Assembly: GCA_035256765.1 (NCBI GenBank)
Contig: DATEXR010000017.1
Coordinates: 1-62,503, forward strand
Origin: Candidatus Deferrimicrobiaceae bacterium
GTDB lineage: Bacteria > Desulfobacterota > Deferrimicrobia > Deferrimicrobiales > Deferrimicrobiaceae
Length of the DNA stretch: 62,503 nucleotides
Direction of reading: 5' to 3'
Shown piece by piece: positions 1 to 62,503 of the stretch. The position numbers were made by a program, and so were the translations under genes. Numbering within the stretch: position 1 is the stretch's first letter; the number at the start of each line of letters is the position of its first letter. Under the pieces are notes generated by a model. That model ran no database searches. It was not told the DNA's origin and was given only the letters and a program-made list of their open reading frames with translations.

Positions 1-461
1 CCCTCCCGCAGGGGGAATCGCTTCGCCACGGAGACGGCCCTCTCCCGGGCATTGTCCTCCATTCCCCGGATGAAATTCTCCTGGTACCCTTTTCGCTTTC
101 CGGGGGCTTTTCCGCCCGCCCGGATCTTGCCGGAAAGGGTCGTCCACTCCGGCCAGCAGCCCAGGTGGTGCAGCAGGATGGACGCCTTCGACAGGGGGCC
201 GCCCGCGAGGAACCGGGAGGCAATTTCCCCGTTCCGGTAGGTCTTTCCCTTCTTCCCGAGAAGCCCCACTCCCACGAGGGCGTTCAGCAGGATGGAGAGG
301 CGACGGGGATCGGCTACGATGCGCCGGGCCAGGCGGAGAGCGTCGGAGGGTCCTTCGGACAGGGAGGAAAAGACGCCGAGATCGAGCGCCGCGAACAGGA
401 CCATGGAACGCTGGTATCCGTGGGCCATCTCCATGAGGTCTTCGACCGTCGTAACCTTCAC
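1..461 (-). CDS. SAM-dependent O-methyltransferase-like protein, N-terminal part (3' end runs off the window)
   Basis: Absent from the ORF track because no stop lies in the window. My minus-strand translation from GTG 459-461 (GGAGGAG 7 nt upstream) gives VKVTTVEDLMEMAHGYQRSMVLFAALDLGVFSSLSEGP...ADPRRLSILLNALVGVGLLGKKGKTYRNGEIASRFL. This resembles the winged-helix dimerisation domain of family-2 O-methyltransferases. Confidence 0.45.
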   Translation of the reverse strand, partial: MKVTTVEDLMEMAHGYQRSMVLFAALDLGVFSSLSEGPSDALRLARRIVADPRRLSILLNALVGVGLLGKKGKTYRNGEIASRFLAGGPLSKASILLHHLGCWPEWTTLSGKIRAGGKAPGKRKGYQENFIRGMEDNARERAVSVAKRFPLRE

Positions 462-510
462 GATAGGCTCCTCCCCTGTCGGGGGACACTCGTTCGATAG
501 GGAACGCGAG

Positions 511-1944
511 CTAATGAATGCCTCCCCTGACGATCGTTGACGGGCCGTCCTTGACGTCGATGACGTCGTAGCCGGCCGCGCGGATCCTTTCCCTCAACAC
601 GTCCGCCTCCGCGAACCTGCGCTCGCGACGGCACCGGTCCCGGCGCATCGCGAGGTCGGCCACCTCTCCCGGTGCGGCCTCCTCCGGCCGCACCTCCTCC
701 GGAACCGCCTCCCCGGAGCCCTCCGCGAGAAGCCCCAGCCCGAGCACCGCGTCCCACTCCCCGGCAAGCGCCCGCCGCTCCTCGCCGGATAGCCCCGAGC
801 GGGCCGCCTCGTGCACGACGGCAAGCGCCCGGGGGGCGTTCAGGTCGTCCCCGATCGCCTCGCGGAAGCGGCGCCGGTACTCCTGCGCCTCTCCGCCCCA
901 GGGAGCTCCGCCGGCCGCCTCCCCCTCCGAGGCGAACGCCTCCTTAAGCCTCGCAAGCGCCCTGGCGGATGCCGCCTGCGCCTCCCAGGTGAAGTTCATC
1001 GGCGTCCGGTACTGGAGGGTGAGGCAGTGGTACCGGAAATCGATCGGGCGCACGCCCCGGGCCTCGAGATCGTCGAGCGTGTATTCGTTCCGGAGCGATT
1101 TGGACATCTTGCGCCCCTCGACGAGCAGATGCGACGCGTGCACCCAGAGGGAGGCGAATCGCCCGCCGGTGGCCGTCATCGCCATCGCCCGGGAGTTTTC
1201 GTGATGGGGAAAGCGCAGATCCACCCCCCCCACGTGGATGTCGAACTCCGGGCCCAGGTACTTCCCCGCCATCGCCGCGCACTCGATGTGCCATCCGGGC
1301 CAGCCAAGCCCCCACGGGCTCTCCCAGCGAAACTCCCGTCCCGGCTCCGCCGCAAGCCACAGAGAGAAGTCCTCCGGGCGCTTTTTTTTCCGATGGATCG
1401 CGCTGTCCGTCCGGCCTGCCGCCTCTCCCTCCCCCAGGGCCGCGCCGGAGAGCTGCCCGTACCCTTGCGCCTTCCTCACGTCGAAATAGAGGTACCCGCC
1501 CTCTCCGTACGTCACCCCCTTCTCCTCCAGCGTCTTCGCCAACGCGATCATCTCGGGGACGTGGGCCGACGCGCGCGGAGAGACGTCGGAGGGGAGAAAG
1601 TTCATCCTCCGGCAATCCCGGAAAAACGCCGCGGTGAAGAACTCCGCGATCTCCCGCGCCGTCTTCCCCGCGGCCCGCGCGGCGGCGATCACCTTGTCCT
1701 CCGCCTGCTCGAGACGATCCTGGTGCATGTGTCCCATGTCGGTGATGTTCTGCACGGAGAAAGGCGTCAGGCCCGCGAACCGGACGGCCCGCAGGAGCAG
1801 GTCCGTCAGCAGATAGGTCCGCAGGTTCCCGATGTGGACAAAGCGGTATACGGTCGGGCCGCACGTATAGATCCCGACGCGGCCCGGCCGCAAGGGGGCG
1901 AGGGGGACCTTCTTTCGGGATACGGTGTCGTAGAGGGAAAGCAT
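511..1944 (-). CDS. cysS: cysteine--tRNA ligase
   Basis: ORF 511..1989. HIGN (HIGH-type) and KMSKS motifs are present. I chose the start at MLSLYDTVSRKK (ATG 1942-1944) with GGGAGGG upstream. The longer N-terminus is Arg/Pro-rich shadow sequence. Confidence 0.95.
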   Translation of the reverse strand: MLSLYDTVSRKKVPLAPLRPGRVGIYTCGPTVYRFVHIGNLRTYLLTDLLLRAVRFAGLTPFSVQNITDMGHMHQDRLEQAEDKVIAAARAAGKTAREIAEFFTAAFFRDCRRMNFLPSDVSPRASAHVPEMIALAKTLEEKGVTYGEGGYLYFDVRKAQGYGQLSGAALGEGEAAGRTDSAIHRKKKRPEDFSLWLAAEPGREFRWESPWGLGWPGWHIECAAMAGKYLGPEFDIHVGGVDLRFPHHENSRAMAMTATGGRFASLWVHASHLLVEGRKMSKSLRNEYTLDDLEARGVRPIDFRYHCLTLQYRTPMNFTWEAQAASARALARLKEAFASEGEAAGGAPWGGEAQEYRRRFREAIGDDLNAPRALAVVHEAARSGLSGEERRALAGEWDAVLGLGLLAEGSGEAVPEEVRPEEAAPGEVADLAMRRDRCRRERRFAEADVLRERIRAAGYDVIDVKDGPSTIVRGGIH

Positions 1945-2041
1945 CGTGATCCCTCCCGGTAGGCGCCGGGGGCGCATGCCTTCCGGCACCGTTCTCCCCG
2001 GGGCCGCGCGTCCCGGGCAGAACCCGTCCCCCCGCAGGGGG

Positions 2042-2242
2042 CTACATCTCCTGGTTGACCTCCCGGTCGATCTCGTCCTGAAGGAGCTTCACGTGCTTTT
2101 TCTCCTCCTCCACGAGGAAGAGGAACATCTCCCGGATCGACGGCTCCTTGGCCGTCTTGGCGAATTCCGAGTAGTCCCGGACCGCCGCCTTCTCGCGCTC
2201 CAGCGCCATCCGCATCACGTCAACGGGATTCGATGTCTTCAT
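2042..2242 (-). CDS. small ferritin-like/rubrerythrin-like protein (single helix pair, ExxH motif)
   Basis: 66 aa, with EMFLFLVEEEKKHVKLLQDEI. Strong GGAGGAAGG RBS before ATG 2240-2242. Overlaps the upstream gene by 23 nt. Confidence 0.6.
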   Translation of the reverse strand: MKTSNPVDVMRMALEREKAAVRDYSEFAKTAKEPSIREMFLFLVEEEKKHVKLLQDEIDREVNQEM

Positions 2243-2741
2243 GCCTTCCTCCGGATCGGGGGATTGCCCCGCGGGGCTCTTGCAGTTCTTTCAGGTGCGC
2301 CTCGATCTTCGCGAGGTGGATCCTTTCCTCGGATTCCAGGTCGGACAGGAGACCCCGCGTATTGACGTCCTCGACCGTTTTCGCTGCCTGGTGATAGAAG
2401 GCGATGGCGTGCACTTCCGCCTTCTTCGCGACGGAGAGCCCCTTCCGCTGCGCGTCGGGCCCTTCGGCTCCTCCCGCCTCGACCCCTTCCTCCCAGGCGA
2501 GCCGGTCCAGATCGATGAGGTACGGCAGGTACTTCTCCTCCCAGCCCGCTTCGAACGCGGGGATCCCGTGCTTCGCGGAGAGTTTTCGGATGTGCCCCTC
2601 CTCCTCCTCCGCGAGGAAGGCGAACAGGTCCCCCACCGGGGTGTCCCCCTGTCGGCGGGCCAGCCGCTCGTAAAAGATTCTCGCCCGCGTTTCGTGGGCC
2701 AGGGCGACCCCCAGGATCTCGATTTCGTTCAGGTCCAGCAT
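2220..2741 (-). CDS. ferritin-like diiron-domain protein (rubrerythrin family-like)
   Basis: 173 aa with two ExxH-type helices (FLAEEEEGHIRKL and LESEERIHLAKIE). Lies directly downstream of iscU in the same strand. Confidence 0.65.
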   Translation of the reverse strand: MLDLNEIEILGVALAHETRARIFYERLARRQGDTPVGDLFAFLAEEEEGHIRKLSAKHGIPAFEAGWEEKYLPYLIDLDRLAWEEGVEAGGAEGPDAQRKGLSVAKKAEVHAIAFYHQAAKTVEDVNTRGLLSDLESEERIHLAKIEAHLKELQEPRGAIPRSGGRHEDIESR

Positions 2742-2761
2742 CGCGAGCGACTAAGCCTCCG

Positions 2762-3145
2762 TCAGGCGGGGTTCTTCTTCCGGTAATCTTCCAGGGCGGC
2801 CTTCACCGCCTCCTCGGCCATGACCGAGCAATGGATCTTGACGGCCGGGAGACCGTCGAGGGCATCGGCGACGTGCTGGTTCGTGATCTCCTCCGCCTCC
2901 TCGATCGTCTTCCCCTTGATCATCTCCGTCAGTATGGAACTGGAGGCGATGGCGGCCCCGCATCCGAACGTGCGGAACTTCGCGTCCACGACCTTCCCTC
3001 CCTCGACTTTGAGATAGAGGCGCATCATGTCCCCGCAGGCCGGGTTGCCCACCTCGCCGACGCCGCTGGCCTCCTCGATCTCGCCGACGTTCCTCGGATT
3101 CATGAAGTGGTCCATTACCTTCGCGCTGTACGGTCCGCTCGCCAT
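2762..3145 (-). CDS. iscU: Fe-S cluster assembly scaffold, IscU/NifU N-terminal type
   Basis: 127 aa with GNPACGDMMRLYLKV, FRTFGCGAAIASSS and HCSVMAEEA, the three conserved Cys motifs. Confidence 0.9.
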   Translation of the reverse strand: MASGPYSAKVMDHFMNPRNVGEIEEASGVGEVGNPACGDMMRLYLKVEGGKVVDAKFRTFGCGAAIASSSILTEMIKGKTIEEAEEITNQHVADALDGLPAVKIHCSVMAEEAVKAALEDYRKKNPA

Positions 3146-3151
3146 GGCCGT

Positions 3152-4363
3152 TTACCCTCCCTGCAGGATCTTCTTCTGGTAGTCCAGATAGGTGGGCGAC
3201 ATCTCCCACAGCCGCCTGACGATCCCCGGCAGGACGGACAGGACGTGGTCCACCTCCTGCTCGGTGTTCCCCTTCCCCATGCTGAAGGTGATCGATCCCG
3301 TGCAGATGTCGCTCGGGACGCCGATCGCCCGGAGCACATGGGAGGCGATCAGGTCCTCCTCGTCCCGCCCTTTCAGGTTCGAGCTGCACGCCGACCCCGA
3401 GGCCGCCATCACGCCATGGACGTTCAGGAACAGCAGAAGCGACTCCCCCTCCGCGTACTCGACCCAGAAGCTCACGTGACCCGGGAGCCGGTCGGTGGGG
3501 TGGCCGGTGAAGTGGAGATGCTCGATGGAGGAGGCGATGCCTTCGCGCAGCCTCTTCTCCAGTCGCGTAAGGTGCGACACCCACTCCCCCATCTCCGCGG
3601 CGGCGATCCCGGCCGCCCGACCCATCCCCATGATTCCGGGCACATTTTCCGTTCCGGCGCGGTAGCCCATCTCCTGGAAGCCGCCGTCGATCTGGGATTC
3701 GAGCCGGACTCCCTCCCGCACCACGAGGGCCCCGGTCCCCTTGGGCCCGTAGAAATTGTGCGCCGAAAGCGTCACCAGGTCCGCTCCCACCGCCCGGAGA
3801 TCGAGCGGAATGTGGCCTGCCGACGCCGTCGCGTCCGTGTGGAACAGCACTTCCTGCTCTCTCGTGATCCGACCGATTTCCCCGATCGGCTCGATGGTGC
3901 CGATCTCCGCGTTGGCGTGCATCACCGAGACGAGAACGGTGTCGGGCCGGATGGCCCGCCGCACATCGTCCGGGTCCACCCTCCCGTCGGTGTCGGTCGC
4001 AAGGGTCGTAACCTCGTATCCCCGGTTGCGAAGGAAGGTCAGGGCGTTCAGGACGGAGAAGTGCTCCACCTCGGAGACCACCACGTGCTTCCCCGTTTTC
4101 CCGCTCGCTTCCGCCGCGCCCTTGATCGCCAGGTTGTTCGCCTCGGTCGCGCCGGAGGTGAAGACGATCTCCTGCGGCTTCGCATGGACGAGTCCGGCGA
4201 CCTCCGCCCGGGCGGCGTCCACCGCTTTGAGCGCCTGTTGCCCCTGGTCATGGATGTGCGATGACGGGTTGCCGTACCGCTCGGTGAGGTACGGCATCAT
4301 CGCCTCGAGCACGCGGGGGTCGAGGGGCGTGGTGGAGATATGGTCGAAGAAGATGTGCGCCAA
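3152..4363 (-). CDS. cysteine desulfurase (NifS/IscS group I)
   Basis: 403 aa. Aminotransferase class V pattern, active-site loop ASGSACSS, directly upstream of iscU. Confidence 0.93.
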   Translation of the reverse strand: MAHIFFDHISTTPLDPRVLEAMMPYLTERYGNPSSHIHDQGQQALKAVDAARAEVAGLVHAKPQEIVFTSGATEANNLAIKGAAEASGKTGKHVVVSEVEHFSVLNALTFLRNRGYEVTTLATDTDGRVDPDDVRRAIRPDTVLVSVMHANAEIGTIEPIGEIGRITREQEVLFHTDATASAGHIPLDLRAVGADLVTLSAHNFYGPKGTGALVVREGVRLESQIDGGFQEMGYRAGTENVPGIMGMGRAAGIAAAEMGEWVSHLTRLEKRLREGIASSIEHLHFTGHPTDRLPGHVSFWVEYAEGESLLLFLNVHGVMAASGSACSSNLKGRDEEDLIASHVLRAIGVPSDICTGSITFSMGKGNTEQEVDHVLSVLPGIVRRLWEMSPTYLDYQKKILQGG

Positions 4364-4376
4364 CGGCAGCCCCCGC

Positions 4377-4574
4377 CTACTCCTTCACCCGGAACTCGGT
4401 CATCTTGTCCCGGATCAGCTTGATGTGGTTCTTCTCCTCGTCCGCCAGGAAGCGGAACATCGCCCGGATCGCCGGATTCTGCGCTTCTTCCGAGGCCTTC
4501 TTGTACTCCCCGAAATTCTCCATCTCGTGCCGGAGCGCCAGCCGCAGCACCTCTTCCCTCGTCCACTCTGCCAT
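4377..4574 (-). CDS. small ferritin-like/rubrerythrin-like protein (single helix pair, ExxH motif)
   Basis: Start chosen at MAEWTREEVLRLAL (ATG 4572-4574, GGGAGGA RBS). AMFRFLADEEKNHIKLI is paralogous to 2042..2242. First gene of the nifS operon. Confidence 0.6.
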   Translation of the reverse strand: MAEWTREEVLRLALRHEMENFGEYKKASEEAQNPAIRAMFRFLADEEKNHIKLIRDKMTEFRVKE

Positions 4575-4897
4575 CTTCCGTTCCTCCCGGTCAGGATCTT
4601 CGTGAAGTTGCCCAGGTCGCGCGTGCCGCACCCTGTCGGTCTTGCTCCCGAACCCAATATTTACGATTGGGAGAGCGGGCTTTTCGTTTCATCTTTATAC
4701 CCCTACAATACCTGTTGCACAACACGGGAGTCCGGGATCTCCCCGGCACAGGCCGGCCGTCGCCGTTTGCGGGGATGTCCGGTTGGCGCGAAACGGGAAA
4801 CCGATCCGCCGTTCCGGCATTTATTATAATGGATCCTGGCGACCCCGAGACGGGAGAAGGCTACCCGGGGGACCGTATCCCGCACGGAGGTTCCGAC

Positions 4898-5443
4898 ATG
4901 AGGAAAAACCCCCTTCTGCTGGCCGGGGTTCTGGTCCTGGTGTCCGCGACTGCCCTTCCGCTCTCCCGGTGCACGCAGAGCGAAAACCCTGCCGGGAGAG
5001 GGGGAACGTCGAACGGCTTTGCCCTCAGGGCGGGGGCGAACGCTCCGCCCTTTTCGCTCAGGGACATCAGCGGCAACATCGTCCAATCGTCGAACCTTCT
5101 GGGAAAACCCTTGGCGATCAACTTTTTCACCACGTGGTGCCCCCCCTGCCGGGAGGAGATCCCGGGATTCGTGGACGTCTACAACAAATACAAGGAACAA
5201 GGGTTCGAACTCGTGGGGATATCCCTCGACACCGACACCCGGGAGAACCTTCCGTCCTTCGTCATGACGTACCGGATCGGGTACCGGATCCTTCTGGGGG
5301 ATCTCGACACGGCGAGAGCCTACGGCGGAGTCTACTCCCTGCCGACCACTTTCTTCATCGGGAAGGACGGCAGGATCAGGAACGTTCACGTGGGGTACCT
5401 GGATCGGGACGCGTTCGACCGGGAGGTTCGGAATCTGCTTTAG
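4898..5443 (+). CDS. TlpA/ResA-family thiol:disulfide oxidoreductase lipoprotein
   Basis: Start at MRKNPLLLAGVLVLVSATALPLSRC (lipobox-like), GGAGG 8 nt upstream. WCPPC active site and thioredoxin fold. Confidence 0.85.
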   Translation: MRKNPLLLAGVLVLVSATALPLSRCTQSENPAGRGGTSNGFALRAGANAPPFSLRDISGNIVQSSNLLGKPLAINFFTTWCPPCREEIPGFVDVYNKYKEQGFELVGISLDTDTRENLPSFVMTYRIGYRILLGDLDTARAYGGVYSLPTTFFIGKDGRIRNVHVGYLDRDAFDREVRNLL

Positions 5444-5480
5444 GAGAAGGGCGCCGGACCCGGAAAAGCGGAGAAAAGCC

Positions 5481-5528
5481 GACGGGGAAGCGGAAGAGGG
5501 TCTCTTCGGCTTCCCCGTCCTGTTTTAT
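5481..5528 (+). terminator. rho-independent terminator between convergent tlpA-like and ferredoxin genes
   Basis: GACGGGGAAGC (5481-5491) pairs perfectly with GCTTCCCCGTC (5509-5519), with an inner GAAGAG/CTCTTC stem, followed by TGTTTTATT. Confidence 0.7.
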
Positions 5529-5743
5529 TCAGAGTCGGACTGAGCCCCGCGCAACTCAGCCCGCGGGGACGGATCGGTCGGAACGCACGCCGAAGTCGGG
5601 CACACCGCCTCGCAGTTCCCGCAGTCCGTGCATTTGGTCGCATCGATGTGGTAGAACGGGTCTCCTTCGTCAATGCACTCTTCCGGGCATTCCGGAAGGC
5701 AAGCCGCGCAGGCGATGCAATCCGAGGTGATCCTGTACGCCAT
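5525..5743 (-). CDS. 4Fe-4S ferredoxin (2x CxxCxxCxxxCP)
   Basis: MAYRITSDCIACAACLPECP...CTDCGNCEAVCP. ATG 5741-5743 with GGAGG upstream. The rest of ORF 5525..5995 is shadow. Confidence 0.85.
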   Translation of the reverse strand: MAYRITSDCIACAACLPECPEECIDEGDPFYHIDATKCTDCGNCEAVCPTSACVPTDPSPRAELRGAQSDSE

Positions 5744-5766
5744 TCCGTTTCCTCCTGCCTGTCCGA

Positions 5767-5985
5767 TTATACGGATTCCACCCGGTCGACCGAGGGAATC
5801 TCCTCTTTCAGCAACGCCTCGATTCCGTTCTTCAACGTTATGTTGGCCATGGGACATCCCCCGCACGCACCGGTCAGACGCACCTTCACGACTCCGCCTT
5901 CGACGTCGACGAGCTCCACGTCCCCCCCGTCCGCCTGCAGGGCCGGGCGAATTTTGCCCAGTACCTTCTCCACATCCGTTCTCAT
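5767..5985 (-). CDS. NifU C-terminal-domain (Nfu-type) Fe-S carrier protein
   Basis: [47 protein letters not shown], with the CxxC Nfu motif. Confidence 0.85.
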
Positions 5986-6062
5986 TCCGCACCACCTCCT
6001 CTGCCAGGGTACCTGTCTAGGGATAAGATGCCGTTTCTCCGTCCGCGGTTCCTTGACTCCGG

Positions 6063-6701
6063 TCAATCCGCCGAGAGAATCTCGTAGCCGCTCTTTTTGA
6101 GGGCGGCCTTGAGCATCTTGTAGTTCTTCGTTTCGATCCGGAGAATGAGGATCTTCATCCCCGGGTCTTCGTGGGAGGCGCTCGCCACCGATACGATGTT
6201 CGCGTCGAAGTCCTTGATGAGCTTGAGCACCTCGAAGAGGATTCCGGTCTTGTTCGGCAGGGCCAGCTCGACCCGGTATCCCGGCCCGTGGACCCCCAGC
6301 GAATCGAGAAACGCATCGAGGATATCGGTCTCGGTCAGGATGCCGACCAGCTTTCCGCCATCCACGACGGGGAGGCATCCGATCTTCTTCTCCCGCATGA
6401 TCAGGGCCGCCTCCTCGATGGAGGCGTTGGAGGACACCGTATACACTCTCCGCGTCATGATCTGTTTCACCTTGACCTTGTCGAGGAGGTAGTAGATCTC
6501 GCGGATCTCCAGGGACGTGGCGAGAGAGGGCGAGGCCTGCTTGATGTCCCTCTCGGTGACGATCCCCACGAGCTTTTCCCTTCCCTTCATCACCGGGAGA
6601 TGCCGGATTTCCCTCTCTTTCATGATGTCCATCGCCTTCTTCATCGAATCATTCTCGTCCACGAATAACGGGTTCCGCATCATTCTCTTGGCGACAATCA
6701 T
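6063..6701 (-). CDS. CBS-pair plus ACT-domain protein (AcuB-like)
   Basis: 212 aa. Two CBS repeats (IRHLPVM..., IGCLPVVD...) and a C-terminal ACT-like beta-alpha-beta-beta-alpha-beta segment. Paralogue of 18167..18826. Confidence 0.8.
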
Positions 6702-6739
6702 CGTGTTTCCTCCTGTCGAATCTCGCGTAGGATTCTTGG

Positions 6740-7360
6740 TCAGGTGAAATACCGCCTGACAAGGTCGAAAGCACGCTCCAGTTCCGCTTCCGTCACAAGC
6801 AGATACGAAACCCCTTCCCGCTCCCAGAAGACGAAGGATTTGCCGTCCTTCTCCCCGGAGAGGAAGCCCGATTGGGGAAACAGGGATTCGGGGGACGCCG
6901 CATTCCCGATCATCTCCTTCCGGACGACAAGAAGGAGGTACGGCTCCCCCGAGAAGGAGAAGCGGATCGCGGCCGCCTCCTGCCTCCCCGTTTTCTCCCG
7001 GTCGATCCCCGTGTACGCGAACCGCTGCTCATCCCGCGGGAGGATGATCGCGGCCCCCGTCCATTCCTTGACCCGCGCCTCCACCTCCGCCGGGTCCCGG
7101 GCCGCCCCCTCCCGGTGGGGAACCGCGAATGCCCGTTGGGCTTGTCGCACCAGGTCGTCCACCCGCCGAATTCCCGAATCCCGCGAAATCCGGACGCCCA
7201 CGACGGCTAGGGTAAGCGTCAGGAAGATCAGAACAATGGCCAGGCGCGGCTGGAAACTTACCAGGCCAAAGAGGGATGTTTTTTCGGCGGTGCGTCTCTC
7301 CGGGCTCTCCTGACTGGATCTGACCATCCCTGTGGCTCCCGGCACCCGAAGAACGTCCAC
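6740..7360 (-). CDS. hypothetical single-pass membrane protein
   Basis: 206 aa. GTG start 18 nt after the LysM gene stop. One hydrophobic helix (LAIVLIFLTLTLAVVGV). No family recognised. Confidence 0.45.
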   Translation of the reverse strand: MDVLRVPGATGMVRSSQESPERRTAEKTSLFGLVSFQPRLAIVLIFLTLTLAVVGVRISRDSGIRRVDDLVRQAQRAFAVPHREGAARDPAEVEARVKEWTGAAIILPRDEQRFAYTGIDREKTGRQEAAAIRFSFSGEPYLLLVVRKEMIGNAASPESLFPQSGFLSGEKDGKSFVFWEREGVSYLLVTEAELERAFDLVRRYFT

Positions 7361-7378
7361 CCACCTTCTATCCTACGG

Positions 7379-9499
7379 CTACCACTCCACGATTTCCACA
7401 CCGATTTCTTTCGCCAGGTCTCTCGTGGCGGAGTGCACTTTCCCCCGGACGAGGACCACCTCACGGGCCTTCCTCCCCGCCAGCCATTCGCGAGAGGTGA
7501 AAAACGTCCCCGTCGCGCGCACCTCGAAGCCCTTTCCCTCTCCCCCGGCAAGGAGGTATTCCTTCCTCTCCTCGACGGGGATCTTGGCGACGGCGAGGAG
7601 TCCCTGAAGAATCGACCTGCCGGTCTCGCCCTTCCCCGCGACGAAGACACCGTACCCCGAGTTCTGGATGATCGTGCGGAGGGCGGGGGACATTTTCCCG
7701 GTGTCCACCACGAATCGCTTCCCTCCCGCCTCGAAGATCCTCTCCGGCTGGATGGTCAGGAGGAAGGAATCCCCTCCCCCGCCGATACGGATCCGTTTTC
7801 CTTCCGTCTTCGGAATGCCCAGCAGATCGAGGGAGAAATCCAGCGCCTCGAGACCTTCCTGCGGCAGGGAATTCCGGGGGGCTTCCTCTCCCGCCTTCTT
7901 TGCCGGCTCCCACCCGGCGAGAAACCCTTCGTTCGCGGAGGGGTCGAACGAGAACGGCAGCACCCGGATCCCGACCCGATCGGCATACCGAAGAACCGCG
8001 GTGAGCTCGGAGGCGGGCTTCTCCGGAACCTTCTTGATGAGGATGATCTCGCCGTTGAGCAGGCTCTGGCTCGTCCGCAGGACCACCCACCGGGCGGGCA
8101 GGGTTACCGACACCGATTCCCCGATGACCGGTGGATGAGCAATCCCTTCCTTGACGGAGTAGTATCCGGAGGCGCCGAGCAGGCGGTCCACCATCTCCTC
8201 CGCGCCGGAAGCCCCGTCCATCCGTACCACGCGGTAATTCTTCCACGTCTCCGTGATCAGGCGGCGAACCTCCGCCGGCAGGGCGCCCCGGAAGTCGATC
8301 AGCGCATGGATTCCCCCGGAAAAACGCACGACGGGGTACTCCTCGAGATTGAGCACGACCTCCCCTCCCGACGGGATCGGAAGGTAGAGCGTCCCGCGGT
8401 CGACCCACTTTTCCCCCAGTCCCCTCGTCAGGTCCGCCAGCAGTCCGCGGTAAGGCGGCTTCGGCTGGGGAAGCGGAGGAGGCGCCGGCTCCTTCGCCTT
8501 TGGTCCGATCACCACGGCGGGCGTTTCCGGAGCGGGGGACGCTTGCACCGCGACCCGGGACTCCGGCTTCGCCGCCTGCAGCGCTTCCCCCCCGGGTTCC
8601 GGCGCCACCTCCCGCGTCAGCGCTACCGCGGGGGCCGGCCTCTCCCGGGAGACCGGCGGTGCGGGGGCGGGTTCCGCCACCCGGGACTCCGGTTTCACCG
8701 CCGGCTGTGCCTCCGGCTGCGGGCCGACCTCCTGCGTCAGCGCCAGGGCGGATGCCGCGGGGGCGGGGATCTCCTCGACGGCCGGCGGTGCGGGGGAGGG
8801 TTCCGCCACCCGGGACTTAGGTTGCGCCGCCGGTTGTTCCTCCGGCTCCGGCGCAAGGTCCTGTCTCTGCGCAACCGCGGACGCCGCGGGCGCGGGGGTC
8901 TCCTCGACTGCCGGCGGTGCGGGGGAGGGAACTTCCGGCGCCTTCTCGGCGACGGCCACCGGCTTCTTCTCGAAATACTCCCCGGTGGGAAGCAGGATGG
9001 TCTTCCCGGCCATGATCATGTTCACGTCGCGAATGGAATCGTTCAGTTCCTTCACGGCGGCCAGATACCGGGAGAGGTCCCCCCTTTGGACTCCCCGTGC
9101 GGCCGATATTCCCGAGAGGGAATCCCCCCGCCGGATCTGGTAAGCGACCGTTTTCCCGGTTTCCACCAGGCGGGCGGTCTTCATGCCGAGGGCGGCCGGG
9201 ATGAGGATCCTCTGGCCGGGGACGAGCTTCCCGGGATCCTTCACATCCGGGTTGGCCCGCAGGAACTCGCGGAGCAGGGAGGGATAGTCCGCCGGGAAGA
9301 GCGGGGACTTTTCGCTCAAGATCTTCCAGAGCGTATCCCCTTTCGAGATCGTGTGCACCTCGTAGAAGGTCTTCCGCCCCATCGAGGTCTCCTCGAAGAT
9401 CTTCTTCTCGAGATAGATCCTCGGGCGCTCGGCCTCCTCGCCCCGTGAACCGGAGGCCAAAAGGAGAACCGCCAGAACCACCGGTGCGTACCGGATCAT
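7379..9499 (-). CDS. LysM-domain protein with proline-rich repeat linker
   Basis: Start at MIRYAPVVLAVLLLASG (signal-like). This ATG overlaps the stop of the upstream gene (ATGA). Two LysM-like modules (HTISKGDTLWKILSEK...ILIP and YQIRRGDSLSGISAAR...ILLP). Pro/Ala-rich repeats and a large C-terminal domain. Confidence 0.8.
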   Translation of the reverse strand: MIRYAPVVLAVLLLASGSRGEEAERPRIYLEKKIFEETSMGRKTFYEVHTISKGDTLWKILSEKSPLFPADYPSLLREFLRANPDVKDPGKLVPGQRILIPAALGMKTARLVETGKTVAYQIRRGDSLSGISAARGVQRGDLSRYLAAVKELNDSIRDVNMIMAGKTILLPTGEYFEKKPVAVAEKAPEVPSPAPPAVEETPAPAASAVAQRQDLAPEPEEQPAAQPKSRVAEPSPAPPAVEEIPAPAASALALTQEVGPQPEAQPAVKPESRVAEPAPAPPVSRERPAPAVALTREVAPEPGGEALQAAKPESRVAVQASPAPETPAVVIGPKAKEPAPPPLPQPKPPYRGLLADLTRGLGEKWVDRGTLYLPIPSGGEVVLNLEEYPVVRFSGGIHALIDFRGALPAEVRRLITETWKNYRVVRMDGASGAEEMVDRLLGASGYYSVKEGIAHPPVIGESVSVTLPARWVVLRTSQSLLNGEIILIKKVPEKPASELTAVLRYADRVGIRVLPFSFDPSANEGFLAGWEPAKKAGEEAPRNSLPQEGLEALDFSLDLLGIPKTEGKRIRIGGGGDSFLLTIQPERIFEAGGKRFVVDTGKMSPALRTIIQNSGYGVFVAGKGETGRSILQGLLAVAKIPVEERKEYLLAGGEGKGFEVRATGTFFTSREWLAGRKAREVVLVRGKVHSATRDLAKEIGVEIVEW
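8524..8935. repeat. about 3.2 tandem copies of a 129-bp (43-codon) repeat inside the LysM gene
   Basis: CCGGCGGTGCGGGGG(C/A)GGG recurs at 8653, 8782 and 8911, and GGTTCCGCCACCCGGGACT at 8670 and 8799. It encodes the PAPPAVEE(I/T)PAPAASA...PESRVAE units. Confidence 0.8.
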
Positions 9500-10254
9500 C
9501 AGTACCCCTCCCCCGTGAAGGTGTTCACTCCGGCGTGGACACCGATGGTCTTGTACATTTTCGGGCCCTCCCACGGCTCGTCCAGGATCCCGTCGTGGAT
9601 CGCCCAACTTCTTCCCCGCAACGTCTTCTCCTGGCCGGGCATCCGGAACGGCGAGCTCCCGTCGAGCCGGCCGAACAGAACGCCGCCCGGGCGAAATTCC
9701 CGGTCGATCCCTTTCATCTTCTCACTCCCGTTCATGTACTGGAAGCCGCTCCTTTCGTAGAGAATCGCGCTGTTATAGGTCAGGGGCTCCAGAAAATAGA
9801 AGTTGTGCCCGAGACGGCCGAAAAGATTCTCCCAACACGCGACGATGTCCGTCATTGCCCGGAGGCCCCTCCGGACCTGCCCGGGGCCCAGCCCGGCCTT
9901 CATCGCCCGGATCTCCTCCGGGACGTTCCGGCGGGTCGTCCCGAAATAGGTGTCCCGCCCGGCTTCGTCCACGTCGATGTCGAACCGCTCGCCGTCGGGG
10001 TCGTTCACGATGACAAAAGAGATCTCCATCTGCCCGTAGGGCGAGTTGGAGACATCGAGGAAATACGCTGCGTCCCGGTCTTCCGGGTCGCGCCACAGGT
10101 CCACCTGGAAGAACGGCATCCGTTCGGGGCACACGAACCGGACGCATCGCACCCCCCTGTCGTTCCGGAACGTCTCCGGCTCGATCGAGAACCTGTCCAG
10201 CAGGCGGCGCGGAACCAGGACGGAGAGGAGCGCTTCGCGCTCCTTTTCCGGCAT
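9499..10254 (-). CDS. conserved hypothetical protein (possible GNAT-like C-terminal half)
   Basis: Real part of ORF 9499..11463, starting at MPEKEREALLSVL (ATG 10252-10254). YFLEPLTYNSAILYERSGFQY resembles an acetyltransferase motif A region. Translationally coupled to the LysM gene. Confidence 0.5.
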   Translation of the reverse strand: MPEKEREALLSVLVPRRLLDRFSIEPETFRNDRGVRCVRFVCPERMPFFQVDLWRDPEDRDAAYFLDVSNSPYGQMEISFVIVNDPDGERFDIDVDEAGRDTYFGTTRRNVPEEIRAMKAGLGPGQVRRGLRAMTDIVACWENLFGRLGHNFYFLEPLTYNSAILYERSGFQYMNGSEKMKGIDREFRPGGVLFGRLDGSSPFRMPGQEKTLRGRSWAIHDGILDEPWEGPKMYKTIGVHAGVNTFTGEGY

Positions 10255-10292
10255 GCTGTTGATTTCGTAAATCGAGGTGGGCAACGGGACCG

Positions 10293-12086
10293 CTAATCTT
10301 TCTCGTACAGGGCGTCGAGCAGACTCCCGTACTTCTTGATGACCACCTTGCGCTTCACTTTGAGCGTGGGGGTGAGCTCCCCCGTTTCCTGGGAAAAGTC
10401 GGTGCCGAGCAGGACGAACTTCTTCACCTGCTCGAACGAGGCCAGCTGGCGGTTGATCTCGTCGACGCGCCCGCGCATCATCGCCTCCACCTTGGGGTTC
10501 TTGGCGAGAAGGACGGGGTCCTTCTCCTGGATGCCGTTCTGCTCCGACCACTTCCCGATTTCCTCCGCCGAGAGGGTGAGGAGGGCGGTCAGGTACTTTC
10601 GCCGGTCGCCGTAGACGAAGGCCTGGCTGACGAACTTGTCGTTCTTGAGCAGGTTCTCCACGTTCTGGGGGGCGACGTTCTTGCCGCCCGAGGTCACGAT
10701 GATGTCCTTTTTCCGGTCCGTGATCCGGAGGAATCCCTCGGAATCCAGCTCCCCGATGTCGCCGGTGTGCAGCCACCCTTCCGGGTCGATCGCCTCCCTC
10801 GTCGCCTCCGGGTCGCGAAAGTACTCCTTGCACACGTGGGGACCCCGCACGAGGATCTCCCCGTCGGGGGCGATCCGGATCTCGGTGCCCGGCAGCGCCT
10901 TCCCCACCGTTCCGAACTTGTAATTCTCGTACCGGTTGACCGCCGTGACGGTGGAGTCCTCCGTGAGCCCATACCCCTCGAGGATCAGGACGCCGAGGGC
11001 GTGCAGAAACTCGGCGATCTCCGGGGAGAGCGGCGCCCCCCCGGATATGGCGAACCGGAACCTGCCGCCCATTCGCTCCCGGATCTTCCGGAAGACGAGT
11101 TTCTCCGCGACGGAAAGCTTGAGGGCGAGGAATCCTTCGACCGGTTCCTTCCTCTGGCGGCGTCGGGACGCCTCGCGCCCCACGCCGAGCGCCCAGTGAA
11201 AGATCGCCTGTTTCAGCCCTCCGTCCTCCTCCACCTTGGCCAGTACCCGGGCATAGAATTTCTCGTACAGCCGGGGTACGCTCACCATGATCTCGGGCCG
11301 GACGAGCGCCAGATCCTCCCCGACCGTCTGGATATCCCGCGCAAATGCGGAAACCGCCATGGCGTCGAAGGTGAGGAAATGCTCGAGCCTCCCGAGCGAA
11401 TGCGCCAGGGGGAGGAACTGGAGGAACAGCTCTCCCCTCCGGACCGTGACGGCCTCGAGGCACGACGTGACGATGAAGACGTAGTTGCTGTGCAGGGTCA
11501 CCACCCCCTTCGGCGGACCGGTGGTGCCGGAAGTGTAGATGAGGGTCAGGTCGCCCTCGGGGGTGATCTCCTCCGTACGTCGGGCAAAGGCCTCCGGGTT
11601 GGCCGAAGCGAATTCGATCCCTCTCGCCCGAAGGGCCGGGAGGTCGATCGTCCCCTCCCGCCCCTCCGGACTCCCGGAGAACAGGATCACCTTGGACAGC
11701 GCGGGGAGGTTCCTGCGGACGCCTGCGACCTTGTTCCTCTGCATCTCATCCTCGACGAACACCGCGCGGGCCTGCGAGTGCGCGAGGATATACTCGACCT
11801 GGTCGGGGAGGTTGGAGGGGTAGATCGGAACCGGGACGAACCCGGCGATGATGGTGGCGATGTCGGCCAGACACCACTCGACGCGCGTGGTGGAGAGAAT
11901 CGCCACCTTGTCCCCCCGGGAGAGGGACAGGGACATCAGACCGTTCGCTATCTCCCGGACGGCGGTTCCGACTTCCCGGTACGTCATCGGATCCCACTTC
12001 CCGTTCCGGGGGACGAGATAGCGGACGGAATCGCCCCCCTCCTCGATCCTGTTCAGGAACATCCGGTTCATCGTTTTCTCTCTCAT
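10293..12086 (-). CDS. fadD: long-chain fatty-acid--CoA ligase (AMP-forming)
   Basis: 597 aa. AMP-binding signature IYTSGTTGPPKGV, plus GYGLTE and TGDIGELD motifs. Confidence 0.9.
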   Translation of the reverse strand: MREKTMNRMFLNRIEEGGDSVRYLVPRNGKWDPMTYREVGTAVREIANGLMSLSLSRGDKVAILSTTRVEWCLADIATIIAGFVPVPIYPSNLPDQVEYILAHSQARAVFVEDEMQRNKVAGVRRNLPALSKVILFSGSPEGREGTIDLPALRARGIEFASANPEAFARRTEEITPEGDLTLIYTSGTTGPPKGVVTLHSNYVFIVTSCLEAVTVRRGELFLQFLPLAHSLGRLEHFLTFDAMAVSAFARDIQTVGEDLALVRPEIMVSVPRLYEKFYARVLAKVEEDGGLKQAIFHWALGVGREASRRRQRKEPVEGFLALKLSVAEKLVFRKIRERMGGRFRFAISGGAPLSPEIAEFLHALGVLILEGYGLTEDSTVTAVNRYENYKFGTVGKALPGTEIRIAPDGEILVRGPHVCKEYFRDPEATREAIDPEGWLHTGDIGELDSEGFLRITDRKKDIIVTSGGKNVAPQNVENLLKNDKFVSQAFVYGDRRKYLTALLTLSAEEIGKWSEQNGIQEKDPVLLAKNPKVEAMMRGRVDEINRQLASFEQVKKFVLLGTDFSQETGELTPTLKVKRKVVIKKYGSLLDALYEKD

Positions 12087-12482
12087 GTCCTCCCCCGCGC
12101 ATCCGGCTTCCTATTGCAGCATCTCGTAAATGGCTTGACGGTCCGATCCGCCGCCGGGATCGCCCGGGACAGGCGGCCTTCCCGCGCACAGGGCGCTGCG
12201 GAACCGGCAGCGGGCGGGCGCAAGGTCCCGATCGTTTGCCAACGCAGCCCCCCGGCATCCAGAGGTCCGTTCCGGAAGAGGCCGTGCACCGAGAGGGTCG
12301 ATGCGCCCCGACCGGCGAGGCGCCCGGCCGAGGCGTACCCGCCGCGGTACGGTGAGGGCGGGCAACGAAGCCGGCGGGGATGCAGCGGCCCTCGAATGCC
12401 GGGATCTCCCGGGAATGGATCTCCGGAGGCCGGCGAGCCCGTGCGACGGACTCGTTGCTCCCTGGTTTGCCAAGACGCAACA

Positions 12483-14153
12483 CTATCGGAAAAACGGAAG
12501 AACATCGTCGAACGTCACCATCCCCCGCCGCAACAGGTCCTCCACCGAGGGGAAGGCGGACCGGAGATTTTCCTCGACAATACGCGTCAGCCTCTCCTCG
12601 AAGGGCGCGTCGGAAAGAAGAAGGCTCTGGACGCCGGGGGTGAACGGAAGCATATCGAACAGGGCCATTTTCCCGAAATATCCGGTCCCGTGGCAGCGGG
12701 AGCACCCGCCCTGAACGTAGAAGGAGATCTCCCGGATGATCGGTTCGAACTTTTCCCGATACCGCTCCCCCACGAGCTGCCCCGACGGCACGGCGGTCAC
12801 CGCCCGGCGGCAATCGGGGCAAAGGAGATCGACGAGCCTCTGGTGCATGACCAGCCGCACGATCCGCACGAGGAGGAACGGATCGACTTCCAGGGAGAGC
12901 AGGGTCCGGAGCGCCCGGCGGAGATTGCTCCCCTGCGTTCCGCAGTACACGGGCACCCCACTCCGGGCGATCTGGATGAGATCGAGAAGTTCTTCCGTTC
13001 CGGAGATGCGCTCGATCATCAGCGCGTCGGGATCGAGCGTCTCCGCGAGGCGCACCCACTTTCCCTCGAACCGCCGTTCGACCTCCTGGCGCTCCAGCTG
13101 GACGTACCCGTCGTTCCGGTAACGGTGGGTCTCCTCGACGGTGACGACCCGGTTGCCCGCCCGGTGCGTTTCCCGGAGCATCGCGAAGATCGTCGTCGCC
13201 ACGCCCTCGACCCCGGGGGAGGAGACCAGGTAGATCCCGCCCCGCATCGGCAGGATGCGCCGCATCACCTCCCGTTGTTCCGGGTTGAACCCGATCGAGT
13301 CCAGCGCGATGGCCGACCGGAAATCCGGGAGAACCTTGACGATCGCCTCGACGCCGGAGATGCCCCGAAGAAAACTGATCCGGAACGCATGGACACCGGC
13401 CGTCGTCTCGATCTGGAAGGTGGCCTCCACCACGGATTCCGGCCCCGCGGAAAGTCCCGCCAGCTGCGCGAAGGAGCCCACGAGCGCCCCCCGGAAGCGA
13501 AGCGGGCAGGAGAGCAATAGCGATTTCCTCCCCCCGGAGTCCCCGGAGACGGCCACGCTCCCCCCGGTCGGAAATATCCGGAGGGAGGAGATCCCGGCGG
13601 TCACGGCATGAAGAAGGATTTTTTCCGCCAGCCGCCGGCCACGCCCCTGGGCAAGCCACTCCTCCACCTCGTCCCGTCTCATCACCCCGCCGGAGACATC
13701 CTCGGCCGAGAGCGAAAGCGCATCGGGGTAGAAGCGTTCGAGAATGCGCGCGATCCTGCGAACCGGGCAGACGACGATCCTAACCTTAAGGCCCGTCATC
13801 TCCTCGATCCTGGAGAACGTTCCGTGAAGGAACGGGTCGGCGACAGCGAGAGTGAGCTGCCCGTCCTCCCGGGAGACGGGCACTGCCATGGCTTCGCGGG
13901 CAATCGCCTCGGGAAGGAGCTCGGAGAGCGAAAGAGGCACGCCGTCCGGATCGACCTCGAGAAACGGGATCCCCAACCGGTTCGCCAGAATCCATCCCTT
14001 TGCGTCGGGGTGAAGCATGCCGGAAAGGAGCGCCGCCTCCACTGCCGGGACACCCTTTCGGGCGCCTTTCGCCTTCAGCTTTTTGACGGACTCGGAGGAC
14101 AGATAGCCGAGTTTCTGAAGCGTATCGAAGATTTCGCTGTGGGAACCACGCAC
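12483..14153 (-). CDS. GspE/PilB-family secretion-ATPase homologue with degenerate nucleotide-binding motifs
   Basis: 556 aa. N-terminal T2SSE_N-like domain and C-terminal tetracysteine CPDC...CSRCHGTGY. The Walker A position reads SSPGVEGVATT (no GxxGxGKT), the Walker B/Asp box region reads DPDALMIERISG, and the His box reads SGVPVYCGTQGSN. Confidence 0.8.
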   Translation of the reverse strand: MRGSHSEIFDTLQKLGYLSSESVKKLKAKGARKGVPAVEAALLSGMLHPDAKGWILANRLGIPFLEVDPDGVPLSLSELLPEAIAREAMAVPVSREDGQLTLAVADPFLHGTFSRIEEMTGLKVRIVVCPVRRIARILERFYPDALSLSAEDVSGGVMRRDEVEEWLAQGRGRRLAEKILLHAVTAGISSLRIFPTGGSVAVSGDSGGRKSLLLSCPLRFRGALVGSFAQLAGLSAGPESVVEATFQIETTAGVHAFRISFLRGISGVEAIVKVLPDFRSAIALDSIGFNPEQREVMRRILPMRGGIYLVSSPGVEGVATTIFAMLRETHRAGNRVVTVEETHRYRNDGYVQLERQEVERRFEGKWVRLAETLDPDALMIERISGTEELLDLIQIARSGVPVYCGTQGSNLRRALRTLLSLEVDPFLLVRIVRLVMHQRLVDLLCPDCRRAVTAVPSGQLVGERYREKFEPIIREISFYVQGGCSRCHGTGYFGKMALFDMLPFTPGVQSLLLSDAPFEERLTRIVEENLRSAFPSVEDLLRRGMVTFDDVLPFFR

Positions 14154-14239
14154 GTTGGCCCGCCTTTTCGCAACCCGTCCCAGAACTGCGGGGAGACCGG
14201 TTTATTTAGAACTTTATAAAAAAGGGGGGGGAAAGTAAA

Positions 14240-15205
14240 ATGATTCATATTTCGCCCCAACGACAATTTCCGGGGGATCAAGGATTGCGAACAAGGGGAT
14301 TTCGCAAGGTCGTCCCCGTCCTGGCGCTCGCGTTGGGGACAGGGGGGTGTCTCGTCACCGCCTCCACGTACGAAGCGAAGACGAGGGAGGCCGACACACT
14401 CCGGGAGGCGGTCGCATTCGCCAACAAGGAGAAGGGCACCATCGAGGCGAGGCTTCTGGCGTCCGAGAAGCAGATTTCCGACGCGAAAGAGGAAAACGCG
14501 GTCCTTTCCAACCGGTTGCAGAAGGGGGAAGAGGAACTCCGCACCGGGAAGGAGGAGCGCGCCTCGATCGTGGGGAAATACGAGGGAACGCGAATCACCC
14601 GGGAGGAGCTGATCTCGGAACTGCTGGAAAAGGAGAAGGCGACCGGGAAAAGGACCCAGGAACTGAGGGCAAGCGTGCAGGCGTGCGAAGCGGAACGGGA
14701 AAAATTCCGCCAGGAGGCCGCCACCCGGGAAACGGCCATTTCCGAACTGGAAAAACAGGTCCAGGAAACCCCCGACGTGGAATCCCTCCGGCGGGAGCGG
14801 GACATCCTGCTCGGCCGCGTCGAACGCATGAAGGAAGAGCGTCTCAGGGAGGCAAGACGGCGGGATGTGCGGTTCGCGGAACTCACGCAGACGTTCTCCG
14901 GCATTTCTCCCCAAATTGCGGTGGAGACGATCGGCCCCACCATGCGCATCCAGGTGAGCGACAAGGTTCTTTTCCGGAAGGGAAAGTCGGCATTGACGGA
15001 AGCCGGGAAGAAAATGATCGAAGAGGTGGGGAAGACGGCGTCGGAATTTCCCGCGGCGTCGATCATCATCACGGCGGGGGGGAAATCGCAGGCCGGCGGG
15101 ATCCTCTCCGCCCTGACAAAGGGACATGCACTGCCGCCGGGACAGGTTCTCGCCAGGGCGGGAACCGGAGGCGGGGCAATCGAACTGTTGCTGGTCATCC
15201 CCTGA
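14240..15205 (+). CDS. coiled-coil lipoprotein with degenerate OmpA-like C-terminal domain
   Basis: LALALGTGGC lipobox, about 200 aa of heptad-rich Glu/Lys/Arg sequence, then IQVSDKVLFRKGKSALTEAGKKMIEEV (OmpA_C-like) without the usual GHTD/N..LS..RA residues. Confidence 0.6.
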   Translation: MIHISPQRQFPGDQGLRTRGFRKVVPVLALALGTGGCLVTASTYEAKTREADTLREAVAFANKEKGTIEARLLASEKQISDAKEENAVLSNRLQKGEEELRTGKEERASIVGKYEGTRITREELISELLEKEKATGKRTQELRASVQACEAEREKFRQEAATRETAISELEKQVQETPDVESLRRERDILLGRVERMKEERLREARRRDVRFAELTQTFSGISPQIAVETIGPTMRIQVSDKVLFRKGKSALTEAGKKMIEEVGKTASEFPAASIIITAGGKSQAGGILSALTKGHALPPGQVLARAGTGGGAIELLLVIP

Positions 15206-15277
15206 TCCGGCCCCCCGTCGGGCGCCCGGGATCGGGTGACCGGTCCACAAACTTTCCGCGAGGAGGATCCGAAAAGG

Positions 15278-15883
15278 ATGGATGTCTTCAACACCATGAA
15301 GGGTCGGCAGAGCATACGGAAGTTCCACAAGGATCCGGTCCCGCGGGAGAAAATTCTCCAGATGGTCGAGGCGGCCACCTGGGCGCCCTCCGCGGGGAAC
15401 ACCCAGAACGTCCGGTTCCTCGTCGTGGAGGACGCCGCCCTTCTCTCCCGGATGAAGGGGATCGTGGACGAAATGCTGTCCCGGATCACGGGGAAGGAGG
15501 TCCCTTCCGCCAAGATCAACTACCACAACCTCTTCGCCGCGGCCCCCGTCGCGGTCTGCGTCCTCGGAAAACCGTACGAATCGGCGACGGACCGGCACCT
15601 GCGGGAGAAAGACCCGGAGAGGCACAAGGTGCGGCGCTATCAGGTGAACGCCGGCCTGCAAAGCGTCGCCGCGGCCATCACCCAGTTTCTCCTGGCGGCG
15701 CATTCCCTCGGATACGGCGCATGCTGGATGACCGGGCCCCTCGTGGCCAAACCGGAGCTCGAATCCGCCCTTTCCATCCGGCCTCCCGAGGAACTTCTGG
15801 CGGTGATCGCCCTGGGGAAGCCGGACTCCCCCCCCCCGAAGCCGCCGCGGAAACCTCCCGAGGAGATCACGGAGTTCCGGTAA
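15278..15883 (+). CDS. nitroreductase-family protein
   Basis: Start at MDVFNTMKGRQSIRKFHKDPVP (AGGAGG upstream). Also APSAGNTQNVRF and GYGACWMTGP. Confidence 0.85.
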   Translation: MDVFNTMKGRQSIRKFHKDPVPREKILQMVEAATWAPSAGNTQNVRFLVVEDAALLSRMKGIVDEMLSRITGKEVPSAKINYHNLFAAAPVAVCVLGKPYESATDRHLREKDPERHKVRRYQVNAGLQSVAAAITQFLLAAHSLGYGACWMTGPLVAKPELESALSIRPPEELLAVIALGKPDSPPPKPPRKPPEEITEFR

Positions 15884-17144
15884 GGCCCGCTTTCTCGAAC
15901 CGGAGGCGTTTGATCCGGAAACGCTCGGTTTCGGCTACCGTGATCCGGTATCCGTGCGCGAGAAAGGTCACCACTCCTTCGGGGACATCCTGGAGGCAGT
16001 CGAGCGCGAAGCCGCCCGCGGTCTCGTACGTGTCCCCCAGGGGGATATCGATCCCGTACTCCTCGCGCAGAACCCGGACCGGCGTCGCGGCGGGGACCGA
16101 GAGCGCGCCATCCTTCTCCCACTCCGGAACCTCGGGGGACTTCGACCCCTCCGCCAGCCTTCCGACGATCTCTTCGAGGAGATCGTGGATCGTGATGACG
16201 CCGCACAGCTTGCCGTGCTCGTCGATGGCAACGGCCAGGTGGACCCTCGTCCTCTGGAACTGGCGGAGCAGGTCCGCGACCTTCATCGATTCGGGAACGT
16301 AAACGGGCTTCTCGACAAACTGCGCCCAATTCTCGCGCGCCCCCGGCCGGAACAGGCTCCGGGAGGAGAGGATCCCCTCGACGTCCTCCCCGTCCGGGCT
16401 CAGAACGGGATACCGGGAGAAGCCGGAGTTCCCGACGATACCCGCCGCGTCCATGTACGCCATCCCCTTCCGCAGGGAAACCACCCCGGACCAGGGGGTC
16501 ATCACCTCGTTCACCACCGTCTCCCCGAAGCGCAAGACCCCCTCGATCATCCTCTCCTCCGTGGAATCGATCGTGCCATGCTCCGCCCCCTCCTCGATCA
16601 CGTCGAGGATCCCTTCCTCGGAGCCGAAACGGATATCCTGGAGGGCCTCGGGAACATACCCCGCTCCGAACAGGAGCCGTCCCAGTCGATCCAGAAGCCT
16701 TGCGGGCAGGGCCGCCCACCGCAGAGCGTGGAGACCACCCTTCCCTCCCCACCGGAGGATCCGGCGGGGACGGGTCATCGCCCCGCGCGTCGAAAGGTTC
16801 TCCAGACAGAAGAGGAGAAACAGGAAGAGAAAGGCCCACCCGGCGGCCGAGGCCGCTCCCTCCCATCCCCGCAGGTGATGGAAGAAGGAGAGGGCGGCTC
16901 CCCCCGCGCATAGTCCGGCGACCCCCTTGAGCGCCGACGACGCGACCCACAGAGAGAAGGGGTGACGGACCCCGGGGTCACGGACGGCTGCGAGCAGGCG
17001 GCCGGCGTTCTCGTTCCCCCCGGCCGCGTCCTCCGCCAGTCCCTCTTCGCCCACGATGAGAAGGGAAGAGCGAAGCGCGGTCACCGCGGCTCCTCCCGCG
17101 GCAAGCAGAATCGCCGCCAGCGCCCAAGCGAAGGAAGTACCCAT
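15867..17144 (-). CDS. CNNM/HlyC/CorC-family transporter (DUF21 + CBS pair + CorC_HlyC)
   Basis: 425 aa. N-terminal TM domain, CBS pair and C-terminal transporter-associated domain. The 3' end overlaps the nitroreductase by 17 nt (convergent). Confidence 0.85.
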   Translation of the reverse strand: MGTSFAWALAAILLAAGGAAVTALRSSLLIVGEEGLAEDAAGGNENAGRLLAAVRDPGVRHPFSLWVASSALKGVAGLCAGGAALSFFHHLRGWEGAASAAGWAFLFLFLLFCLENLSTRGAMTRPRRILRWGGKGGLHALRWAALPARLLDRLGRLLFGAGYVPEALQDIRFGSEEGILDVIEEGAEHGTIDSTEERMIEGVLRFGETVVNEVMTPWSGVVSLRKGMAYMDAAGIVGNSGFSRYPVLSPDGEDVEGILSSRSLFRPGARENWAQFVEKPVYVPESMKVADLLRQFQRTRVHLAVAIDEHGKLCGVITIHDLLEEIVGRLAEGSKSPEVPEWEKDGALSVPAATPVRVLREEYGIDIPLGDTYETAGGFALDCLQDVPEGVVTFLAHGYRITVAETERFRIKRLRFEKAGLTGTP

Positions 17145-17189
17145 GGCACCAATATATCCGATGTGCTACAATTATTCGCTGGGGTCTTG

Positions 17190-18140
17190 ATGAAAAAGGT
17201 CGCGTATGTCTACCATCCGGACTATCTGCTCCACGCCCCCCCGTTCGATCACCCGGAATCCCCGGATCGCCTGATCGCGATCAACGAGCATCTCCAGGGC
17301 GTCGGTCTCCTCGACACGCTCGTGCCGGTAACCCCGGACTACCCGGACAACGGGGAAATTCTCCGGGTTCACGACCCCGATTACCTGCGGAGTCTGGAAC
17401 ATGCCTGCCGCCGGGGGGACCTGACGCTCGAAGCCGAGGACACCTACCTGAACAAGAACTCCTACTCGATCGCCCTGCTCTCGGCCGCAGGGGCCATGGC
17501 AGGAGCCGATGCCGTCGCCACCGGGAAGGTCGACCGGGCGTTCTGCGCCCTCCGCCCCCCGGGGCACCACGCCGGGCGCGCCGTGGGGATGGGATTCTGC
17601 CTCCTGAACAATGCCGCGATCACCGCCCGGTACCTGCAGGCGAAGCACGGCGTATCCAAGGTGATGATCATCGACTGGGACGTCCACCACGGCAACGGTA
17701 CCCAGAACATCTTCTGGGAGGATCCGTCGGTGTTTTACTTCAGCATTCACGAGAACCCCGCCTTCCTCTACCCGGGCACGGGGCGGCGATGGGAAACGGG
17801 GAAAGGGGCCGGGGAAGGGATGACCCTCAATGCGCCGATGGCTCCGGGGGCGGGAAACGACGAGTACCGGCTGGCGTTCGAACAGATGCTCGCCCCCGCG
17901 GTGGACCGGTTCCGTCCGGAAGTGTTCGTCCTTTCCACCGGGTTCGACGCCCACCGCGACGACCCGCTGGCCGACATCGAACTCACGGAAGAAGGGTACC
18001 AGTGTCTGTCGGGGATCCTCGTCGATCTGGCAAACCGATCCTGCGGCGGGAAGATCATCTCCCTGCTCGAGGGAGGATACGAGAGGGAGTCCCTCATGCG
18101 GTGCACGGAAATCCACATCCGGGAACTCCAGAAGGACTGA
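17190..18140 (+). CDS. histone deacetylase-family protein (AcuC-like)
   Basis: Start at MKKVAYVYHPDYLLH. Also RPPGHHA, DWDVHHGNGTQ and EGGY motifs. Confidence 0.9.
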   Translation: MKKVAYVYHPDYLLHAPPFDHPESPDRLIAINEHLQGVGLLDTLVPVTPDYPDNGEILRVHDPDYLRSLEHACRRGDLTLEAEDTYLNKNSYSIALLSAAGAMAGADAVATGKVDRAFCALRPPGHHAGRAVGMGFCLLNNAAITARYLQAKHGVSKVMIIDWDVHHGNGTQNIFWEDPSVFYFSIHENPAFLYPGTGRRWETGKGAGEGMTLNAPMAPGAGNDEYRLAFEQMLAPAVDRFRPEVFVLSTGFDAHRDDPLADIELTEEGYQCLSGILVDLANRSCGGKIISLLEGGYERESLMRCTEIHIRELQKD

Positions 18141-18166
18141 CCCGGGGGGAATGACAGGAGGACTGC

Positions 18167-18826
18167 ATGTTTGTCACCCGAAGAATGCGGCGGGACGTCG
18201 TAACCGTCGCTCCATCCTCCACCCTGAAGGAGGCGCGCCGCCTGATGCGCGAGCACAACGTCCGCCAGCTCCCGGTCACCGGCAAGGAGAACGAGCTGAT
18301 CGGCGTCCTGTCGGATCGGGACATCCGGGAGGCGATGCTGCCGGTGGGAATCCTTCCCGGCGCTTCGGAAGCGAAGATGGAGGAGATGCTCGCGAACACC
18401 CCCGTGGAGAAGGTCATGACCCGCAAGGTCGTCACCGCCACGATCGACGACTCCCTGGAGGACGCGATCGTCCTGCTGCACGACTTCCGGGTCAACTCCC
18501 TTCCCGTGGTGGACGACAAGGGCAGAGTGGCCGGGATCATCACGCGGACGGACATCCTCAAGGCGTTCATCGAGGCGCTGGGTGTGGGGGAGATCAGCAG
18601 CCGCCTGGAAGTCGTGGTCCCCGACATTCCGGGGTCGCTGGTCCCCCTCGTCACGATCATCAAGAACTTCCATGTGAACATCACGAGCATCCTGACCACC
18701 GGTCACACCGATCCGGACAAGCGCGCCGTCTTCTTCCGGATCGCGACCCTCAACGTCGGACCGATCCGGGAGGCCCTCCAGAAGGCGGGGTACGAGATCC
18801 TCAACCCGGGGGACTTCCGGACATGA
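18167..18826 (+). CDS. CBS-pair plus ACT-domain protein (AcuB-like)
   Basis: 219 aa with two CBS repeats and a C-terminal ACT-like domain. Follows the AcuC-like gene. Confidence 0.8.
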   Translation: MFVTRRMRRDVVTVAPSSTLKEARRLMREHNVRQLPVTGKENELIGVLSDRDIREAMLPVGILPGASEAKMEEMLANTPVEKVMTRKVVTATIDDSLEDAIVLLHDFRVNSLPVVDDKGRVAGIITRTDILKAFIEALGVGEISSRLEVVVPDIPGSLVPLVTIIKNFHVNITSILTTGHTDPDKRAVFFRIATLNVGPIREALQKAGYEILNPGDFRT

Positions 18827-19827
18827 ACGCCATGCTGCTGCGGGAGAGAGGGCCGATCGAAACCTCTCCCCTCGTGGCGACGGACCTTCCGGACCCTTCC
18901 CCCGGGCGGGGGGAGATCCGGGTGAAGGTGTCCGCATGCGGGATCTGCCGGACGGACCTCCACGTCATCGAGGGCGATCTTCCCCCCCGGCGGACGCCTG
19001 TCATCCCGGGGCACCAGGTCGTGGGCACGGTGGACGCCGCCGGCAAAGCGGCGACCCGGTTCCCGCGGGGGACCCGCGTGGGGATCGCCTGGCTTGCGCG
19101 AACCTGCGGGGTCTGCGATTTCTGCGCGGGGGGAAGGGAGAACCTGTGCGACCGCCCGCTGTTTACGGGATATCACCGGGACGGCGGGTTCGCGGAGTAC
19201 GCGGTCGTGCCCGAGGCGTTCGCCTATCCCCTCCCCCCGGCCTTCCGGGACACCGAAGCCGCCCCGCTCTTATGCGCCGGGATCATCGGGTACCGCGCCT
19301 TGCGGAGGGCCGATTTGCCCGCCGGGGGGAAGCTGGCGATCTACGGGTTCGGCTCGTCCGCCCATATCGTGATCCAGCTGGCCCTCCACCGGGGGTGCGA
19401 GGTGTTCGTCTGCACGCGGGGAAAGCGGCACCGGGAACTCGCGAAACGGATGGGAGCATCCTGGGCGGGGGAAGACCCGGCGAAGATGCCGGCGCCCGCC
19501 GACTCGGCGATCCTGTTCGCGCCGTCGGGCGAGCTGGTTCCCCCGGCCCTGAGACAGCTGAACAAGGGGGGTACCCTGTCGCTCGCGGGCATCCACATGA
19601 GCGACGTCCCGGCGATGAAGTACGAGGAGTGTCTCTTCTACGAGAAAAATATCCGGAGCGTCACGGCGAACACCCGGCAGGACGGCCTGGACCTTCTCCG
19701 GGAGGCCGCGGAGGTCCCCATCCGGCCGAAGGTCACCCTCTTCCCCCTCGAGGAGGCCAACCGGGCGCTCCAGCTGCTCAAGGCGGACAAACTCCAGGGA
19801 ACGGGCGTCCTGACCGTAGGCGGATGA
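18823..19827 (+). CDS. zinc-dependent alcohol dehydrogenase
   Basis: Real part of ORF 17830..19827. ATG 18823 overlaps the previous stop (ATGA). CGICRTDLH, GHQVVG, the structural-zinc CGVCDFCAGGRENLC and GFGSSAH. Confidence 0.9.
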   Translation: MNAMLLRERGPIETSPLVATDLPDPSPGRGEIRVKVSACGICRTDLHVIEGDLPPRRTPVIPGHQVVGTVDAAGKAATRFPRGTRVGIAWLARTCGVCDFCAGGRENLCDRPLFTGYHRDGGFAEYAVVPEAFAYPLPPAFRDTEAAPLLCAGIIGYRALRRADLPAGGKLAIYGFGSSAHIVIQLALHRGCEVFVCTRGKRHRELAKRMGASWAGEDPAKMPAPADSAILFAPSGELVPPALRQLNKGGTLSLAGIHMSDVPAMKYEECLFYEKNIRSVTANTRQDGLDLLREAAEVPIRPKVTLFPLEEANRALQLLKADKLQGTGVLTVGG

Positions 19828-19852
19828 TTTCCCCGTTTCCCCCCCCTGCGGA

Positions 19853-21229
19853 CTACCCCTTCCCCTCCCGCCTCAGGATCCCTTCCGCGGCGAGAATGCC
19901 GTTGAGCGCGGCTCCGACGATCCCCCGGGACTTCCCCACCCCGTCCCCGGCCACGAAGAGGTTCGGGACGTTGGTCTCGAGGTAGCGGTCGGTCGCGTAC
20001 TTCGTGTCGTAGAACTTGATTTCGGGAACGTAGACCGTCGTGGAGGGGTGCGCCACTCCCGGGATGACACGCGAGAGCAGGAGCAGGGTCTCCCTCAGGT
20101 TGTCGACGATCCGCCCGGGATAGGCGTAGGAGATGTCCCCCGGCGTGACCCCCGGCCCCAAGGGGAGGGTCGGCGTCATCTTGTCGTATCCGAGCAAGGC
20201 CGAGGAAAACGTCTCGGCCCGGGAGCGGCGCCCCTGGGTCAGGTCCCCCCACCGCTGGACGACCAGGCTGTCCCCGCCCCCCCAGAAATTGGCGAACTCC
20301 ATCACCTTCCGGCCCATCTCCGTCGTGTCCTGGACCGGTTCGGTCATCGAGACGGTGTTCAAGATCGCGAAATTGGTGTTCGGCGTCTTTCGCTTCTTCA
20401 GCGCATCCCCGTTCACGAGGCGGTATCCGTTCCTCATCTCGACGCGGACCCTCCCCCCGGGATTGGTGCAGAACGTCCGGGTGCGGTCCTGGTGGGTGGG
20501 GGTCACGAAGAGGAACTTGGGGTCGTAGAGGACCCGCGTGATCTCGTCGTACACGGGTTGGGCCACCTCCACCCGGCAGCCGATGTCGATGGCGCCGTAC
20601 TGCGTGAGCGCCCCGATCCCGCGGGCGACCCCGCGGAACCAGTAGGCGCCCTCCCGCCCCGGGGCCGCCACGACATACCGGGAACGAAACTCCCCTCGCG
20701 CGCTTCGCAGGAGGAACGTCCCGTCCTCGTTCCGCGCGAGGTCGGTCACCCGCGTGCGGAGAGAGAAGTCGACCCCTTCCCCTGCGATCGAATCCGTCAT
20801 GCGGGCGACGACGCGGTGCGCCAGGTCCGTCCCCATGTGCCGCTGTCTCGCGGGAACGAGCGTGATGTCCCAGTCCCCCTTTTCCGTCCGGCGCCGGACC
20901 CAGGACACGCGGTCCAGCCACCATTGGATCTTCTCCTGGTCGACCCCGTACAGGACACGGTCGGCCCCGTGTTCGAGAAACACCTCGTCGATCGCGGCGA
21001 TCCGCTTTTCGGCCTCCGTTTCCGACAACGCCAGCTCCGTCAGGTCGAGGCCGATGTGCGGGGAGAGGTTCAACTTCCCGTCGGTCATCGCCCCGGCCCC
21101 GCCGGTGCGGCTTTTCTCCTCCATCACGAGAACGCGCAACTTCCCGGCCAGCGTACTGGCCGCGAAGAGCCCGGCGGGGCCCGCCCCGACGATGACGACA
21201 TCCCAGACGGAAGGCAGCTCAGCGGACAC
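19853..21229 (-). CDS. FAD-dependent oxidoreductase (uncharacterised dehydrogenase family)
   Basis: GTG 21227-21229 with GGAGGA upstream. DVVIVGAGPAGLFAA Rossmann motif. The upstream part of ORF 19853..21562 is Arg/Gly-rich shadow. Confidence 0.8.
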   Translation of the reverse strand: MSAELPSVWDVVIVGAGPAGLFAASTLAGKLRVLVMEEKSRTGGAGAMTDGKLNLSPHIGLDLTELALSETEAEKRIAAIDEVFLEHGADRVLYGVDQEKIQWWLDRVSWVRRRTEKGDWDITLVPARQRHMGTDLAHRVVARMTDSIAGEGVDFSLRTRVTDLARNEDGTFLLRSARGEFRSRYVVAAPGREGAYWFRGVARGIGALTQYGAIDIGCRVEVAQPVYDEITRVLYDPKFLFVTPTHQDRTRTFCTNPGGRVRVEMRNGYRLVNGDALKKRKTPNTNFAILNTVSMTEPVQDTTEMGRKVMEFANFWGGGDSLVVQRWGDLTQGRRSRAETFSSALLGYDKMTPTLPLGPGVTPGDISYAYPGRIVDNLRETLLLLSRVIPGVAHPSTTVYVPEIKFYDTKYATDRYLETNVPNLFVAGDGVGKSRGIVGAALNGILAAEGILRREGKG

Positions 21230-22274
21230 CGATTCCTCCCGCGCAGGAGATCTGCGGACCCGCGGAGATCCGGAACGGAAACGGGGAGACGCCCCGGCTT
21301 TCGAGGAACGATTCCACCGTTTCCCGGTCCCCCGGATCCCGGAGCAATCCGAACAGCATCCCTCCCCCTCCCGCGCCGCAGAGCTTCGCCCCGGACACCC
21401 ACCTACGGAATTCGGGGGAGGAGAATGCGCTGTCCACCTTCCTCGTGGAAATCCCCCGCGCGGTCGTCCTGCGGATCGCCCACTCGCGCGCCATGGCCCG
21501 ACCGGCCCGCTCGATCTCCCCCGCGGATACGGCCTCCCACGCGTCCCGCGCGGCATCCGCAATCCCGCGGAACCTGCGGAGCGCTTCGGGATTCCCGTCG
21601 ATCGCCCCCCGGATCATCCGCCAGTTCAGCCCCGCGGAGAAGTGGGACTTCCCCGTGCCCGCCAGGAAGCCGTGCGCCGCGAAGATGCGCCCCACGGGGG
21701 ATCCCGGCGCGATTCTCTCCGCCTCCGTCCGCCCCGGAAAGTACCGGATCCCCTGGATCCCGCCGCGCAGAGCGGCAATATGGTCCTGGGAGCCGGTGAG
21801 GCTCCGGAGATGAGCGGCCTCGATTTCCATCGCCTCCCGCGCCGTGTCTCTCCAGCTTTTCCGAATCCCGAGGAGACGGCACATCGCCAGCACCGTGGCG
21901 ACGAGAAGGGCGGACGACGCCCCGATGCCGGAGCCAAGGGGCGCCTCGTTGCGGAACCGAAGCTCGATTCCGGTTTGGGGCGGGAAGGACCGCAGGGCCG
22001 CTGCGATCAGGCCGAACTTCCCCCGCGTCGGGAACCCATGCGTGTCCCCGGCTTCCGCCCGGAGGGAGAAATTTTCGGAAACGAGACGGACGGTCCTTCG
22101 GAGGAGGCGGATCGAGACGACGCTCGACACGCAAATCGCCGCGTTGACGGTCATCGACCCCGGAACGAGAAGATAGAGGGGGAAGATGTCGAGAGTTCCC
22201 CCCGCGATGTCGACCCGGTTGGGCACCACCACCCGGACCAGAGGGGTTCCTTCCGGGGGTTTCCGTTTTCCCAT
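21219..22274 (-). CDS. GHMP-family sugar kinase (HddA/fucokinase-like)
   Basis: Start at MGKRKPPEG (ATG 22272-22274). VDIAGGTLDIFP, motif II PLGSGIGASSAL and motif III KLCGAGGGG. Overlaps the downstream oxidoreductase by 11 nt. Confidence 0.8.
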   Translation of the reverse strand: MGKRKPPEGTPLVRVVVPNRVDIAGGTLDIFPLYLLVPGSMTVNAAICVSSVVSIRLLRRTVRLVSENFSLRAEAGDTHGFPTRGKFGLIAAALRSFPPQTGIELRFRNEAPLGSGIGASSALLVATVLAMCRLLGIRKSWRDTAREAMEIEAAHLRSLTGSQDHIAALRGGIQGIRYFPGRTEAERIAPGSPVGRIFAAHGFLAGTGKSHFSAGLNWRMIRGAIDGNPEALRRFRGIADAARDAWEAVSAGEIERAGRAMAREWAIRRTTARGISTRKVDSAFSSPEFRRWVSGAKLCGAGGGGMLFGLLRDPGDRETVESFLESRGVSPFPFRISAGPQISCAGGIGVR

Positions 22275-22433
22275 CCCGCCTCTCTCGTTGCGATGCGACG
22301 CTCGGTTTTTTTGTAACACGGCGGGGGGGGAAGAGAAAGGCGTCATTTCTCCCTTTACGAGCCGCCGGAGCGCCTTGTATAAAAGGGGGAGAAAGAACTG
22401 CCCATCCGCACCCTTTCGGACAGGAGGTTCCCG

Positions 22434-23135
22434 ATGCCGCCCGTCAAGATCCGCTGGTTCGGCCATTCCGGCTTTTCCCTCCAGGATCCCTCCGGCAAGA
22501 CCGTCCTGATCGACCCGTGGTTCCAGGGGAATCCGACCGCGCCCTCCGGGCCGGAGGAAGTGAAGAAGGCGGAGTTTCTGCTCCTCACGCACGACCATTT
22601 CGACCACGCGGCCGACGCAGCCGCGCTCGCCCGCCAGACCGGTGCCCTCGTGATCGGGATCTTCGAGCTGATCGGCGACCTCAAGGCGAAGGGCGTCCCC
22701 GAGTCCCAGCTCCTTCACGGAGGGATCGGGATGAACGTGGGCGGCACCGTGGTCCTCGACGGCTTTTCCTTCACGATGACGGAGGCGAGGCATTCCTGCA
22801 CGCTCGGGACGCCCGTGGGGTACGTCATCCAGACCCCGTCCGGCCTGACCGTCTACCACTCGGGGGATACGGGCATCTTCTCCGGCATGGAGCTCATCGG
22901 AGAGCTCTACCCCGTCGACGTGGCGCTCCTGCCGATCGGGTCGGTCTTCACGATGGATTACCGGCAGGCGGCGAAGGCGGCCGCCCTGCTGAAGGCGAAA
23001 ACGGTCATCCCGATGCACTTCGGAACGTTCCCGATCCTGGAACCGAACGCGGACCGTTTCGTCGCGGAGATGAAGAAAACCGTTCCGGGGACGCGGGTGG
23101 TCGTTCTCAGCCCGGGGGAAGAAACTTCCGTCTGA
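22434..23135 (+). CDS. metallo-beta-lactamase-fold hydrolase (UPF0173-like)
   Basis: 233 aa with IRWFGHSGF and THDHFDH motifs. Confidence 0.85.
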   Translation: MPPVKIRWFGHSGFSLQDPSGKTVLIDPWFQGNPTAPSGPEEVKKAEFLLLTHDHFDHAADAAALARQTGALVIGIFELIGDLKAKGVPESQLLHGGIGMNVGGTVVLDGFSFTMTEARHSCTLGTPVGYVIQTPSGLTVYHSGDTGIFSGMELIGELYPVDVALLPIGSVFTMDYRQAAKAAALLKAKTVIPMHFGTFPILEPNADRFVAEMKKTVPGTRVVVLSPGEETSV

Positions 23136-23249
23136 AGGGGTACCGAAAAACAGGGACGGTCCTGGCATCCTATTATCGGTTTATCCACCCCTCGTCGTGG
23201 ACCTCGGTCCCGGTGTGGGCATGCCAAGTCCTCCCGCAGGACCGTCCCT

Positions 23250-24182
23250 TCAGATCCTTTCCGCCACGGCGGCCATGAGAAGGGGAAAGAGGATCTCGTG
23301 CGGTCCGATCAGGTGGTACCCTTTCCCGCCGCCGCGGGTGGGGCGCGACACCACGTTGACATCCGGGCGGTACAGTCGCTGGAAATCCATGTTCACGGTG
23401 GTGATCCGCGAGAGGGGCTTCCCCAGGTTCCGGGCGACCGACACGGCCTTGAGAAAGACCTCCGGCAGGACGACGGCCGAGCCGACGTTGAGATAGACTC
23501 CTCCCTGGAGGCGGGCGACCAGCGAGCAAAAGGAGCGGAAGTCCCGAAGCGACGCCTCCCCCGTCGCCGCGCCGTCGGTCTCGGGGTGCATGTGGATGAT
23601 GTCCGCGCCGACGCAGACATGGACCGTCACCGGAATCTTTCGCTTCCACGCCCCGGCGAGCAGGGAACGACCGCGATGGGGAGCCCGCGACGCCGCGAGC
23701 GCCTTCCCGACCGCCGCGCCGAAGCCCAGGCCCTCCCGGACCCCGACCCCCACCGCCGCGTGAATGAACATGGCCGTCTCCCGCGCCATCCCGAAGGAAC
23801 CGTCCGCCAGCTGCGCATCCACATCCTCCGACGTCTTTCCCGCGAGGGCGAGCTCCACGTCGTGGATCACCCCCGCGCCGTTCATCGCGACGCCGGCGAA
23901 GAGCCCATCCGACAGCCCCTGCAACAGGAGGGGGGACAGCCCCACCTTGATGAAATGGGCGCCGATCCCGAGCAGGACGGGCGCGTTCCGCCGCCGGGCC
24001 CGGACCACCGCGTCCACCACCGCGCGGAAATCCTTCGCCGCCAGGTAATCGGGAAGCCCTTCGAGGAACGCGCGGAAGGACATCCCCTTCCGGACGGGGG
24101 ACGCAAACCCCCGGAACGAAACGATGCTTTTCCGGGAGTGAAGGGAGGTTCGCCGGAGCCGGGAGAGGTCGAGATCCCTCAT
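23250..24182 (-). CDS. deoxyhypusine-synthase-like family protein (assignment tentative)
   Basis: Start at MRDLDLSRL. This ATG overlaps the gmhA stop (ATGA). GAHFIKVGLSPLLL...AMNGAGVIHDVELALAGKTSEDV resembles the DS-family nucleotide-binding pattern. I cannot verify the family without a search. Confidence 0.5.
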   Translation of the reverse strand: MRDLDLSRLRRTSLHSRKSIVSFRGFASPVRKGMSFRAFLEGLPDYLAAKDFRAVVDAVVRARRRNAPVLLGIGAHFIKVGLSPLLLQGLSDGLFAGVAMNGAGVIHDVELALAGKTSEDVDAQLADGSFGMARETAMFIHAAVGVGVREGLGFGAAVGKALAASRAPHRGRSLLAGAWKRKIPVTVHVCVGADIIHMHPETDGAATGEASLRDFRSFCSLVARLQGGVYLNVGSAVVLPEVFLKAVSVARNLGKPLSRITTVNMDFQRLYRPDVNVVSRPTRGGGKGYHLIGPHEILFPLLMAAVAERI

Positions 24183-24760
24183 CGCTTCCCGGCCTCGCGG
24201 AACAGGAGTGTGTCCGTGAGCTCGCACAGGATGTGTCCCACCGCCACGTGCGCCTCCTGGATCCGCGGGGTGCTCTTGGAGGGGACGCAAAGGGCGATAT
24301 CCGCGAGCGAGGCCGCCTTCCCTCCCTCCCCCACGAGGGCGATCGTGACCATCCCCTGCTTCTTCGCCACCCGGAACGCCTTGAGCACGTTGGGGGAGCT
24401 CCCGCTCGTGCTGATCCCGAACGCGATGTCCCCCTTCTTCCCGAGGGCCTTGATCTGTTTGCTGAAGACATCGTCGAATGTGTAATCGTTCGAGATGCTG
24501 GTGAGTATGGAAGTGTCCGTGGTGAGAGCGATCGCCGGCAGGGGCGGCCGCTCGATCAGGAACCGGTTCATGAACTCGGCCGCGATGTGCTGGGAATCGG
24601 CGGCGCTCCCCCCGTTGCCGAAGAGAAGAACCTTCCTTCCCGCCTTGAAGGTCTCCGCGATCGTCTTCGCCGCCTCCAGGATGTCGCCGGTCATCGTCTC
24701 GATCATCTGGAGGCGCAGATCCGCCCCCTCTTTCAGTATCTTTCCGATCGCTTCCTTCAC
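24179..24760 (-). CDS. gmhA: D-sedoheptulose-7-phosphate isomerase (SIS domain)
   Basis: GTG 24758-24760 with GGAGGAG upstream. GNGGSAADSQH, SISNDY and FGISTSGSSPNV motifs. Confidence 0.85.
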   Translation of the reverse strand: MKEAIGKILKEGADLRLQMIETMTGDILEAAKTIAETFKAGRKVLLFGNGGSAADSQHIAAEFMNRFLIERPPLPAIALTTDTSILTSISNDYTFDDVFSKQIKALGKKGDIAFGISTSGSSPNVLKAFRVAKKQGMVTIALVGEGGKAASLADIALCVPSKSTPRIQEAHVAVGHILCELTDTLLFREAGKR

Positions 24761-24867
24761 GCGGGATCTCCTCCGGAAGGGTAGAGGAAAATTGAATCTC
24801 TTTTTCCCGGGAGTGTCAAGAAACGGGTGCACCCCGCAACTTTCCTTTCGGGAAAAACCGCGGTAGC

Positions 24868-25302
24868 ATGAATCGCATCTATATCATCCTGAAGGGACTT
24901 CCCGTGGACGACGTGATCGACCGGATCCTGGACGGGGCGAAAACCGTCGCCGTCGTGGGGCTCTCGGACAAGCCCGACCGCCCGAGCCACATCGTTGCGC
25001 GCTATCTCCGGGGGAAAGGGTACCGGGTCATTCCGGTGAACCCCATGATCCGCGAGGCCCTCGGCGAAAAATCCTACGGGGCCCTGGCGGAGATCCCGGG
25101 CGGGGTCGATCTCGTCGACGTGTTCCGGAGATCGGAGACGGTACCCGCGATCGCCGAGGAGGCGATCCGGATCGGCGCAAGATTCTTCTGGATGCAGGAG
25201 AGCGTAGTGAACGAGGAAGCCCGGACCAGGCTCGCCGCAGCGGGGATTCCCGTGGTGATGGACCGGTGCGTGATGAAGGAGCTCGCGAAACGCGGAAGAT
25301 GA
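24868..25302 (+). CDS. CoA-binding domain protein (YccU-like)
   Basis: 144 aa with TVAVVGLSDKPDRPSH...VIPVNP...VDLVDVFR. Confidence 0.85.
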   Translation: MNRIYIILKGLPVDDVIDRILDGAKTVAVVGLSDKPDRPSHIVARYLRGKGYRVIPVNPMIREALGEKSYGALAEIPGGVDLVDVFRRSETVPAIAEEAIRIGARFFWMQESVVNEEARTRLAAAGIPVVMDRCVMKELAKRGR

Positions 25303-25403
25303 ACCTACCAAGCGATCCTGTCCTGCGGTGAGGGATGGATCTCTCGCCGACCGGCGACCGCCCGGCGCGGCGTCGGGACGACAGGGCAGGCAGGGAGGAA
25401 CCG

Positions 25404-25730
25404 ATGGCCGGAACCATACTGGAACTGAACAGCGGGAACTTCAAGACGACGGTCGAATCCGGGTCCATCCCGGTGCTGGTCGACTTCTGGGCTCCCTGGT
25501 GCGGGCCGTGCCGGGTCATCGCACCGATTCTCGAAGAGGTGGCGAAGGAATTCGAGGGGAAGGTGCGGGTGGCCAAACTGAACGTGGACGACAGCCCGGA
25601 CATCGCCTCGCAGTTCGGCGTCCGCGGAATCCCCACACTCATCCTGTTCCGGGACGGGCAGATCAAGGGGCAGATGGTGGGAGTCAACCCCAAGAACAAC
25701 ATCGTTCAGCTCATACAGAAAAACCTGTGA
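25404..25730 (+). CDS. trxA: thioredoxin
   Basis: Start at MAGTILELNSGNF (GGGAGGAA upstream). WAPWCGPCR active site. Confidence 0.95.
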   Translation: MAGTILELNSGNFKTTVESGSIPVLVDFWAPWCGPCRVIAPILEEVAKEFEGKVRVAKLNVDDSPDIASQFGVRGIPTLILFRDGQIKGQMVGVNPKNNIVQLIQKNL

Positions 25731-25731
25731 T

Positions 25732-26349
25732 TTGACCGGAAGAAGGTTCCCACGGACGGGAAGACGGCGCGCGGCGAAGGCCCTCGTCCTCGCGGCGGTC
25801 TTTTCCTTTTCCGCCGGGTGCGGGGCGAAGGCCCTATCCGTCGGCTCCGTCCCCTTTCCCGCGGAAAAGCCGGTATTCGTGGGCGAAGCAGGGGAGGAGA
25901 CCGCGTCCCTCCCCCGATTTCCCGAACCCCTCCGTCTGGTCTTCCTCGATTCCCCGTGGTGTCCGCAGTGCGGCGAGGCCTGGGAGGCCATCGGGACCGC
26001 GGCGTCGACATTCCCGCCGGGTTCCGTCCGCGTATACCGCATTCGGTTCGACCGCGAGCGGATCTACGAGCGGGAGGGATCCCGGGAGGCGCCGCCCCTC
26101 CATCCCGCGGCCGCTCCGGGCATGACGACCGGAAAACCCGGGCCGGCGACGCTTCCCGTGACAACCCTCAGAGCCCTTCCCGGGACGTTCGAAAGGCAGT
26201 TCCGGGTCTCCCAGACTCCCGTTCTTCTGCTCCTGGACCAAAGCGGCACGGTCGCGAAGCGCTGGACCGGCTCCTCTCCCTCCCTGGCCGAATCGCTGGC
26301 GGAGGAGGTCAGACGGATAACGGTCTCGTCTCCGCCGGCGGAAAGGTGA
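25732..26349 (+). CDS. thioredoxin-fold lipoprotein (CPQC)
   Basis: TTG start 1 nt after the trxA stop. LAAVFSFSAGC lipobox and SPWCPQCGEAW. The 3' end overlaps rodA by 41 nt (convergent). Confidence 0.55.
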   Translation: MTGRRFPRTGRRRAAKALVLAAVFSFSAGCGAKALSVGSVPFPAEKPVFVGEAGEETASLPRFPEPLRLVFLDSPWCPQCGEAWEAIGTAASTFPPGSVRVYRIRFDRERIYEREGSREAPPLHPAAAPGMTTGKPGPATLPVTTLRALPGTFERQFRVSQTPVLLLLDQSGTVAKRWTGSSPSLAESLAEEVRRITVSSPPAER

Positions 26350-27436
26350 ATCGCGTCCGGGAGAGGTTGGCGAGAATCCCCAGCGCCATCATGTTCGTGA
26401 GCATCGAAGATCCTCCGTAACTCACGAAGGGAAGGGGGATCCCGACGACCGGGAACAGTCCGCACACCATCGCGATGTTGATCAGGATGTGCGCGAGGAA
26501 ATAGGAGGCAATCCCCCCGCACGCGAAGGACGCGAACCGATCCTGGGACCGGGAAGCGAGGTAGGCCATCCGGGAGACCAGCGCCAGGAAAAGGAGAAGC
26601 AGGACCACCGAGCCCACGAACCCCCATTCCTCGGAAAAGACGGCAAAAGCGAAATCCGTGTGCTGCTCGGGCAGAAACCGGAGCGATCCCTGGGTCCCGT
26701 GGAGATACCCTTTCCCGAGGAATCCCCCCGACCCCACGGCGATCTTGGACTGGATGACATGGTACCCGGCGCCCAGAGGATCCCTGCCGGGGTCCAGGAA
26801 GGTGAGGACCCGCTGCTTCTGGTAATCCTTCATCAGGAACCAGAGACCGGGGACTGCCGCCGCTCCCATGACGCCTGCGAGGAGGAACACTTTTCCGCGG
26901 ACGCAGACGATCACCATCATGGCGGCGAGGACGAGGAGAAATATCCCCGCGGTCCCCAGGTCGGGCTGCATCGCCACGAGCAGGAACGGAACCAGGGTGA
27001 TGGCCACCGCCGGCATCAGGTCGCGGAGGCCGATCCCTCCGTAGTTGTACATTTCGGAGAAGAAGCTCCCGAGCACGAGGACGAGGGCGATCTTGGCAAG
27101 CTCCGAAGGCTGGAAGTTGAAGAAGCCCAGGGACAGCCAACGCTGGGCGCCTCCCCGGACCTTGCCTACGAGGAGGACGACCAGGAGGAGGGCGACAACG
27201 GCGATAAAGATGCGCCAGGCCATCTCCTCGATCACCCCGGGCCCCAGGAAGGAGAAGAAAAAGAAAAAGCCCGCCCCGAGCAGGATCCAGACCAGCTGTC
27301 GGTAAAACAGCGGGATCCCCGAAGAGGAAAAGACCCGCGTCCCGCTGTACACGTTCAGAAGGCCCACCCCGCACAGGACAAGGGCCAGAAGGAAAACGGG
27401 CCAGTCCACCCGGGCGAACCGTTGGGGCGCGCTCAT
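26309..27436 (-). CDS. rodA: rod shape-determining protein RodA (SEDS family)
   Basis: 375 aa polytopic protein with the FtsW/RodA/SpoVE pattern. Its start overlaps the PBP2 stop. Confidence 0.93.
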   Translation of the reverse strand: MSAPQRFARVDWPVFLLALVLCGVGLLNVYSGTRVFSSSGIPLFYRQLVWILLGAGFFFFFSFLGPGVIEEMAWRIFIAVVALLLVVLLVGKVRGGAQRWLSLGFFNFQPSELAKIALVLVLGSFFSEMYNYGGIGLRDLMPAVAITLVPFLLVAMQPDLGTAGIFLLVLAAMMVIVCVRGKVFLLAGVMGAAAVPGLWFLMKDYQKQRVLTFLDPGRDPLGAGYHVIQSKIAVGSGGFLGKGYLHGTQGSLRFLPEQHTDFAFAVFSEEWGFVGSVVLLLLFLALVSRMAYLASRSQDRFASFACGGIASYFLAHILINIAMVCGLFPVVGIPLPFVSYGGSSMLTNMMALGILANLSRTRFTFPPAETRPLSV

Positions 27437-29274
27437 CTCCCACCGCCTTTCCCGGCGACCTGTTTCAACCGGAAATATTCCTGCATCACCGCTTTGACGA
27501 CGGGAGCGGCCGCCGATCCCCCGTGTCCTCCGTGCTCGATCATCGCGATGACGCAGATCTCGGGATCGGCGACGGGCGCGAAACCGGCGAACCAGGCATG
27601 GTCTCGTATCTCATAGGGCAGATGCTCGGATTTGATCATCTTCCCCTTCACGGTGACGAGCTGCGCCGTCCCGGTCTTCCCCCCGACCTCGATCCCGGGG
27701 AGCCTGGCCGCCCCCCCCGTCCCGTAATCGTTGACCACTCCGGCCAGGGCGTGCCTTATGAACTCTACGTTCTCGGGTTTCCAGGGCAGTTTCCTTTGCT
27801 CCCGGGGAGGAAACTCCTCCACCGTTCCGTCCATCCGGACCACCCGGCTCACCAGGCGGGGGCGCATCACCTCCCCGCCCGTCGCGATCGCCGCATAGCC
27901 CGACAGCATTCCGATCGGCGTGACGTGGATCGCGCCCTGCCCGATGCCGAGCAGGACGCTGTCGGCAGCGTACCACCGGTCTTTCATCACAACACGCTTC
28001 CAGGCGGTGTCGGGAACAAGGCCGGATTTCTCTCCCGGCAGACCCACGCCGGTCGGAACACCGAGACCGGCATCCCGTTCCAGGGACGCGACCCGGTCCG
28101 GGTCGAGCCGGGAACCCAGGGTGTAGAAATAGACGTCGCAGGACTGCACGATGGCCCGGTACATGTCCACGGTTCCGTGGCCCTTCTCCTTCCAGCACCG
28201 GAACACCCGGTTTCCCAGCCGGAAGGATCCGCCACAAAAAACCGTCGCTTTCGGGTTCATGACCCCCTCCTCGAGCGCCGTGAGGGCCAGGAAGGGCTTC
28301 ACCGTGGATCCGGGCGCGTAGGTCCCCTGGAGCCCCTTGTTCTGCATGGGTTTTCGCGGATCCTCGACCAGGGCCGTCCATTCCTCCTTCCGGATCCCCC
28401 GGGAGAAGGCGTTCGGGTCGAACGCCGGCGTCGAGACGAAGGCGAGGATATCCCCGGTCTTCGGGTTCATCGCGATCACGGAGCCCGCCCGTTTCTCCAT
28501 CTCCTGGAAGGCCACCTTCTGCAGCTCCGCGTCGATCGTGGTCTGGATCGTTCCCCCGGTCCGCGGGGCAATCTCGTCCACCAGCCGCTTGTCGCGGCCG
28601 GCGGCGTCCACCTCCACCTGCCGCCCCCCGTTCACCCCGCGAAGAACATCGCCCATCGTCTTCTCCAGTCCGTACTTCCCCACGATGTCCCCCATCGAAA
28701 GGCGCTCCCCCCGCGCCGCCGCGATTTCCTGTTCGCTTGCTTCCCCCACGTAACCCAGGATGTGGGCGAATTCCGGTCCGAAGGGGTAGCTTCGCTTCGC
28801 CTCGACCATGATGGAAAACCCGGGGAGGGATTCCCGGTTGAACTCGATCACCGACACCTGCTCGAACCGCAGGTCGCGGGCCACCGTGAGACCCCGGAAC
28901 GGGTTCGTCTTCTTCTCCAGGATGATCTTCCCGGAGATCTCCTCGGGATCGAACTCCACCACCTCCCCGAGGAGCCTAAGCCCCCCCGCAAGGTCCTGAA
29001 TGTCCACCGGGGTGGCGATGAGATCGAAGGAGCCCTGGGTTTCGGCGATCGGCACCCCTCTCCGGTCGAGGATGACGCCCCGGGGGGCCCGGACGACCCG
29101 GATCCGTATCCTGTTGTTCTCGGACAGCGTGCGGAAATACTCGTACTTCACCACCTGGAGCCAGTACAGCCGCCCCAGGAGGAGGATGAACAGTCCCAAC
29201 CCGATCCATTGGAGGATGCGGATCCTCGACACGATCCAGGGGTCCTGCTCCCGTTTCCGGATGCGCCCCCTCAT
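27433..29274 (-). CDS. mrdA: penicillin-binding protein 2
   Basis: Start at MRGRIRKREQDPW (ATG 29272-29274, overlapping the mreD stop). GSTVKP (SxxK) and KTGTA motifs. Confidence 0.93.
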   Translation of the reverse strand: MRGRIRKREQDPWIVSRIRILQWIGLGLFILLLGRLYWLQVVKYEYFRTLSENNRIRIRVVRAPRGVILDRRGVPIAETQGSFDLIATPVDIQDLAGGLRLLGEVVEFDPEEISGKIILEKKTNPFRGLTVARDLRFEQVSVIEFNRESLPGFSIMVEAKRSYPFGPEFAHILGYVGEASEQEIAAARGERLSMGDIVGKYGLEKTMGDVLRGVNGGRQVEVDAAGRDKRLVDEIAPRTGGTIQTTIDAELQKVAFQEMEKRAGSVIAMNPKTGDILAFVSTPAFDPNAFSRGIRKEEWTALVEDPRKPMQNKGLQGTYAPGSTVKPFLALTALEEGVMNPKATVFCGGSFRLGNRVFRCWKEKGHGTVDMYRAIVQSCDVYFYTLGSRLDPDRVASLERDAGLGVPTGVGLPGEKSGLVPDTAWKRVVMKDRWYAADSVLLGIGQGAIHVTPIGMLSGYAAIATGGEVMRPRLVSRVVRMDGTVEEFPPREQRKLPWKPENVEFIRHALAGVVNDYGTGGAARLPGIEVGGKTGTAQLVTVKGKMIKSEHLPYEIRDHAWFAGFAPVADPEICVIAMIEHGGHGGSAAAPVVKAVMQEYFRLKQVAGKGGGR

Positions 29275-29756
29275 TCCCGGATCCGCTGCCACCGGACGGA
29301 GAGGTCCACGAAAAGGAAGACGCCGAGAAGCGACGTCCAGGCGATCCGGACCGTCTCCTCCGCTCCCCAGAGGACGGAAAACGGATGCCCTCCCTCCAGA
29401 ACCAGCAGGAGGATCACGGAGGCGGACTCGGCCGCGAGAAGCCCCGCGACGATCAGGAGGAGGAAGATCTCGGAGCGAAGGAAGATGCGGCGGCCGATCT
29501 CGCGCGCGGCGAAATAGACCGCCAGCGAGGCGAGAAGAAACGTCCCGGGCGGCCCGGAGATCGAAATCTCGCGGAAGAGCGCGGGAAGAAGGGCGGCCAG
29601 GAATCCGAGCGGGCCGGAGAGAAACAGCCCGGCATAGACGATCACCAGGAACGAGAAATCCGGCAGGAGGAACCACGGGACGAACCCGGAGAGCAGCCAG
29701 ACGTTCGCCGCGGTCCCCGCGAACGACAGCGCGAGCAGCACGAGAAGGAGTCTCAC
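29271..29756 (-). CDS. mreD: rod shape-determining protein MreD
   Basis: GTG 29754-29756 overlaps the mreC stop (GTGA). 161-aa multi-TM protein in the mreBCD position. Confidence 0.75.
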   Translation of the reverse strand: MRLLLVLLALSFAGTAANVWLLSGFVPWFLLPDFSFLVIVYAGLFLSGPLGFLAALLPALFREISISGPPGTFLLASLAVYFAAREIGRRIFLRSEIFLLLIVAGLLAAESASVILLLVLEGGHPFSVLWGAEETVRIAWTSLLGVFLFVDLSVRWQRIRE

Positions 29757-30598
29757 GGCTTCCCTTGCCGGAACGGGATGGAAGGACGGGAGAGGACGAC
29801 CAGGACCTCCTCGACGGACAGGAAGTTCACCGCGCTCGCCACCTGGATGTTCAGGAAGAGCCCCTCGCGGGGGCGGTCCACGCTCACGACGGTCCCGAGC
29901 GGGGTCCCCTTCGGCATGCTCCCGTCGAACCCGGAGAAGAGGATCCGGTCTCCCGTCACCACCTCCTGGGTCGGGGAAACGTATTTCAGGCGGCAGAGGT
30001 TTCCCCCCATCCCCTCGGCGACCGCCCGAACGCGGTTGCGCTCGACGATCACATCCGCGGCGAAGCGGCTGTCCGTCAGGAGGATGACCTCCGAGAGGCC
30101 CGGATAGGTCCTGTGGACGCGTCCGACTGCGCCGTCGGGGATGACGACCGCCATCCCCGGCTCCACGCCCTCTCCGGTCCCCGCATCGATGAAGATGCCC
30201 TGGAACCAGGGGGAGACGTCGTGCCCGACGACGCGGGCGCCGACCGTCCGCTTCTCCAGGGTCTTCGAGAATCGCAGCAAATCCTCGAGGCGCCGGTTCT
30301 CCAGAGACGCATCGCGGCTCTCCTTGAGATTTTCCCGCAACTCCGCCACTTCCTTCCGGAGTTCCCTGTTTTCCCGGGAGACGTTCACCAGTCCGATATA
30401 CCCCGACCACAGGGAGGAGATCCCCTGCCGGAGAAAATCGATCCCCCCGTAGACCGGTCGAAACAGGTACGTCCCGATCCTTCCGATCCCCTGGTCCGGG
30501 AAAAATCCGGGGGGGCGGACGAAGAACTGGATGGCCGCCGCCAGAAGAGCGGCCACGAGGAAGAGACGCCACCACGTTCGGAAAAACTTCCTGACCAT
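29753..30598 (-). CDS. mreC: rod shape-determining protein MreC
   Basis: 281 aa with an N-terminal TM helix, a coiled coil (ELRKEVAELRENLKE) and beta-barrel domains. Confidence 0.9.
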   Translation of the reverse strand: MVRKFFRTWWRLFLVAALLAAAIQFFVRPPGFFPDQGIGRIGTYLFRPVYGGIDFLRQGISSLWSGYIGLVNVSRENRELRKEVAELRENLKESRDASLENRRLEDLLRFSKTLEKRTVGARVVGHDVSPWFQGIFIDAGTGEGVEPGMAVVIPDGAVGRVHRTYPGLSEVILLTDSRFAADVIVERNRVRAVAEGMGGNLCRLKYVSPTQEVVTGDRILFSGFDGSMPKGTPLGTVVSVDRPREGLFLNIQVASAVNFLSVEEVLVVLSRPSIPFRQGKP

Positions 30599-30637
30599 CA
30601 GCCGATCTTTCCGGCGTGGACCCCGCGCAAAGCCGGT

Positions 30638-31711
<1,074 letters not shown>

Positions 31712-31864
31712 TCAAACACTTGACGCCGTATCTTAACAGGGCAACTTCTCCAATGCAAACATTTGGGGCGGTTTTCGGGTATCCCGTTGCATTTTCCGGG
31801 ATGTGCGGAGTACTATGAAACGTTTTCATCTGAGGGATTCATTCCTACGGGAGAAATCAGCGGC

Positions 31865-33733
31865 ATGCTCGACGTGCTTCGCCGGAACGCCGGTTCCTGG
31901 GCCATCAAGATCATCCTCACGTTCATCGCCCTCACCTTCATCTGGTGGGGGGTAGGATCGTACTCCCAGAGCAGGCGCGACGTGGCCGCCACCGTCGGCG
32001 GGGAGAAGGTCTCCCTGGCGGAACTCGCGGAGACGACCGCAAGGCTGGAGAAAACGTACCGCGAGGTGTACGGAAACGCGTTCACCCCGGAGATGGCCAG
32101 CGAGTTGAACTTCCGCAAGCAGGCCCTCGACACCCTCATCCGCCGGAAGTTGCTGCTCGCCGAGGCGAAGAAGATGGGGCTTTCCGCCTCCTCCGAGGAG
32201 GTCCGCCGGGAAATCGCGGCGACGCCCGCGTTCCAGGTCGACGGGGAATTCCGCGAGGACCGGTACCGCAGCATTCTCTCCTACAACCGGGTCTCCCCGA
32301 CGGAGTACGAGACTTCCCAGCAGCAGGAGATCACCGTCCGGAAGATGGAGGGCCTGTTGTCCGCCTCCGCCCGGGTAACCCCAAGCGAAGCGCGCGACCT
32401 CTTCCGCCTGATGTCCCGGAAAGTCCGCCTCCTCGTCGTCACCGCCTACCCTTCCGGGACGAGGAAAGTCCCGCCCGCCACGGAAGGGGAGACCGCGTCA
32501 AAGTACGAGCAGACCAAGGAGAGCTACCGGATCCCCGCCCGGGTCAAGCTCTCCGTCGCCCTTTTTTCCCCGGAGACGTTCACCCGGGAATGGAAGCCCT
32601 CCGAGCAGGAGATGGCGTCCTTCTACGAGGGGAACGCCGACAAGTTCCGTACCGAGGAGTCCCGCCTGGTGTCCCCCGTCACCATCCCTTACGCGGCCGG
32701 ATCCAAGGAGTTGTCCCGGAAAAAGGCGGAGGAGATTCTCGCGGAGGCGAGGAAGGGGAAAGACCGGTTCGAGGAGATCGCGAAGAAACTGTCCCGTGGC
32801 AAGGGAGGGGCGACCTGGCTCACGCGTCGCGAGATGAGGCCCGAACTCTCCGATGCCGTCTTCTCCGCGCCGGTGGACGAAGTGGTCGGCCCCATCGACA
32901 CCGGAAGCGGGTTCACCATCGTGCGTGTCTCCCAGATCCGGTTCCCCGAAACCCTCCCCCTGGCGCGGGTCCGGGACCGCGTCCTGGCGCTCCTCCAGCG
33001 AGAGAAGGGAAAGGATGTTGCGGTCCTTAAGGCCTACGAGGCCCACGGGAAGGCGATGGGATCCGGGGACCTCGCGGGAGCGTGCGCTTCCTTCGGCGTG
33101 ACCCTCCGGGAAACGGGATGGACGAGCGACGGGAAGGGGACCGACCTCCCCTTAGCCGTCGTCCAGGAGGCGCTGCTGCTCCAGGCGGGCGAAATCGGTC
33201 CGGTCAAGACGGTCGGCGATACCCATTATCTCTTCCGCGTGGACGCCAAGGAGAATTCCCGCATCCCCTCCCTGCCGGAAGTACGCGGCCGAATCGTCGC
33301 CGTCGTCGAAAAGGAGAAACGGGAGGCCGCCGCCAGGGCGGAACTCCAGCAAGCCATCGCCGGAGCGAAAACGGCGTCCGAGCTGGAACGGAATGCAGGG
33401 AAGGCCGGACTCGCCGTGACGACCACCCCTTTCTTCACGCCGCTTTCCGGCCCCCTCCCCGGCGTCCTGCCCGCAGCGGGTGACATCCGGCGAGACCTGC
33501 TTCCCCTCTCCCCGAAATCCCCTGTGTCCTCCAAGATTTTCCCGGCCGGGGAGAAATTCCTTGCGGTCGCGTTCGTGTCGGAACAGCCGGAGGACCCGAA
33601 GGAATGGGAGGCCGGGAAGGATTCGTTCGCACGGGGGCTGCGGGAGCAGAAACGGGCGAGCGTCATCGAGGCATTCGTCGCCGACCGGATGAACCAGTCC
33701 AAGGTGGAGATCAACCCCGAAGTCCTCAAGTAA
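31865..33733 (+). CDS. PpiD/SurA-like periplasmic chaperone / peptidyl-prolyl isomerase
   Basis: Start at MLDVLRRNAGSWAIKIILTFIALTFIWWG (N-terminal anchor), followed by a SurA_N-like segment and a parvulin-like region. Confidence 0.8.
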   Translation: MLDVLRRNAGSWAIKIILTFIALTFIWWGVGSYSQSRRDVAATVGGEKVSLAELAETTARLEKTYREVYGNAFTPEMASELNFRKQALDTLIRRKLLLAEAKKMGLSASSEEVRREIAATPAFQVDGEFREDRYRSILSYNRVSPTEYETSQQQEITVRKMEGLLSASARVTPSEARDLFRLMSRKVRLLVVTAYPSGTRKVPPATEGETASKYEQTKESYRIPARVKLSVALFSPETFTREWKPSEQEMASFYEGNADKFRTEESRLVSPVTIPYAAGSKELSRKKAEEILAEARKGKDRFEEIAKKLSRGKGGATWLTRREMRPELSDAVFSAPVDEVVGPIDTGSGFTIVRVSQIRFPETLPLARVRDRVLALLQREKGKDVAVLKAYEAHGKAMGSGDLAGACASFGVTLRETGWTSDGKGTDLPLAVVQEALLLQAGEIGPVKTVGDTHYLFRVDAKENSRIPSLPEVRGRIVAVVEKEKREAAARAELQQAIAGAKTASELERNAGKAGLAVTTTPFFTPLSGPLPGVLPAAGDIRRDLLPLSPKSPVSSKIFPAGEKFLAVAFVSEQPEDPKEWEAGKDSFARGLREQKRASVIEAFVADRMNQSKVEINPEVLK

Positions 33734-33740
33734 TCGAGCC

Positions 33741-34883
33741 ATGACGGTCCGGAGACGCCGCGCCGGAAGCGGAAAGGGAAGCCGCCCGGGGAGCGCATGG
33801 TGGTTCTTGCGGCTGCTCTTTCTCCCGATCCTCCTCCCCCCGGTTCTCTTTCTCCCCCCCTCTCCCGCGACCGCGGGGGAGCGCGTCCACGTCCTCGAGG
33901 TCTTCGACGGGGACACCATCCTCGTCCGCTCGGATCAAGACGTCCGCACCATCCGGCTCATCGGCATCGATGCCCCGGAAAAGGGGCATCCCGCGAGACC
34001 CAAAGAGTTTGGGAGCGACGAGTCCGCGAAGTACCTCTCGGATCTGTGCGAGGGGAAGGAGGTCCTCCTCGAACCGGACCGGGAGGACACGGACTCCTAC
34101 GGCCGGTACCTGCGGTACGTCTTCCTCCCCGGACCGGAGCGCAGGTTGCTCAACCTCGACCTGGTCCGGCACGGGCACGCCCGGGTCCTGCGGCCCTTCC
34201 CCTTCTCCCGGCGCGAGGAGTTCGAGCGGGCGGAGGAGGAGGCAAGGGAGAACGGAAGGGGGGTATGGGAGGACGGGGGGATGGCGGAACTTCGCTGGCT
34301 GCGGAAAAACGAGGTGGCGCCCGTCCTGGTCTATCCCGCGAGCGGCCGCAAATTCGCCGTTGTCTTCGGGGACCGGGGAAAGCCGGGAGTGGAACGCGAG
34401 GAACTCGGGAACACGATCCGCCGGATCCTCGGGCTTTCCGCGGAGAACGCGGCCCCCGACTTCGCCGGGAAGGCGGAGAGGGCCGGGTTCCGTCCCCTTT
34501 CCGCGGCCGGGGCGGCCGACGCATCCTCCGCAGGCCTCGGGGAAGCTCGGGAACCGGCGGGGAATGCCCGTTCCGCCGGGGAGATCGTTCCGTGGGAGCG
34601 GGCGCGCTCGTACATCGGGCGCGAGGTGACGGTGGAGGGGAAGATCGTCCGCACGCACCGCGGGAAAAACATCCTCTTCCTCAACTTCCACCCGAACTGG
34701 AAGAAATACCTCTCCGTGGTCATTTTCGGGAAGGACCTCCCGGGGTTTCCGGACAACCCGGAGACCTTTTACCGGAACAAGGCGCTCCGGGTACGGGGTA
34801 CGGTCACCCTGCACAAGGACCGGCCGGAAATCGTGGTGACCTCCCCCGAGGCGATCACGGTCGTCGGAGACACGGGGAACTGA
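33741..34883 (+). CDS. thermonuclease (SNase)-domain protein with C-terminal extension
   Basis: VFDGDTILV...IRLIGIDAPE...YGRYLRYV...RHGHA SNase motifs. The C-terminal ~90 aa are OB-fold-like. Confidence 0.8.
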   Translation: MTVRRRRAGSGKGSRPGSAWWFLRLLFLPILLPPVLFLPPSPATAGERVHVLEVFDGDTILVRSDQDVRTIRLIGIDAPEKGHPARPKEFGSDESAKYLSDLCEGKEVLLEPDREDTDSYGRYLRYVFLPGPERRLLNLDLVRHGHARVLRPFPFSRREEFERAEEEARENGRGVWEDGGMAELRWLRKNEVAPVLVYPASGRKFAVVFGDRGKPGVEREELGNTIRRILGLSAENAAPDFAGKAERAGFRPLSAAGAADASSAGLGEAREPAGNARSAGEIVPWERARSYIGREVTVEGKIVRTHRGKNILFLNFHPNWKKYLSVVIFGKDLPGFPDNPETFYRNKALRVRGTVTLHKDRPEIVVTSPEAITVVGDTGN

Positions 34884-34902
34884 GGGATTCGCCCCCCCGA
34901 CG

Positions 34903-34931
34903 GAAAAGGGGCCCTCCGCCGGAGGGCCCCT
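34903..34931 (-). terminator. bidirectional hairpin terminator between the thermonuclease gene and hppA
   Basis: GGGGCCCTCC (34908-34917), GCC loop, GGAGGGCCCC (34921-34930): a perfect 10-bp stem. The A-run 34904-34907 gives a U-tract on the minus strand. Confidence 0.65.
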
Positions 34932-34983
34932 TCGGATCTTCCGGCGCAGGGTCGGCCCCCAGCGCCGGAGGGTTCTTTGCGCC

Positions 34984-37422
<2,439 letters not shown>

Positions 37423-37648
37423 CGTGCCCCTCCCTGCCATTGATTTATGAATGCGGTTCGTGACGGGAACCCCCCTGAAACAAAACAAAAAGCCCGTTTT
37501 CCGGAAACACTCCGAGGAAAATTAACCGCAGAATAAATACCACGGCTTCCCCGGGGGGTCAAGGGGAAATGTATACTGTATACTCGGCTGTCTCGCAGGG
37601 GGCCGCTCCGGAGATCGGCGGGCGTGAAAGGGGTGTTATATTAGGAAG

Positions 37649-38605
37649 ATGGATTTCCGGGGGAAACTGATCCTGGCGCCGCTGGCCGGGATCACGGACA
37701 GAACTTTCCGGCTCCTTTGCCGGGAAAACGGGGCCGACGTGACGGTCACGGAGATGGTCTCCGCCCGGGGATTGCTCGCGCAGCCCGAACGGACGGCCCG
37801 GTACCTCGAATACGGGGAGGGGGAGCGACCCGTCGGCGCGCAACTGTTCGGGGCGGTCCCGGAGGAGATGGCCGAAGCCGCCGCGCAGATCCGGCGTCTC
37901 GGATTCGACTTCGTCGACATCAACATGGGATGCCCGGTCCGAAAGGTCACGGCGGGGGGGGCCGGTGCGGCCCTCTTGTCCGACCCGCGACTCGCGGGGA
38001 GGATCGTCGGGGCGGCAGCCTCCTCCGCGGGGATTCCCGTCACCGTGAAGATCCGTTCGGGCTTCGGCACGCAGCCCGACTCGTACCTCGCCGTGGCGAG
38101 GGAGGTCTTCGAGGCGGGGGCGGCCGCAGTCACCCTCCACCCGCGCACCCGGGGACAGATGTTTTCCGGCACGGCCGACTGGGGGCAGATCGAGCGATTG
38201 AAGCGGGAGTTCCCCGACCGCATCGTGATCGGAAACGGGGACGTACGGAAGCCGGAGGACTCCTGGCGGATGGTTTCGGAGACCGGATGCGACGCCGTGA
38301 TGATCGGGCGGGCCGCGCTCGGGAATCCCTGGATCTTCTCCGCGATCCGCCGGGGTGTTGCCGTCGCGGCGGGGAGCGGGGCGCCGGGGGCTTTGGCCGA
38401 GCCCTCGCCCGAAGCGCGCAGAGCCCTCATCCTGCGCCACGGGGGGGAGATGCACCGGCGCCACGGGGAGGCCGGGATCCGGGAGATGCGGAAGCATCTT
38501 GCCTGGTACAGCCGGGGAATTCCGGGCGCCTCGACGTTTCGGGGCCACCTCGTCGGGGTGCGGACGCTGGACGATTTCCGTTCGGTCGTCGGGCGATTCT
38601 TTTGA
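37649..38605 (+). CDS. dusB: tRNA-dihydrouridine synthase
   Basis: 318 aa with LAPLAGITD and DINMGCPVRKV. Confidence 0.92.
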   Translation: MDFRGKLILAPLAGITDRTFRLLCRENGADVTVTEMVSARGLLAQPERTARYLEYGEGERPVGAQLFGAVPEEMAEAAAQIRRLGFDFVDINMGCPVRKVTAGGAGAALLSDPRLAGRIVGAAASSAGIPVTVKIRSGFGTQPDSYLAVAREVFEAGAAAVTLHPRTRGQMFSGTADWGQIERLKREFPDRIVIGNGDVRKPEDSWRMVSETGCDAVMIGRAALGNPWIFSAIRRGVAVAAGSGAPGALAEPSPEARRALILRHGGEMHRRHGEAGIREMRKHLAWYSRGIPGASTFRGHLVGVRTLDDFRSVVGRFF

Positions 38606-39723
38606 GCGACCTCTTCCAGCAGACGCTCGAATCCGTGAGCATCGGGATCCTCGCGTTCGACGGGGCGGGAAGGCTCACCTACATCAACCCGGCCGCCGAG
38701 GAAATCCTCCACGGATCGTCGCGGGCCTTCGGGAGGAAACATTACCGTACCGTCTTCCGGGGATCCCCCGGGGCGGTGCGCATTTTGCGCAAGGCCCTGG
38801 AGGACAACGCGGCCGTCACCGGCTACGACGTGGAGCTTCGCCTTCCCCGACGGTCTCGGGCGGCGGGCGATCCGCCCCCTCCCACGCTCCCCGTCATCAT
38901 CGGGGCTTCCCCCATGCCCGGCCCCGCGGGAGAGCCGAATGGGGCGGTGCTTTCGATCAAGCCGGCCGAGATCCTGAGCATGGTCGGGCAGGAGGAGAGG
39001 GCCGCGATGAGCGCCGAGGAGATGCAGACGCTCGCCTACGGCATCGCGCACGAGATCAAGAACCCGCTGGGGGGAATCCTCGGCGCCGCCCAGTGGATGA
39101 TGCGGGGGGAGGCCTCCGAGGAGGAGCGCCGGGAGGGAACGCGGCTGATCCTGCGGGAGGCGGAGAGGATCAACGGGCTCGTGGAGAAGATGCTCGAGAT
39201 GGGGAGGACCCTGCCTCCGTCCCGCCCCTTCCCGATCCTTCCGATCCTCCGGGAGGCCGAGGAACTCATACGCGCGGACGTGCGCGCCCAGGGAAAGGAG
39301 ATCCACTTCGAGCTCGCCGCCGATCCGAGCCTTCCCGACGTGTCCGGCCACCCGGACGCCGTGTTCCGGGCGATCGTGAACGTCCTGAAGAACGCCGGGG
39401 AGGCGATCCCGCGAAAGGGGACGGTGCGCATCGACACCCGGATGAACGTCAATTACCGCTGGGGGCGCGCGAGGGGCAAGATGCGGTCCTTCGTGGACAT
39501 TTTCATCGCGGACGACGGCGCGGGGATGTCGGAGGAGGAGATCCGGAGGGCGTTTCTGCCCTTCTACACGACGAAGGCGAAGGGGACGGGGCTCGGTCTC
39601 GTGATGGCGAGGCAGTCGATCTCCCGCCAGGGAGGGAAGATGGAAATAAAATCCGTGCGGGGAGAGGGAACGACGGTTAAAATATCCCTTCCCGTCAGTC
39701 CCGGGAAGAAAACAGGCGCGTGA
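38602..39723 (+). CDS. PAS-domain sensor histidine kinase (NtrB-like, cytoplasmic)
   Basis: Real part of ORF 37717..39723. A tentative TTG start at 38602 overlaps the dusB stop. H-box AYGIAHEIKNPLGGI, N-box NVLKNAGEA and G-boxes DDGAGM/GTGLGL. Confidence 0.85.
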   Translation: MSDLFQQTLESVSIGILAFDGAGRLTYINPAAEEILHGSSRAFGRKHYRTVFRGSPGAVRILRKALEDNAAVTGYDVELRLPRRSRAAGDPPPPTLPVIIGASPMPGPAGEPNGAVLSIKPAEILSMVGQEERAAMSAEEMQTLAYGIAHEIKNPLGGILGAAQWMMRGEASEEERREGTRLILREAERINGLVEKMLEMGRTLPPSRPFPILPILREAEELIRADVRAQGKEIHFELAADPSLPDVSGHPDAVFRAIVNVLKNAGEAIPRKGTVRIDTRMNVNYRWGRARGKMRSFVDIFIADDGAGMSEEEIRRAFLPFYTTKAKGTGLGLVMARQSISRQGGKMEIKSVRGEGTTVKISLPVSPGKKTGA

Positions 39724-41156
39724 AAAAAGTCCTCATAGCCGACGACGACGAGAGCATCCGCTGGGTGCTGAAGAAGACGGTCGCGGGGATGGGATTCTCG
39801 CCCGACCTTGCCGAGGACGGGGAGAAAGCACTCTCCCTGCTGACGAAGAACCTCTACGTTGCGGCCTTCGTCGACATCCGGATGCCCGGCATGGAAGGAA
39901 TCGAGGTCCTCGAACGGGCCCAGGCGCGGAGATCCCCGACCCGGTTCTTCATCATGACCGCCGTCCGCCGCCCGGATGCCGCCGCCCGCTCCACCCGCGC
40001 GGGGGCCGCCGAATTCATCACCAAGCCGTTCGACATTGCCCATATCGAGAACCTCCTCCGGGAAGTCACGAAAGAGTCGGCCTCCCGCGAGCGGCCTTTC
40101 CGGACGGAAGACCCCGAGGAGTGGAAGTCGGCCCGGATCGTGGGGAAAAGCCGCGCCATCCTGGAGGTCTTCCTGGGCGTGGGGAAGGTGGCGGACTCCG
40201 ATGCTACCGTCCTGCTCCTGGGGGAGCGCGGGGTGGGGAAGGAGCTCGTCGCTCGCTGCATCCACGATCTGGGGACCCGGGGCGGTCCGTTCGTGGCGGT
40301 CAACGCGTCCGCCATCCCGCGGGACCTGCAGGAGGCGGAGCTGTTCGGCTTCGAGAAGGGGGCGTTCACCGGGGCGGAGGCGCCCCGGGAAGGGAAACTG
40401 GAGGCGTCCTCGGGGGGGACCCTGTTCCTCGACGAGGTCGGCGACATCCCGCCCGACCTCCAGGCGAAGCTCCTCCGCGTGCTGCAGGAAAAGGAGTTCT
40501 CGAGGCTGGGGTCGAACGAGAATCGGAAGTTCCAGGGACGCGTCATCGCGGCGACCAACCGTGACCTGCGGCGGATGGTCGCCGACGGAAAATTCCGGGA
40601 GGATCTCTTCGACCGGCTGAACGTCTTCCCGGTACGCGTCCCCCCCCTCTCGGAGAGGCGGGAGGACATCCCCCTTCTCGCGGATTTCTTCCTCCAGAAA
40701 TATTGCGCGATCCTCTCCCGCCCCCCCCGGTCGTTCTCGAAGGAGGCGCTGGAGGTGGTGGCGTCCCACAACTGGAAAGGAAACGTCCGGGAGCTGGAAA
40801 ACTTCGTGCAGAGACTGGCCGTCCTCTCCACGGGAAAACTCCTGCGGCGGGAGGAGGTGGCGCGGGAACTGGTCAAGGCGGACGGTGCGCCGGACCTCTC
40901 CACGGCGCCGCTGGAGCAGATCATCGAGGAACGGATCCGGGAGTTCACGGGACGCCTGGGGGATGCGATCGAGAGCGAGAGCAACCTCCACGACCTCTTC
41001 CTCCGGCAGATGGAGAAGCCGCTCATCAAGATCGTCATGGAGGCGACCGGCGGAAACCAGAGGAAGGCGGCGGAGATCCTGGGGATCAACCGGAACACCC
41101 TGCGGAAAAAACTGTCGTCCCTCTCGCTCCTTCCCAGGAAGAAGAAGTCCCGCTGA
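39720..41156 (+). CDS. sigma54-dependent response regulator (NtrC family)
   Basis: GTG 39720 overlaps the kinase stop. Receiver domain, AAA+ domain with GERGVGKE, ELFGFEKGAFTGA (GAFTGA) and a C-terminal Fis-type HTH. Confidence 0.93.
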   Translation: MKKVLIADDDESIRWVLKKTVAGMGFSPDLAEDGEKALSLLTKNLYVAAFVDIRMPGMEGIEVLERAQARRSPTRFFIMTAVRRPDAAARSTRAGAAEFITKPFDIAHIENLLREVTKESASRERPFRTEDPEEWKSARIVGKSRAILEVFLGVGKVADSDATVLLLGERGVGKELVARCIHDLGTRGGPFVAVNASAIPRDLQEAELFGFEKGAFTGAEAPREGKLEASSGGTLFLDEVGDIPPDLQAKLLRVLQEKEFSRLGSNENRKFQGRVIAATNRDLRRMVADGKFREDLFDRLNVFPVRVPPLSERREDIPLLADFFLQKYCAILSRPPRSFSKEALEVVASHNWKGNVRELENFVQRLAVLSTGKLLRREEVARELVKADGAPDLSTAPLEQIIEERIREFTGRLGDAIESESNLHDLFLRQMEKPLIKIVMEATGGNQRKAAEILGINRNTLRKKLSSLSLLPRKKKSR

Positions 41157-41157
41157 G

Positions 41158-43809
41158 CTACTCGTAGTCCCGCGCCAGGTCCTCGAACCGCGTGTAGCGG
41201 GAGAGGAACGCGAGATCGACTACGCCCATCGGGCCGTTCCGCTGCTTCCCGATGATGATCTCGGCCTTCCCCTTTTTCTCCTCGGGAGTGTTCGCCTTGG
41301 CGTACATCTCCTCCCTGTATATGAACAGAATCAAATCTGAATCCTGCTCAATCGCCCCCGAATTGTGGGAAACGAGGCCGTCCGCCAGCCAGGAGGAAGG
41401 CCCCGGAACGGTCAGGTCGAAGACCTCCTCGGCCCCGTCGGTACGAAGATCCGTCACCCGGTCCCAGAACAAGTCGCTTGCGGCGCATCGCCGCAGCGGT
41501 TCATCGTCCAGAAGGATCGCATAGTCCATCAGCAAGGTCCGCGACGGGGAGAAATCGAGCTGCGCGCTTCCCCCGTACGCGGTTCCCCGGAGCGATGCCA
41601 TGTCCCGACGAGAGATTCCCCGCACCGCCATGGCCTCCTTCACCCGGAGAAACATTTCTTTCGGCAACGTGTCGACATTGGGATTGGATTCCACGAAGGC
41701 CAGTTCCTCCCACAGCCTGTCCGCGGGAGCGACGCGCGGCCCGAACGCCCCCACCGTCTCGAGAAAACGCTTCTGCTGATCGGCGTCGGACACATCCACG
41801 GTGTACACAGGTCGGTACTTCCCCTTCCGCACGACCCGGATCCTCGCCACGATCCCGAGCCGCAACAGCAGAGCCGCCACGTCGAAGGCAAGTCCCTCGC
41901 TCGAGGTGCTGAAGTAGACCCGCGACGACCCCTTGGACCCTCCCCGGCGACAGAAGATGCTCCCGTCCGTCGCCCAGAGATGTCTCAACAACAATCCGAC
42001 CTGCTCGTCGTCGAACCGGAAGACCTCCACGGGCAACCGCTTCTCGTGCGATCGCTGTCCGAAGATCCCCAGATCCCGCAGCCAGCGGTTCACCCCGGCC
42101 GGGCGCCACCGGTTGCCGTTCCCACCGATAAAGAGCTGGTGCCATTTCCCCCGTCCGCGAATCCGAGCTACCTTCGATCCGAACTCTCTTCGGGCCGCCC
42201 CTTCGACCGCACAGCTGTTCGGTTCCGATGCCGTCGTGTACCGAAGAGATTGCCCGATAAGATAACTTCCGTCCCCGGCGAGATGGGCCAACAGGATGAT
42301 CCGGTCTTCCGCCCACCGGACCGGTTCTTTCGATTCCGGTACACGGCGAGCCACTGCAATCCGGTCGCCCGGCTTGAGATCGGATACTCGCACCCATCCG
42401 TTGGCGCCGTACAGACGGTGATCGGCGGTGGCGCGGATCATGCGGCCGCTGGCCATGGTGACACGCACCACGGGCCTCGTTCCCACCGACCAAATACATT
42501 CACTCTTCGCCGGGACGATCCTGCCTTCCGGCGACATCGACCACACCTCGGCCTCTTTGCCGACCAAATCCCGGATGGAAGGGCGGAGTCCGTCGGTCGT
42601 CAGAACCAGGGTGTCGCCCGTCACGCATTCCCTCAGATCCGCCATCTGGGGCCGCTTGTCGGTCCGGCTCTCCACTCCCCGGTTGAGCTGGGAGATGGCG
42701 AGAACCGGGACGTTGATCTCCTTCGCCAGGGCCTTGAGCGACCGTGAGATCTCCGAGATCTCCTGGACGCGGTTGTCCTGACCCGAACGGGATGTCGCCC
42801 CTCGCATGAGCTGGAGGTAGTCGACGACGACCATCCCGATTCCCTTGTCCTTTTTCAGCCGACGCGCCTTCGCGCGAAGCTCGAGGGCGGTGAGGGTCCC
42901 GGAGTCGTCGCAGTAGATCGGCGCCTCGGAGAGCTTCCCCACGGACGCGACGATGCGGTTGATCTCGTCCTGGGCCAGGTACCCGGTCCGCAGCCGCTGG
43001 AAATCGACGCGGGCATCGGAACAGATCATGCGGAGCGCGAGCTGCTGGCGGCTCATCTCCAGGGAGAAGATCGCGACCGGCAGCCCGTGGCGCAGGGCGG
43101 CGTGGAGGGCCACGTTCAGGGAGAAGGCCGTCTTTCCCATGCCGGGACGGGCCGCGATGACCACCATGTCGGCCTTCTGGAACCCCGCGGTCAGCCGGTC
43201 GAGATCGCGGAATCCGGAGGGGACCCCGGTGATCATCTCCTTCTTCTCGTAGAGCTTCTCGATCTCCCGCATCGCCTCCTTGCCCATCTCCGCCATCGAG
43301 TAGTAGGAGGGCTTGATCTTTTCCTCGGCGATCGCGAAGATCGCCTGCTCGGTCTTGTCGAGGAAGTCGTCGACCTCCCCGACCCCCTGGAACGCGGAGT
43401 TCGTGATCTGCTGGGCGACGGCGATCATGCTCCGCAGGATCGATTTCTCCTTCACCAGGCGCGCGTAGTCGGCGACGTTCGCGGTGGTGGGAATGTTGTG
43501 GATGAGCTCGGAGAGGTAGGAAAGGCCGCCCACCTCGTTCGCCACGCCCCGGGCGTTGAGGGACTCGGCGAGCGTCAGCTGGTCGATCGCCCGGCCCCGT
43601 TCGTAGAGGTCCACCATGGTGGAGAAGAGCGTCCGGTGGGCGCCCTGGTAGAAGTCGTCCGCGCGGAGAATCTCCACCACGTCGTTCATCAGGTCGTTGT
43701 TGAGCAGGACCGAGGCGAGCACGGCCTGCTCGGCCTCGAGACTGTGGGGAGGGATCTTCAGAAGAGAAGTTTCCGACGCACCCTGCGACGTCAGCCGCGA
43801 ACCGCTCAT
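41158..43809 (-). CDS. dnaB: replicative DNA helicase DnaB, interrupted by an intein
   Basis: 883 aa. PHSLEAEQAVLASVL, Walker A ARPGMGKTAF, and the DLRE / SGAIEQDSD helicase motif split by 422 aa. Confidence 0.95.
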   Translation of the reverse strand: MSGSRLTSQGASETSLLKIPPHSLEAEQAVLASVLLNNDLMNDVVEILRADDFYQGAHRTLFSTMVDLYERGRAIDQLTLAESLNARGVANEVGGLSYLSELIHNIPTTANVADYARLVKEKSILRSMIAVAQQITNSAFQGVGEVDDFLDKTEQAIFAIAEEKIKPSYYSMAEMGKEAMREIEKLYEKKEMITGVPSGFRDLDRLTAGFQKADMVVIAARPGMGKTAFSLNVALHAALRHGLPVAIFSLEMSRQQLALRMICSDARVDFQRLRTGYLAQDEINRIVASVGKLSEAPIYCDDSGTLTALELRAKARRLKKDKGIGMVVVDYLQLMRGATSRSGQDNRVQEISEISRSLKALAKEINVPVLAISQLNRGVESRTDKRPQMADLRECVTGDTLVLTTDGLRPSIRDLVGKEAEVWSMSPEGRIVPAKSECIWSVGTRPVVRVTMASGRMIRATADHRLYGANGWVRVSDLKPGDRIAVARRVPESKEPVRWAEDRIILLAHLAGDGSYLIGQSLRYTTASEPNSCAVEGAARREFGSKVARIRGRGKWHQLFIGGNGNRWRPAGVNRWLRDLGIFGQRSHEKRLPVEVFRFDDEQVGLLLRHLWATDGSIFCRRGGSKGSSRVYFSTSSEGLAFDVAALLLRLGIVARIRVVRKGKYRPVYTVDVSDADQQKRFLETVGAFGPRVAPADRLWEELAFVESNPNVDTLPKEMFLRVKEAMAVRGISRRDMASLRGTAYGGSAQLDFSPSRTLLMDYAILLDDEPLRRCAASDLFWDRVTDLRTDGAEEVFDLTVPGPSSWLADGLVSHNSGAIEQDSDLILFIYREEMYAKANTPEEKKGKAEIIIGKQRNGPMGVVDLAFLSRYTRFEDLARDYE
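41362..42627 (-). mobile_element. DnaB intein with LAGLIDADG homing-endonuclease domain (residues 395-816)
   Basis: Begins with Cys (TGC, complement of 42625-42627; CVTGDTLVLTTDG). Ends ...LVSHN (AAT, complement of 41362-41364) followed by Ser+1. Endonuclease blocks are LLAHLAGDGSY and LLRHLWATDGSI. Removing it restores DLRE-SGAIEQDSD. Confidence 0.9.
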
Positions 43810-43838
43810 CGTGCCCCCCCTTCCCCGGCGGGTGGCCG

Positions 43839-44282
43839 CTATTCCGCCACCACGCTGACCGAGACCTCGGGAACGATATTCGTTCCCGCCTTGACCTTCA
43901 CCTTGTACTCCCCGATCTGCTTGATCGGCTCGGCAAGCAGCACCATCTTCCGGTCGACGGGGACCCCGGCGCTTTCGAGCGCCTGGGCGATGTCGCGCGA
44001 CGTGACCGCCCCGAAGAGCCTTCCCTCCTCCCCCGCTTTCGCGGGGATCGTAAGGAACAGGGAGGACAGCTTCGTGCCCAGTTCCTCCGCCGTCTTGCGG
44101 GACTTCTTCGCGCGGGCCTCGATGACCCGGCGGTCGTGCTCGAGCGCCCGGAGGTTCCGAACGTCGGCCTGGACGGCCAGCCGCTTCGGAATGAGATAGT
44201 TGCGGCCGTACCCGTCGGCGACCTTCACGATGTCGCCGGCCTTCCCGAGCTTTTCGACATCCTCGCGCAGGATCACTTTCAT
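43839..44282 (-). CDS. rplI: 50S ribosomal protein L9
   Basis: MKVILREDVEKLGKAGDIVKVADGYGRNYLIP. Confidence 0.95.
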   Translation of the reverse strand: MKVILREDVEKLGKAGDIVKVADGYGRNYLIPKRLAVQADVRNLRALEHDRRVIEARAKKSRKTAEELGTKLSSLFLTIPAKAGEEGRLFGAVTSRDIAQALESAGVPVDRKMVLLAEPIKQIGEYKVKVKAGTNIVPEVSVSVVAE

Positions 44283-44292
44283 CGGGATCCCC

Positions 44293-44586
44293 CTACCTGA
44301 CCTGCGTTGCCGTGAACGGAACCAACGCCACGATGCGGGCCTTCTTGATCTCCACCGTCAGCTTGCGCTGGTGGGTCGCGCAGGTCCCCGAAATCCTGCG
44401 GGGGACGATCTTGCCCCGCTCGGAGATGAAGTGCTTGAGCAGATACACGTTCTTGTAGTCGATCCGGAGGTCCTTCTCCGCGCAGAACCGGCAGAACTTC
44501 TTCCTCACGTATCGCCTTCTCGGGCCGCCTCCGGGCCCGCCACCGGGCCTTCCCGGGCCGTACCTCGGTTTCGTCGGGACACTCAT
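44293..44586 (-). CDS. rpsR: 30S ribosomal protein S18
   Basis: KFCRFCAEK...[33 protein letters not shown]. Confidence 0.95.
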
Positions 44587-44619
44587 CGCTTTTCTTCCGC
44601 CTCCTGGAATGATTTCTCG

Positions 44620-45018
44620 TTAGAACGGAATGTCGTCTTCCTGGGCGTCCGGCGCCGCGCCGCCCGAATCGCTTTCGCCCCCGCCGCTCTTCGGACCTCC
44701 CCCGAGGAACTGGATGCCGCTCGCCACCACCTCGATCTTGCTCTTCCTCGTCCCCTCGGACTCCCAGCGGCGCTGGCGCAGGCGCCCCTCCACGAGCACC
44801 GGCCGGCCCTTGGAAAGGTACTCGGCGCAGGTTTCTCCCAGTTTCCCGAAGGCGACGATATCGAAATAGGACACCTCTTCCTTGAGCTCGTTGTTCTGCC
44901 GGTACCGCGAGTTGACCGCGACGGCGAAGCTGGTCACCGACAGGCCGGAGGGAAGATACCGGATCTCCGGATCACGGACCAGGTTCCCCGCGAGGATCAC
45001 ACGGTTAAAGGTGACCAT
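44620..45018 (-). CDS. ssb: single-stranded DNA-binding protein
   Basis: OB fold NRVILAGNLVRDPEIRY and acidic tail ...EDDIPF. Confidence 0.95.
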   Translation of the reverse strand: MVTFNRVILAGNLVRDPEIRYLPSGLSVTSFAVAVNSRYRQNNELKEEVSYFDIVAFGKLGETCAEYLSKGRPVLVEGRLRQRRWESEGTRKSKIEVVASGIQFLGGGPKSGGGESDSGGAAPDAQEDDIPF

Positions 45019-45033
45019 CGGTCCTCCTTCCCG

Positions 45034-45432
45034 CTAGGCGTTGGGCGCCCCGTCCCCGGGGGGGGAGGTCACGGAAGCCGCCCCAGCGTCCTCCGGGCCG
45101 GAAGGGCTTGCCTCCGCATCCGGAGTCGCCGCGGCCGGCTTGACCTCGTACTCCACGCGCGACGTCATATGGCGCATGACTCCGTCGAAAATCTTGATGT
45201 TCCGCTCCACCTCCTCCACCACGCCGCGCTTGCCGGAATAGAGGAGAAAGGTGTAATACGCGTTGTGCTTCTTCTGGATCAGGTAGGCGAGCTTCCGGAT
45301 CCCCCAGTCGTCCTGCTTGAAAATTTCCCCCCCGAACGAGGCGATGATCCCCTCGAGCTTGGAGAGAAACTCTTTGCGCCGGTCCTCGGGGAGTTCCGGA
45401 TCGAACAGGATGGCCGTTTCGTACTTCGTCAT
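45034..45432 (-). CDS. rpsF: 30S ribosomal protein S6
   Basis: Start at MTKYETAILFDPEL (ATG 45430-45432). In the rpsF-ssb-rpsR-rplI order. Confidence 0.93.
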   Translation of the reverse strand: MTKYETAILFDPELPEDRRKEFLSKLEGIIASFGGEIFKQDDWGIRKLAYLIQKKHNAYYTFLLYSGKRGVVEEVERNIKIFDGVMRHMTSRVEYEVKPAAATPDAEASPSGPEDAGAASVTSPPGDGAPNA

Positions 45433-45515
45433 CTTCCCTAAGCCTCCTTTCGGCTGATCAAGCCCCCGGTCGGATCCCGCCGGGAGCAAGGAGTATGTTC
45501 CCTTTCCTGCACGCT

Positions 45516-46142
45516 TCAGGGAAGGGGCTGCTCGCGCCGCGCGTTCCAGCGTGTCATCGCCTTGTCGAACCCTTCGCGAAGGATGTCGACGACCGCCTCC
45601 GCGGCGGAGGAGACTCCGCCTTCAAACCGGTCCCGCACCTCGTCCGGAACCTTGCGGAGAACGAAATCGGCCGGGTCGACCCCCGCCGGGGGACGGCCGA
45701 TCCCGATCCGGACCCGCAGGAAGTCCCGGGTGCCGAGTTCCACCGCAAGCGACCGGAGGCCGTTGTGCCCGCCCGTTCCGCCGCCCCGCTTCAGCCTCAC
45801 GACGCCAAGGTCCAGATCGAGGTCGTCGTGGAGAACGACGAGATCTTCGGGGGAACCCGCGAACCTCCCGTAGACGGGCGCCACGGCCAGGCCGCTTTCG
45901 TTCATGTACGTCCTCGGCCTGCCGAGGAGGACCATCACCCCGCTTACCGGCCCCCAACCGTATTCGGCCTCCCCGGATGGCCGGAGCCGGATGCCGTTTC
46001 CCTCCGCCAGGAGGCTCACCGCCGCCCCCCCGGCGTTGTGGAACGTTCCCGCATACCGCCGCCCGGGGTTCCCGAGCCCGAACACGAGACGGGAAAGGGC
46101 GGGGACGCCGCTACTTTTCCTTTTCCGCGGGTTCCGCCACAC
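45516..46142 (-). CDS. pth: peptidyl-tRNA hydrolase
   Basis: VFGLGNPGRRYAGTFHNAG and HNGLRS. The start is uncertain: GTG 46142 (GGAAGG upstream) lies inside the rplY 3' end, and the alternative GTG at 46085 has no RBS. Confidence 0.85.
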   Translation of the reverse strand: MWRNPRKRKSSGVPALSRLVFGLGNPGRRYAGTFHNAGGAAVSLLAEGNGIRLRPSGEAEYGWGPVSGVMVLLGRPRTYMNESGLAVAPVYGRFAGSPEDLVVLHDDLDLDLGVVRLKRGGGTGGHNGLRSLAVELGTRDFLRVRIGIGRPPAGVDPADFVLRKVPDEVRDRFEGGVSSAAEAVVDILREGFDKAMTRWNARREQPLP

Positions 46143-46773
46143 TGGCGCCTTCCGCCGCCGCCGCCGCCTCTTCTTCCACGGGCGCCACGCTCACGACCTC
46201 CTCGATTCTCGGGGCGTGCACGGCGACGATGGTGGTCGTCATGTCCTTCTCCTCCGGCTCGACCCCCTCGGGGAACTTCACGTCCGACAAGTGAAGGGAG
46301 TCCCCGATTCCGAGCGGCGTAACGTCCACTTCCAGAAATTCCGGCACGTTCGCCGGAAGGCACTCGACCTCGAGGGTGCGGGTCACCTGCTCAAGGATGC
46401 CCCCCTGCTCGATCCCGGCCGCCTTCCCCCGGATCCGGATGGGCACCTCGATGCGGAACTTCTTCCCGAAGGCGACCTCGTAGAAATCGACGTGGATCAC
46501 CCGGTCGGTCCGGGGGTTCGTCTGGACATCCTTGAGAACCGCGTACGATTCCTTCCCCTCGGCCTCGTCCTGCACGTTCATCCGGACGATGACGGTCCCG
46601 CGTCGGGCGACGGCAAGGAACTTCTCCAGATCCCGGCGATCGAACTCGATCGAGCGGGTCGCAAGGCCTTTTCCGTACATGACCCCCGGCACCTTCCCCC
46701 GGGAAAGCATTTTCCGGGCCCCTTCCTTCCCGGACCCGTGGCGGCGGACCGCCGTCAACTCCATCATGGCCAT
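46111..46773 (-). CDS. rplY: 50S ribosomal protein L25/general stress protein Ctc
   Basis: 220 aa with RGKVPGVMYGKG... and an acidic/Ala-rich C-terminal tail. Confidence 0.9.
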   Translation of the reverse strand: MAMMELTAVRRHGSGKEGARKMLSRGKVPGVMYGKGLATRSIEFDRRDLEKFLAVARRGTVIVRMNVQDEAEGKESYAVLKDVQTNPRTDRVIHVDFYEVAFGKKFRIEVPIRIRGKAAGIEQGGILEQVTRTLEVECLPANVPEFLEVDVTPLGIGDSLHLSDVKFPEGVEPEEKDMTTTIVAVHAPRIEEVVSVAPVEEEAAAAAEGASVAEPAEKEK

Positions 46774-46788
46774 TTCGTTTTCCTCCCG

Positions 46789-47724
46789 CTATACGAAGAG
46801 CGAACTTACGGAATCGTTGAAATGGATCCGCTTGATGGCTTCCCCGAGAAGGTTCGCCACCGAGAGGACACGGATCTTCCTGCACGCGGCTTTCTCCCCC
46901 AGGGGGATCGTGTTCGTGACCACGAGCTGTTCGACCTCGGACTTCTCCAGCCGCTCGATCGACGGGCCCGAGAGGACGGGGTGGGTGGCGCATGCGAACA
47001 CGCGCTTCGCCCCGTTCCGGCGAACCGCGGCCGCCCCCTGGACCATCGTCCCCGCCGTGTCCACCATGTCGTCGAGGAGGACCGCGGTTTTCCCCGCGAC
47101 GTCCCCGATGATGTTCATCACCTGGGATTCATTGGCCCCCCCCCGGCGCTTGTCGATGATCGCCAGCGTGGCCTTCAGGCGCTTGGCGAAGGCCCGGGCG
47201 CGCTCCACCCCCCCCGCGTCGGGGGAAACGAACACGATTTCGTTGTCCCAGTTGGCCTTGATGTACTCGAGCATCACGGGCGCCGCATACATGTGGTCGA
47301 CGGGGATGTTGAAAAACCCCTGGATCTGCCCGGCGTGCAGATCCATCGTGAGGACCCGCGAGACGCCCGCCGCCGTCAGAAGATCCGCCACGAGCTTGGC
47401 GGTGATCGGGGCGCGGGGGAGCACCTTCCGGTCCTGCCGGGCGTACCCGTAATAGGGGATGACCGCCGTGACCCTCTTGGCCGAGGAACGCTTCAGGGCG
47501 TCCATGAGGATCAGGAGTTCGACCAGGTGGTCGTTCACCGGAGGGCAGGTCGACTGCACGATGAAGACGTCCGCCCCCCGGACGTTCTCCCCGATGTCGA
47601 CGTTGATCTCCCCGTCGCTGAACCGCTTCACCTCCGCGGCCCCCATGGGAACGGAGAGAAAGGCGCAGATCTCCCTGGCGAGATCGATATTCGCGTTGCC
47701 CGAAAACAGCTTGAGCCTGGTCAC
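46789..47724 (-). CDS. prs: ribose-phosphate pyrophosphokinase
   Basis: GTG 47722-47724. [26 protein letters not shown] and [11 protein letters not shown]. Confidence 0.93.
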
Positions 47725-47814
47725 ACCACGTCCTCTGCTCGGAAAACCATCCGATGAGTAGAGAAAAAAGGTATTATACCGATTGTCCGTCCCTTGGCAA
47801 GGGGAAAACGGAAA

Positions 47815-47888
47815 TGGCTGGGAGGGAAGGGGTCGAACCTTCATTAGAGGCTCCAAAGGCCCCTGTCCTGCCGTTAGACGACCTCCCA
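47815..47888 (-). tRNA. tRNA-Gln (anticodon UUG), CCA encoded
   Basis: Hand fold of the minus strand: TGGGAGG / TC / GTC-TAACGGCA-GAC / A / GGGGC-CTTTGGA-GCCTC / TAAT / GAAGG-TTCGACC-CCTTC / CCTCCCA-G-CCA. 74 nt, with the T-loop TTCGA. Confidence 0.88.
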
Positions 47889-47991
47889 GCGCAACCGTGC
47901 GATCCCGTTCCCCCGGCCCGGATCCCCGCTCGGGAACCCGCGCCGGGAAGGCCGTCCGCCTGCGGAGGGAAAACCGCAGATTCTCCCAATG

Positions 47992-48276
47992 TTATCGGGC
48001 CACGGCGAGCCCGTCAAGCTTTCGGATCTCTCGCTCGTATTCCCCCAGCACCGCCTCCTCGATCATCTGGCGCGTCTCGTTGTTCAGCGGGTGCGCCGTG
48101 TCGCGGTACGTGCCGTCCTTTTTCTTCTTGCTGGGCATCGCGACGAACAGCCCGCTGTTGCCGTGGATGATCTTCAGGTCCCGGACGACAAAGCAGGCGT
48201 CGAAGACGATCGTCGCATACCCCTTCAGTTTCTCGTCGTCGGTCACGGGATAGACCTTCACCTCGGTGAGTTGCAT
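47992..48276 (-). CDS. spoVG: SpoVG-family protein
   Basis: MQLTEVKVYPVTDDEKLKGYATIVFDACFVVRDLKIIHGNSGLFVAMPS. The real part of ORF 47992..49170. Confidence 0.93.
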   Translation of the reverse strand: MQLTEVKVYPVTDDEKLKGYATIVFDACFVVRDLKIIHGNSGLFVAMPSKKKKDGTYRDTAHPLNNETRQMIEEAVLGEYEREIRKLDGLAVAR

Positions 48277-48302
48277 CTCCCCCCTCCTATCTTGGCTTGT
48301 CG

Positions 48303-49154
48303 TCAAATGTTGCGGGCGACGAACAGCCTCCGCCCGGTCCCGTTCCCCAGCCTCCTTTTCGCACGGTGCGCATCCCCTTCGTCCCGAAACAGGCCGAACA
48401 GCGCGGAGCCGCTCCCGGAGAGGCCGGCGGCCTCCGCCCCCGCCGCCAGCAATTCCCCCTTGGTTCTCCGCAGGTCCGGCCGCGCCTCCTCCCAAACGCT
48501 CTCGAAATCGTTTCCCACGGCCGACACCAGATCCTCCCATTCCCGGAAGGAAGGGGGTTCCTCTTGCACCGGGGGAGGCGCCGCCTCCCGCCCCAGCCTT
48601 TCGTACCCTTCCCGCGTCGACAGCCCGAGCGGGGGCTTGACGATCAGCGCGAAGAAGGGGACCTTCCATTCGACCGGCGTCAGCACCTCCCCGAACCCCT
48701 CCACGAGGGCGGGCCGGCCCAGGGTGAAGAACGGGACGTCGGCCCCAACGTCGGCCGCGAGGGAGAGAATCACCCCGGAGGGAGGCGACTTCCCGGTCAG
48801 GGCGATCATCCCTTTGAGCGTGGCGGCCGCGTCGGAACTTCCGCCGCCCAGACCCGCCTCCGTGGGGATGACCTTGCGGATCCGGACCCGGACCCCTCCC
48901 GGGCCTCCCGCCCATTCCCGGTAGAGGGCCGCCGCCCGGTAGCAGCTGTTCCCCGCGCCTCCCGGCACGGAAGGGTCGTCCGCCTCCACGGAGATCCCCG
49001 CGGAGGTCTCCTCCACGGTGACTTCGTCGTAGAGGGATACCGGAACCATGACCGACCGTATGTGATGGAACCCGTCGGGACGTTTCCCGAAAACCCGGAG
49101 GGATATGTTCAGTTTGGCCGGGGCGAGGAAAGAAACTGCCGGGGATGCGTTCAC
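48303..49154 (-). CDS. ispE: 4-diphosphocytidyl-2-C-methyl-D-erythritol kinase
   Basis: 283 aa with APAKLNISLRV, GHMP motif PTEAGLGGGSSDAA and SGSGSALF. Confidence 0.9.
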   Translation of the reverse strand: MNASPAVSFLAPAKLNISLRVFGKRPDGFHHIRSVMVPVSLYDEVTVEETSAGISVEADDPSVPGGAGNSCYRAAALYREWAGGPGGVRVRIRKVIPTEAGLGGGSSDAAATLKGMIALTGKSPPSGVILSLAADVGADVPFFTLGRPALVEGFGEVLTPVEWKVPFFALIVKPPLGLSTREGYERLGREAAPPPVQEEPPSFREWEDLVSAVGNDFESVWEEARPDLRRTKGELLAAGAEAAGLSGSGSALFGLFRDEGDAHRAKRRLGNGTGRRLFVARNI

Positions 49155-49238
49155 ACTGTGCCCATTTCAAACGCTGTTTTTATTTAATACTTACCCCTCC
49201 CGCCCCCTTTTGTCAAGGCACCCGCGAACCGGCCGCCG

Positions 49239-51866
49239 TTACCCCGCTTTTCGAAAGGAAAAACCGGTTTCCCCGTCCGCGTCCACCAGGACGGAATCCC
49301 CTTCGCGGAATTCCCCCTTGAGGATGTGGAGCGCGAGGGGGTCCTGGAGGTGCTTCTGGATGGCCCGGCGAAGCGGTCTTGCCCCGTAGGCGGGGTCGTA
49401 CCCGATCTCCGCAAGCCTTTCCCGGGCGGCGTCGGTCACGGTGACCGCGATCTTCCTGTCCGCAAGCCGGTCGTTCACCTCCCGGAGCATGATCCCGATG
49501 ATCCTTGCCAGTTCCTCCTTCCCGAGGGACCGGAACAGGATGATCTCGTCGAGACGGTTCAGGAACTCGGGGCGGAATTGCCGGCGGAGCTCCTCCATGA
49601 CCTTCTCCCGGACGGCCTTTTCTCCCTTGCCGGAGAGTTCCTGGATCCAGGAGGAGCCGATGTTGGAGGTAAGGATCACAACGGCGTTCCGGAAATCGAC
49701 GGTCCTTCCCTTCCCGTCGGTCAGCCGCCCGTCCTCGAGGATCTGCAGGAGGATGTGGAAGACGTCGGGGTGCGCCTTCTCCACCTCGTCGAACAGGATC
49801 ACCGTGTACGGTTTCCGTCGCACCGCCTCGGTCAGCGCACCCCCCTCCTCGTACCCCACGTACCCGGGGGGAGCCCCGATCATCCGCGCCACGGAGTGTC
49901 TCTCCATGTACTCGGACATGTCGAGGCGCACCATCGCCTGCTCGTCGTCGAAGAGAAACTGGGCCAGGGCCCGCGCCAGCTCCGTCTTCCCGACGCCGGT
50001 GGGCCCCATGAACAGGAAGGAACCGATGGGGCGGCGGGGGTCCTTCAACCCCGACCGGGCGCGGCGGACGGCGCTCGCGACGAGCCGGATGGCGTCGTCC
50101 TGGCCCACCACCCGCTCGCCGAGCCGCTCCTCCATCCGGACGAGCTTCTCGATCTCCCCCTCGACCAGCCTCGAGACCGGGATCCCGGTCCAGCGGGAGA
50201 CGACCTGGGCGATGTCCTCCTCATCCACCTCTTCCTTGAGGAGACGACCCCCGGGTTGGGTGATGTGCGGGGACACTCCTCTCCCGTGTCCCGGAGATAT
50301 ATCCGGAATGTCCCCCCTTAGCGCCTCCGCTTCTTTCTGCAGGGCGGGGATTTCGCCGTATTTCAGCTTCGAGGCCTTCCCGAGATCCCCCTCCCGCTCG
50401 GCCCGCTGCATCTCGGAGAGGGCCCGCTCGATCTTCTCCTTGACCTCGCGGCTCTTCCCGATCGCCTTCTTCTCCTCCTCCCACCGGGAGCGGTACTCCG
50501 CCGCCTTCCCCGAAAGCGCCGCCAGCTCCTCCTGGATGCGGGTGAGGCGCTGCCCCGAGGCGGCGTCGGTCTCCTTCGACAGGGCCTGCTTCTCCATCTC
50601 GAGCTGGATGATCTTCCGTTCGACCTCGTCGATCTCGGTGGGAACGGAGTCGATCTCGATCTTGAGCTTCGACGCGGCCTCGTCCACCAGGTCGATCGCC
50701 TTGTCGGGGAGAAACCGGTCGGAAATGTACCGGTTCGACAGGGTGGCGGCGGCGACAAGGGCCGAATCCTTGATTCGGACGCCGTGGTGCACCTCGTACC
50801 GGCCTTTGAGCCCCCGCAGGATCGCGATCGTGTCCTCGACCGACGGCTCCTCCACGAGAACGGGCTGGAAGCGCCTCTCCAGCGCGGCGTCCTTTTCCAC
50901 GTATTTGCGGTACTCGTCCAGGGTGGTCGCCCCGATGCAGCGCAGTTCGCCCCGGGCGAGGGCCGGTTTGAGCATGTTGGATGCGTCCATCGCCCCTTCG
51001 GCCTTGCCGATCCCCACGAGCGTGTGCAGCTCGTCGATGAAGAGGATCACCCGCCCCTCCGCGGCGGCGATCTCCGCAAGGACCGCCTTGAGCCGCTCCT
51101 CGAATTCGCCGCGGTACTTCGCGCCGGCGATCAGCGCCCCCATGTCCAGGGCGAGAACCCGCTTGTCCCGGAGACTTTCGGGGACGTCCCGGGTGACCAT
51201 CCGCTGCGCCAGTCCCTCGGCGATCGCCGTCTTCCCGACGCCCGGATCCCCGATCAGGACGGGGTTGTTCTTCGTCCGCCGGGAGAGGACCTGGATCACC
51301 CTCCGGATCTCGTCGTCCCTGCCGATGACGGGATCGAGCTTCTCCCGGCGGGCCAGTTCGGTCAGGTCCCGGCAATATCTGTCGAGCGCCTGGTACTTCG
51401 CCTCGGGGTTTTCATCCGTGATCCGCTGCGTCCCCCGGATGGAGGTAAGCGCCGACAGGAGACTTTCCCGCGTCACGCCGTGCCGACGGAGCAGATCCGC
51501 GAGGGCCCCCGGTTCGACGGTCATGGCGAGGAGGAAGTGTTCGGCGGAGAGGTACTCGTCCCGGAAGGCGTCCGCCTCGGCGAGCGCCCGGTTGAAAAGG
51601 GGTTCCATCCGCGGGGAGAGCCCGCGGCTCACGGCTCCCGACACCTTGGGGAAGGAACCGAGCAGGGAGGTCGCCCCGGACAGAAGACGCGGGACCGGCA
51701 CGCCCGCGCGGGCGAAAAGGTCCGTCGCCACCCCCCCCTCCTGGCGGAGCAGGGCGACGAAGAGATGTTCCGGCTCCACCTGGGCGTGGCCCGCCTCCGA
51801 GGCGATGCGGACGGCGTCCTGCAGAGCCTCCTGCGACTTCACGGTCAACTTGTCCAGAGATATCAT
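49239..51866 (-). CDS. clpB: ATP-dependent chaperone ClpB (carries an extra ~16 codons between the M-domain and NBD2)
   Basis: 875 aa with two AAA+ modules ([16 protein letters not shown]), a long coiled-coil M-domain and SRWTGIPV. There is no obvious Shine-Dalgarno sequence before the ATG. Confidence 0.95.
50269..50317. repeat. intragenic copy of the GGGGACACTCCT / GGAGTGTCCCC palindromic element (10/12 arm match)
   Basis: GGGGACACTCCT (50269-50280), a 24-nt spacer containing CCGGA-GATATA-TCCGG, then cGGAaTGTCCCCCC (50304-50317). Read on the coding strand it encodes [18 protein letters not shown] of ClpB. Confidence 0.75.
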
Positions 51867-51907
51867 CGGATATTCTTACAGCTCGATGAGGGGGGCTTTC
51901 TTGCAAC

Positions 51908-51955
51908 GGGGGGACACTCCTCAACATGAAACTCGAGATAGGAGTGTCCCCCCCC
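51908..51955. repeat. perfect 14-bp inverted repeat GGGGGGACACTCCT-N18-AGGAGTGTCCCCCC between degP and clpB
   Basis: Left arm 51908-51921 and right arm 51940-53 (C-run to 51955). It lies 42-89 nt upstream of the clpB ATG and about 36 nt after the degP stop. Confidence 0.9.
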
Positions 51956-51990
51956 AGCCTCCCTCTCAGGGAAGTGTTTCCCTGACGAAG

Positions 51991-53463
51991 TTACCGGTTC
52001 TTCACCGCGAGGAAGATCCGCCCCTCCCCCCGCTCCACGAGGAACAGGACGGTCTTCTCCTCCTTCACCTTCTTCATCCGTTGTTCGAACTCCTTGGAGT
52101 CCTTGACGGAGATCCGGTTGATCGCCCGGATGACGTCCCCCTCGCGGAAGCCCGCGTCTTCCGCCGGGCTGCCGGACTCGACCGACGAGACCAGCACCCC
52201 TTTCCGGTTCTCGATGTCGAGGTGCCTCGCCACCTCCGGCGTGATGTCCTGGACGGTGAGCCCCAGGCCTTTCGAGAGGTCCGGCCCACCGGCGCGCGTC
52301 TGCCCGCTTTCCGGCTCCATCTCCGCGATGGTCACGGGGATTTTTCCTTCCTTGCCGTCGCGGATCACGGTCACCTCCACATTCTTGCCGGGTTTCGTGG
52401 AGGCGACGATCTGGGGAAGATCGTGCTCGTCCGACACGTCCTTCCCGTCGAAGGAGACGATCACGTCCCCGGACCTAAGCCCCGCCTTCTCCGCCGGGCC
52501 GCCCTTGGTGACGTCCGCCACCAAGGCGCCCTTCTTCCCCGGTACGGAAAGCGTCTCCGCCATGTCCGGCGTCAGACGCTGGATGTAGACGCCGAGCCAG
52601 CCGCGGGTGACCTTCCCCTTCTCCTTGAGCTGGCCGAGGACGGACTTTGCCAGGTGGATGGGGGTCGCGAAACCGATCCCCTGGCCGCCCTGGACGATCG
52701 CCGTGTTGATCCCGACGACCTCACCCTTCATGTTGAACAGGGGACCGCCCGAGTTTCCGGGGTTGATCGACGCGTCGGTCTGGATGAAATCGTCGTACGG
52801 CCCGGAACCGATCACCCGTCCCTTGGCGCTCACGATCCCCGTCGTGACGGTGTGCCCGAGGCCGAACGGATTCCCGATGGCCACGACCCATTCCCCGATC
52901 TCCAGCTTCTCCGAATCCCCGAGGGGCACGAACGGAAGCTTCTTCCCCGTCTTGATCTTGATGAGGGCAATGTCGGTCTTCGGGTCGGTGCCGACCACCT
53001 CCGCCCGGAATTCCTCCTTGTCCAGCAACGTCACCGTGATCTCGTCGGCCTTCTCGACCACGTGGTTGTTGGTGAGGATGAACCCGTCATCGGAGACGAT
53101 GAACCCGGACCCCAGGCTCCTGCGCTTCTGCTCCCGGGGGATGTTCCCGAAGAAGTTGTGGAAGAATTCCTCGAACGGGTCCTGCTGGCCGAAGGGGGAG
53201 CGCAAGCGCGGCCGGTTGAACCGCACCACCTGCGTCGTGCTGATGTTCACGACCGCCGGCGAAACCCCTTTCGCGAGGGTGGGAATGCTCTCGATCGGAA
53301 GCACTCTGTCCGGCGCGACGGCTCCGACCTCGCTCCCCTTTTCCTTCTCGCCCGACCCCAAGAAGGCGTTGGTCAGGGGAGACAGGTTCAATCCCGCCGA
53401 CAGGACCACTCCCGCGGCCACCGCCGCGAGCAAGAGAACGACGACCTTGCCTTTTCCGATCAC
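51991..53463 (-). CDS. periplasmic serine endoprotease DegP/HtrA (2 PDZ domains)
   Basis: GTG 53461-53463 overlaps the upstream stop (GTGA). The catalytic residues lie in NNHVV, DIALIK and GNSGGPL, followed by two PDZ-like segments. Confidence 0.9.
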
Positions 53464-53930
53464 TTGATCTCCCCTCCCGGGCCCTGGCCCGCCTTCGGCG
53501 CGGAAACCCCCGCCTTGACGGCCGCCACGTACACCATCCGGAGGTGATAGAGCCCCTCCGAAAGAACACCCGACTCCTCCTCCGTGAGGTTCCCCTTGGT
53601 CTTCTCCTTGAGGATTTCGAGGAGGTCGATCGAGTCCTTGGCCGCCGGGAGGTTCACCGGGGACCTCCGGCCGTCGCCGGCCTGGACCATCCCCAGGTTG
53701 ACCATCGCCCCCATCTGGACCGACAGCACGAGATCGAGGAACGACGGCCCTCCCACGGGCGATGTTTCGCCCCCAGGGCTTTTTCCTCCATGGACACTCC
53801 CCGGGGCCGTGCGGTTCCCGGCATCGCCTTGCGGCGGCGGAGGAGGTGCGGACTCCTCTGGCCTGGTCTCCTCCTTCTCCACGCCCCGCCGGTCGACGAC
53901 CTTGAATCCCTTTTTCTCCTCTTCGGACAT
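53460..53930 (-). CDS. DUF1844-domain protein
   Basis: 156 aa with [17 protein letters not shown]...[20 protein letters not shown]...LYHLRMVYV. Confidence 0.8.
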
Positions 53931-56206
53931 CAGATGGGCACCCCCTGCGCGATGACGACCACCTCCCCGCCTTCCTCATCGACATCGACGAAGAAGCGAT
54001 CGGACTCCTTCCACTTGAGCGTGATCGGCATTTTCACCTTCTCGTCGATGTGCCGCTTGAGGAAACGGGCCCCGTACTTCACGCTGAACCCAGTCGATGA
54101 GAGGGCGGTGAGGGAGGCGTCGGAGAAGGTAAGCGTCTTGCCCGAGGCCGCCATCGACTTCCGGATCGACCCGAGGTAGATCGCCGCGATCCGCTTCACC
54201 TCGTCGAACGTGAGCGGGGAGAAGACGATGACGTCGTCGAGACGGTTGATGAATTCCGGGGTGAACCGGTTCTCGACCGCCTTGATGATGCTTTTTTTCA
54301 CCGGATCGAAATTTTCGGTGCCGGCAGCGAAGCCCAGGGGGCGGGTCAGTTTCGAAAGCTCTTCCGCGCCCAGATTGCTCGTCATGATGATGATCGCGTC
54401 CGAGAAGTACACCTTCTTCCCGCGCCCGTCGGTCAGCCACCCCTCGTCGAAGACCTGGAGGAAGAGATTGTGCACGTAGGAGTCCGCCTTCTCGATCTCG
54501 TCGAGAAGGACGACCGTATAGGGATTGTCCCGCATCTGGTTGGTCAGGATCCCCCCCCTCTCGGAGCCGACGATGCCGCGCGGCATCCCGATGAGCTTGT
54601 CCACGGCGAGGGCCCCGTCCCGGTATTCCGACATGTCCACCCGGACCATGTGGCGCTCGTCCCCGAAGAGGTATTCCGCGAGCGCCTTCGCCATCTCCGT
54701 TTTTCCGACGCCCGTGGGCCCGAGGAACAGCAGAACGCCGTCCGGACGGAAGATGTTCTCCTTCAAGGGCCCCTTGTTCATCCGAAGCGATTTCCCCACG
54801 GCCCGGATCGCCTCGTGCTGACCGACGAGCCTCCGCGAAATCTTCTCCTCGAAATCCTGGAACCGGTCGAGAACGTCGCGGCGCACGATGTCCGGGGGGG
54901 TCTTCGTCTCCTCGGAGATCACCCCGAGGACGTCCTGGCTCCTCACGGATTTCCCCTCGTCCCCGCGGATCTCGACCCGGACGCACGCCGTGTCGATCCA
55001 GTTGATGATCTTGTCGGGCAAACGCAGCGACCGCGCGTACCGGTCGGACATGGAAAGGGCGAACTCGATCGCCTCGTCCGCGATCTCCACGCCGTAATTG
55101 GTCTCCAGCCTGGCTTTCAGCCCGAACAGGATCTCCCGCGTCTCCTCTTTCGTCGGCTCTTCGATCTTTACGACCCGGAACCGGCGCGCGAGCGCCTCGT
55201 CCTCCTGGATGATCTCCTTGAACTCGGTGAAGGTGGTGGCCCCGATGATCTGGACCTCCCCCCGCGCGAGCGTCGACTTGAAGATGTTCGCGGCGTCGGA
55301 GGGGACGCCCATCGCGGAGCCGGCCCCGATCAGGGTGTGGGCCTCGTCGATGAACAGGATCAGGTTCCGGCGCTCCCGGACCTCGGCGATGACCTTCTCG
55401 ATGCGGTCCTCGAACATGCCTCGGAAGACCGTGCCCGCCACCACCGTGTTCATCTGCAGGTTGACGACCTGGTGGGCCCGCAGGCGTTCCGGGACCCTGT
55501 GCGGCTCGTATTCCAGCCGCATCGCGAGCCCCTCCACCACCGCGGTCTTCCCGACACCGGGGTCCCCGATGATCATCACCGAGTTGCTCCGGTCCTTGTG
55601 GCAGAGATATTCGATGATCCGGTCGATCTCCCGGTCCCGCCCCACGATCGGCGGGATCTTTCCCTCCCGCGCGAGAAGATTCAGGTTCACCCCGAACGTC
55701 CGCAGGTTGGCGGGCAGCTCGTACCGCTTGCGGAACTCCTCGACCTTCTCCTCCCGGCTGCGCAGCTGGGTCGAAAAGCGGGAAAGAGCGACGGCGGGGT
55801 CCACCCCGTAGTTCTTGAGGATCCGGGACGGGATCGAATGGACCTCGTGGAAGATCCCGAGGAAAAGATCCGCGGCGTCGATCTGGGACCGGCGGTTTCT
55901 CTGCGCCGTCTCCCAGGCCACCCGGAAGACCTGCTTCGTCGCCGGCGGGACCTTGAGCCCCACGCCGAGGTACTGCCGGGAGATGTTCAAGTGCTCGTTC
56001 ACCGAGTAGAGCACCGCTTCGACGGAAAGCCCCACGGACGCCATGAGCTCCCGGAACGTCGACTTCTCCTGTTCGGCGAACGCGATGAACAGGTGCTCGA
56101 GGCCGAGGTAATAGTGGTGCCGGCGCTGGGACTCCTCGATGGAGGCGTTCAGCATCCGCTGACCGGACTCGGAGAGCTTCTCCCGGTAGAACGAGATCTC
56201 CATCAT
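53930..56206 (-). CDS. ClpA/ClpC-type AAA+ unfoldase (two NBDs, ClpP-docking LGF loop)
   Basis: 758 aa with Clp_N repeats, GDPGVGKT and GPTGVGKT, and no long M-domain. RPLGFAAG aligns with the ClpA IGL / ClpC IGF loop. Confidence 0.88.
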   Translation of the reverse strand: MMEISFYREKLSESGQRMLNASIEESQRRHHYYLGLEHLFIAFAEQEKSTFRELMASVGLSVEAVLYSVNEHLNISRQYLGVGLKVPPATKQVFRVAWETAQRNRRSQIDAADLFLGIFHEVHSIPSRILKNYGVDPAVALSRFSTQLRSREEKVEEFRKRYELPANLRTFGVNLNLLAREGKIPPIVGRDREIDRIIEYLCHKDRSNSVMIIGDPGVGKTAVVEGLAMRLEYEPHRVPERLRAHQVVNLQMNTVVAGTVFRGMFEDRIEKVIAEVRERRNLILFIDEAHTLIGAGSAMGVPSDAANIFKSTLARGEVQIIGATTFTEFKEIIQEDEALARRFRVVKIEEPTKEETREILFGLKARLETNYGVEIADEAIEFALSMSDRYARSLRLPDKIINWIDTACVRVEIRGDEGKSVRSQDVLGVISEETKTPPDIVRRDVLDRFQDFEEKISRRLVGQHEAIRAVGKSLRMNKGPLKENIFRPDGVLLFLGPTGVGKTEMAKALAEYLFGDERHMVRVDMSEYRDGALAVDKLIGMPRGIVGSERGGILTNQMRDNPYTVVLLDEIEKADSYVHNLFLQVFDEGWLTDGRGKKVYFSDAIIIMTSNLGAEELSKLTRPLGFAAGTENFDPVKKSIIKAVENRFTPEFINRLDDVIVFSPLTFDEVKRIAAIYLGSIRKSMAASGKTLTFSDASLTALSSTGFSVKYGARFLKRHIDEKVKMPITLKWKESDRFFVDVDEEGGEVVVIAQGVPI

Positions 56207-56249
56207 GATAAGGTCAACGCTCCTTTCCCGCCTTCCGGCGACCCGTCCA

Positions 56250-57101
56250 TCAGGCGGCCACCCGCATCGCTCGCAGCCTTTCCACCCTCTTCTCCACGGG
56301 GGGGTGGGTACTGAACAGCGACATCATCCCCCTCCCGGACAGAGGGCTCAGAATGAACATGTGGGCAGTCGCCGGCGAGGCCTCCATGGGGACCCGCTTT
56401 GACGCCTCTGCGATCTTCTCCAGCGCGCGGGCGAGCGATTCGGGTCGCCCGCAGAACCTCGCGCCGCTCGCGTCGGCCTGGTACTCCCGCGATCGGGAGA
56501 CCGCCATCTGGACGAGCATCGCGCCGATCGGGGCGAGGATCGCCATCACGATGAGCCCCAGTCCTCCGCCTCCCCCCTCCCGGTCCCTTTCTCCGCCCCC
56601 GAAAATCGCGGCGAACTGGGCGAACCGCGCCAGCATCATGACGGCCCCCGCCAGCGTTGCGGCGATCGTCCCGATGAGGATGTCCCGGTTCTTCACGTGG
56701 CCCATCTCGTGGGCGAGCACCCCTTCCAGTTCGTCCGGGGTGAGAATCTTCATGATTCCCTGCGTCACGGCAACGGCGGCGTGCTGCGGATTTCTGCCCG
56801 TGGCGAAGGCGTTGGCCGAATCGGAGGGGAGGATGTAGACCTTCGGCATCGGAAGGGAAGCCGCCGTCGCGAGCCTGTGCACCATGGCGTGAAGCTGCGG
56901 GGCCTCGGCCTCGGAAACCTCCTGTGCGCGGTACATTCGGAGCACGATCTTGTCGGAAAACCAGTAGGCCCCTGCGTTCATGAGGACGGCAAAGCCGAAC
57001 GCCATGACCATGCCGCTTTGACCGCCCGCGTAATTCCCGATCCCGACGAATAAAACGGTGAGCAGCGCGAGAAGCACCCCGGTTTTCAATGTATTGCCCA
57101 T
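56250..57101 (-). CDS. htpX: zinc metalloprotease HtpX (M48)
   Basis: 283 aa with TM helices and the HEMGH motif. Confidence 0.93.
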
Positions 57102-57142
57102 GCGAATTCTCCCTCTCCTCTCCTGCGTATTGATTCCATTAT

Positions 57143-57158
57143 AGCCAAATCAGTTCCA
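57143..57158 (-). promoter_or_regulatory. candidate sigma54 (-24/-12) promoter upstream of htpX
   Basis: The minus strand reads cTGGAAC-TGAT-TTGGCT. GG and GC have the correct 10-nt spacing against the consensus TGGCACG-N4-TTGCW. It overlaps the dnaJ stop, about 45 nt upstream of the htpX ATG. Confidence 0.4.
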
Positions 57159-58142
57159 GCCGCCTCGTAAATTCGGATCCTCAAATGCGGCAAGCCGATC
57201 GACCAGGGAGAGAAACTCCTTCGATTGCTCTTTCGGGACGGCCACTTGCAACACCACATACTGGTCGCCCCGTGAACCGCCTCCCGGCGTCGGCACGCCC
57301 CTTCCCTTGAGCCTGAGTTTCCTGCCGCTCGACGAGCCCTCCGGAACCGAAACCGTCACAGGACCGTCGATCGTGGGCACCGATATCCTCGCCCCTTTCA
57401 CCGCCTCGGAATAGGTGACGGGCAAGTCGAGGAAGATGTCGCTTCCCTCCCTGCGGAAGTACGGGTGGGGAATCATGCGGAGACGGATGATGAGGTCCCC
57501 GCTTTTTCCCGAAGCGGTTCGTTCTCCCCCTTTCCCTCCCACGCGGATGGTGGACCCGTCCCGCGCCCCCGCGGGAATCCGGACCTTGATCCGTTCGGCA
57601 TGTTCCGTCACGCCGGCCCCGCCGCACTGCGGACACCCCCGCCGTCCCGCCCGGCCGGATCCCCGGCACCCCGCACACGCCTTGGGCCGCTGGTACTGAA
57701 GATCCCTCACGGCCCCCCTGGCCATGTCGAGGAAATCGACCGGAAGGTCCATCGTGAGGTCGACCCCGCGCCCGCCGGCCTGCGCGAACCGCCCTCCCTG
57801 CAACAGGTCTCCGAATATGTCCCCGAGGTCGAACGCCTCCCCCTGGGGATACCCCCCGGGGTCGAAACCGGAACCGCCCGCCCAATGGAACGGTCCTCCC
57901 TCCCGGAATCCCCCGGTGAAGACCCCTTTCCGTACCGCGTCGTATTCCTCCCGTTTCTTCCTGTCGGAAAGGACCCCGTTCGCCTCGTTGATCTCCTTGA
58001 AACGGCTTTCCGCCGCTTTGTCCCCTGGGTTCACATCGGGATGGTACTTCTTCGCCAGCCGTCGGAACGCCTTCCGGATCTCGTCGCCGGTGGCGTTTTC
58101 CGACACACCCAACACTTCGTAGTAGTTCTTCCTGGGATCCAT
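57150..58142 (-). CDS. dnaJ: DnaJ-class co-chaperone with a half-size zinc-finger region
   Basis: Start at [36 protein letters not shown] (J domain with HPD), then a G/F region. Only two CxxCxGxG repeats ([16 protein letters not shown]) instead of four. Confidence 0.85.
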
Positions 58143-58214
58143 CCCCGGTACAGCCGCCCTCCCCGGGAAAAATACCGGGGAGCCACGCTGCCCCCCGGAG
58201 CCCGGAAACCGCAT

Positions 58215-58670
58215 TTATTCTATAACATTCACCTTGATCTGCTTCGGCTTGGCCTGTTCCTTCTTGGGAAGTTTCACCTCGAGAACGCCGTCCTTGAACT
58301 TGGCCGTCACCTTCTCCTGATCGACGGACACCGGAAGCGAGAAGGATCGCTGGAAGTTCCCGTACGACCGCTCGATCCGGTGGTAGCTCTCCTCCTTGAC
58401 CTCCCTCTCGAACTTGCGCTCCCCGCGAAGCGACAGGATCCCGTCCTTCACCTCCACCGAGATCTGGTCCTTCTCCACGCCGGGAAGTTCCGCCTTGACC
58501 ACGACGGAATCGTTGTTCTCGTAGATGTCCACGGCCGGTGTCCACATTCCCGTCCGGATCCCCTCGTCTCTCCCTCGGGAACGGGAAAGCGCATCCTCGA
58601 AAATCTGGTTCATCCTTTCCTGGATGGTCGACAAATCGCGAAACGGGTCCAGCCAGCGTACGATCGCCAT
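58215..58670 (-). CDS. Hsp20/alpha-crystallin small heat-shock protein
   Basis: Start at MAIVRWLDPFRDL. Alpha-crystallin core AELPGVEKDQISVEVKDGILSLRGER. Confidence 0.92.
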   Translation of the reverse strand: MAIVRWLDPFRDLSTIQERMNQIFEDALSRSRGRDEGIRTGMWTPAVDIYENNDSVVVKAELPGVEKDQISVEVKDGILSLRGERKFEREVKEESYHRIERSYGNFQRSFSLPVSVDQEKVTAKFKDGVLEVKLPKKEQAKPKQIKVNVIE

Positions 58671-58740
58671 GGTTCTCCTCCTCGTACCCCCCCCGGCCCC
58701 GATCGCGGGGCCCGGGGGGCAATGATGGATGATCGTTTCG

Positions 58741-59190
58741 TTACACCGCAATCTTGATCTGCTTCGGCTTCGCCTGCTCCTTCTTCGGCAGGTCCACCTG
58801 CAGGACACCGTCCTTCATCCGGGCGGTGACCTTCTCCCCGTCAACCGAGGAGGGCAACGTGAAGGAGCGATGGAAGGTACCGTACAACCGTTCGATCCGG
58901 TGGTAGCTTTCCTCCTTTACCTCCTTCTCGATCTTTCGCTCCCCTCGCAGCGTGAGGACGCCATCCTTGACCTCGACGCCGATGGCTTCCTTGTCCATGC
59001 CGGGAAGCTCCGCCCGGACGCAGATCGCGTCCTTGGTTTCATAGATGTCCACGGCCGGCATCCAAACGCCGGTTCCCAGTGCTTCCTCGCGGCCATGACC
59101 GCTTTCCAGGAAGTTTCCGAAAAGCTGATTCATCCGGTCCTGAAGGGTTGTGATGTCCCGGAACGGATCCGTCCAACGAATAAGTGCCAT
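58741..59190 (-). CDS. Hsp20/alpha-crystallin small heat-shock protein (tandem paralogue)
   Basis: Start at MALIRWTDPFRDI. AELPGMDKEAIGVEVKDGVLTLRGER. It shares the C-terminal LPKKEQAKPKQIK with its neighbour. Confidence 0.92.
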   Translation of the reverse strand: MALIRWTDPFRDITTLQDRMNQLFGNFLESGHGREEALGTGVWMPAVDIYETKDAICVRAELPGMDKEAIGVEVKDGVLTLRGERKIEKEVKEESYHRIERLYGTFHRSFTLPSSVDGEKVTARMKDGVLQVDLPKKEQAKPKQIKIAV

Positions 59191-59255
59191 GATGTGTCCT
59201 CCTTTCCTCCGGCTCTGACACGAAGCCGGAATGTGTGCATGGGTTGTCCCGAAAT

Positions 59256-59273
59256 CGGGGATCATGATCCCCG
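59256..59273 (-). terminator. perfect palindrome immediately after the dnaK stop (attenuator or weak terminator)
   Basis: CGGGGATCATGATCCCCG is self-complementary. On the minus strand it is followed by ATTTCGGG, a poor U-tract. Confidence 0.35.
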
Positions 59274-61172
59274 CTATTTCTTCGCGGGGTCTTCGTACTC
59301 CGCGTCGACCACCTCCCCTTCCGGTCCCTTTCCCGCCGCTTCGCCTTCCGGCGCAGGCGGGGGGGGGGAAGAGGACGCCTCCTTGTACATGTGCTCGGCG
59401 AGACGGTGTGAACGCTGCATGAGTTTCTCCGCGGCCTGTTTCAGGACGTTCTCGTCCTCGGACTTCATCGATTCCTTCGCTTCGGAGACCGCGGCCTCCA
59501 CCTCGGCCGCCAGATCCGCGGGCACCTTCTCCCGGTTCTCCCGGAGCGTCTTCTCCGTGTTGTAGACGAGGGAGTCGAGGTGGTTGCGCGCCTCGATGAC
59601 GGCCTTCCGCTTCCGGTCCTCGGAAGCGTGCGCCTCGGCTTCCTTGACCATCCGGTCGATATCCTCCTTGGCGAGGCCGGTCGACGCCGTGATCGTGATC
59701 TTCTGCTCCTTGGCGGTCGCCGTGTCCTTCGCGTTGACGTGGAGGATGCCGTTGGCGTCGATGTCGAAGGTCACCTCGATCTTGGGGACGCCGCGGGGCG
59801 CGGCCGGAATCCCCTCGAGGTGGAACCTCCCCAGGGTCCGGTTGGCCGCCGCCATCCCCCGCTCCCCCTGCAGGACGTGGACCTCCACGCTCGTCTGACC
59901 ATCGGCCGCCGTCGTGAAGATCTCGCTCTTCCGGACCGGGATCGTCGTGTTCCTCTCGATGAGTTTCGTCATCACCCCCCCGAGCGTCTCGATCCCGAGC
60001 GACAGAGGGGTCACGTCGAGGAGCAGCATGTCCTTCACCTCACCGCCGAGGACGCCCGCCTGGACGGCGGCGCCCGCCGCCACCACCTCGTCGGGGTTCA
60101 CGCCCTGGTGCGGATCGCGGCGGAAGAAGCTCTTCACCATCTGGATGACCTTCGGCATCCGGGTGGAGCCGCCGACGAGCACGACCTCGTCGATCTTGTC
60201 CACGGAGATCCCGGCGTCCTGGATCGCCAGCTCGCACGGCTTGAGAGTCCGGTCGAGGATGTCCTGGGTCATCTGCTCCATCCTGCTTCGCGTGAGCTTG
60301 AGCTGGAGATGCTTGGGCCCCGTCGCGTCCGCGGTGATGAACGGGAGGCTGATTTCGGTCTCCATCACGGAGGAGAGCTCGATCTTGGCCTTCTCGGCCA
60401 CCTCCTTCAGCCTCTGAAGCGCCGTCCGGTCCTTTGACAGGTCGATCCCCTGATCCTTCCTGAATTCCGCCACGATCCACTCGATGATCCGCTGGTCGAT
60501 GTTGTCGCCCCCCAGGTGCGTGTCCCCGTTGGTCGACTTCACCTCGACGACGTTGTCTCCCACCTCGAGGATCGAGATGTCGAAGGTGCCCCCTCCAAAA
60601 TCGAAGACCGCGATCAGCTCGTTCTTCTTCTTATCGAGGCCGTACGCGAGTGCCGCGGCCGTCGGCTCGTTGATGATCCGGAGGACCTCCAGCCCCGCGA
60701 TCGCGCCCGCGTCCTTCGTCGCCTGCCGCTGCGAGTCGTTGAAGTACGCCGGCACCGTGATGACCGCCTTCTGGACCGCCTCGCCCAGGTACGTCTCCGC
60801 GGCCTTTTTCAGCTTCCCGAGCACCATGGCGGAGATCTGCTCGGGGGTGTACTCCTTCCCGCCGGCCGTCACGGTGGCCTTCTGGCTGTCCCCCTTCGTC
60901 ACCCGGTAGGGAACGAGCTTCATCTCCTCGGCGACCTCATCGTACCGGCGGCCCATGAACCGCTTGATCGAGAAAACCGTGTTCTCGGGGTTCAATACCG
61001 CCTGGCGCTTGGCCACCTGGCCGACGAGAATCTCGCCCCCCTTGCCGATGCCGACGACCGAAGGCGTGAGCCGGCTGCCCTCCTCGTTGATGATGATCTT
61101 GGGCTCCCCGCCTTCCATCACGGCCACCACGGAGTTCGTGGTGCCGAGGTCGATCCCGATGATCTTCGCCAT
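59274..61172 (-). CDS. dnaK: molecular chaperone DnaK (Hsp70)
   Basis: 632 aa with [18 protein letters not shown] and [10 protein letters not shown]. Confidence 0.98.
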
Positions 61173-61203
61173 ATTCCCCTTCTCCTTTTTCCCGGATTCT
61201 GGT

Positions 61204-61581
61204 TCAGTACCCTTTCAACACCTTCGATATGAATCTCGCAAGCAGATGGCCGTCCACCGGCTTGGTGACGTATCCCAGCACGCCCACCTCGACCGCCCAC
61301 ATCCGCTGCGCCTTGCTGTCCTCCGCGGATAACAGGAGGACCGGGACCCGCGAAGCGACGCGCCCGATCTTGGCCAGCGTGTCCAGGCCTCCGGACGAGG
61401 GCACGTCCATGTCGATGACGAGGAGGTCCGTCCCCCCGCGGACGGCACTGACCAGACCGGCGGTGCAGTCCGTGAAGAGCTCCGTCATGGCCCCCGCCTC
61501 GGAGAGTGCCCCCAGAAGCGGAGCCATCGGACCCCAGTCCTCTCCTTGTGCATCCGCGATCAGAACCACTCTTCGGGCCAC
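61204..61581 (-). CDS. single-domain response regulator (CheY-like receiver)
   Basis: 125 aa with a GTG start and GGGAGG upstream. The phospho-acceptor context is LLVIDMDVP. The Ser in LLLSAED and the Lys in YVTKP are conserved. Confidence 0.8.
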
Positions 61582-61608
61582 TTTTTCCTCCCTGCACCCT
61601 ACCTGATG

Positions 61609-61625
61609 TCCAACATCCGTGCCAA
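61609..61625 (-). promoter_or_regulatory. candidate sigma54 (-24/-12) promoter upstream of the receiver-dnaK operon
   Basis: The minus strand reads TTGGCACG-GATG-TTGGA. The -24 element is perfect, but the -12 reads TTGG instead of TTGC. It lies about 28 nt upstream of the GTG at 61581. Confidence 0.5.
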
Positions 61626-61783
61626 AGGGAGCCCCCTTGTAAGATCAGCATAACTTTCTGTTTTTAATCAGTTATTATTGGCCAATACCGGACAGGCGAT
61701 CAACCGAAGAAAAAATCGCGCCAAAATGGCGTACCTGCGCCGCCCCTGGGCTGCGCCATTTTGACGTGATCAACTTCCTGTGC

Positions 61784-61876
61784 GGGGACACTCCGGGGAC
61801 ACTCCTGATTCTATCGACGAGAAATAAAGGAGTGTCCCCACCCAGTGTTAGGAATGTCCCCCTTGGGAGTGTCCCC
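61784..61876. repeat. cluster of five GGGGACACTCC(T) / (A)GGAGTGTCCCC half-sites
   Basis: Forward copies at 61784-61794 and 61795-61806 (tandem, 11-bp register). Reverse copies at 61828-61839 (perfect), 61850-61862 (GGAATGTCCCCC) and 61865-61876. Confidence 0.9.
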
Positions 61877-61985
61877 GGGGACCGCAACCGGGGCCCCTGG
61901 CTCGCGGAGGGGTCCCCTCGGCTACGCTCGCGACCTTGCGCCCGCTCGCTGCCGGTTCCGCTCGACGCGATTTCTTCCCTTCGGC

Positions 61986-62034
61986 GGGACACTCCTCCAA
62001 CCGTACTACCGACAACCTCCAGGAGTGTCCCCCC
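61986..62034. repeat. inverted repeat GGGACACTCCT-N24-AGGAGTGTCCCCCC
   Basis: Left arm 61986-61996 and right arm 62021-62034, with perfect 11-bp complementarity. Confidence 0.9.
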
Positions 62035-62332
62035 GCCTCGTCGACCCCCCCGCATCGCCTCGGGTCCCCGGCCGACGAACAAGCCACGCGGCGCCTTCCC
62101 GGTGCGTACCCTACACCGGGGCGCCATCGGCGGAGCAGCCGAAGGACGGGGGGTCCGAACGGAGCTTTCCGGGAGGAAGGTCAAGCGCAGACTTGCGGGT
62201 TCATCGCAAGTCGAGCGACGAAGTGAGCGACCCCCCTCCGAGGATGCGGAGCGATAGCCGCCCGCGAGCCCCGGGCACCGGGAGGCACGTATAGAACCGT
62301 TGCCATATTTTGGATATGAACCACGAAGCTTC

Positions 62333-62503
62333 CTAGGAGATCCCGTACTCCCTGACTTTTCGCTGGAGGGTTCGCAGCCCGATCCCGAGCCTCTTCGCCG
62401 CCTGCGTCTTGTTCCCGTCCGTCTTCAGCAGGGCGGCCACGATGGCCTCGCGCTCGATCTCCTCGAGCGTTCGGGCCGAAGGAAGGGGAATCGGTCCGGA
62501 CGG
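62333..62503 (-). CDS. sigma54-dependent transcriptional activator, C-terminal Fis-type HTH (5' part outside the window)
   Basis: Not in the ORF track. My minus-strand translation ends ...PSARTLEEIEREAIVAALLKTDGNKTQAAKRLGIGLRTLQRKVREYGIS-TAG (stop 62333-62335), the typical C-terminus of NtrC-family enhancer-binding proteins. Confidence 0.8.
   Translation of the reverse strand, partial: PSGPIPLPSARTLEEIEREAIVAALLKTDGNKTQAAKRLGIGLRTLQRKVREYGIS

Follow-up and report, generated by a model that had tools for sequence, protein, structure and literature searches.

How does a DNA palindrome come to lie, in frame and translated, within the gene of a universally conserved chaperone? This question is raised by the clpB gene of a Candidatus Deferrimicrobiaceae bacterium, in a contig of 62,503 nucleotides (GenBank assembly GCA_035256765.1, contig DATEXR010000017.1; this whole stretch is referred to below as the window). 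A preliminary description, based on the letters alone, proposed that a palindromic element had been exonized in the linker between the M-domain and NBD2, much like the Rickettsia palindromic elements (RPEs), or else that an intragenic regulatory site is tolerated there. We find support for the former proposal in polymorphism at the site, in a dispersed repeat family, and in the disordered state of the host loop. Specifically, the clpB segment quite probably derives from a short selfish repeat, dispersed and able to form a hairpin, one copy of which came to lie in the DNA for the variable ClpB loop that connects the last M-domain helix with the segment leading to NBD2.

A hairpin translated within clpB

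The clpB coding sequence (49239–51866, minus strand) carries the insert and is intact, as judged from its reading frame and translation and from structure and Pfam matches. Its 875-residue product aligns over the full length with solved ClpB structures (E about 1e-300) and contains the normal ClpB set of Pfam domains (Clp_N, AAA, AAA_lid_9, AAA_2, and ClpB_D2-small). Within the gene, positions 50269–50317 read GGGGACACTCC-N25-GGAATGTCCCC (in full, GGGGACACTCCTCTCCCGTGTCCCGGAGATATATCCGGAATGTCCCCCC). This is the palindrome as it was initially described, save that the spacer had been given as 24 nt, i.e. one base was counted differently. The complete REPIN-like hairpin, of a subfamily termed "a-type," spans 50262–50317 on the minus strand. 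Its coding-strand sequence is GG-GGGGACATTCC-25 nt spacer-GGAGTGTCCCC-GCACATC, which encodes R517–I535; the stop-free translation noted earlier for residues 517–534 corresponds to R517–H534. The 5′ arm on the coding strand (GGGGACATTCC; 50305–50315, minus strand) encodes G-D-I-P and the 3′ arm (GGAGTGTCCCC; 50269–50279, minus strand) G-V-S-P. The arms are complementary at 10 of 11 positions and share one frame, in which GGG GAC AYT CCn is read as GD[IT]P and GGA GTG TCC CCn as GVSP. As RNA, the hairpin is predicted to fold at −35 kcal/mol (z = −4.2), and the element is open in 4 of the 6 reading frames.

The closest insert-free relatives have ClpBs of 858–861 residues, compared with 875 here, and the linker exceeds those of E. 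coli, M. tuberculosis, and the nearest insert-free relatives by 14–16 codons. The 24 residues previously counted from EAEAL to RLLKEEV are all present, with 16 gap columns in the HMMER alignment for E. coli ClpB and 15 for M. tuberculosis ClpB. It had also been proposed that the excess, put at about 48 nt, equals the element in length. The insert is real, but a plain addition of 48 nt is not what took place: about 24–27 nt of the ancestral linker were replaced, for a net gain of 42–45 nt, so the event was not a clean insertion.

In an AlphaFold model, residues 519–539 are coil with pLDDT < 50, immediately after the last M-domain helix (495–518), and coincide with the gap columns of the PDB alignments. 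The model is poor overall (mean pLDDT 64) and is used here only for a local claim: the insert lacks structure and comes after a confidently predicted M-domain helix. This agrees with the suggested position in a surface linker between the M-domain and NBD2, for which modeling had been put forward as a check. Among ClpBs, the host loop varies in both length and sequence. As modeled, the insert is a floppy loop of about 15 residues, and the chaperone would stay intact because the loop that received it is disordered, variable in length, and exposed at the surface.

Arms in the window and a dispersed repeat family

The arms follow an 11-nt consensus, GGGGACAYTCC / GGARTGTCCCC. In the window, GGGGACAYTCC is found as an exact 11-mer 10 times, whereas shuffled sequences predict 0.23 and none of 100 shuffles contains as many, an over-representation of more than 40-fold. 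All of the window's arms stand in head-to-head (+ then −) groups at four loci, i.e. clpB and three intergenic sites (51910–51951, 61784–61876, and 61985–62032). These four loci all lie in a 12-kb heat-shock cluster, and the remaining 50 kb contains none despite many intergenic gaps. The hairpins have RNA-fold z-scores of −3.5 to −5.1, with every pair head to head. The clpB palindrome had been called the same element as found elsewhere in this DNA; this is true of the arms, but the spacers of the three other loci are unrelated, and the clpB copy's subfamily, as defined by its conserved spacer, has no second copy in the window.

The nearest intergenic hairpin ("c-type"; 51907–51954) has arms at 51910–51920 and 51941–51951 separated by a 20-nt spacer, and sits between htrA and clpB, 44–85 nt upstream of the clpB ATG. 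Orthologous copies exist in loci L204, L205, L084, and L117, while in L202, L203, and L220 the hairpin is absent and a G+C-rich hairpin is found in its place. Another c-type copy lies at a different locus (L046) of the CSP1-8 genome. Alignment and the arm map reveal a degenerate third arm beside it (51890–51902, GGGGGGCTTTCTT on the + strand), which is intact as GGAATGTCCCCCC in L204 and L084. Farther along, between a sigma-54 activator gene and a response-regulator/dnaK operon, a nested array of two forward and three reverse arms (61784–61876) has a predicted nested-hairpin fold (−54.6 kcal/mol, z = −4.2); the intergenic region that holds it measures about 700 nt here vs. 36–163 nt in L202 and L203. 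A "D-type" repeat unit of about 130 nt (61924–62054) combines a module, M1 (61926–61968), with a hairpin whose arms (61985–61995 and 62022–62032) enclose a 26-nt spacer. This unit is 88% identical to L001:9632–9762, which lies upstream of clpB and is thus a different locus, and M1 is found again beside a-type copies in L011, L114, L048, and L001.

Beyond the window, the clpB copy has its match in a family consensus, GGGGACATTCCTGATTCATCTCCGGGATGCGGGAGAGGAGTGTCCCCGC (89.8% identity over 49 nt). The other copies of this family (92–100% identical) all lie at unrelated, non-clpB loci (L011, L114, L002, L048, L070, L074, and L001:19646). The repeat is about 55 nt long and dispersed among Deferrimicrobiaceae (= MBNT15) genomes, where copies are intergenic or directly upstream of unrelated genes. 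It is this match to mostly intergenic sequences that bears out the view of the insert as a palindromic DNA element. The flank GCMCATC is conserved across the a-type family and CTCRCC is the other conserved flank; both are parts of the repeat, and no direct repeats indicative of a target-site duplication surround any of 10 a-type copies. Several genomes have multiple copies, including CSP1-8 (L011, L046, L114, and L117), MFD10095 (five contigs), and CSMAG_819 (three), and a genome-wide pattern scan, with genomes read as fragments, returned at least 120 loci among the matches listed.

Across 34 Deferrimicrobiaceae loci, arms occupy short intergenic gaps, typically 3–60 nt from gene ends, and the clpB copy is the exception. 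They form nested arrays of 3–5 (+ + ... − −) with a period of about 19 nt, and spacers of 20 to 26 nt that reach 40 nt elsewhere. Further copies show up in metagenomes as spurious small ORFs. A profile of the peptides from the four open frames matched only such ORFs over intergenic copies and missed the ClpBs too, i.e. its sensitivity is poor. ORFs crossing other copies look non-genic, and an in-frame copy is known only in clpB. An Rfam search gave no match except a tRNA, and a literature search for the arm sequences returned only primers and unrelated matches. Four matches on viral contigs were uninformative.

An allelic series at the ClpB linker

The linker exists in empty, three-arm, and single-hairpin alleles (the last being the window form), together with an in-situ inversion, deletion remnants, and a decaying copy. 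An alignment with close orthologues had been proposed as a check on lineage specificity, and the insert indeed varies among ClpBs that are 88–100% identical, with the insert-free alleles keeping the outgroup-type linker AGKASGGSEGR. Outside the linker, insert-bearing ClpBs from at least five clades are 96–100% identical to empty ones, and empty alleles occur in 98–100% identical backgrounds. For example, L204 (insert) and L205 (empty), from sibling samples, are 99.85% identical over 22 kb, their sole structural difference being 77 nt vs. 21 nt at the clpB linker site. An insert-bearing and an empty allele therefore coexist in one population at this level of identity.

Several of these forms can be related by rearrangement at the arms. 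If the L084 allele is inverted in silico from one outer arm to the other, the L204 allele is obtained (93 of 112 identical columns, compared with 74 of 115 when uninverted), and either orientation is open and in frame. Separate insertions, one for each orientation, were considered and rejected, as a single in-silico flip reproduces the opposite-orientation allele. Flipped and unflipped alleles belong to lineages about 3% apart in protein, not to one strain, and the single population mentioned above holds a flipped insert and an empty allele. The 881- and 873-residue alleles differ by the eight codons between two direct arms. In the L001 remnant, the first ~20 nt of the element are kept and 45 nt between CCGGG microhomologies are missing. 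In L220, the 3′ arm has degenerated to TAAAGTGTCTTC, and 20.6 kb of sequence contain no further arm.

At the site, the empty allele of L205 has a stem of 9 bp (z = −2.7), but the majority of the other empty alleles are without one (z between −0.9 and +0.4), and for this reason the idea that the element targets pre-existing hairpins stays speculation. A metagenome scan for further ClpB relatives found sequences of at most 82% identity, all with empty linkers and uninformative on insertion boundaries. The patchy distribution of the insert could come wholly from recombination of one old allele.

Relation to known repeats and competing explanations

In Gammaproteobacteria, these arms flank all four REP-associated tyrosine transposase (RAYT) genes examined (L065, L217, L218, and L219): GGGGACATTCC lies upstream of each gene and GGAATGTCCCC is located at its stop codon. 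These genes are matched by Pfam Y1_Tnp and by NCBIfam REP_Tyr_transpos (75.6 bits against a cut-off of 80), and the source MAGs of L218 and L219 also contain hairpin copies. Because the same arms flank every one of these genes, the arms have the appearance of REPs, and the hairpins that of REPINs. The link comes from another phylum than the window's lineage: tblastn detected no RAYT or IS200 gene in the window, in about 34 loci, or in five clpB loci of 14–22 kb, which amount to a few percent of the genome per lineage.

REP and REPIN elements are reportedly associated with RAYT genes (TnpA-REP, Y1 HUH) and with BIME clusters; REPs are extragenic by definition, and those of E. coli carry a 5′ GTAG. 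The family described here likewise has a short conserved unit in many dispersed copies, inverted pairs that form hairpins, a mostly extragenic position in short gaps near gene 3′ ends, clustering in arrays, no target-site duplication, and, in Gammaproteobacteria, RAYT genes bracketed by two inverted units. It differs in that the 11–14-nt unit is not clearly palindromic (the 11-mer itself is not a palindrome) and has no GTAG head, the bases 5′ of the arms being variable (cacc, cagg, gagc, aagg; aat in Gammaproteobacteria). A GTAG next to an individually palindromic REP is a feature of the E. coli group, however, and may not hold for all RAYT groups. The arrays are nested rather than strictly alternating, the clpB copy is translated, and the RAYT genes are those of Gammaproteobacteria, not of the window's own lineage.

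RPEs are selfish palindromic repeats found in frame in conserved housekeeping genes, where they add a surface segment (Ogata et al. 2000 Science 290:347, via PMC10969869). In the account given by PMC10969869, they measure about 100–150 bp, occur in dozens of genes per genome as well as between genes, and have no known transposase. The clpB insert resembles them as an in-frame, translated insertion at a fold-compatible site, from a family that is also intergenic. By contrast, it is 47–60 nt long, is known in frame only in clpB, has no sequence similarity to RPEs, resides in the free-living Deferrimicrobiaceae/MBNT15, and has arms linked to RAYT (at least in Gammaproteobacteria). Given its size, its host, and the lack of an Rfam match, the element is an analogue of RPEs and not a member. 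In-frame fusions also arise from other MITE-like repeats located within genes (ERIC, QMITE1 of Coxiella, Correia, and BOX), which either derive from an IS or have an unknown origin, are usually 100–300 bp long, and often have target-site duplications (PMC10969869; PMC5896051). They share with the clpB element a small, non-autonomous nature, open frames, and an occasional location inside genes with added residues; the clpB element is much shorter and without a duplication.

These comparisons bear on whether the element could be a conventional MITE, i.e. a deletion derivative of a DDE-transposase IS with the arms as terminal inverted repeats. Its small size, non-coding interior, inverted terminal arms around variable or subfamily-specific interiors, and multi-arm ends resembling transposon ends with several transposase-binding sites would all suit a MITE, as would the missing RAYT in the portion of Deferrimicrobiaceae DNA searched. 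We consider this unlikely, since target-site duplications are absent at all copies examined, 47–60 nt is under the usual MITE size, about 2.5 Mb of loci contain no full-length IS or DDE IS bounded by arms, and the only genes found bracketed by arms are Y1/RAYT genes. That the arms might instead be recombination sites of a programmed intragenic inverton, with a site-specific recombinase switching ClpB linker variants, is suggested by the flip that relates L084 to L204, by the open frame of both orientations, and by alleles that differ inside one population. Intragenic invertons are said to be DNA inversions inside genes with inverted repeats at both sides, and the clpB segment shares this layout. 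Here, however, the two orientations are seen only between lineages, the within-population alternative is "empty" rather than "flipped," no invertase gene lies near clpB in any locus examined, and the linker peptide is disordered and decays freely. A rare RecA-independent or template-switch inversion between 11–13-nt inverted repeats suffices for one event, and the flip looks like a one-off by-product of the arms with no sign of a recombinase or within-strain switching, making programmed inversion very improbable. As for ordinary loop expansion by slippage or drift beside a coincidental palindrome, loops do vary among ClpBs and short stems are frequent in G+C-rich coding DNA, but the 90% identity to repeats at unrelated intergenic loci, the excess of exact arms, and the empty alleles in near-identical backgrounds refute it, and we regard its probability as practically nil.

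The regulatory alternative from the preliminary description fares little better. It would make the arms operators of a DNA- or RNA-binding heat-shock regulator, with the intragenic copy, whether tolerated or under selection in clpB, acting for example as a roadblock, pause site, or mRNA element. The window is suggestive in this respect, as its arm loci either precede the response-regulator/dnaK operon and clpB or fall within clpB; moreover, the arrays are ordered with a regular period, as in binding-site arrays, the position of the clpB-upstream copy is conserved in several species, and the hairpins are stable. Sister lineages L202 and L203, however, have the same operon yet no arm in 22 and 14 kb, respectively, and L220 has a decaying intragenic copy and no promoter copies. 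Spacer length is also inconstant, Rfam has no match, arms flank transposase genes in other genomes, and the neighbors in the 34 loci have diverse housekeeping functions and are not enriched for heat shock. A regulatory role is unlikely because these neighbors are ordinary housekeeping genes and because sister lineages with the same operon are armless; we hold operators of a heat-shock regulator to be decidedly so. A cross-phylum regulatory motif was also rejected, as most matches beyond Deferrimicrobiaceae and Steroidobacteraceae-like genomes are ordinary palindromes or terminator-like hairpins. Among the cross-phylum matches listed, which are biased because the query was a palindrome, neighbor genes are not recurrent and heat-shock genes are rarely near. 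Likewise, we give little credence to the linker as a cassette that switches rapidly among empty, single, triple, and flipped states and thereby tunes the chaperone, or to the intragenic arms and those of the clpB and dnaK leaders as a shared RNA or DNA control element. Such an element could be, e.g., a hairpin that melts with heat or a site bound by a domesticated RAYT-like protein, and this lineage would then have recruited a selfish REPIN family to the regulation of heat shock.

A selfish repeat in a permissive loop thus remains the preferred explanation, and we infer the following course of events. The hairpin would have been mobilized in this lineage by RAYT-type, single-strand "peel and paste," which proceeds without target-site duplication; transposition is not directly observed, because the clpB event replaced flanking host bases. 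The insertion may have survived on account of a net change that is a multiple of three, its open frames, and the disordered, length-variable surface loop that received it. Deletion between direct arms would then have converted a three-arm allele into the window-type single hairpin, inversion between inverted arms would have turned it into the flipped allele, and microhomology deletion would have left remnants. Short-patch recombination appears to carry alleles from lineage to lineage, and the copy would decay where the element family is lost. Most likely, neither the peptide nor the mRNA hairpin is more than a neutral passenger.

Selfish repeats, or junk DNA, have become protein before, and the clpB insert is a clear further case. 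A REP/REPIN-type repeat, extragenic by definition, is now protein inside a universally conserved and structurally well-known chaperone, and the host is no obligate intracellular parasite but belongs to an uncultured phylum with a free-living habit (MBNT15/Deferrimicrobiaceae). It also carries a warning for annotation, as variation in ClpB linker length and hairpins within genes can be repeat-derived. The presence of the 11-mer core around RAYT genes in Steroidobacteraceae-like Gammaproteobacteria suggests a REP–RAYT pair shared or transferred across phyla. Finally, the allelic series is unusually complete and represents a natural experiment in the creation, remodeling, and loss of protein loops by selfish hairpins.

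An in-frame palindrome in clpB and its host cluster

The clpB gene (49239-51866, minus strand; 875 codons) aligns end to end with solved ClpB structures (E ~1e-300), encodes the usual ClpB domain set, and carries at 50269-50317 the sequence GGGGACACTCCTCTCCCGTGTCCCGGAGATATATCCGGAATGTCCCCCC. The arms of this element (50269-50279 and 50305-50315) are complementary at 10 of 11 positions and lie 25 nt apart. On the coding strand it reads without a stop as R517-H534, with both arms in one frame (GGG GAC AYT CCn as G-D-I/T-P, and GGA GTG TCC CCn as G-V-S-P), and alignments open gap columns exactly there: 16 against E. coli ClpB and 15 against M. tuberculosis ClpB. Exact matches to the 11-mer GGGGACAYTCC number 10 across the window vs. 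0.23 expected, and arm groups, always forward-then-reverse, occupy four loci (50269-50315, 51910-51951, 61784-61876, and 61985-62032). Sequence, open frame, gap columns, and 11-mer excess thus confirm the preliminary description of a palindrome that adds codons to the ClpB linker.

Several features suggest how the insert may be tolerated. Read directly from the consensus, 4 of the 6 frames of the element are open, the net length change at the linker is a multiple of three, and the site is a variable loop that follows the final helix of the M-domain. AlphaFold predicts this helix (495-518) with confidence, then coil at residues 519-539 (pLDDT below 50) and renewed order from ~546, in a model of mediocre overall quality (mean pLDDT 64); the loop would therefore be unstructured. 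The predicted mRNA hairpin (-35 kcal/mol, z = -4.2) is not followed by a U-tract.

The nearest ClpBs (78-100% identical) are encoded in MAGs labelled Candidatus Deferrimicrobiaceae or "Deltaproteobacteria bacterium", i.e. the MBNT15/Deferrimicrobium lineage (PMC9386147). The heat-shock cluster has a conserved order: sigma-54 activator, response regulator, dnaK, hsp20, hsp20, dnaJ, M48 peptidase, clpA/C-like, DUF1844, htrA, and clpB last. It includes a second Clp/Hsp100-type double-AAA+ gene (53930-56206, minus strand; 758 aa), shorter than clpB, with Clp_N and without the long M-domain, followed by the DUF1844 gene and htrA in all related loci. Elsewhere, the window DnaB helicase (41158-43809, minus strand; 883 aa) is interrupted by an intein that bears a LAGLIDADG homing endonuclease (extra segment ~41358-42627; Pfam Intein_splicing 402-816 and LAGLIDADG_3). 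This intein is also present in comparison loci L204 and L205, and DnaB is intein-free (461-462 aa) in L001, the closest relative, and in L202 and L220.

Linker alleles and their rearrangement

Linkers of 115 ClpB relatives fall into five classes: empty (outgroup-like, 858-867 aa); F1, to which the window belongs, with a single hairpin (GD[IT]PDSSPG/EYGRGVSP; 873-875 aa); F2, with an additional forward arm (GDTPVSLT-GDIPDSSPEYGRGVSP; 878-882 aa); R (GDTPLPYSGDESGMSP...GVSP); and remnant (R[KG]DTPDSPGR). In at least five clades, insert-bearing ClpBs have empty-allele near neighbours that are 96-100% identical outside the linker. For example, proteins P0045 and P0063, one insert-bearing and one empty, are 100% identical there. 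Likewise, two loci recovered from sibling samples within a single project, L204 with the R allele and L205 with the empty one, share 99.85% DNA identity across 22 kb, and their sole structural difference is 77 nt vs. 21 nt at the linker site, with no SNP cluster around it. The ClpB insert is lineage-specific and polymorphic, also within one population.

The closest relative of the window, L001 (96%), has a remnant and no empty allele: ~20 nt from the start of the element (AAGGACACTCCGGATTCACC) survive, and the 45 nt between CCGGG microhomologies are missing. The empty L205 allele has a 9-bp G+C stem, GCGGCGGGG-AAGAC-CTCCGCCGC (L205:11556-11580), exactly at the L204 repeat site, part of it arm-like (GCGGGGAAGACCTCC vs. 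GCGGGGACACTCC); most other empty alleles have no significant stem.

In-silico inversion of the L084 F2 allele between its outermost inverted arms yields the L204 R allele, raising identical columns from 74/115 to 93/112, with only 3 differences in the inner 61 nt. Opposite-orientation alleles thus arose by in-situ flipping, and separate insertions are rejected as their origin. F1 and F2 differ by exactly the 8 codons between two direct arms, as would be expected of a deletion between direct repeats. Arms also decay: the 3' arm in L220 has become TAAAGTGTCTTC, with no further arm in the 20.6 kb examined, and several ClpB proteins show the same decay (e.g. GRGPSA and GSKVSS). Every insert allele lacks ~24-27 nt of ancestral linker (AGK.S...), so the element did not enter by clean insertion. 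Because the same replacement is unlikely to have arisen independently in five clades, we infer one or few founding events, probably followed by short-patch allele transfer between lineages.

A dispersed, probably REP/REPIN-like family

A blastn-short search with the consensus GGGGACATTCCTGATTCATCTCCGGGATGCGGGAGAGGAGTGTCCCCGC recovers the clpB copies (L084 94%, window 89.8%) and copies outside clpB at 92-100% identity (L011, L114, L002, L048, L070, and L074), plus a degenerate one at L001:19646. By sequence, the clpB insert is a member of this dispersed repeat family. Copies of its conserved-spacer subfamily (a-type) have conserved flanks, CTCRCC and GCMCATC, and those examined have no target-site duplication. 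Outside clpB they are intergenic or just 5' of unrelated genes (O-methyltransferase, SCO1-like, and acyl-CoA dehydrogenase-type), and additional copies appear as spurious small ORFs in metagenomes. The Deferrimicrobiaceae MAG CSP1-8 has at least four family loci (L011, L046, L114, and L117), and other MAGs have at least 3 to 5 contigs with matches, among the at least 120 loci listed. One a-type copy (L074:2227-2275, 94% identical) belongs to a contig assigned to the candidate division NC10 bin CSP1-5, a MAG from the study that also produced CSP1-8; its presence there reflects horizontal transfer or else mis-binning.

At the other three window loci, only the arms match the clpB copy. The clpB-upstream hairpin (51910-51951) recurs at the orthologous position in L204, L205, L084, and L117, and CSP1-8 has a paralogue (L046); L202, L203, and L220 lack it and have a G+C-rich hairpin instead. 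The 61924-62054 unit has an 88%-identical counterpart at a different locus, namely 5' of clpB in L001. The activator-response-regulator intergenic region (61582-62336; activator stop ~62336) spans ~700 nt vs. 36-163 nt in arm-free relatives. Apart from the arms, it contains GCCAAAATGGCG-N23-CGCCATTTTGAC, an inverted repeat of unrelated sequence at 61722-61768, and, on the minus strand, a weakly sigma-54-like motif, TGGCGC-N5-TTTC. Arms are often arranged as nested arrays with a ~19-nt period: forward arm, tgNcNNgg, forward arm, loop, reverse arm, ccNNgNca, reverse arm.

A separate ~97-nt dispersed repeat, unrelated to the arms, links window 12354-12450 (intergenic) and L001:9804-9899 (clpB-upstream) at 91% identity. 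L001 also has a 595-nt intergenic "junkyard" (19399-19993) with two tandem ~100-nt units bearing their own inverted repeats (GGGACGGTCCTG...CAGGACCGTCCC), the degenerate a-type hairpin, and repeat modules M1 and M2, including a GTAG-headed mini-palindrome, GTAGCATCCCCCGCTTCGCGGGGAGGATCC; in the window, dnaB and the activator gene abut there (41156-41158).

In L065, a gammaproteobacterial MAG locus, inverted arms 800 nt apart (4843-5664) enclose an ORF with hits to Pfam Y1_Tnp (54.8 bits, cut-off 23) and to the NCBIfam REP-associated tyrosine transposase (RAYT) model at E = 3.5e-21 and 75.6 bits, slightly below the cut-off of 80. Three further RAYT homologues (L217, L218, and L219; ~1201-1911), with 61-75% identity, have the same layout: GGGGACATTCC precedes the gene by 90-130 nt, and GGAATGTCCCC coincides with the stop codon or lies just past it. 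Hairpin copies also occur in the MAGs of two of the three. All four RAYT genes examined from this Steroidobacteraceae-like clade are thus bracketed by GGGGACATTCC ... GGAATGTCCCC, the signature of a REP-RAYT pair. The flanking 11-mer equals the Deferrimicrobiaceae arm, TGATT often following in both, which suggests a pair shared or transferred across phyla.

As in REP/REPIN/BIME families, copies occupy short gaps between genes, 3-60 nt from a gene end, form arrays, and lack target-site duplications. Unlike classical REPs, they conserve just 11-14 nt and have no GTAG head, and no RAYT was found in the Deferrimicrobiaceae DNA examined, a small part of any genome. Given these misfits we use the label "REP/REPIN-like"; the element probably belongs to the REP/REPIN family.

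Passenger or regulatory site

The arms, including the intragenic copy, might instead be regulatory sites of the heat-shock cluster, a reading favoured by a sole observation, i.e. that all four window arm loci lie inside it. Local spread, with new copies beside old as in REP clusters, would account for this clustering at least as well. Moreover, sister lineages with the same operon are arm-free, L220 has a decaying intragenic copy and no promoter copies, arm spacers differ in length, and no Rfam family matches. Elsewhere the arms neighbour unrelated housekeeping genes (including H+-pyrophosphatase, HypD, PurH, aconitase, ribosomal protein L4, and UvrA), with no enrichment of heat-shock genes. 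A regulatory role is therefore unlikely, these points speak against the tolerated intragenic regulatory site offered earlier as an alternative, and co-option as a switching cassette or heat-shock control element is very improbable.

The initial proposal of an inserted and exonised palindromic element resembling those of Rickettsia is instead borne out by the dispersed-repeat identity, the empty alleles, and the disordered loop after the M-domain. Functionally, the clpB element parallels Rickettsia palindromic elements and the in-frame ERIC or QMITE insertions met now and then (PMC10969869, PMC5896051); mechanistically it resembles a REPIN. Our literature search found neither the motif nor Deferrimicrobiaceae repeats described. 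What this case adds is an allelic series, a documented flip inside a coding gene, polymorphism within a population, and a REP core common to Deferrimicrobiaceae arms and gammaproteobacterial RAYTs.

Follow-up and report, generated by a model that had tools for sequence, protein, structure and literature searches.

The window (the whole 62.5-kb stretch of DNA that was analysed) stems from an uncultured iron-reducing bacterium of the candidate phylum Deferrimicrobiota. Open reading frames and Pfam matches place ten proteostasis genes in a row on its minus strand, from a stand-alone receiver to ClpB (Table 1), thus bearing out the chaperone/protease block described in the initial annotation together with its gene overlaps, TGATG between clpC and DUF1844 and GTGA between DUF1844 and degP. 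The receiver gene is the first gene after a sigma54-type promoter, and its orthologue family retains the phospho-acceptor Asp and the conserved Lys. The DnaJ-type protein, 327 to 339 aa long in relatives, possesses a reduced zinc finger with two CxxCxG motifs; an upstream ATG at 58214 represents an alternative, less likely dnaJ start. The ClpA/C-type unfoldase harbors an LGF ClpP-docking loop at residues 624 to 626, the DegP/HtrA protease combines two PDZ domains with an N-terminal hydrophobic segment, and in the window sequence no Shine-Dalgarno sequence was found ahead of the clpB ATG.

Table 1. Genes and sequence features of the proteostasis locus (window coordinates)
Feature	Position	Strand	Remarks
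NtrC-family sigma54 activator, 3' end	62333-62503	-	Last 56 codons and stop; HTH_8 DNA-binding region
550-nt insertion	61783-62332		At least three units of the dispersed repeat GGGACACTCC...GGAGTGTCCC
Candidate activator site 1, CGTCAAAATGGCG	61754-61766	-	13-bp palindrome; start 142 nt 5' of the TGGCAC T
Candidate activator site 2, CGCCATTTTGGCG	61719-61731	-	13-bp palindrome; start 107 nt 5' of the TGGCAC T
IHF-like site, AAACAGAAAGTTA	61651-61663	-	WATCAR-N4-TTR type, A+T-rich spacer; between sites and promoter
Sigma54-type promoter, TGGCACGGATGTTGGA	61609-61624	-	One mismatch to TGGCAC-N5-TTGCW
Stand-alone receiver	61204-61581	-	125 aa; GTG start, GGAGG Shine-Dalgarno; Pfam Response_reg
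DnaK	59274-61172	-	Pfam HSP70, E = 5e-257
Hsp20, first copy	58741-59190	-	Pfam HSP20; 149 aa by gene calls on identical contigs
Hsp20, second copy (hsp20b)	58215-58670	-	Pfam HSP20; 151 aa by gene calls
G+C-rich hairpin, then TATTTTT	58175-58198	-	Terminator scan; between hsp20b and the likely dnaJ start
DnaJ-type co-chaperone	57150-58142	-	Pfam and sequence: J domain, reduced zinc finger, DnaJ_C
Invariant TATAATGGAATCAATAC	57127-57143	-	Just 3' of the dnaJ stop, ahead of htpX
HtpX membrane protease	56250-57101	-	Pfam Peptidase_M48
ClpA/C-type double-ring AAA+ unfoldase	53930-56206	-	Pfam; NCBIfam matches below cut-off
DUF1844 protein	53460-53930	-	Pfam
DegP/HtrA protease	51991-53463	-	Pfam; 490 aa by gene calls
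14-bp perfect inverted repeat, GGGGGGACACTCCT-N18-AGGAGTGTCCCCCC	51908-51953		degP-clpB spacer; copy of the dispersed repeat
ClpB disaggregase	49239-51866	-	Pfam and sequence

The end of an NtrC-family activator gene, which had been claimed directly upstream on the same strand, was confirmed by the HTH_8 region within its final 56 codons; its stop codon occupies positions 62333 to 62335, the rest of this gene and the kinase gene being located outside the window. This C-terminus is identical in 54 of 56 residues to that of the complete 461-aa activator of locus L131, which comprises REC, AAA+ (with Walker A and GAFTGA) and HTH_8 domains. The kinase of complete relatives is a 255-aa protein composed only of DHp (dimerisation/His-phosphotransfer) and CA (catalytic) domains, without a membrane or periplasmic part and without a PAS sensor. 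The best named NCBIfam matches are ZraS and AtoS for the kinase core and the AtoC, NtrC and ZraR families for the activator, all with scores far below the equivalog cut-offs. A conserved lipoprotein gene is located ahead of the kinase gene.

Across a comparison set of 40 related loci, with receiver identities of 46 to 97%, the receiver gene is nearly always preceded directly by genes for a small kinase and the activator, and the order kinase-activator-receiver-DnaK-Hsp20-DnaJ-HtpX-ClpC-DUF1844-DegP-ClpB holds, down to 50% receiver identity, on all related contigs of sufficient length. Where insertions occur 3' of the activator gene (one gene in L129, 4 kb in L155), the candidate activator sites and the promoter remain with the receiver gene. 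The window harbors a second sensor kinase/activator pair at positions 37717 to 41156, indicating that the organism uses sigma54.

A 550-nt repeat insertion parts the activator gene from its candidate sites in the window, being positioned between the latter and the activator stop codon. L131, whose receiver is 97% identical, lacks this insertion, its TAG stop being followed directly by CACAGGAA..., and L001, L002, L004 and L005 carry other sequence at this position; stretches of the insertion have matches in 42 other loci. The palindromic arrays to which the initial annotation assigned a regulatory role at the block entry points do exist, with nine exact copies of GGGACACTCC in the window, all between 49 and 62.5 kb, but the role itself was not upheld, since the repeats vary among near-identical strains and belong to a dispersed family. 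It is extremely improbable that they constitute activator sites or a heat-shock operator common to the dnaK and clpB entry points, even though every exact copy falls within the block, one pair preceding clpB and several preceding the receiver gene, and the copy before clpB recurs in L127 and L128 (with its spacer reversed). The repeats upstream of the receiver gene are absent from L131 and from L127 to L130 and are replaced in L001, L002, L004 and L005, the copy before clpB is missing from the near-identical L003 as well as from L129 and L130, the inter-arm spacing varies from 18 to 60 nt, and repeat units occur on dozens of unrelated contigs, where heat-shock genes are almost never nearby. 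The 550-nt insertion is outside the circuit considered below.

The first of two sigma54-like promoters proposed previously, that before the receiver gene, withstood comparison, as it deviates from the consensus by one mismatch and is conserved amid diverged flanks. TGGCACGGATGTTGGA contains GG at -25/-24 and G at -13, with G replacing C at -12, and transcription is predicted to start near position 61598, approximately 12 nt downstream of 61610. Comparison of 34 distinct upstream sequences yields TGGCACGG-N3-TTG(T/G)T as the consensus, 38 to 47 nt before the start codon; all 34 possess GG and the -13 G, whereas 33 lack the consensus C at -12, and the columns beside the motif reach a majority frequency of only 0.3 to 0.5, the flanks having almost fully diverged. 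Because the alignment was anchored by a loose regular expression, part of this motif conservation arises by construction, from which the free positions and the single occurrence of TGGCA[CT]G-N4-TTG per 20-kb related locus, and in the 62.5-kb window, are exempt. The TTGT form is functional as a sigma54 promoter in E. coli pspA, TGGCACGCAAATTGTA (PMC2831329).

The two candidate activator sites lie 35 bp apart and are found at matching positions in most related loci, and the combination of promoter and sites was seen only upstream of the receiver gene in all loci compared. The IHF-like site forms conserved columns amid diverged sequence, with a match at a like offset (-39 to -41) in 17 of 35 loci. 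The palindrome co-varies with the recognition helix of the activator: the helix GIGLRTL(Q/H)RK pairs with TGYCR-N3-YGGCR sites and GIGIATLHRK with ATCAAAATGAT / CTCTCAWTTTGAT sites, the -24/-12 motif being identical across both groups. The terminator scan additionally picked up site 2 as a small hairpin with a T-run behind it.

Both the missing C at -12 and the resemblance of the half-site TGGCA of the upstream palindrome to the -24 element could suggest that TGGCACGG-N3-TTG is instead the operator of another protein, the activator regulating something else and its adjacency being historical. This is, however, very unlikely: the motif is unchanged in the clade whose upstream sites have switched to ATCA...TGAT, which implies that it is read by a different, invariant factor, it lacks an adjoining palindromic partner, its spacing relative to the start codon and the tandem sites fits sigma54 promoters, and pspA demonstrates that TTGT is functional.

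The second proposed promoter, at positions 57143 to 57158, was rejected: it has two mismatches, the TGGAAC within it encodes the Trp-Asn with which dnaJ ends ahead of its stop codon, and conservation is lacking in the -12 part, which reads TGGC, TGGA, TGGT, TGTC, CGTT or AAGC in relatives. Sigma54-like matches with up to two mismatches number seven in the window, compared to ten expected by chance. Sharing one base (57143) with this discarded site is the invariant TATAATGGAATCAATAC, whose TATAAT box is perfect in all 14 loci examined, including L129, in which the dnaJ frame continues through TGGAAC and the box; ahead of htpX, it may serve as a sigma70-type -10 box or as a processing site. The hairpin following hsp20b is a probable attenuator or partial terminator, with equivalent strong hairpins of differing sequence in L127, L128 and L130; a hairpin is also present after dnaK, and a hairpin or repeat precedes clpB.

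The uniform strand, the short or overlapping spacers and the clade-wide gene order would be compatible with transcription of all ten genes as one 12-kb sigma54-dependent unit with an internal sigma54 promoter before htpX, as envisaged initially. Such an arrangement is nevertheless unlikely, given the coding nature and variable -12 part of the internal site, the presence of TGGCA[CT]G-N4-TTG only once per locus and the hairpins or repeats before clpB; the conserved internal hairpins and the TATAAT box likewise argue against a single transcript. Owing to the hairpins after dnaK and hsp20b and to this box, the distal genes may be largely sigma54 independent.

Neither CIRCE or HAIR elements nor a conserved sigma32-type promoter were found at the locus, and a search of the window's annotated ORFs yielded no hrcA, grpE or rpoH, in agreement with the initial annotation. 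The conserved sigma54-type promoter and the sites of the adjoining activator suggest that these genes are apparently under the control of a phosphorylation relay rather than of the usual heat-shock regulators. Synteny, the conserved motif, the tandem palindromes and the helix co-variation thus strongly favor the previously suggested wiring of activator and receiver to the chaperone block, and we consider it probable that the cluster is headed by one sigma54-dependent promoter which is switched on by the neighboring NtrC-family activator.

In the proposed circuit, the kinase gene would be cotranscribed with the activator gene, as in complete relatives, and the activator, presumably phosphorylated by this kinase, would bind the palindromes at 61754 to 61766 and 61719 to 61731. 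Bending of the DNA at the A+T-rich IHF-like segment (61651 to 61663) would then allow the AAA+ ring of the activator to open the closed sigma54 holoenzyme complex, with transcription predicted to proceed in vivo into the receiver gene, dnaK and both hsp20 genes and a share of it reading past the hairpin at 58175 to 58198 into dnaJ and further. For htpX-clpC-DUF1844-degP an extra promoter, with the TATAAT box at 57138 to 57143, is probable, and a separate one is possible for clpB. As the earliest product, the stand-alone receiver would most likely be a competitor for the phosphoryl groups of the kinase and in this way switch the response off.

In circuit layout, this scheme is likened to the HsfB/HsfA phosphorelay of Myxococcus xanthus, which is reported to activate the heat-shock gene lonD (Ueki and Inouye 2002, via PMC9109919), a histidine kinase phosphorylating an NtrC-like sigma54 activator that acts directly on a heat-shock or proteostasis gene. 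HsfB is a hybrid kinase, whereas a bare 255-aa DHp and CA core is present here; the operon under control opens here with the gene of a separate receiver; the target is a core dnaK/hsp20 and protease cluster adjoining its regulators rather than lonD; and the phylum differs. Two tandem dimer sites approximately 100 to 140 bp upstream of a -24/-12 promoter and an activator of REC-AAA+(GAFTGA)-Fis-type HTH layout recall NtrB/NtrC-glnAp2, but the site is TGYCR-N3-YGGCR, the kinase lacks a PAS sensor and the function is proteostasis, not nitrogen. E. coli PspF/pspA shares the unusual promoter form TGGCACG-N4-TTGT, an IHF-assisted enhancer and a stress-protective operon; PspF, however, lacks a receiver domain and is regulated through binding of PspA instead of by a kinase, and the psp genes protect the membrane and include no chaperones, unlike this cluster. 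Classical sigma32, HrcA/CIRCE or HspR/HAIR control has the targets dnaK, dnaJ, hsp20 and clpB in common with the present locus, but the corresponding CIRCE, HAIR and sigma32-type elements were not found here. Sigma54-dependent grpE/groES are predicted or known in Bacteroidota and Planctomycetota (PMC12316311), the Bacteroidota cases indicating that sigma54 can drive chaperone genes; in comparison with those predictions, a dedicated kinase/activator pair and candidate sites were identified here beside the operon.

The inducing signal may be heat or proteotoxic stress, DnaK, ClpB and Hsp20 being classical heat/aggregation responders and the kinase being devoid of membrane and periplasmic parts. 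An appreciable, though less than even, likelihood attaches to a genuine circuit whose signal is growth phase or a stress of the envelope, redox or metal type, in the manner of ZraSR or PspF, which would accord with the mixture of cytosolic chaperones and the envelope proteases HtpX and DegP, the proximity of the kinase core to ZraS and AtoS and the lipoprotein gene before the kinase gene. ZraS/ZraR similarly couples a two-component system and sigma54 to a chaperone gene (zraP, whose product is periplasmic) and provides best named matches for the kinase and activator, at the sub-equivalog scores given above; ZraS is, however, a membrane sensor whose periplasmic domain has no counterpart here, and the regulon content differs.

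The initial annotation had described ten consecutive minus-strand chaperone and protease genes, a gene content which ORF listing and Pfam assignment bore out (see table). The reported gene overlaps, of the TGATG and GTGA type, are real, as is the end of an NtrC-type activator gene just upstream, of which the window retains 171 bases encoding the last 56 residues. All cluster genes are tightly spaced on one strand. The DnaJ-type protein, whose J domain begins at residue 30 of the longer ORF and whose relatives comprise 327 to 339 aa, harbors only two CxxCxG motifs, and the ClpA/C-type unfoldase carries an LGF ClpP-docking loop at residues 624 to 626.

Coordinates of genes and sequence elements in the window
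Feature	Position	Strand	Basis or sequence
Activator gene, 3' end	62503-62333	-	...KTQAAKRLGIGLRTLQRKVREYGIS, then stop
550-nt insertion with repeat copies	61783-62332		
Palindrome 1	61766-61754		CGTCAAAATGGCG
Palindrome 2	61731-61719		CGCCATTTTGGCG
Predicted sigma54-type promoter	61609-61624		TGGCACGGATGTTGGA
Stand-alone receiver	61204-61581	-	ORF + Pfam
DnaK	59274-61172	-	ORF + Pfam
Hairpins after dnaK	59256-59273		
dnaK-hsp20 spacer	59195-59273		
Hsp20, two copies	58741-59190; 58215-58670	-	ORF + Pfam
Hairpin and T-run after hsp20b	58175-58198		
DnaJ-type protein	57150-58142	-	ORF + Pfam
Rejected sigma54-like site	57143-57158		TGGAAC
Element with TATAAT box	57143-57127		TATAATGGAATCAATAC
HtpX	56250-57101	-	ORF + Pfam
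ClpA/C-type unfoldase	53930-56206	-	ORF + Pfam
DUF1844	53460-53930	-	ORF + Pfam
DegP	51991-53463	-	ORF + Pfam
Repeat copy before clpB	51908-51953		Perfect 14-bp inverted repeat
clpB start region	51866-51885		GTAAGAATATCCGATG
Further repeat copy	50270-50314		
ClpB	49239-51866	-	ORF + Pfam
DnaB replicative helicase	41158-43809	-	Pfam Intein_splicing, LAGLIDADG_3
Second two-component pair	37717-41156	+	

Inspection of the sequence upstream of position 62503 had been suggested as a check on the proposed circuit. Because all contigs with an identical DnaK end in the repeat region, this side of the locus was examined in L131, a close relative whose receiver is 97% identical, and in other relatives, which encode both a kinase and a complete activator. 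Across six long contexts (L127 to L130, L179, and L180) and 36 metagenome loci, the order small kinase, NtrC-type activator, receiver, DnaK, Hsp20, DnaJ, HtpX, ClpC-like protein, DUF1844, DegP, and ClpB was found wherever the contig was long enough. The 461-aa activator of L131 displays all three NtrC-family features, namely, a receiver domain, an AAA+ domain with Walker A and GAFTGA (EKGAFTGA) motifs, and a C-terminal Fis-type helix-turn-helix (HTH_8); the window's fragment corresponds to the helix-turn-helix part only and is identical to this orthologue at 54 of 56 residues. The best 120 activator homologues listed (66 to 96% identity) all derive from MAGs or metagenomes, and the receiver family is made up of 125-aa proteins of uncultured Deferrimicrobiaceae/"Deltaproteobacteria" MAGs.

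The kinase, a protein of 255 aa encoded outside the window, consists of HisKA and HATPase_c domains with the H-box at residue 22, and its gene overlaps the start of the activator gene in L131 and in every long relative, an arrangement indicative of two-component pairing. Its alignments to ZraS/AtoS-type kinases are confined to their catalytic cores, and the kinase accordingly lacks a sensor domain. NCBIfam provided no name above curated cut-offs for the kinase, activator, or receiver. The neighborhood upstream of the kinase gene is also conserved beyond the window end (L127, L128, L130, L179, and L180; e.g., L127 positions 703 to 7202), comprising metallophosphoesterase-archease-RtcB-methyltransferase genes, which represent an RNA-repair set, and a divergent PBP1A gene. 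In E. coli, this RNA-repair set is sigma54 controlled. Directly before the kinase gene lies a gene for an uncharacterized lipoprotein with an LxGC lipobox and no Pfam match.

A match to the sigma54 pattern does not in itself constitute evidence of a promoter, since a scan of the window for TGGCAC-N5-TTGCW with up to two mismatches returned 7 sites against 10 expected. Of the two sigma54-like promoters initially reported, the one ahead of the receiver gene is conserved across relatives. It deviates from the pattern by a single mismatch, at the -12 C, with TGGCAC at 61619 to 61624, and the consensus of 34 distinct upstream sequences is ccntTGGCACGGaanTTGtT, positioned 38 to 47 nt ahead of the start codon, with a core of TGGCACGG-N3-TTG. 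The GG at -25/-24 is present in 34/34 distinct orthologous sequences and the following CAC in 32 to 33, while the -13 G and TT are invariant or nearly so at the right spacing; columns beside the motif reach majority frequencies of only 0.3 to 0.5. At -12, where the sigma54 consensus has C, the base is T (22 sequences), G (8), A (3), or C (1), and the functional E. coli pspA promoter, TGGCACGCAAATTGTA, has the same TTGT form (PMC2831329). The motif TGGCA[CT]G-N4-TTG has exactly one occurrence in each 20-kb locus, and the whole window likewise contains a single one. Judging from this conservation, the cluster is probably headed by one sigma54-type promoter. The second proposed promoter, with two mismatches, is unsupported: its TGGAAC represents Trp-Asn codons before the dnaJ stop, its -12 part varies freely, and the dnaJ reading frame of L129 continues through both TGGAAC and the TATAAT box.

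Two 13-bp palindromes begin 142 and 107 nt upstream of the T of TGGCAC. Of the 34 distinct upstream sequences, 15 match both palindromes at those offsets and 23 match one or more; in most of the rest, variants of the sites occupy the same positions. An A+T-rich segment contains an IHF-like match (WATCAR-N4-TTR) at the same offset in 17/35 loci (-39 in the window). This layout agrees with that of sigma54-dependent promoters, whose activator sites lie roughly 80 to 150 bp upstream, often with an IHF site in between. Among all compared loci, with some 0.8 Mb of unrelated contigs among them, promoter and sites were encountered in combination only upstream of the receiver gene, beside which they stay even where extra DNA separates the activator and receiver genes (L129; L155, a related locus with a 4-kb insertion; and the 550-nt insertion of the window). 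Activators with the recognition helix GIGLRTL(Q/H)RK pair with TGYCR-N3-YGGCR sites, and those of the GIGIATLHRK clade pair with ATCAAAATGAT / CTCTCAWTTTGAT sites. It is this co-variation of site and recognition helix that ties the palindromes to the neighboring activator, and the fact that the -24/-12 motif is unchanged in the GIGIATLHRK clade indicates that this motif is read by a different, invariant factor. Binding of the upstream palindromes by the neighboring activator is, by such sequence comparison, supported indirectly. Synteny, promoter conservation, and helix/site co-variation support the core of the initial interpretation, a sigma54 activator and receiver circuit acting on the chaperone block, which erred as to the second promoter and the palindromic arrays.

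These arrays, formerly regarded as entry-point sites and distinct from the two 13-bp palindromes, belong to a mobile repeat which is present or absent between close strains. The window contains nine exact copies of GGGACACTCC, all within the chaperone block, and the repeat family is represented at the window positions given in the table and at further loci (L007 to L126); a typical unit reads GGGGGACACTCC-TGGTTTTCTCGNCGANAAAACCA-GGAGTGTCCCCC. Three alleles exist upstream of the receiver gene among L131 and the contigs with identical DnaK: L003 has the window's array; upstream of about 61775, the sequence of L001, L002, L004, and L005 is unrelated; and in L131, the activator stop codon, TAG, directly adjoins CACAGGAA... 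It follows that the window carries a 550-nt insertion, pieces of which have matches in 42 other loci, for the most part Deferrimicrobiaceae-type MAG contigs. The inverted repeat before clpB is absent from the near-identical L003 as well as from L129 and L130 and is present in L127 and L128, where the 20-nt spacer of this degP-clpB copy is oriented oppositely to that of the window. Even strains sharing at least 97% identity differ in whether they carry the repeat, at which assemblies are prone to break.

Searching genome-wide for the inverted core gave at least 120 loci; individual MAGs contained several copies, and hardly any lay beside heat-shock genes. A heat-shock operator function was rejected, as tblastn of the ten proteins against 120 loci gave only five weak, unrelated matches. 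Being multi-copy, intergenic, palindromic, and variable between close strains, the repeat has the properties of REP/MITE-like elements. When ORFs located up to 1.5 kb from 120 repeat-bearing loci were clustered, no transposase or common neighbor emerged, the high-GC ORF clusters near the repeat being spurious ORFs across the repeat itself, and a full-text literature search with the 10-mer GGGACACTCC and its complement retrieved eukaryotic primers only. Several other phyla likewise have multi-copy palindromes containing the 10-mer core; a conserved recognition site was rejected as unproven, and the occurrence may reflect ascertainment. It is not read as homology, because the core itself defined the scan and conservation does not extend to the flanking bases. 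Conspicuous palindromes beside operons can, therefore, be mobile repeats and not operators.

Bacterial heat-shock control is, in its textbook form, a function of sigma32, HrcA, HspR, or CtsR. The initial observation that the window shows no grpE, hrcA, rpoH, or CIRCE holds, the genes being absent among the annotated ORFs, as is groEL. Scanning for CIRCE (TTAGCACTC-N9-GAGTGCTAA) gave zero matches at up to three mismatches; the HAIR motif (CTTGAGT-N7-ACTCAAG) gave one, at chance level and inside dnaJ; and no sigma32-type promoter (CTTGAAA-N12-17-CCCCATNT) was conserved across 35 upstream regions. In Rfam scans, run at gathering thresholds on the window and at permissive thresholds on positions 61500 to 62400, only a tRNA and chance miRNA matches appeared.

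Within the cluster, the TATAAT box, the hairpins after dnaK and hsp20b, and the hairpins or repeats preceding clpB suggest that several nested transcription units are probably arranged under one sigma54-controlled head promoter. The element TATAATGGAATCAATAC, which directly follows the dnaJ stop, is invariant in 14/14 loci and has no recognizable -35 element; ahead of htpX, it may mark a site of RNA processing or, as a sigma70-type -10 box, an internal promoter. Relatives possess hairpins of different sequence equivalent to the G+C-rich hairpin and T-run after hsp20b. In the dnaK-hsp20 spacer and its equivalents in L127 to L130, a hairpin (CCGGC...GCCGG) is located just before the hsp20 Shine-Dalgarno sequence, its structure being conserved with compensatory changes, and it may serve as a 5' stabilizer, an attenuator, or an RNA thermometer. 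The spacer preceding clpB in the window comprises 124 nt with a hairpin. A Shine-Dalgarno sequence is missing ahead of clpB in the window, L127, and L128, and one of the GGAGG type is present in L003, L129, and L130; where the repeat occurs, clpB may have a leaderless mRNA.

The equivalents of Asp57, the phospho-acceptor, and Lys109 are invariant in the receiver family and that of Asp13 is at least 90% conserved; the Asp12 equivalent is Ala, Ser, or Thr, and that of Thr87 varies among S, A, T, and G. We infer that this protein, which shares 26% identity with the receiver domain of the activator, acts as a competing phosphoryl acceptor, i.e., a feedback sink.

Sigma54/activator control of single heat-shock or chaperone genes is exemplified by E. 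coli psp and by ZraSR-zraP. Such control of a heat-shock gene is described for M. xanthus HsfBA-lonD (as cited in PMC9109919), and sigma54 control is known or predicted for grpE/groES in Bacteroidota (PMC12316311). The present system differs from all four in that its target is a core dnaK/hsp20/clp/protease cluster, its kinase is without a sensor domain, the operon opens with the receiver gene, and the lineage is an uncultured phylum whose sole genome paper is silent on sigma factors, chaperones, and stress regulation. It is possible, albeit rather doubtful, that across Deferrimicrobiota (MBNT15) a phosphorelay to sigma54 governs core cytosolic and envelope proteostasis instead of sigma32/HrcA, in which case the sensorless kinase would itself be the thermometer, or be held off by free DnaK/DnaJ until these are titrated, and the first-gene receiver would be a phosphate sink timing shut-off. 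Activator-dependent sigma54 control of the central dnaK/hsp20/clp set would in itself represent a distinct heat-shock solution across a whole candidate phylum without a cultured member. The dedicated kinase, activator, predicted binding sites, and built-in receiver are all identifiable from sequence, and the compact module, in which kinase, activator, and receiver comprise 255, 461, and 125 aa and the DNA about 200 bp, would allow one to ask how a sensorless kinase perceives proteotoxic stress.

Downstream of clpB, the window encodes housekeeping functions, namely, ispE, spoVG, a tRNA, prs, L25, pth, S6, ssb, S18, L9, and an intein-containing dnaB. The intein of the 883-aa DnaB harbors a LAGLIDADG homing-endonuclease domain, and in the second two-component pair, a 668-aa histidine kinase with a PAS domain precedes an NtrC-type sigma54 activator of 478 aa.

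Follow-up and report, generated by a model that had tools for sequence, protein, structure and literature searches.

Between degP and clpB, the window (i.e., the whole 62,503-nt stretch of Candidatus Deferrimicrobiaceae DNA that was analysed) contains a perfect inverted repeat that is, with a probability of about 70%, one copy of a REP/REPIN-like family of mobile palindromes that has remodelled the degP-clpB spacer. Judging from the copies recovered, this family is dispersed through Deferrimicrobiaceae-like genomes in the fashion of REPs/REPINs or very small MITEs. The regulatory reading of the initial annotation, in which the repeat could serve clpB as an operator or UAS, gives way for the most part to an ordinary one, namely that of a new dispersed palindromic repeat. 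In the mechanism proposed here, a compound copy of 98 nt would sit in the remodelled degP-clpB spacer of the window lineage, and this spacer would have lost an ancestral GC hairpin as well as a GGAGG Shine-Dalgarno (SD) sequence. The element would carry no promoter and would not be a transcription factor site for clpB; clpB would close a heat-shock operon of ten genes and be transcribed by read-through from a sigma54-type promoter near 61610-61624. Within the transcript, the element is predicted to fold into a very stable stem-loop without a U-tract, and its most probable effect would be the generic REP-type one, e.g., a barrier to 3'-5' exonucleases and/or a partial block of read-through that shifts the degP:clpB ratio. 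As a side effect, translation of clpB would be uncoupled from that of degP. The effect at the RNA level is put forward by analogy; REPs in the malEFG operon form an RNA hairpin that protects the upstream mRNA.

The initial annotation had described a perfect inverted repeat between the two genes, and the repeat search returned the same structure, GGGGGGACACTCCT-N18-AGGAGTGTCCCCCC, with arms of 14 nt (51908-51921 and 51940-51953) that are 100% complementary. It lies 42-89 nt 5' of the clpB ATG and 35 nt past the degP stop codon (earlier given as about 36 nt). Three structures make up the 98-nt compound element: the perfect hairpin, an outer stem (GGGAGGCU / AGCCCCCC), and a small hairpin whose box is degenerate (GGGAAACACTTCCC). 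The positions of these and of the other features discussed below are collected in Table 1.

Table 1. Genes, repeat copies, and candidate signals in the window
Feature	Position	Strand	Description
clpB	49239..51866	-	875 aa
In-frame element copy, loop subfamily A	50267..50317	-	adds about 15-17 residues in the M-domain/NBD2 linker of ClpB
SD-less clpB leader	51867..51885	-	cgagctgTAAGAATATCCG before ATG (also TAAGAATATCCG-ATG); common to L126; by position kept in X28
Compound element, 98 nt	51886..51983	-	present/absent between relatives; skipped in the X28 contig
Hairpin unit	51908..51953	.	arms GGGGGGACACTCCT / AGGAGTGTCCCCCC; 18-nt loop of subfamily C (caacatgaaactcgagat)
degP/htrA-like serine protease gene	51991..53463	-	490 aa as called; Trypsin_2 and two PDZ domains
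Response regulator gene	61204..61527	-	first gene of the heat-shock gene row
Sigma54-type promoter match	61610..61624	-	TGGCACGGATGTTGG; top match in the whole window; ~80 nt 5' of the response-regulator ATG
Conserved inverted repeat	61715..61770	.	..AAAATGGCG.. / ..CGCCATTTT..; 5' of the sigma54 promoter; also in L126 and L127
Five-box cluster	61782..61875	two +, three -	in the 805-nt spacer from the sigma54-activator gene to the response-regulator/dnaK operon
Further hairpin copy, loop subfamily D	61983..62034	.	same loop in L050 and in the MITE of the L125 spacer

The 10-nt box GGGACACTCC is present in nine exact copies in the 62.5-kb window, eight of them extragenic, and these make up four sites: the degP-clpB hairpin, the pair inside clpB, the five-box cluster, and the pair in the further hairpin copy. 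Across four DNA metagenomes from soil and sediment, the stretch 51912-51959 was covered 15-25x as deeply as its flanks (region examined: 51600-52300), and in metagenome X13 a depth of ~1400 over the hairpin was found vs. ~65 in its flanks. In many metagenome contigs, similarity is confined to 51908-51953 (4-5 differences) and gives way to unrelated sequence beyond it. Given this excess in depth and the divergence of contigs at the hairpin edges, the hairpin together with its loop is multi-copy in these communities. A scan for exact arms, using one genome per species, gave at least 120 stretches, and two to seven separate perfect-arm contigs were found in each of the MAGs of the Deferrimicrobiaceae type among the matches listed.

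The family unit comprises two inverted arms of 12-14 nt with the core GGGACACTCC(T) and a loop of 18-24 nt (~45-50 nt in total), and units are often nested or clustered. The arms are near-invariant; the loops can be grouped into subfamilies that recur. Subfamily A (gattcatctccggaatacgggag-like) is represented by the copy inside clpB and is also found in intergenic positions in L008 and L078; subfamily B (ggttttctcgNcgaaaaaaca) forms the centre of a ~290-bp MITE with terminal inverted repeats of its own (alignment A1), and the loop at 61807 is of the same type; subfamily C includes the degP-clpB copy, with a similar loop in L005; and subfamily D (ccaaccgtactaccgacaacctcc) includes the copy at 61997, L050, and the MITE in the degP-clpB spacer of L125. 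That members of one loop subfamily turn up at unrelated loci shows that the arms are copied along with their loop. Changes inside the box were compensated in 21 cases vs. 111 one-sided ones (sampled pairs, in a sample biased by the search pattern), and this rarity of compensation suggests that the box sequence itself is read, beyond mere pairing. We infer that copying takes place in trans, by an enzyme that reads the box sequence. A MITE family of ~290-400 bp, with terminal repeats like CTAGTGTACCGTCTCGCAAATA, is also present in Deferrimicrobiaceae genomes; a fragment lies in the window at ~12150-12450 between two minus-strand ORFs and matches L058 twice, and a full copy (L125, 9578-10000) occupies a degP-clpB spacer.

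Among known repeat families, the closest parallel is with REPs/REPINs (BIMEs in E. coli), which are mobilised by RAYT transposases. As in these, the units are short palindromes (~45-50 nt here) arranged as inverted doublets around a less conserved spacer; they are multi-copy and mostly extragenic, are found as singlets, doublets, or nested clusters, and are located inside operons. A short palindrome in many, mostly extragenic copies was observed in the window, with multi-copy status also seen in metagenome depth and in MAGs, and the inverted doublet is itself the repeated unit. Several properties differ from those of REPs, i.e., the arms begin with G/C-rich runs (GGGGGGACAC) and have no GTAG-type 5' tetranucleotide or flanking GTAG, no RAYT gene was found next to any copy among the 120 loci listed, identical 11-nt arms are found in several phyla whereas REPs are normally species-specific, and one copy of the box family is in-frame within a gene. 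MITEs such as the Correia elements of Neisseria resemble the family in being non-autonomous, insertion-polymorphic, often co-transcribed, and able to alter the expression of neighbouring genes, and true MITEs of ~290-400 bp that carry the box hairpin reside in the same genomes (A1; L125 spacer). In contrast to MITEs, the hairpin unit is far shorter, and no target-site duplication or parent IS was identified.

An all-vs-all clustering of 1861 ORFs located within 2.5 kb of the hairpins at the 120 loci listed gave no recurrent transposase, and Pfam assigned the recurrent neighbour clusters to ABC transporters, histidine kinases, and similar housekeeping functions only. A search of about 1 Mb around the hairpins revealed no small ORF bracketed by boxes. 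In L116, two elements 2 kb apart lie on either side of a lemA-type operon; judged from the translated ORFs alone, there is no transposase-like ORF between them. At the gathering threshold, Rfam matched nothing in the window apart from a tRNA (see below); at E <= 1 it returned no match in 51750-52100, and only spurious miRNA-hairpin matches far below the gathering score in 61450-62400. A full-text literature search for the box and its variants, as DNA and as RNA, retrieved only unrelated eukaryotic primers and siRNAs. A phage origin was rejected, with one box match in 2.9 million viral contigs.

Loci encoding ClpB homologues were compared, and relatives were found to carry different spacers between degP and clpB (percentages given with the L loci are ClpB identities to the window). 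In L126 (89%), the spacer of 96 nt contains the same hairpin with a closely similar loop, GGGACATTCC as its 5' arm, and a third arm. In L125 (96%), the spacer of 423 nt holds a different MITE (~400 bp) with a subfamily-D hairpin. The spacer of L127 (89%, 71 nt) has no box; it contains a GC hairpin, GGCCCGCCC..GGGCGGGCC, followed by GGAGG 5-6 nt before the ATG, and L129 (91%, 73 nt), L130 (90%, 72 nt), and L131 (89%, 76 nt) are of the same kind. A metatranscriptome contig of 1199 nt (X28, ~93% identical) joins 51885 directly to 51984, leaving a hairpin-free spacer of 26 nt, and an RNA contig from X25 crosses the junction, with 51857-51991 replaced by 85 other letters. Because relatives differ in spacer content in this way, the degP-clpB spacer is, on the alleles compared, a hot spot of repeat turnover. 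No allele with an empty site was seen in the DNA of four metagenomes, and no target-site duplication is visible at the 51885/51984 joint, the empty allele being ~7% diverged. It is possible that the empty site, known from one RNA-library contig of a ~93% relative, reflects a deletion rather than an insertion, and the library behind that contig may also have carried contaminating DNA. L127 has the same operon with the same flanking genes and zero exact boxes in 22.6 kb; the boxes are thus dispensable for running the heat-shock operon.

Presence/absence between close relatives was also found for the copy inside clpB. Its arms are translated as GDIP/GDTP (GGG GAC AYT CC) and GVSP (GGA GTG TCC CC), and alignment of the window ClpB with that of T. 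thermophilus (1QVR) places 17 extra residues precisely where the M-domain ends and NBD2 begins. Among 120 close homologues, some ClpB proteins of 87-97% identity carry the insert and some have longer nested versions (..GDTPVSLTGDIPDSSPEYGRGVSPH..); ClpB forms of 858-860 aa, which are 95-96% identical, retain only a remnant, R[KRG]D[TA]P[DG]SPG, and most other homologues are without the insert. Since L130 combines the clpB insert with an ancestral spacer, the clpB and spacer insertions were independent events. This copy resembles the Rickettsia palindromic elements (RPEs), in that an in-frame palindrome lies in a conserved gene, leaves the ORF intact, encodes a short surface peptide, and is present or absent between close relatives. 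An in-frame insertion of the RPE type was found here for the clpB copy, a comparison that does not apply to the intergenic degP-clpB copy. RPEs differ in being about 100-150 bp long and restricted to Rickettsia, they share no sequence similarity with the box family, and most copies of the latter are intergenic.

Gene calls on four independent assemblies that encode an identical ClpB, mapped onto the window, gave a row on the minus strand consisting of the response regulator, dnaK, two hsp20 genes, dnaJ, htpX (M48 peptidase), a clpC-like gene (ATPase of 758 aa), DUF1844, degP, and clpB. This heat-shock row appears to be sigma54-dependent, in view of the sigma54-activator gene, a conserved dyad, and TGGCACGGATGTTGG ~80 nt before the response-regulator ATG. 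The match at 61610-61624 likely drives a ten-gene operon that ends in clpB, and the dyad at 61715..61770 is likely the real, if putative, activator-binding site. The window, L126, and L127 all have this dyad (AAAATGGCA/G...TGCCATTTT) together with a sigma54-type promoter sequence upstream of the operon. The activator gene, whose product has a Fis-type HTH at its C-terminus, ends at 62333 (within 62333-62503). The spacer between the activator and response-regulator genes measures 805 nt in the window vs. roughly 35-250 nt in L126 and L127, depending on the start calls. As the spacers of these two relatives are shorter and without a box, the box clusters 5' of the operon are insertions. Elsewhere in the window, a tRNA-Gln (anticodon TTG; 47815-47888, minus strand) between prs and spoVG is the sole Rfam/ARAGORN match, and dnaB (41158-43809, minus strand; 883 aa) contains an intein (Pfam Intein_splicing, LAGLIDADG_3) that is missing from the 461-462-aa DnaB orthologues of L125 and L127, i.e., intein presence/absence between relatives.

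The clpB start itself is devoid of the usual expression signals, as the initial annotation had pointed out. Direct reading confirmed that the 41 nt from the repeat to the clpB ATG (gttgcaagaaagcccccctcatcgagctgtaagaatatccg) contain no GG, the promoter scan gave no sigma54-like site between degP and clpB, and a simple scan of 51500-52400 gave no sigma70-like promoter on the minus strand. A GGAG-type SD is likewise lacking in front of clpB and present in front of 8 of the 11 other genes checked in the row. Readings of GTTGCAAG...TAAGAAT as a sigma32-like or leaderless promoter were discarded owing to unsuitable spacing. The clpB ATG is the true start, the N-terminus that follows being conserved in relatives, also where a GGAGG SD is present; in L127, L129, L130, and L131, which have the ancestral spacer, GGAGG precedes this same ATG. 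On comparison of the leaders, the SD-less TAAGAATNTCCG-ATG is a derived state common to the window and L126. Two metatranscriptome contigs from relatives (X28 and X25) run from degP into clpB; metatranscriptome contigs of the window allele break at the repeat. With no promoter signal nearby and RNA contigs that span degP-clpB in relatives, clpB is most likely the last gene of the sigma54-driven operon and transcribed by read-through.

Against the mobile-repeat reading stand the failure to find a mobilising gene in about 1 Mb of flanks or a target-site duplication at the 98-nt joint, the single RNA-library contig behind the empty site, and the break of RNA contigs at the repeat. In addition, the exact boxes in the window all lie in or beside the heat-shock row, which could hint at a local function, whereas the relatives argue otherwise. 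Furthermore, a strong hairpin is found at the degP-clpB position in most relatives, and the repeat may therefore be co-opted rather than neutral.

Co-option would mean that the stem-loop, whatever its origin, is now a selected intercistronic signal, and it is the strongest of the competing explanations, albeit an unlikely one. It could take the form of I) an attenuator without a U-tract; II) a stabiliser of the dnaK-degP 3' end; or III) an RNase processing site that gives rise to a separate clpB mRNA. The predicted fold of the spacer RNA is very stable, at -60.5 kcal/mol vs. a shuffle mean of -43.1 (z = -3.95), and on this folding model it is plausible that an RNA stem-loop would stabilise the degP-clpB transcript or attenuate it. 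In this fold, a small hairpin forms on the degenerate box (GGGAAACACUUCCC), the long box hairpin is lengthened by the outer stem, and UCAUCG pairs with CGAUGA in a short stem that includes the start codon AUG. Strong GC hairpins separate degP from clpB in seven of the eight distinct spacer alleles (the ancestral GGCCCGCCC..GGGCGGGCC in four, the box hairpin in two, and the MITE in one), and it is this presence of some strong hairpin in most relatives that leaves room for co-option. Moreover, L126 (ClpB 89% identical) shares a conserved hairpin and loop with the window, and the L123 spacer differs solely by a C>T substitution in its 5' arm that retains a G.U pair in the sense RNA. Against this stand the hairpin-free spacer of 26 nt in one relative and the lack of a U-tract after the hairpin. 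The C>T box variant is, in addition, common family-wide and need not reflect selection at the RNA level.

The variant box in question, GGGACATTCC (C>T at box position 7), recurs at L123 8500, at L126 9916, and in the window at 50305 and 61851; it occupies three sense-strand 5' arms, where it gives a G.U pair in RNA. It may represent a family polymorphism, a mutational hot spot, or tolerance at the RNA level. An intrinsic (Rho-independent) terminator, which would have ended the degP transcript at the stem-loop, was ruled out: the hairpin has no U-tract, the sense strand continuing as GUUGCAAG, and a search of 51500-52400 for a hairpin followed by a T-run gave zero sites on either strand.

Very improbable is the operator/UAS reading, in which a regulator, e.g., the sigma54 activator, binds the GGGGACACTCC dyads as DNA and controls clpB as well as the dnaK operon. 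It draws on the location of all exact window boxes in or next to the heat-shock gene row, on the box clusters 160-420 nt upstream of the sigma54 promoter, and on two boxes that are 11 nt apart, start to start. The proposal that the repeat is an operator or UAS for clpB is nonetheless not supported by its distribution: the same box is found in the clpB ORF, where one copy is in-frame, in the 290-bp MITE, next to unrelated housekeeping genes, and across many phyla (the same arms are seen in Clostridia, Gammaproteobacteria, Verrucomicrobiota, and further groups). At the degP-clpB position, relatives that share the operon lack the box, and the 22.6-kb locus of L127 contains no exact copy of it. 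What is conserved upstream of the operon is another inverted repeat, together with the sigma54 promoter; L126 and L127 keep the activator gene, the sigma54-type promoter sequence, and that different dyad (AAAATGGCA..TGCCATTTT), and have no upstream boxes. Neither a sigma54 nor a sigma70 promoter lies downstream of the degP-clpB copy.

Three more specific versions of this reading were rejected. For a sigma54 UAS, there is no -24/-12 match downstream of the degP-clpB copy, and relatives keep the promoter without the boxes. For a heat-shock-specific operator, chaperone genes were found nearby in only 4 of the 120 other hairpin loci listed (tblastn with 13 operon and flanking proteins), the other 116 not being next to chaperone genes. 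A CIRCE/HrcA operator (TTAGCACTC-N9-GAGTGCTAA) shares with the degP-clpB repeat the inverted arrangement, a CACTC...GAGTG core, and a place in front of a chaperone gene. It differs in its flanking bases and in its CACTC-GAGTG spacing (9 nt vs. 22 nt here), and the box repeat is not confined to chaperone genes and is absent from the operons of relatives; CIRCE was thus ruled out by sequence, by spacing, and by the 116 of 120 listed loci away from chaperone genes.

A chance palindrome or an assembly artefact can be dismissed, since, beyond the general abundance of GC-rich palindromes in a genome of 65% GC, nothing speaks for it, and it is refuted by the shuffle counts (12 occurrences of the 14-mer in the window at <=2 mismatches vs. 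1.5 +/- 1.1 after shuffling, a count of 12 being reached in 0 of 100 shuffles), by a matching spacer in independent assemblies from different samples (identical in three of four, with a single base difference in the fourth), and by a metagenome contig of 233 nt that spans the degP-clpB spacer with zero differences.

The distribution of the box extends well beyond the Deferrimicrobiaceae. Identical 11-nt arms were found in at least six phyla, with loops and flanks that are lineage-specific. Multi-copy hairpin families with identical arms are present in Deferrimicrobiaceae, several Clostridia, a Gammaproteobacteria MAG, and Verrucomicrobiota, in genomes that range from 24% to 70% GC, and 42 of the 120 hairpin loci listed are below 40% GC. 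Among the matches listed, AT-rich Clostridia (24-41% GC) have up to eight loci in one MAG, the Gammaproteobacteria MAG has at least ten loci, and Coraliomargarita at least three; the Clostridia with box hairpins include a cultured strain, Anaerobacterium chartisolvens DSM 27016 (L063). Box matches in single or few copies were obtained for Steroidobacteraceae, Luteolibacter, Omnitrophota, Planctomycetota, Armatimonadota (Fimbriimonadaceae), and Coriobacteriia. The hairpins of the AT-rich Clostridia have A and T runs at their flanks and lie right after stop codons, thereby resembling bidirectional terminators; some form 36-nt periodic arrays or perfect palindromes of ~130-150 nt. Box-hairpin loci of Clostridia, the Gammaproteobacteria MAG, and Verrucomicrobiota are L063, L023, L037, L093, L029, L085, L025, and L073. 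A composition-matched control box (GGGCACATCCT) gave 21 stretches from about eight distinct loci in a larger metagenome collection; as the real box (at least 120) was counted in the genome collection, the two figures come from different collections and the enrichment is semi-quantitative.

On this basis, it may tentatively be proposed, as a less than even prospect, that the 11-nt box GGGACACTCCT is recognised by a mobilisation or binding system that has spread horizontally and has yet to be described. If true, the elements would constitute a REPIN-like superfamily whose core is common to several phyla, in contrast to the REPs described to date, which are species-specific; its members can insert in-frame into an essential-type chaperone gene. 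Should the identity of the 11-nt arms across phyla reflect shared recognition machinery, it would merit a dedicated study. For the heat-shock operon of the window lineage, reading the degP-clpB dyad as a copy of a mobile palindrome family averts a mis-annotation: the dyad 5' of clpB would be selfish or structural repeat DNA rather than a heat-shock operator, and the operon would in fact be controlled through the sigma54 promoter and another dyad, which lie about 10 kb further upstream. The close relatives amount to a natural experiment: four types of degP-clpB spacer occur among them, a canonical SD is present in some and missing in others, and the same is true of the loop that the repeat encodes in ClpB. 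Their spacer alleles allow testing of how palindromic repeats reshape both operon expression and protein sequence.
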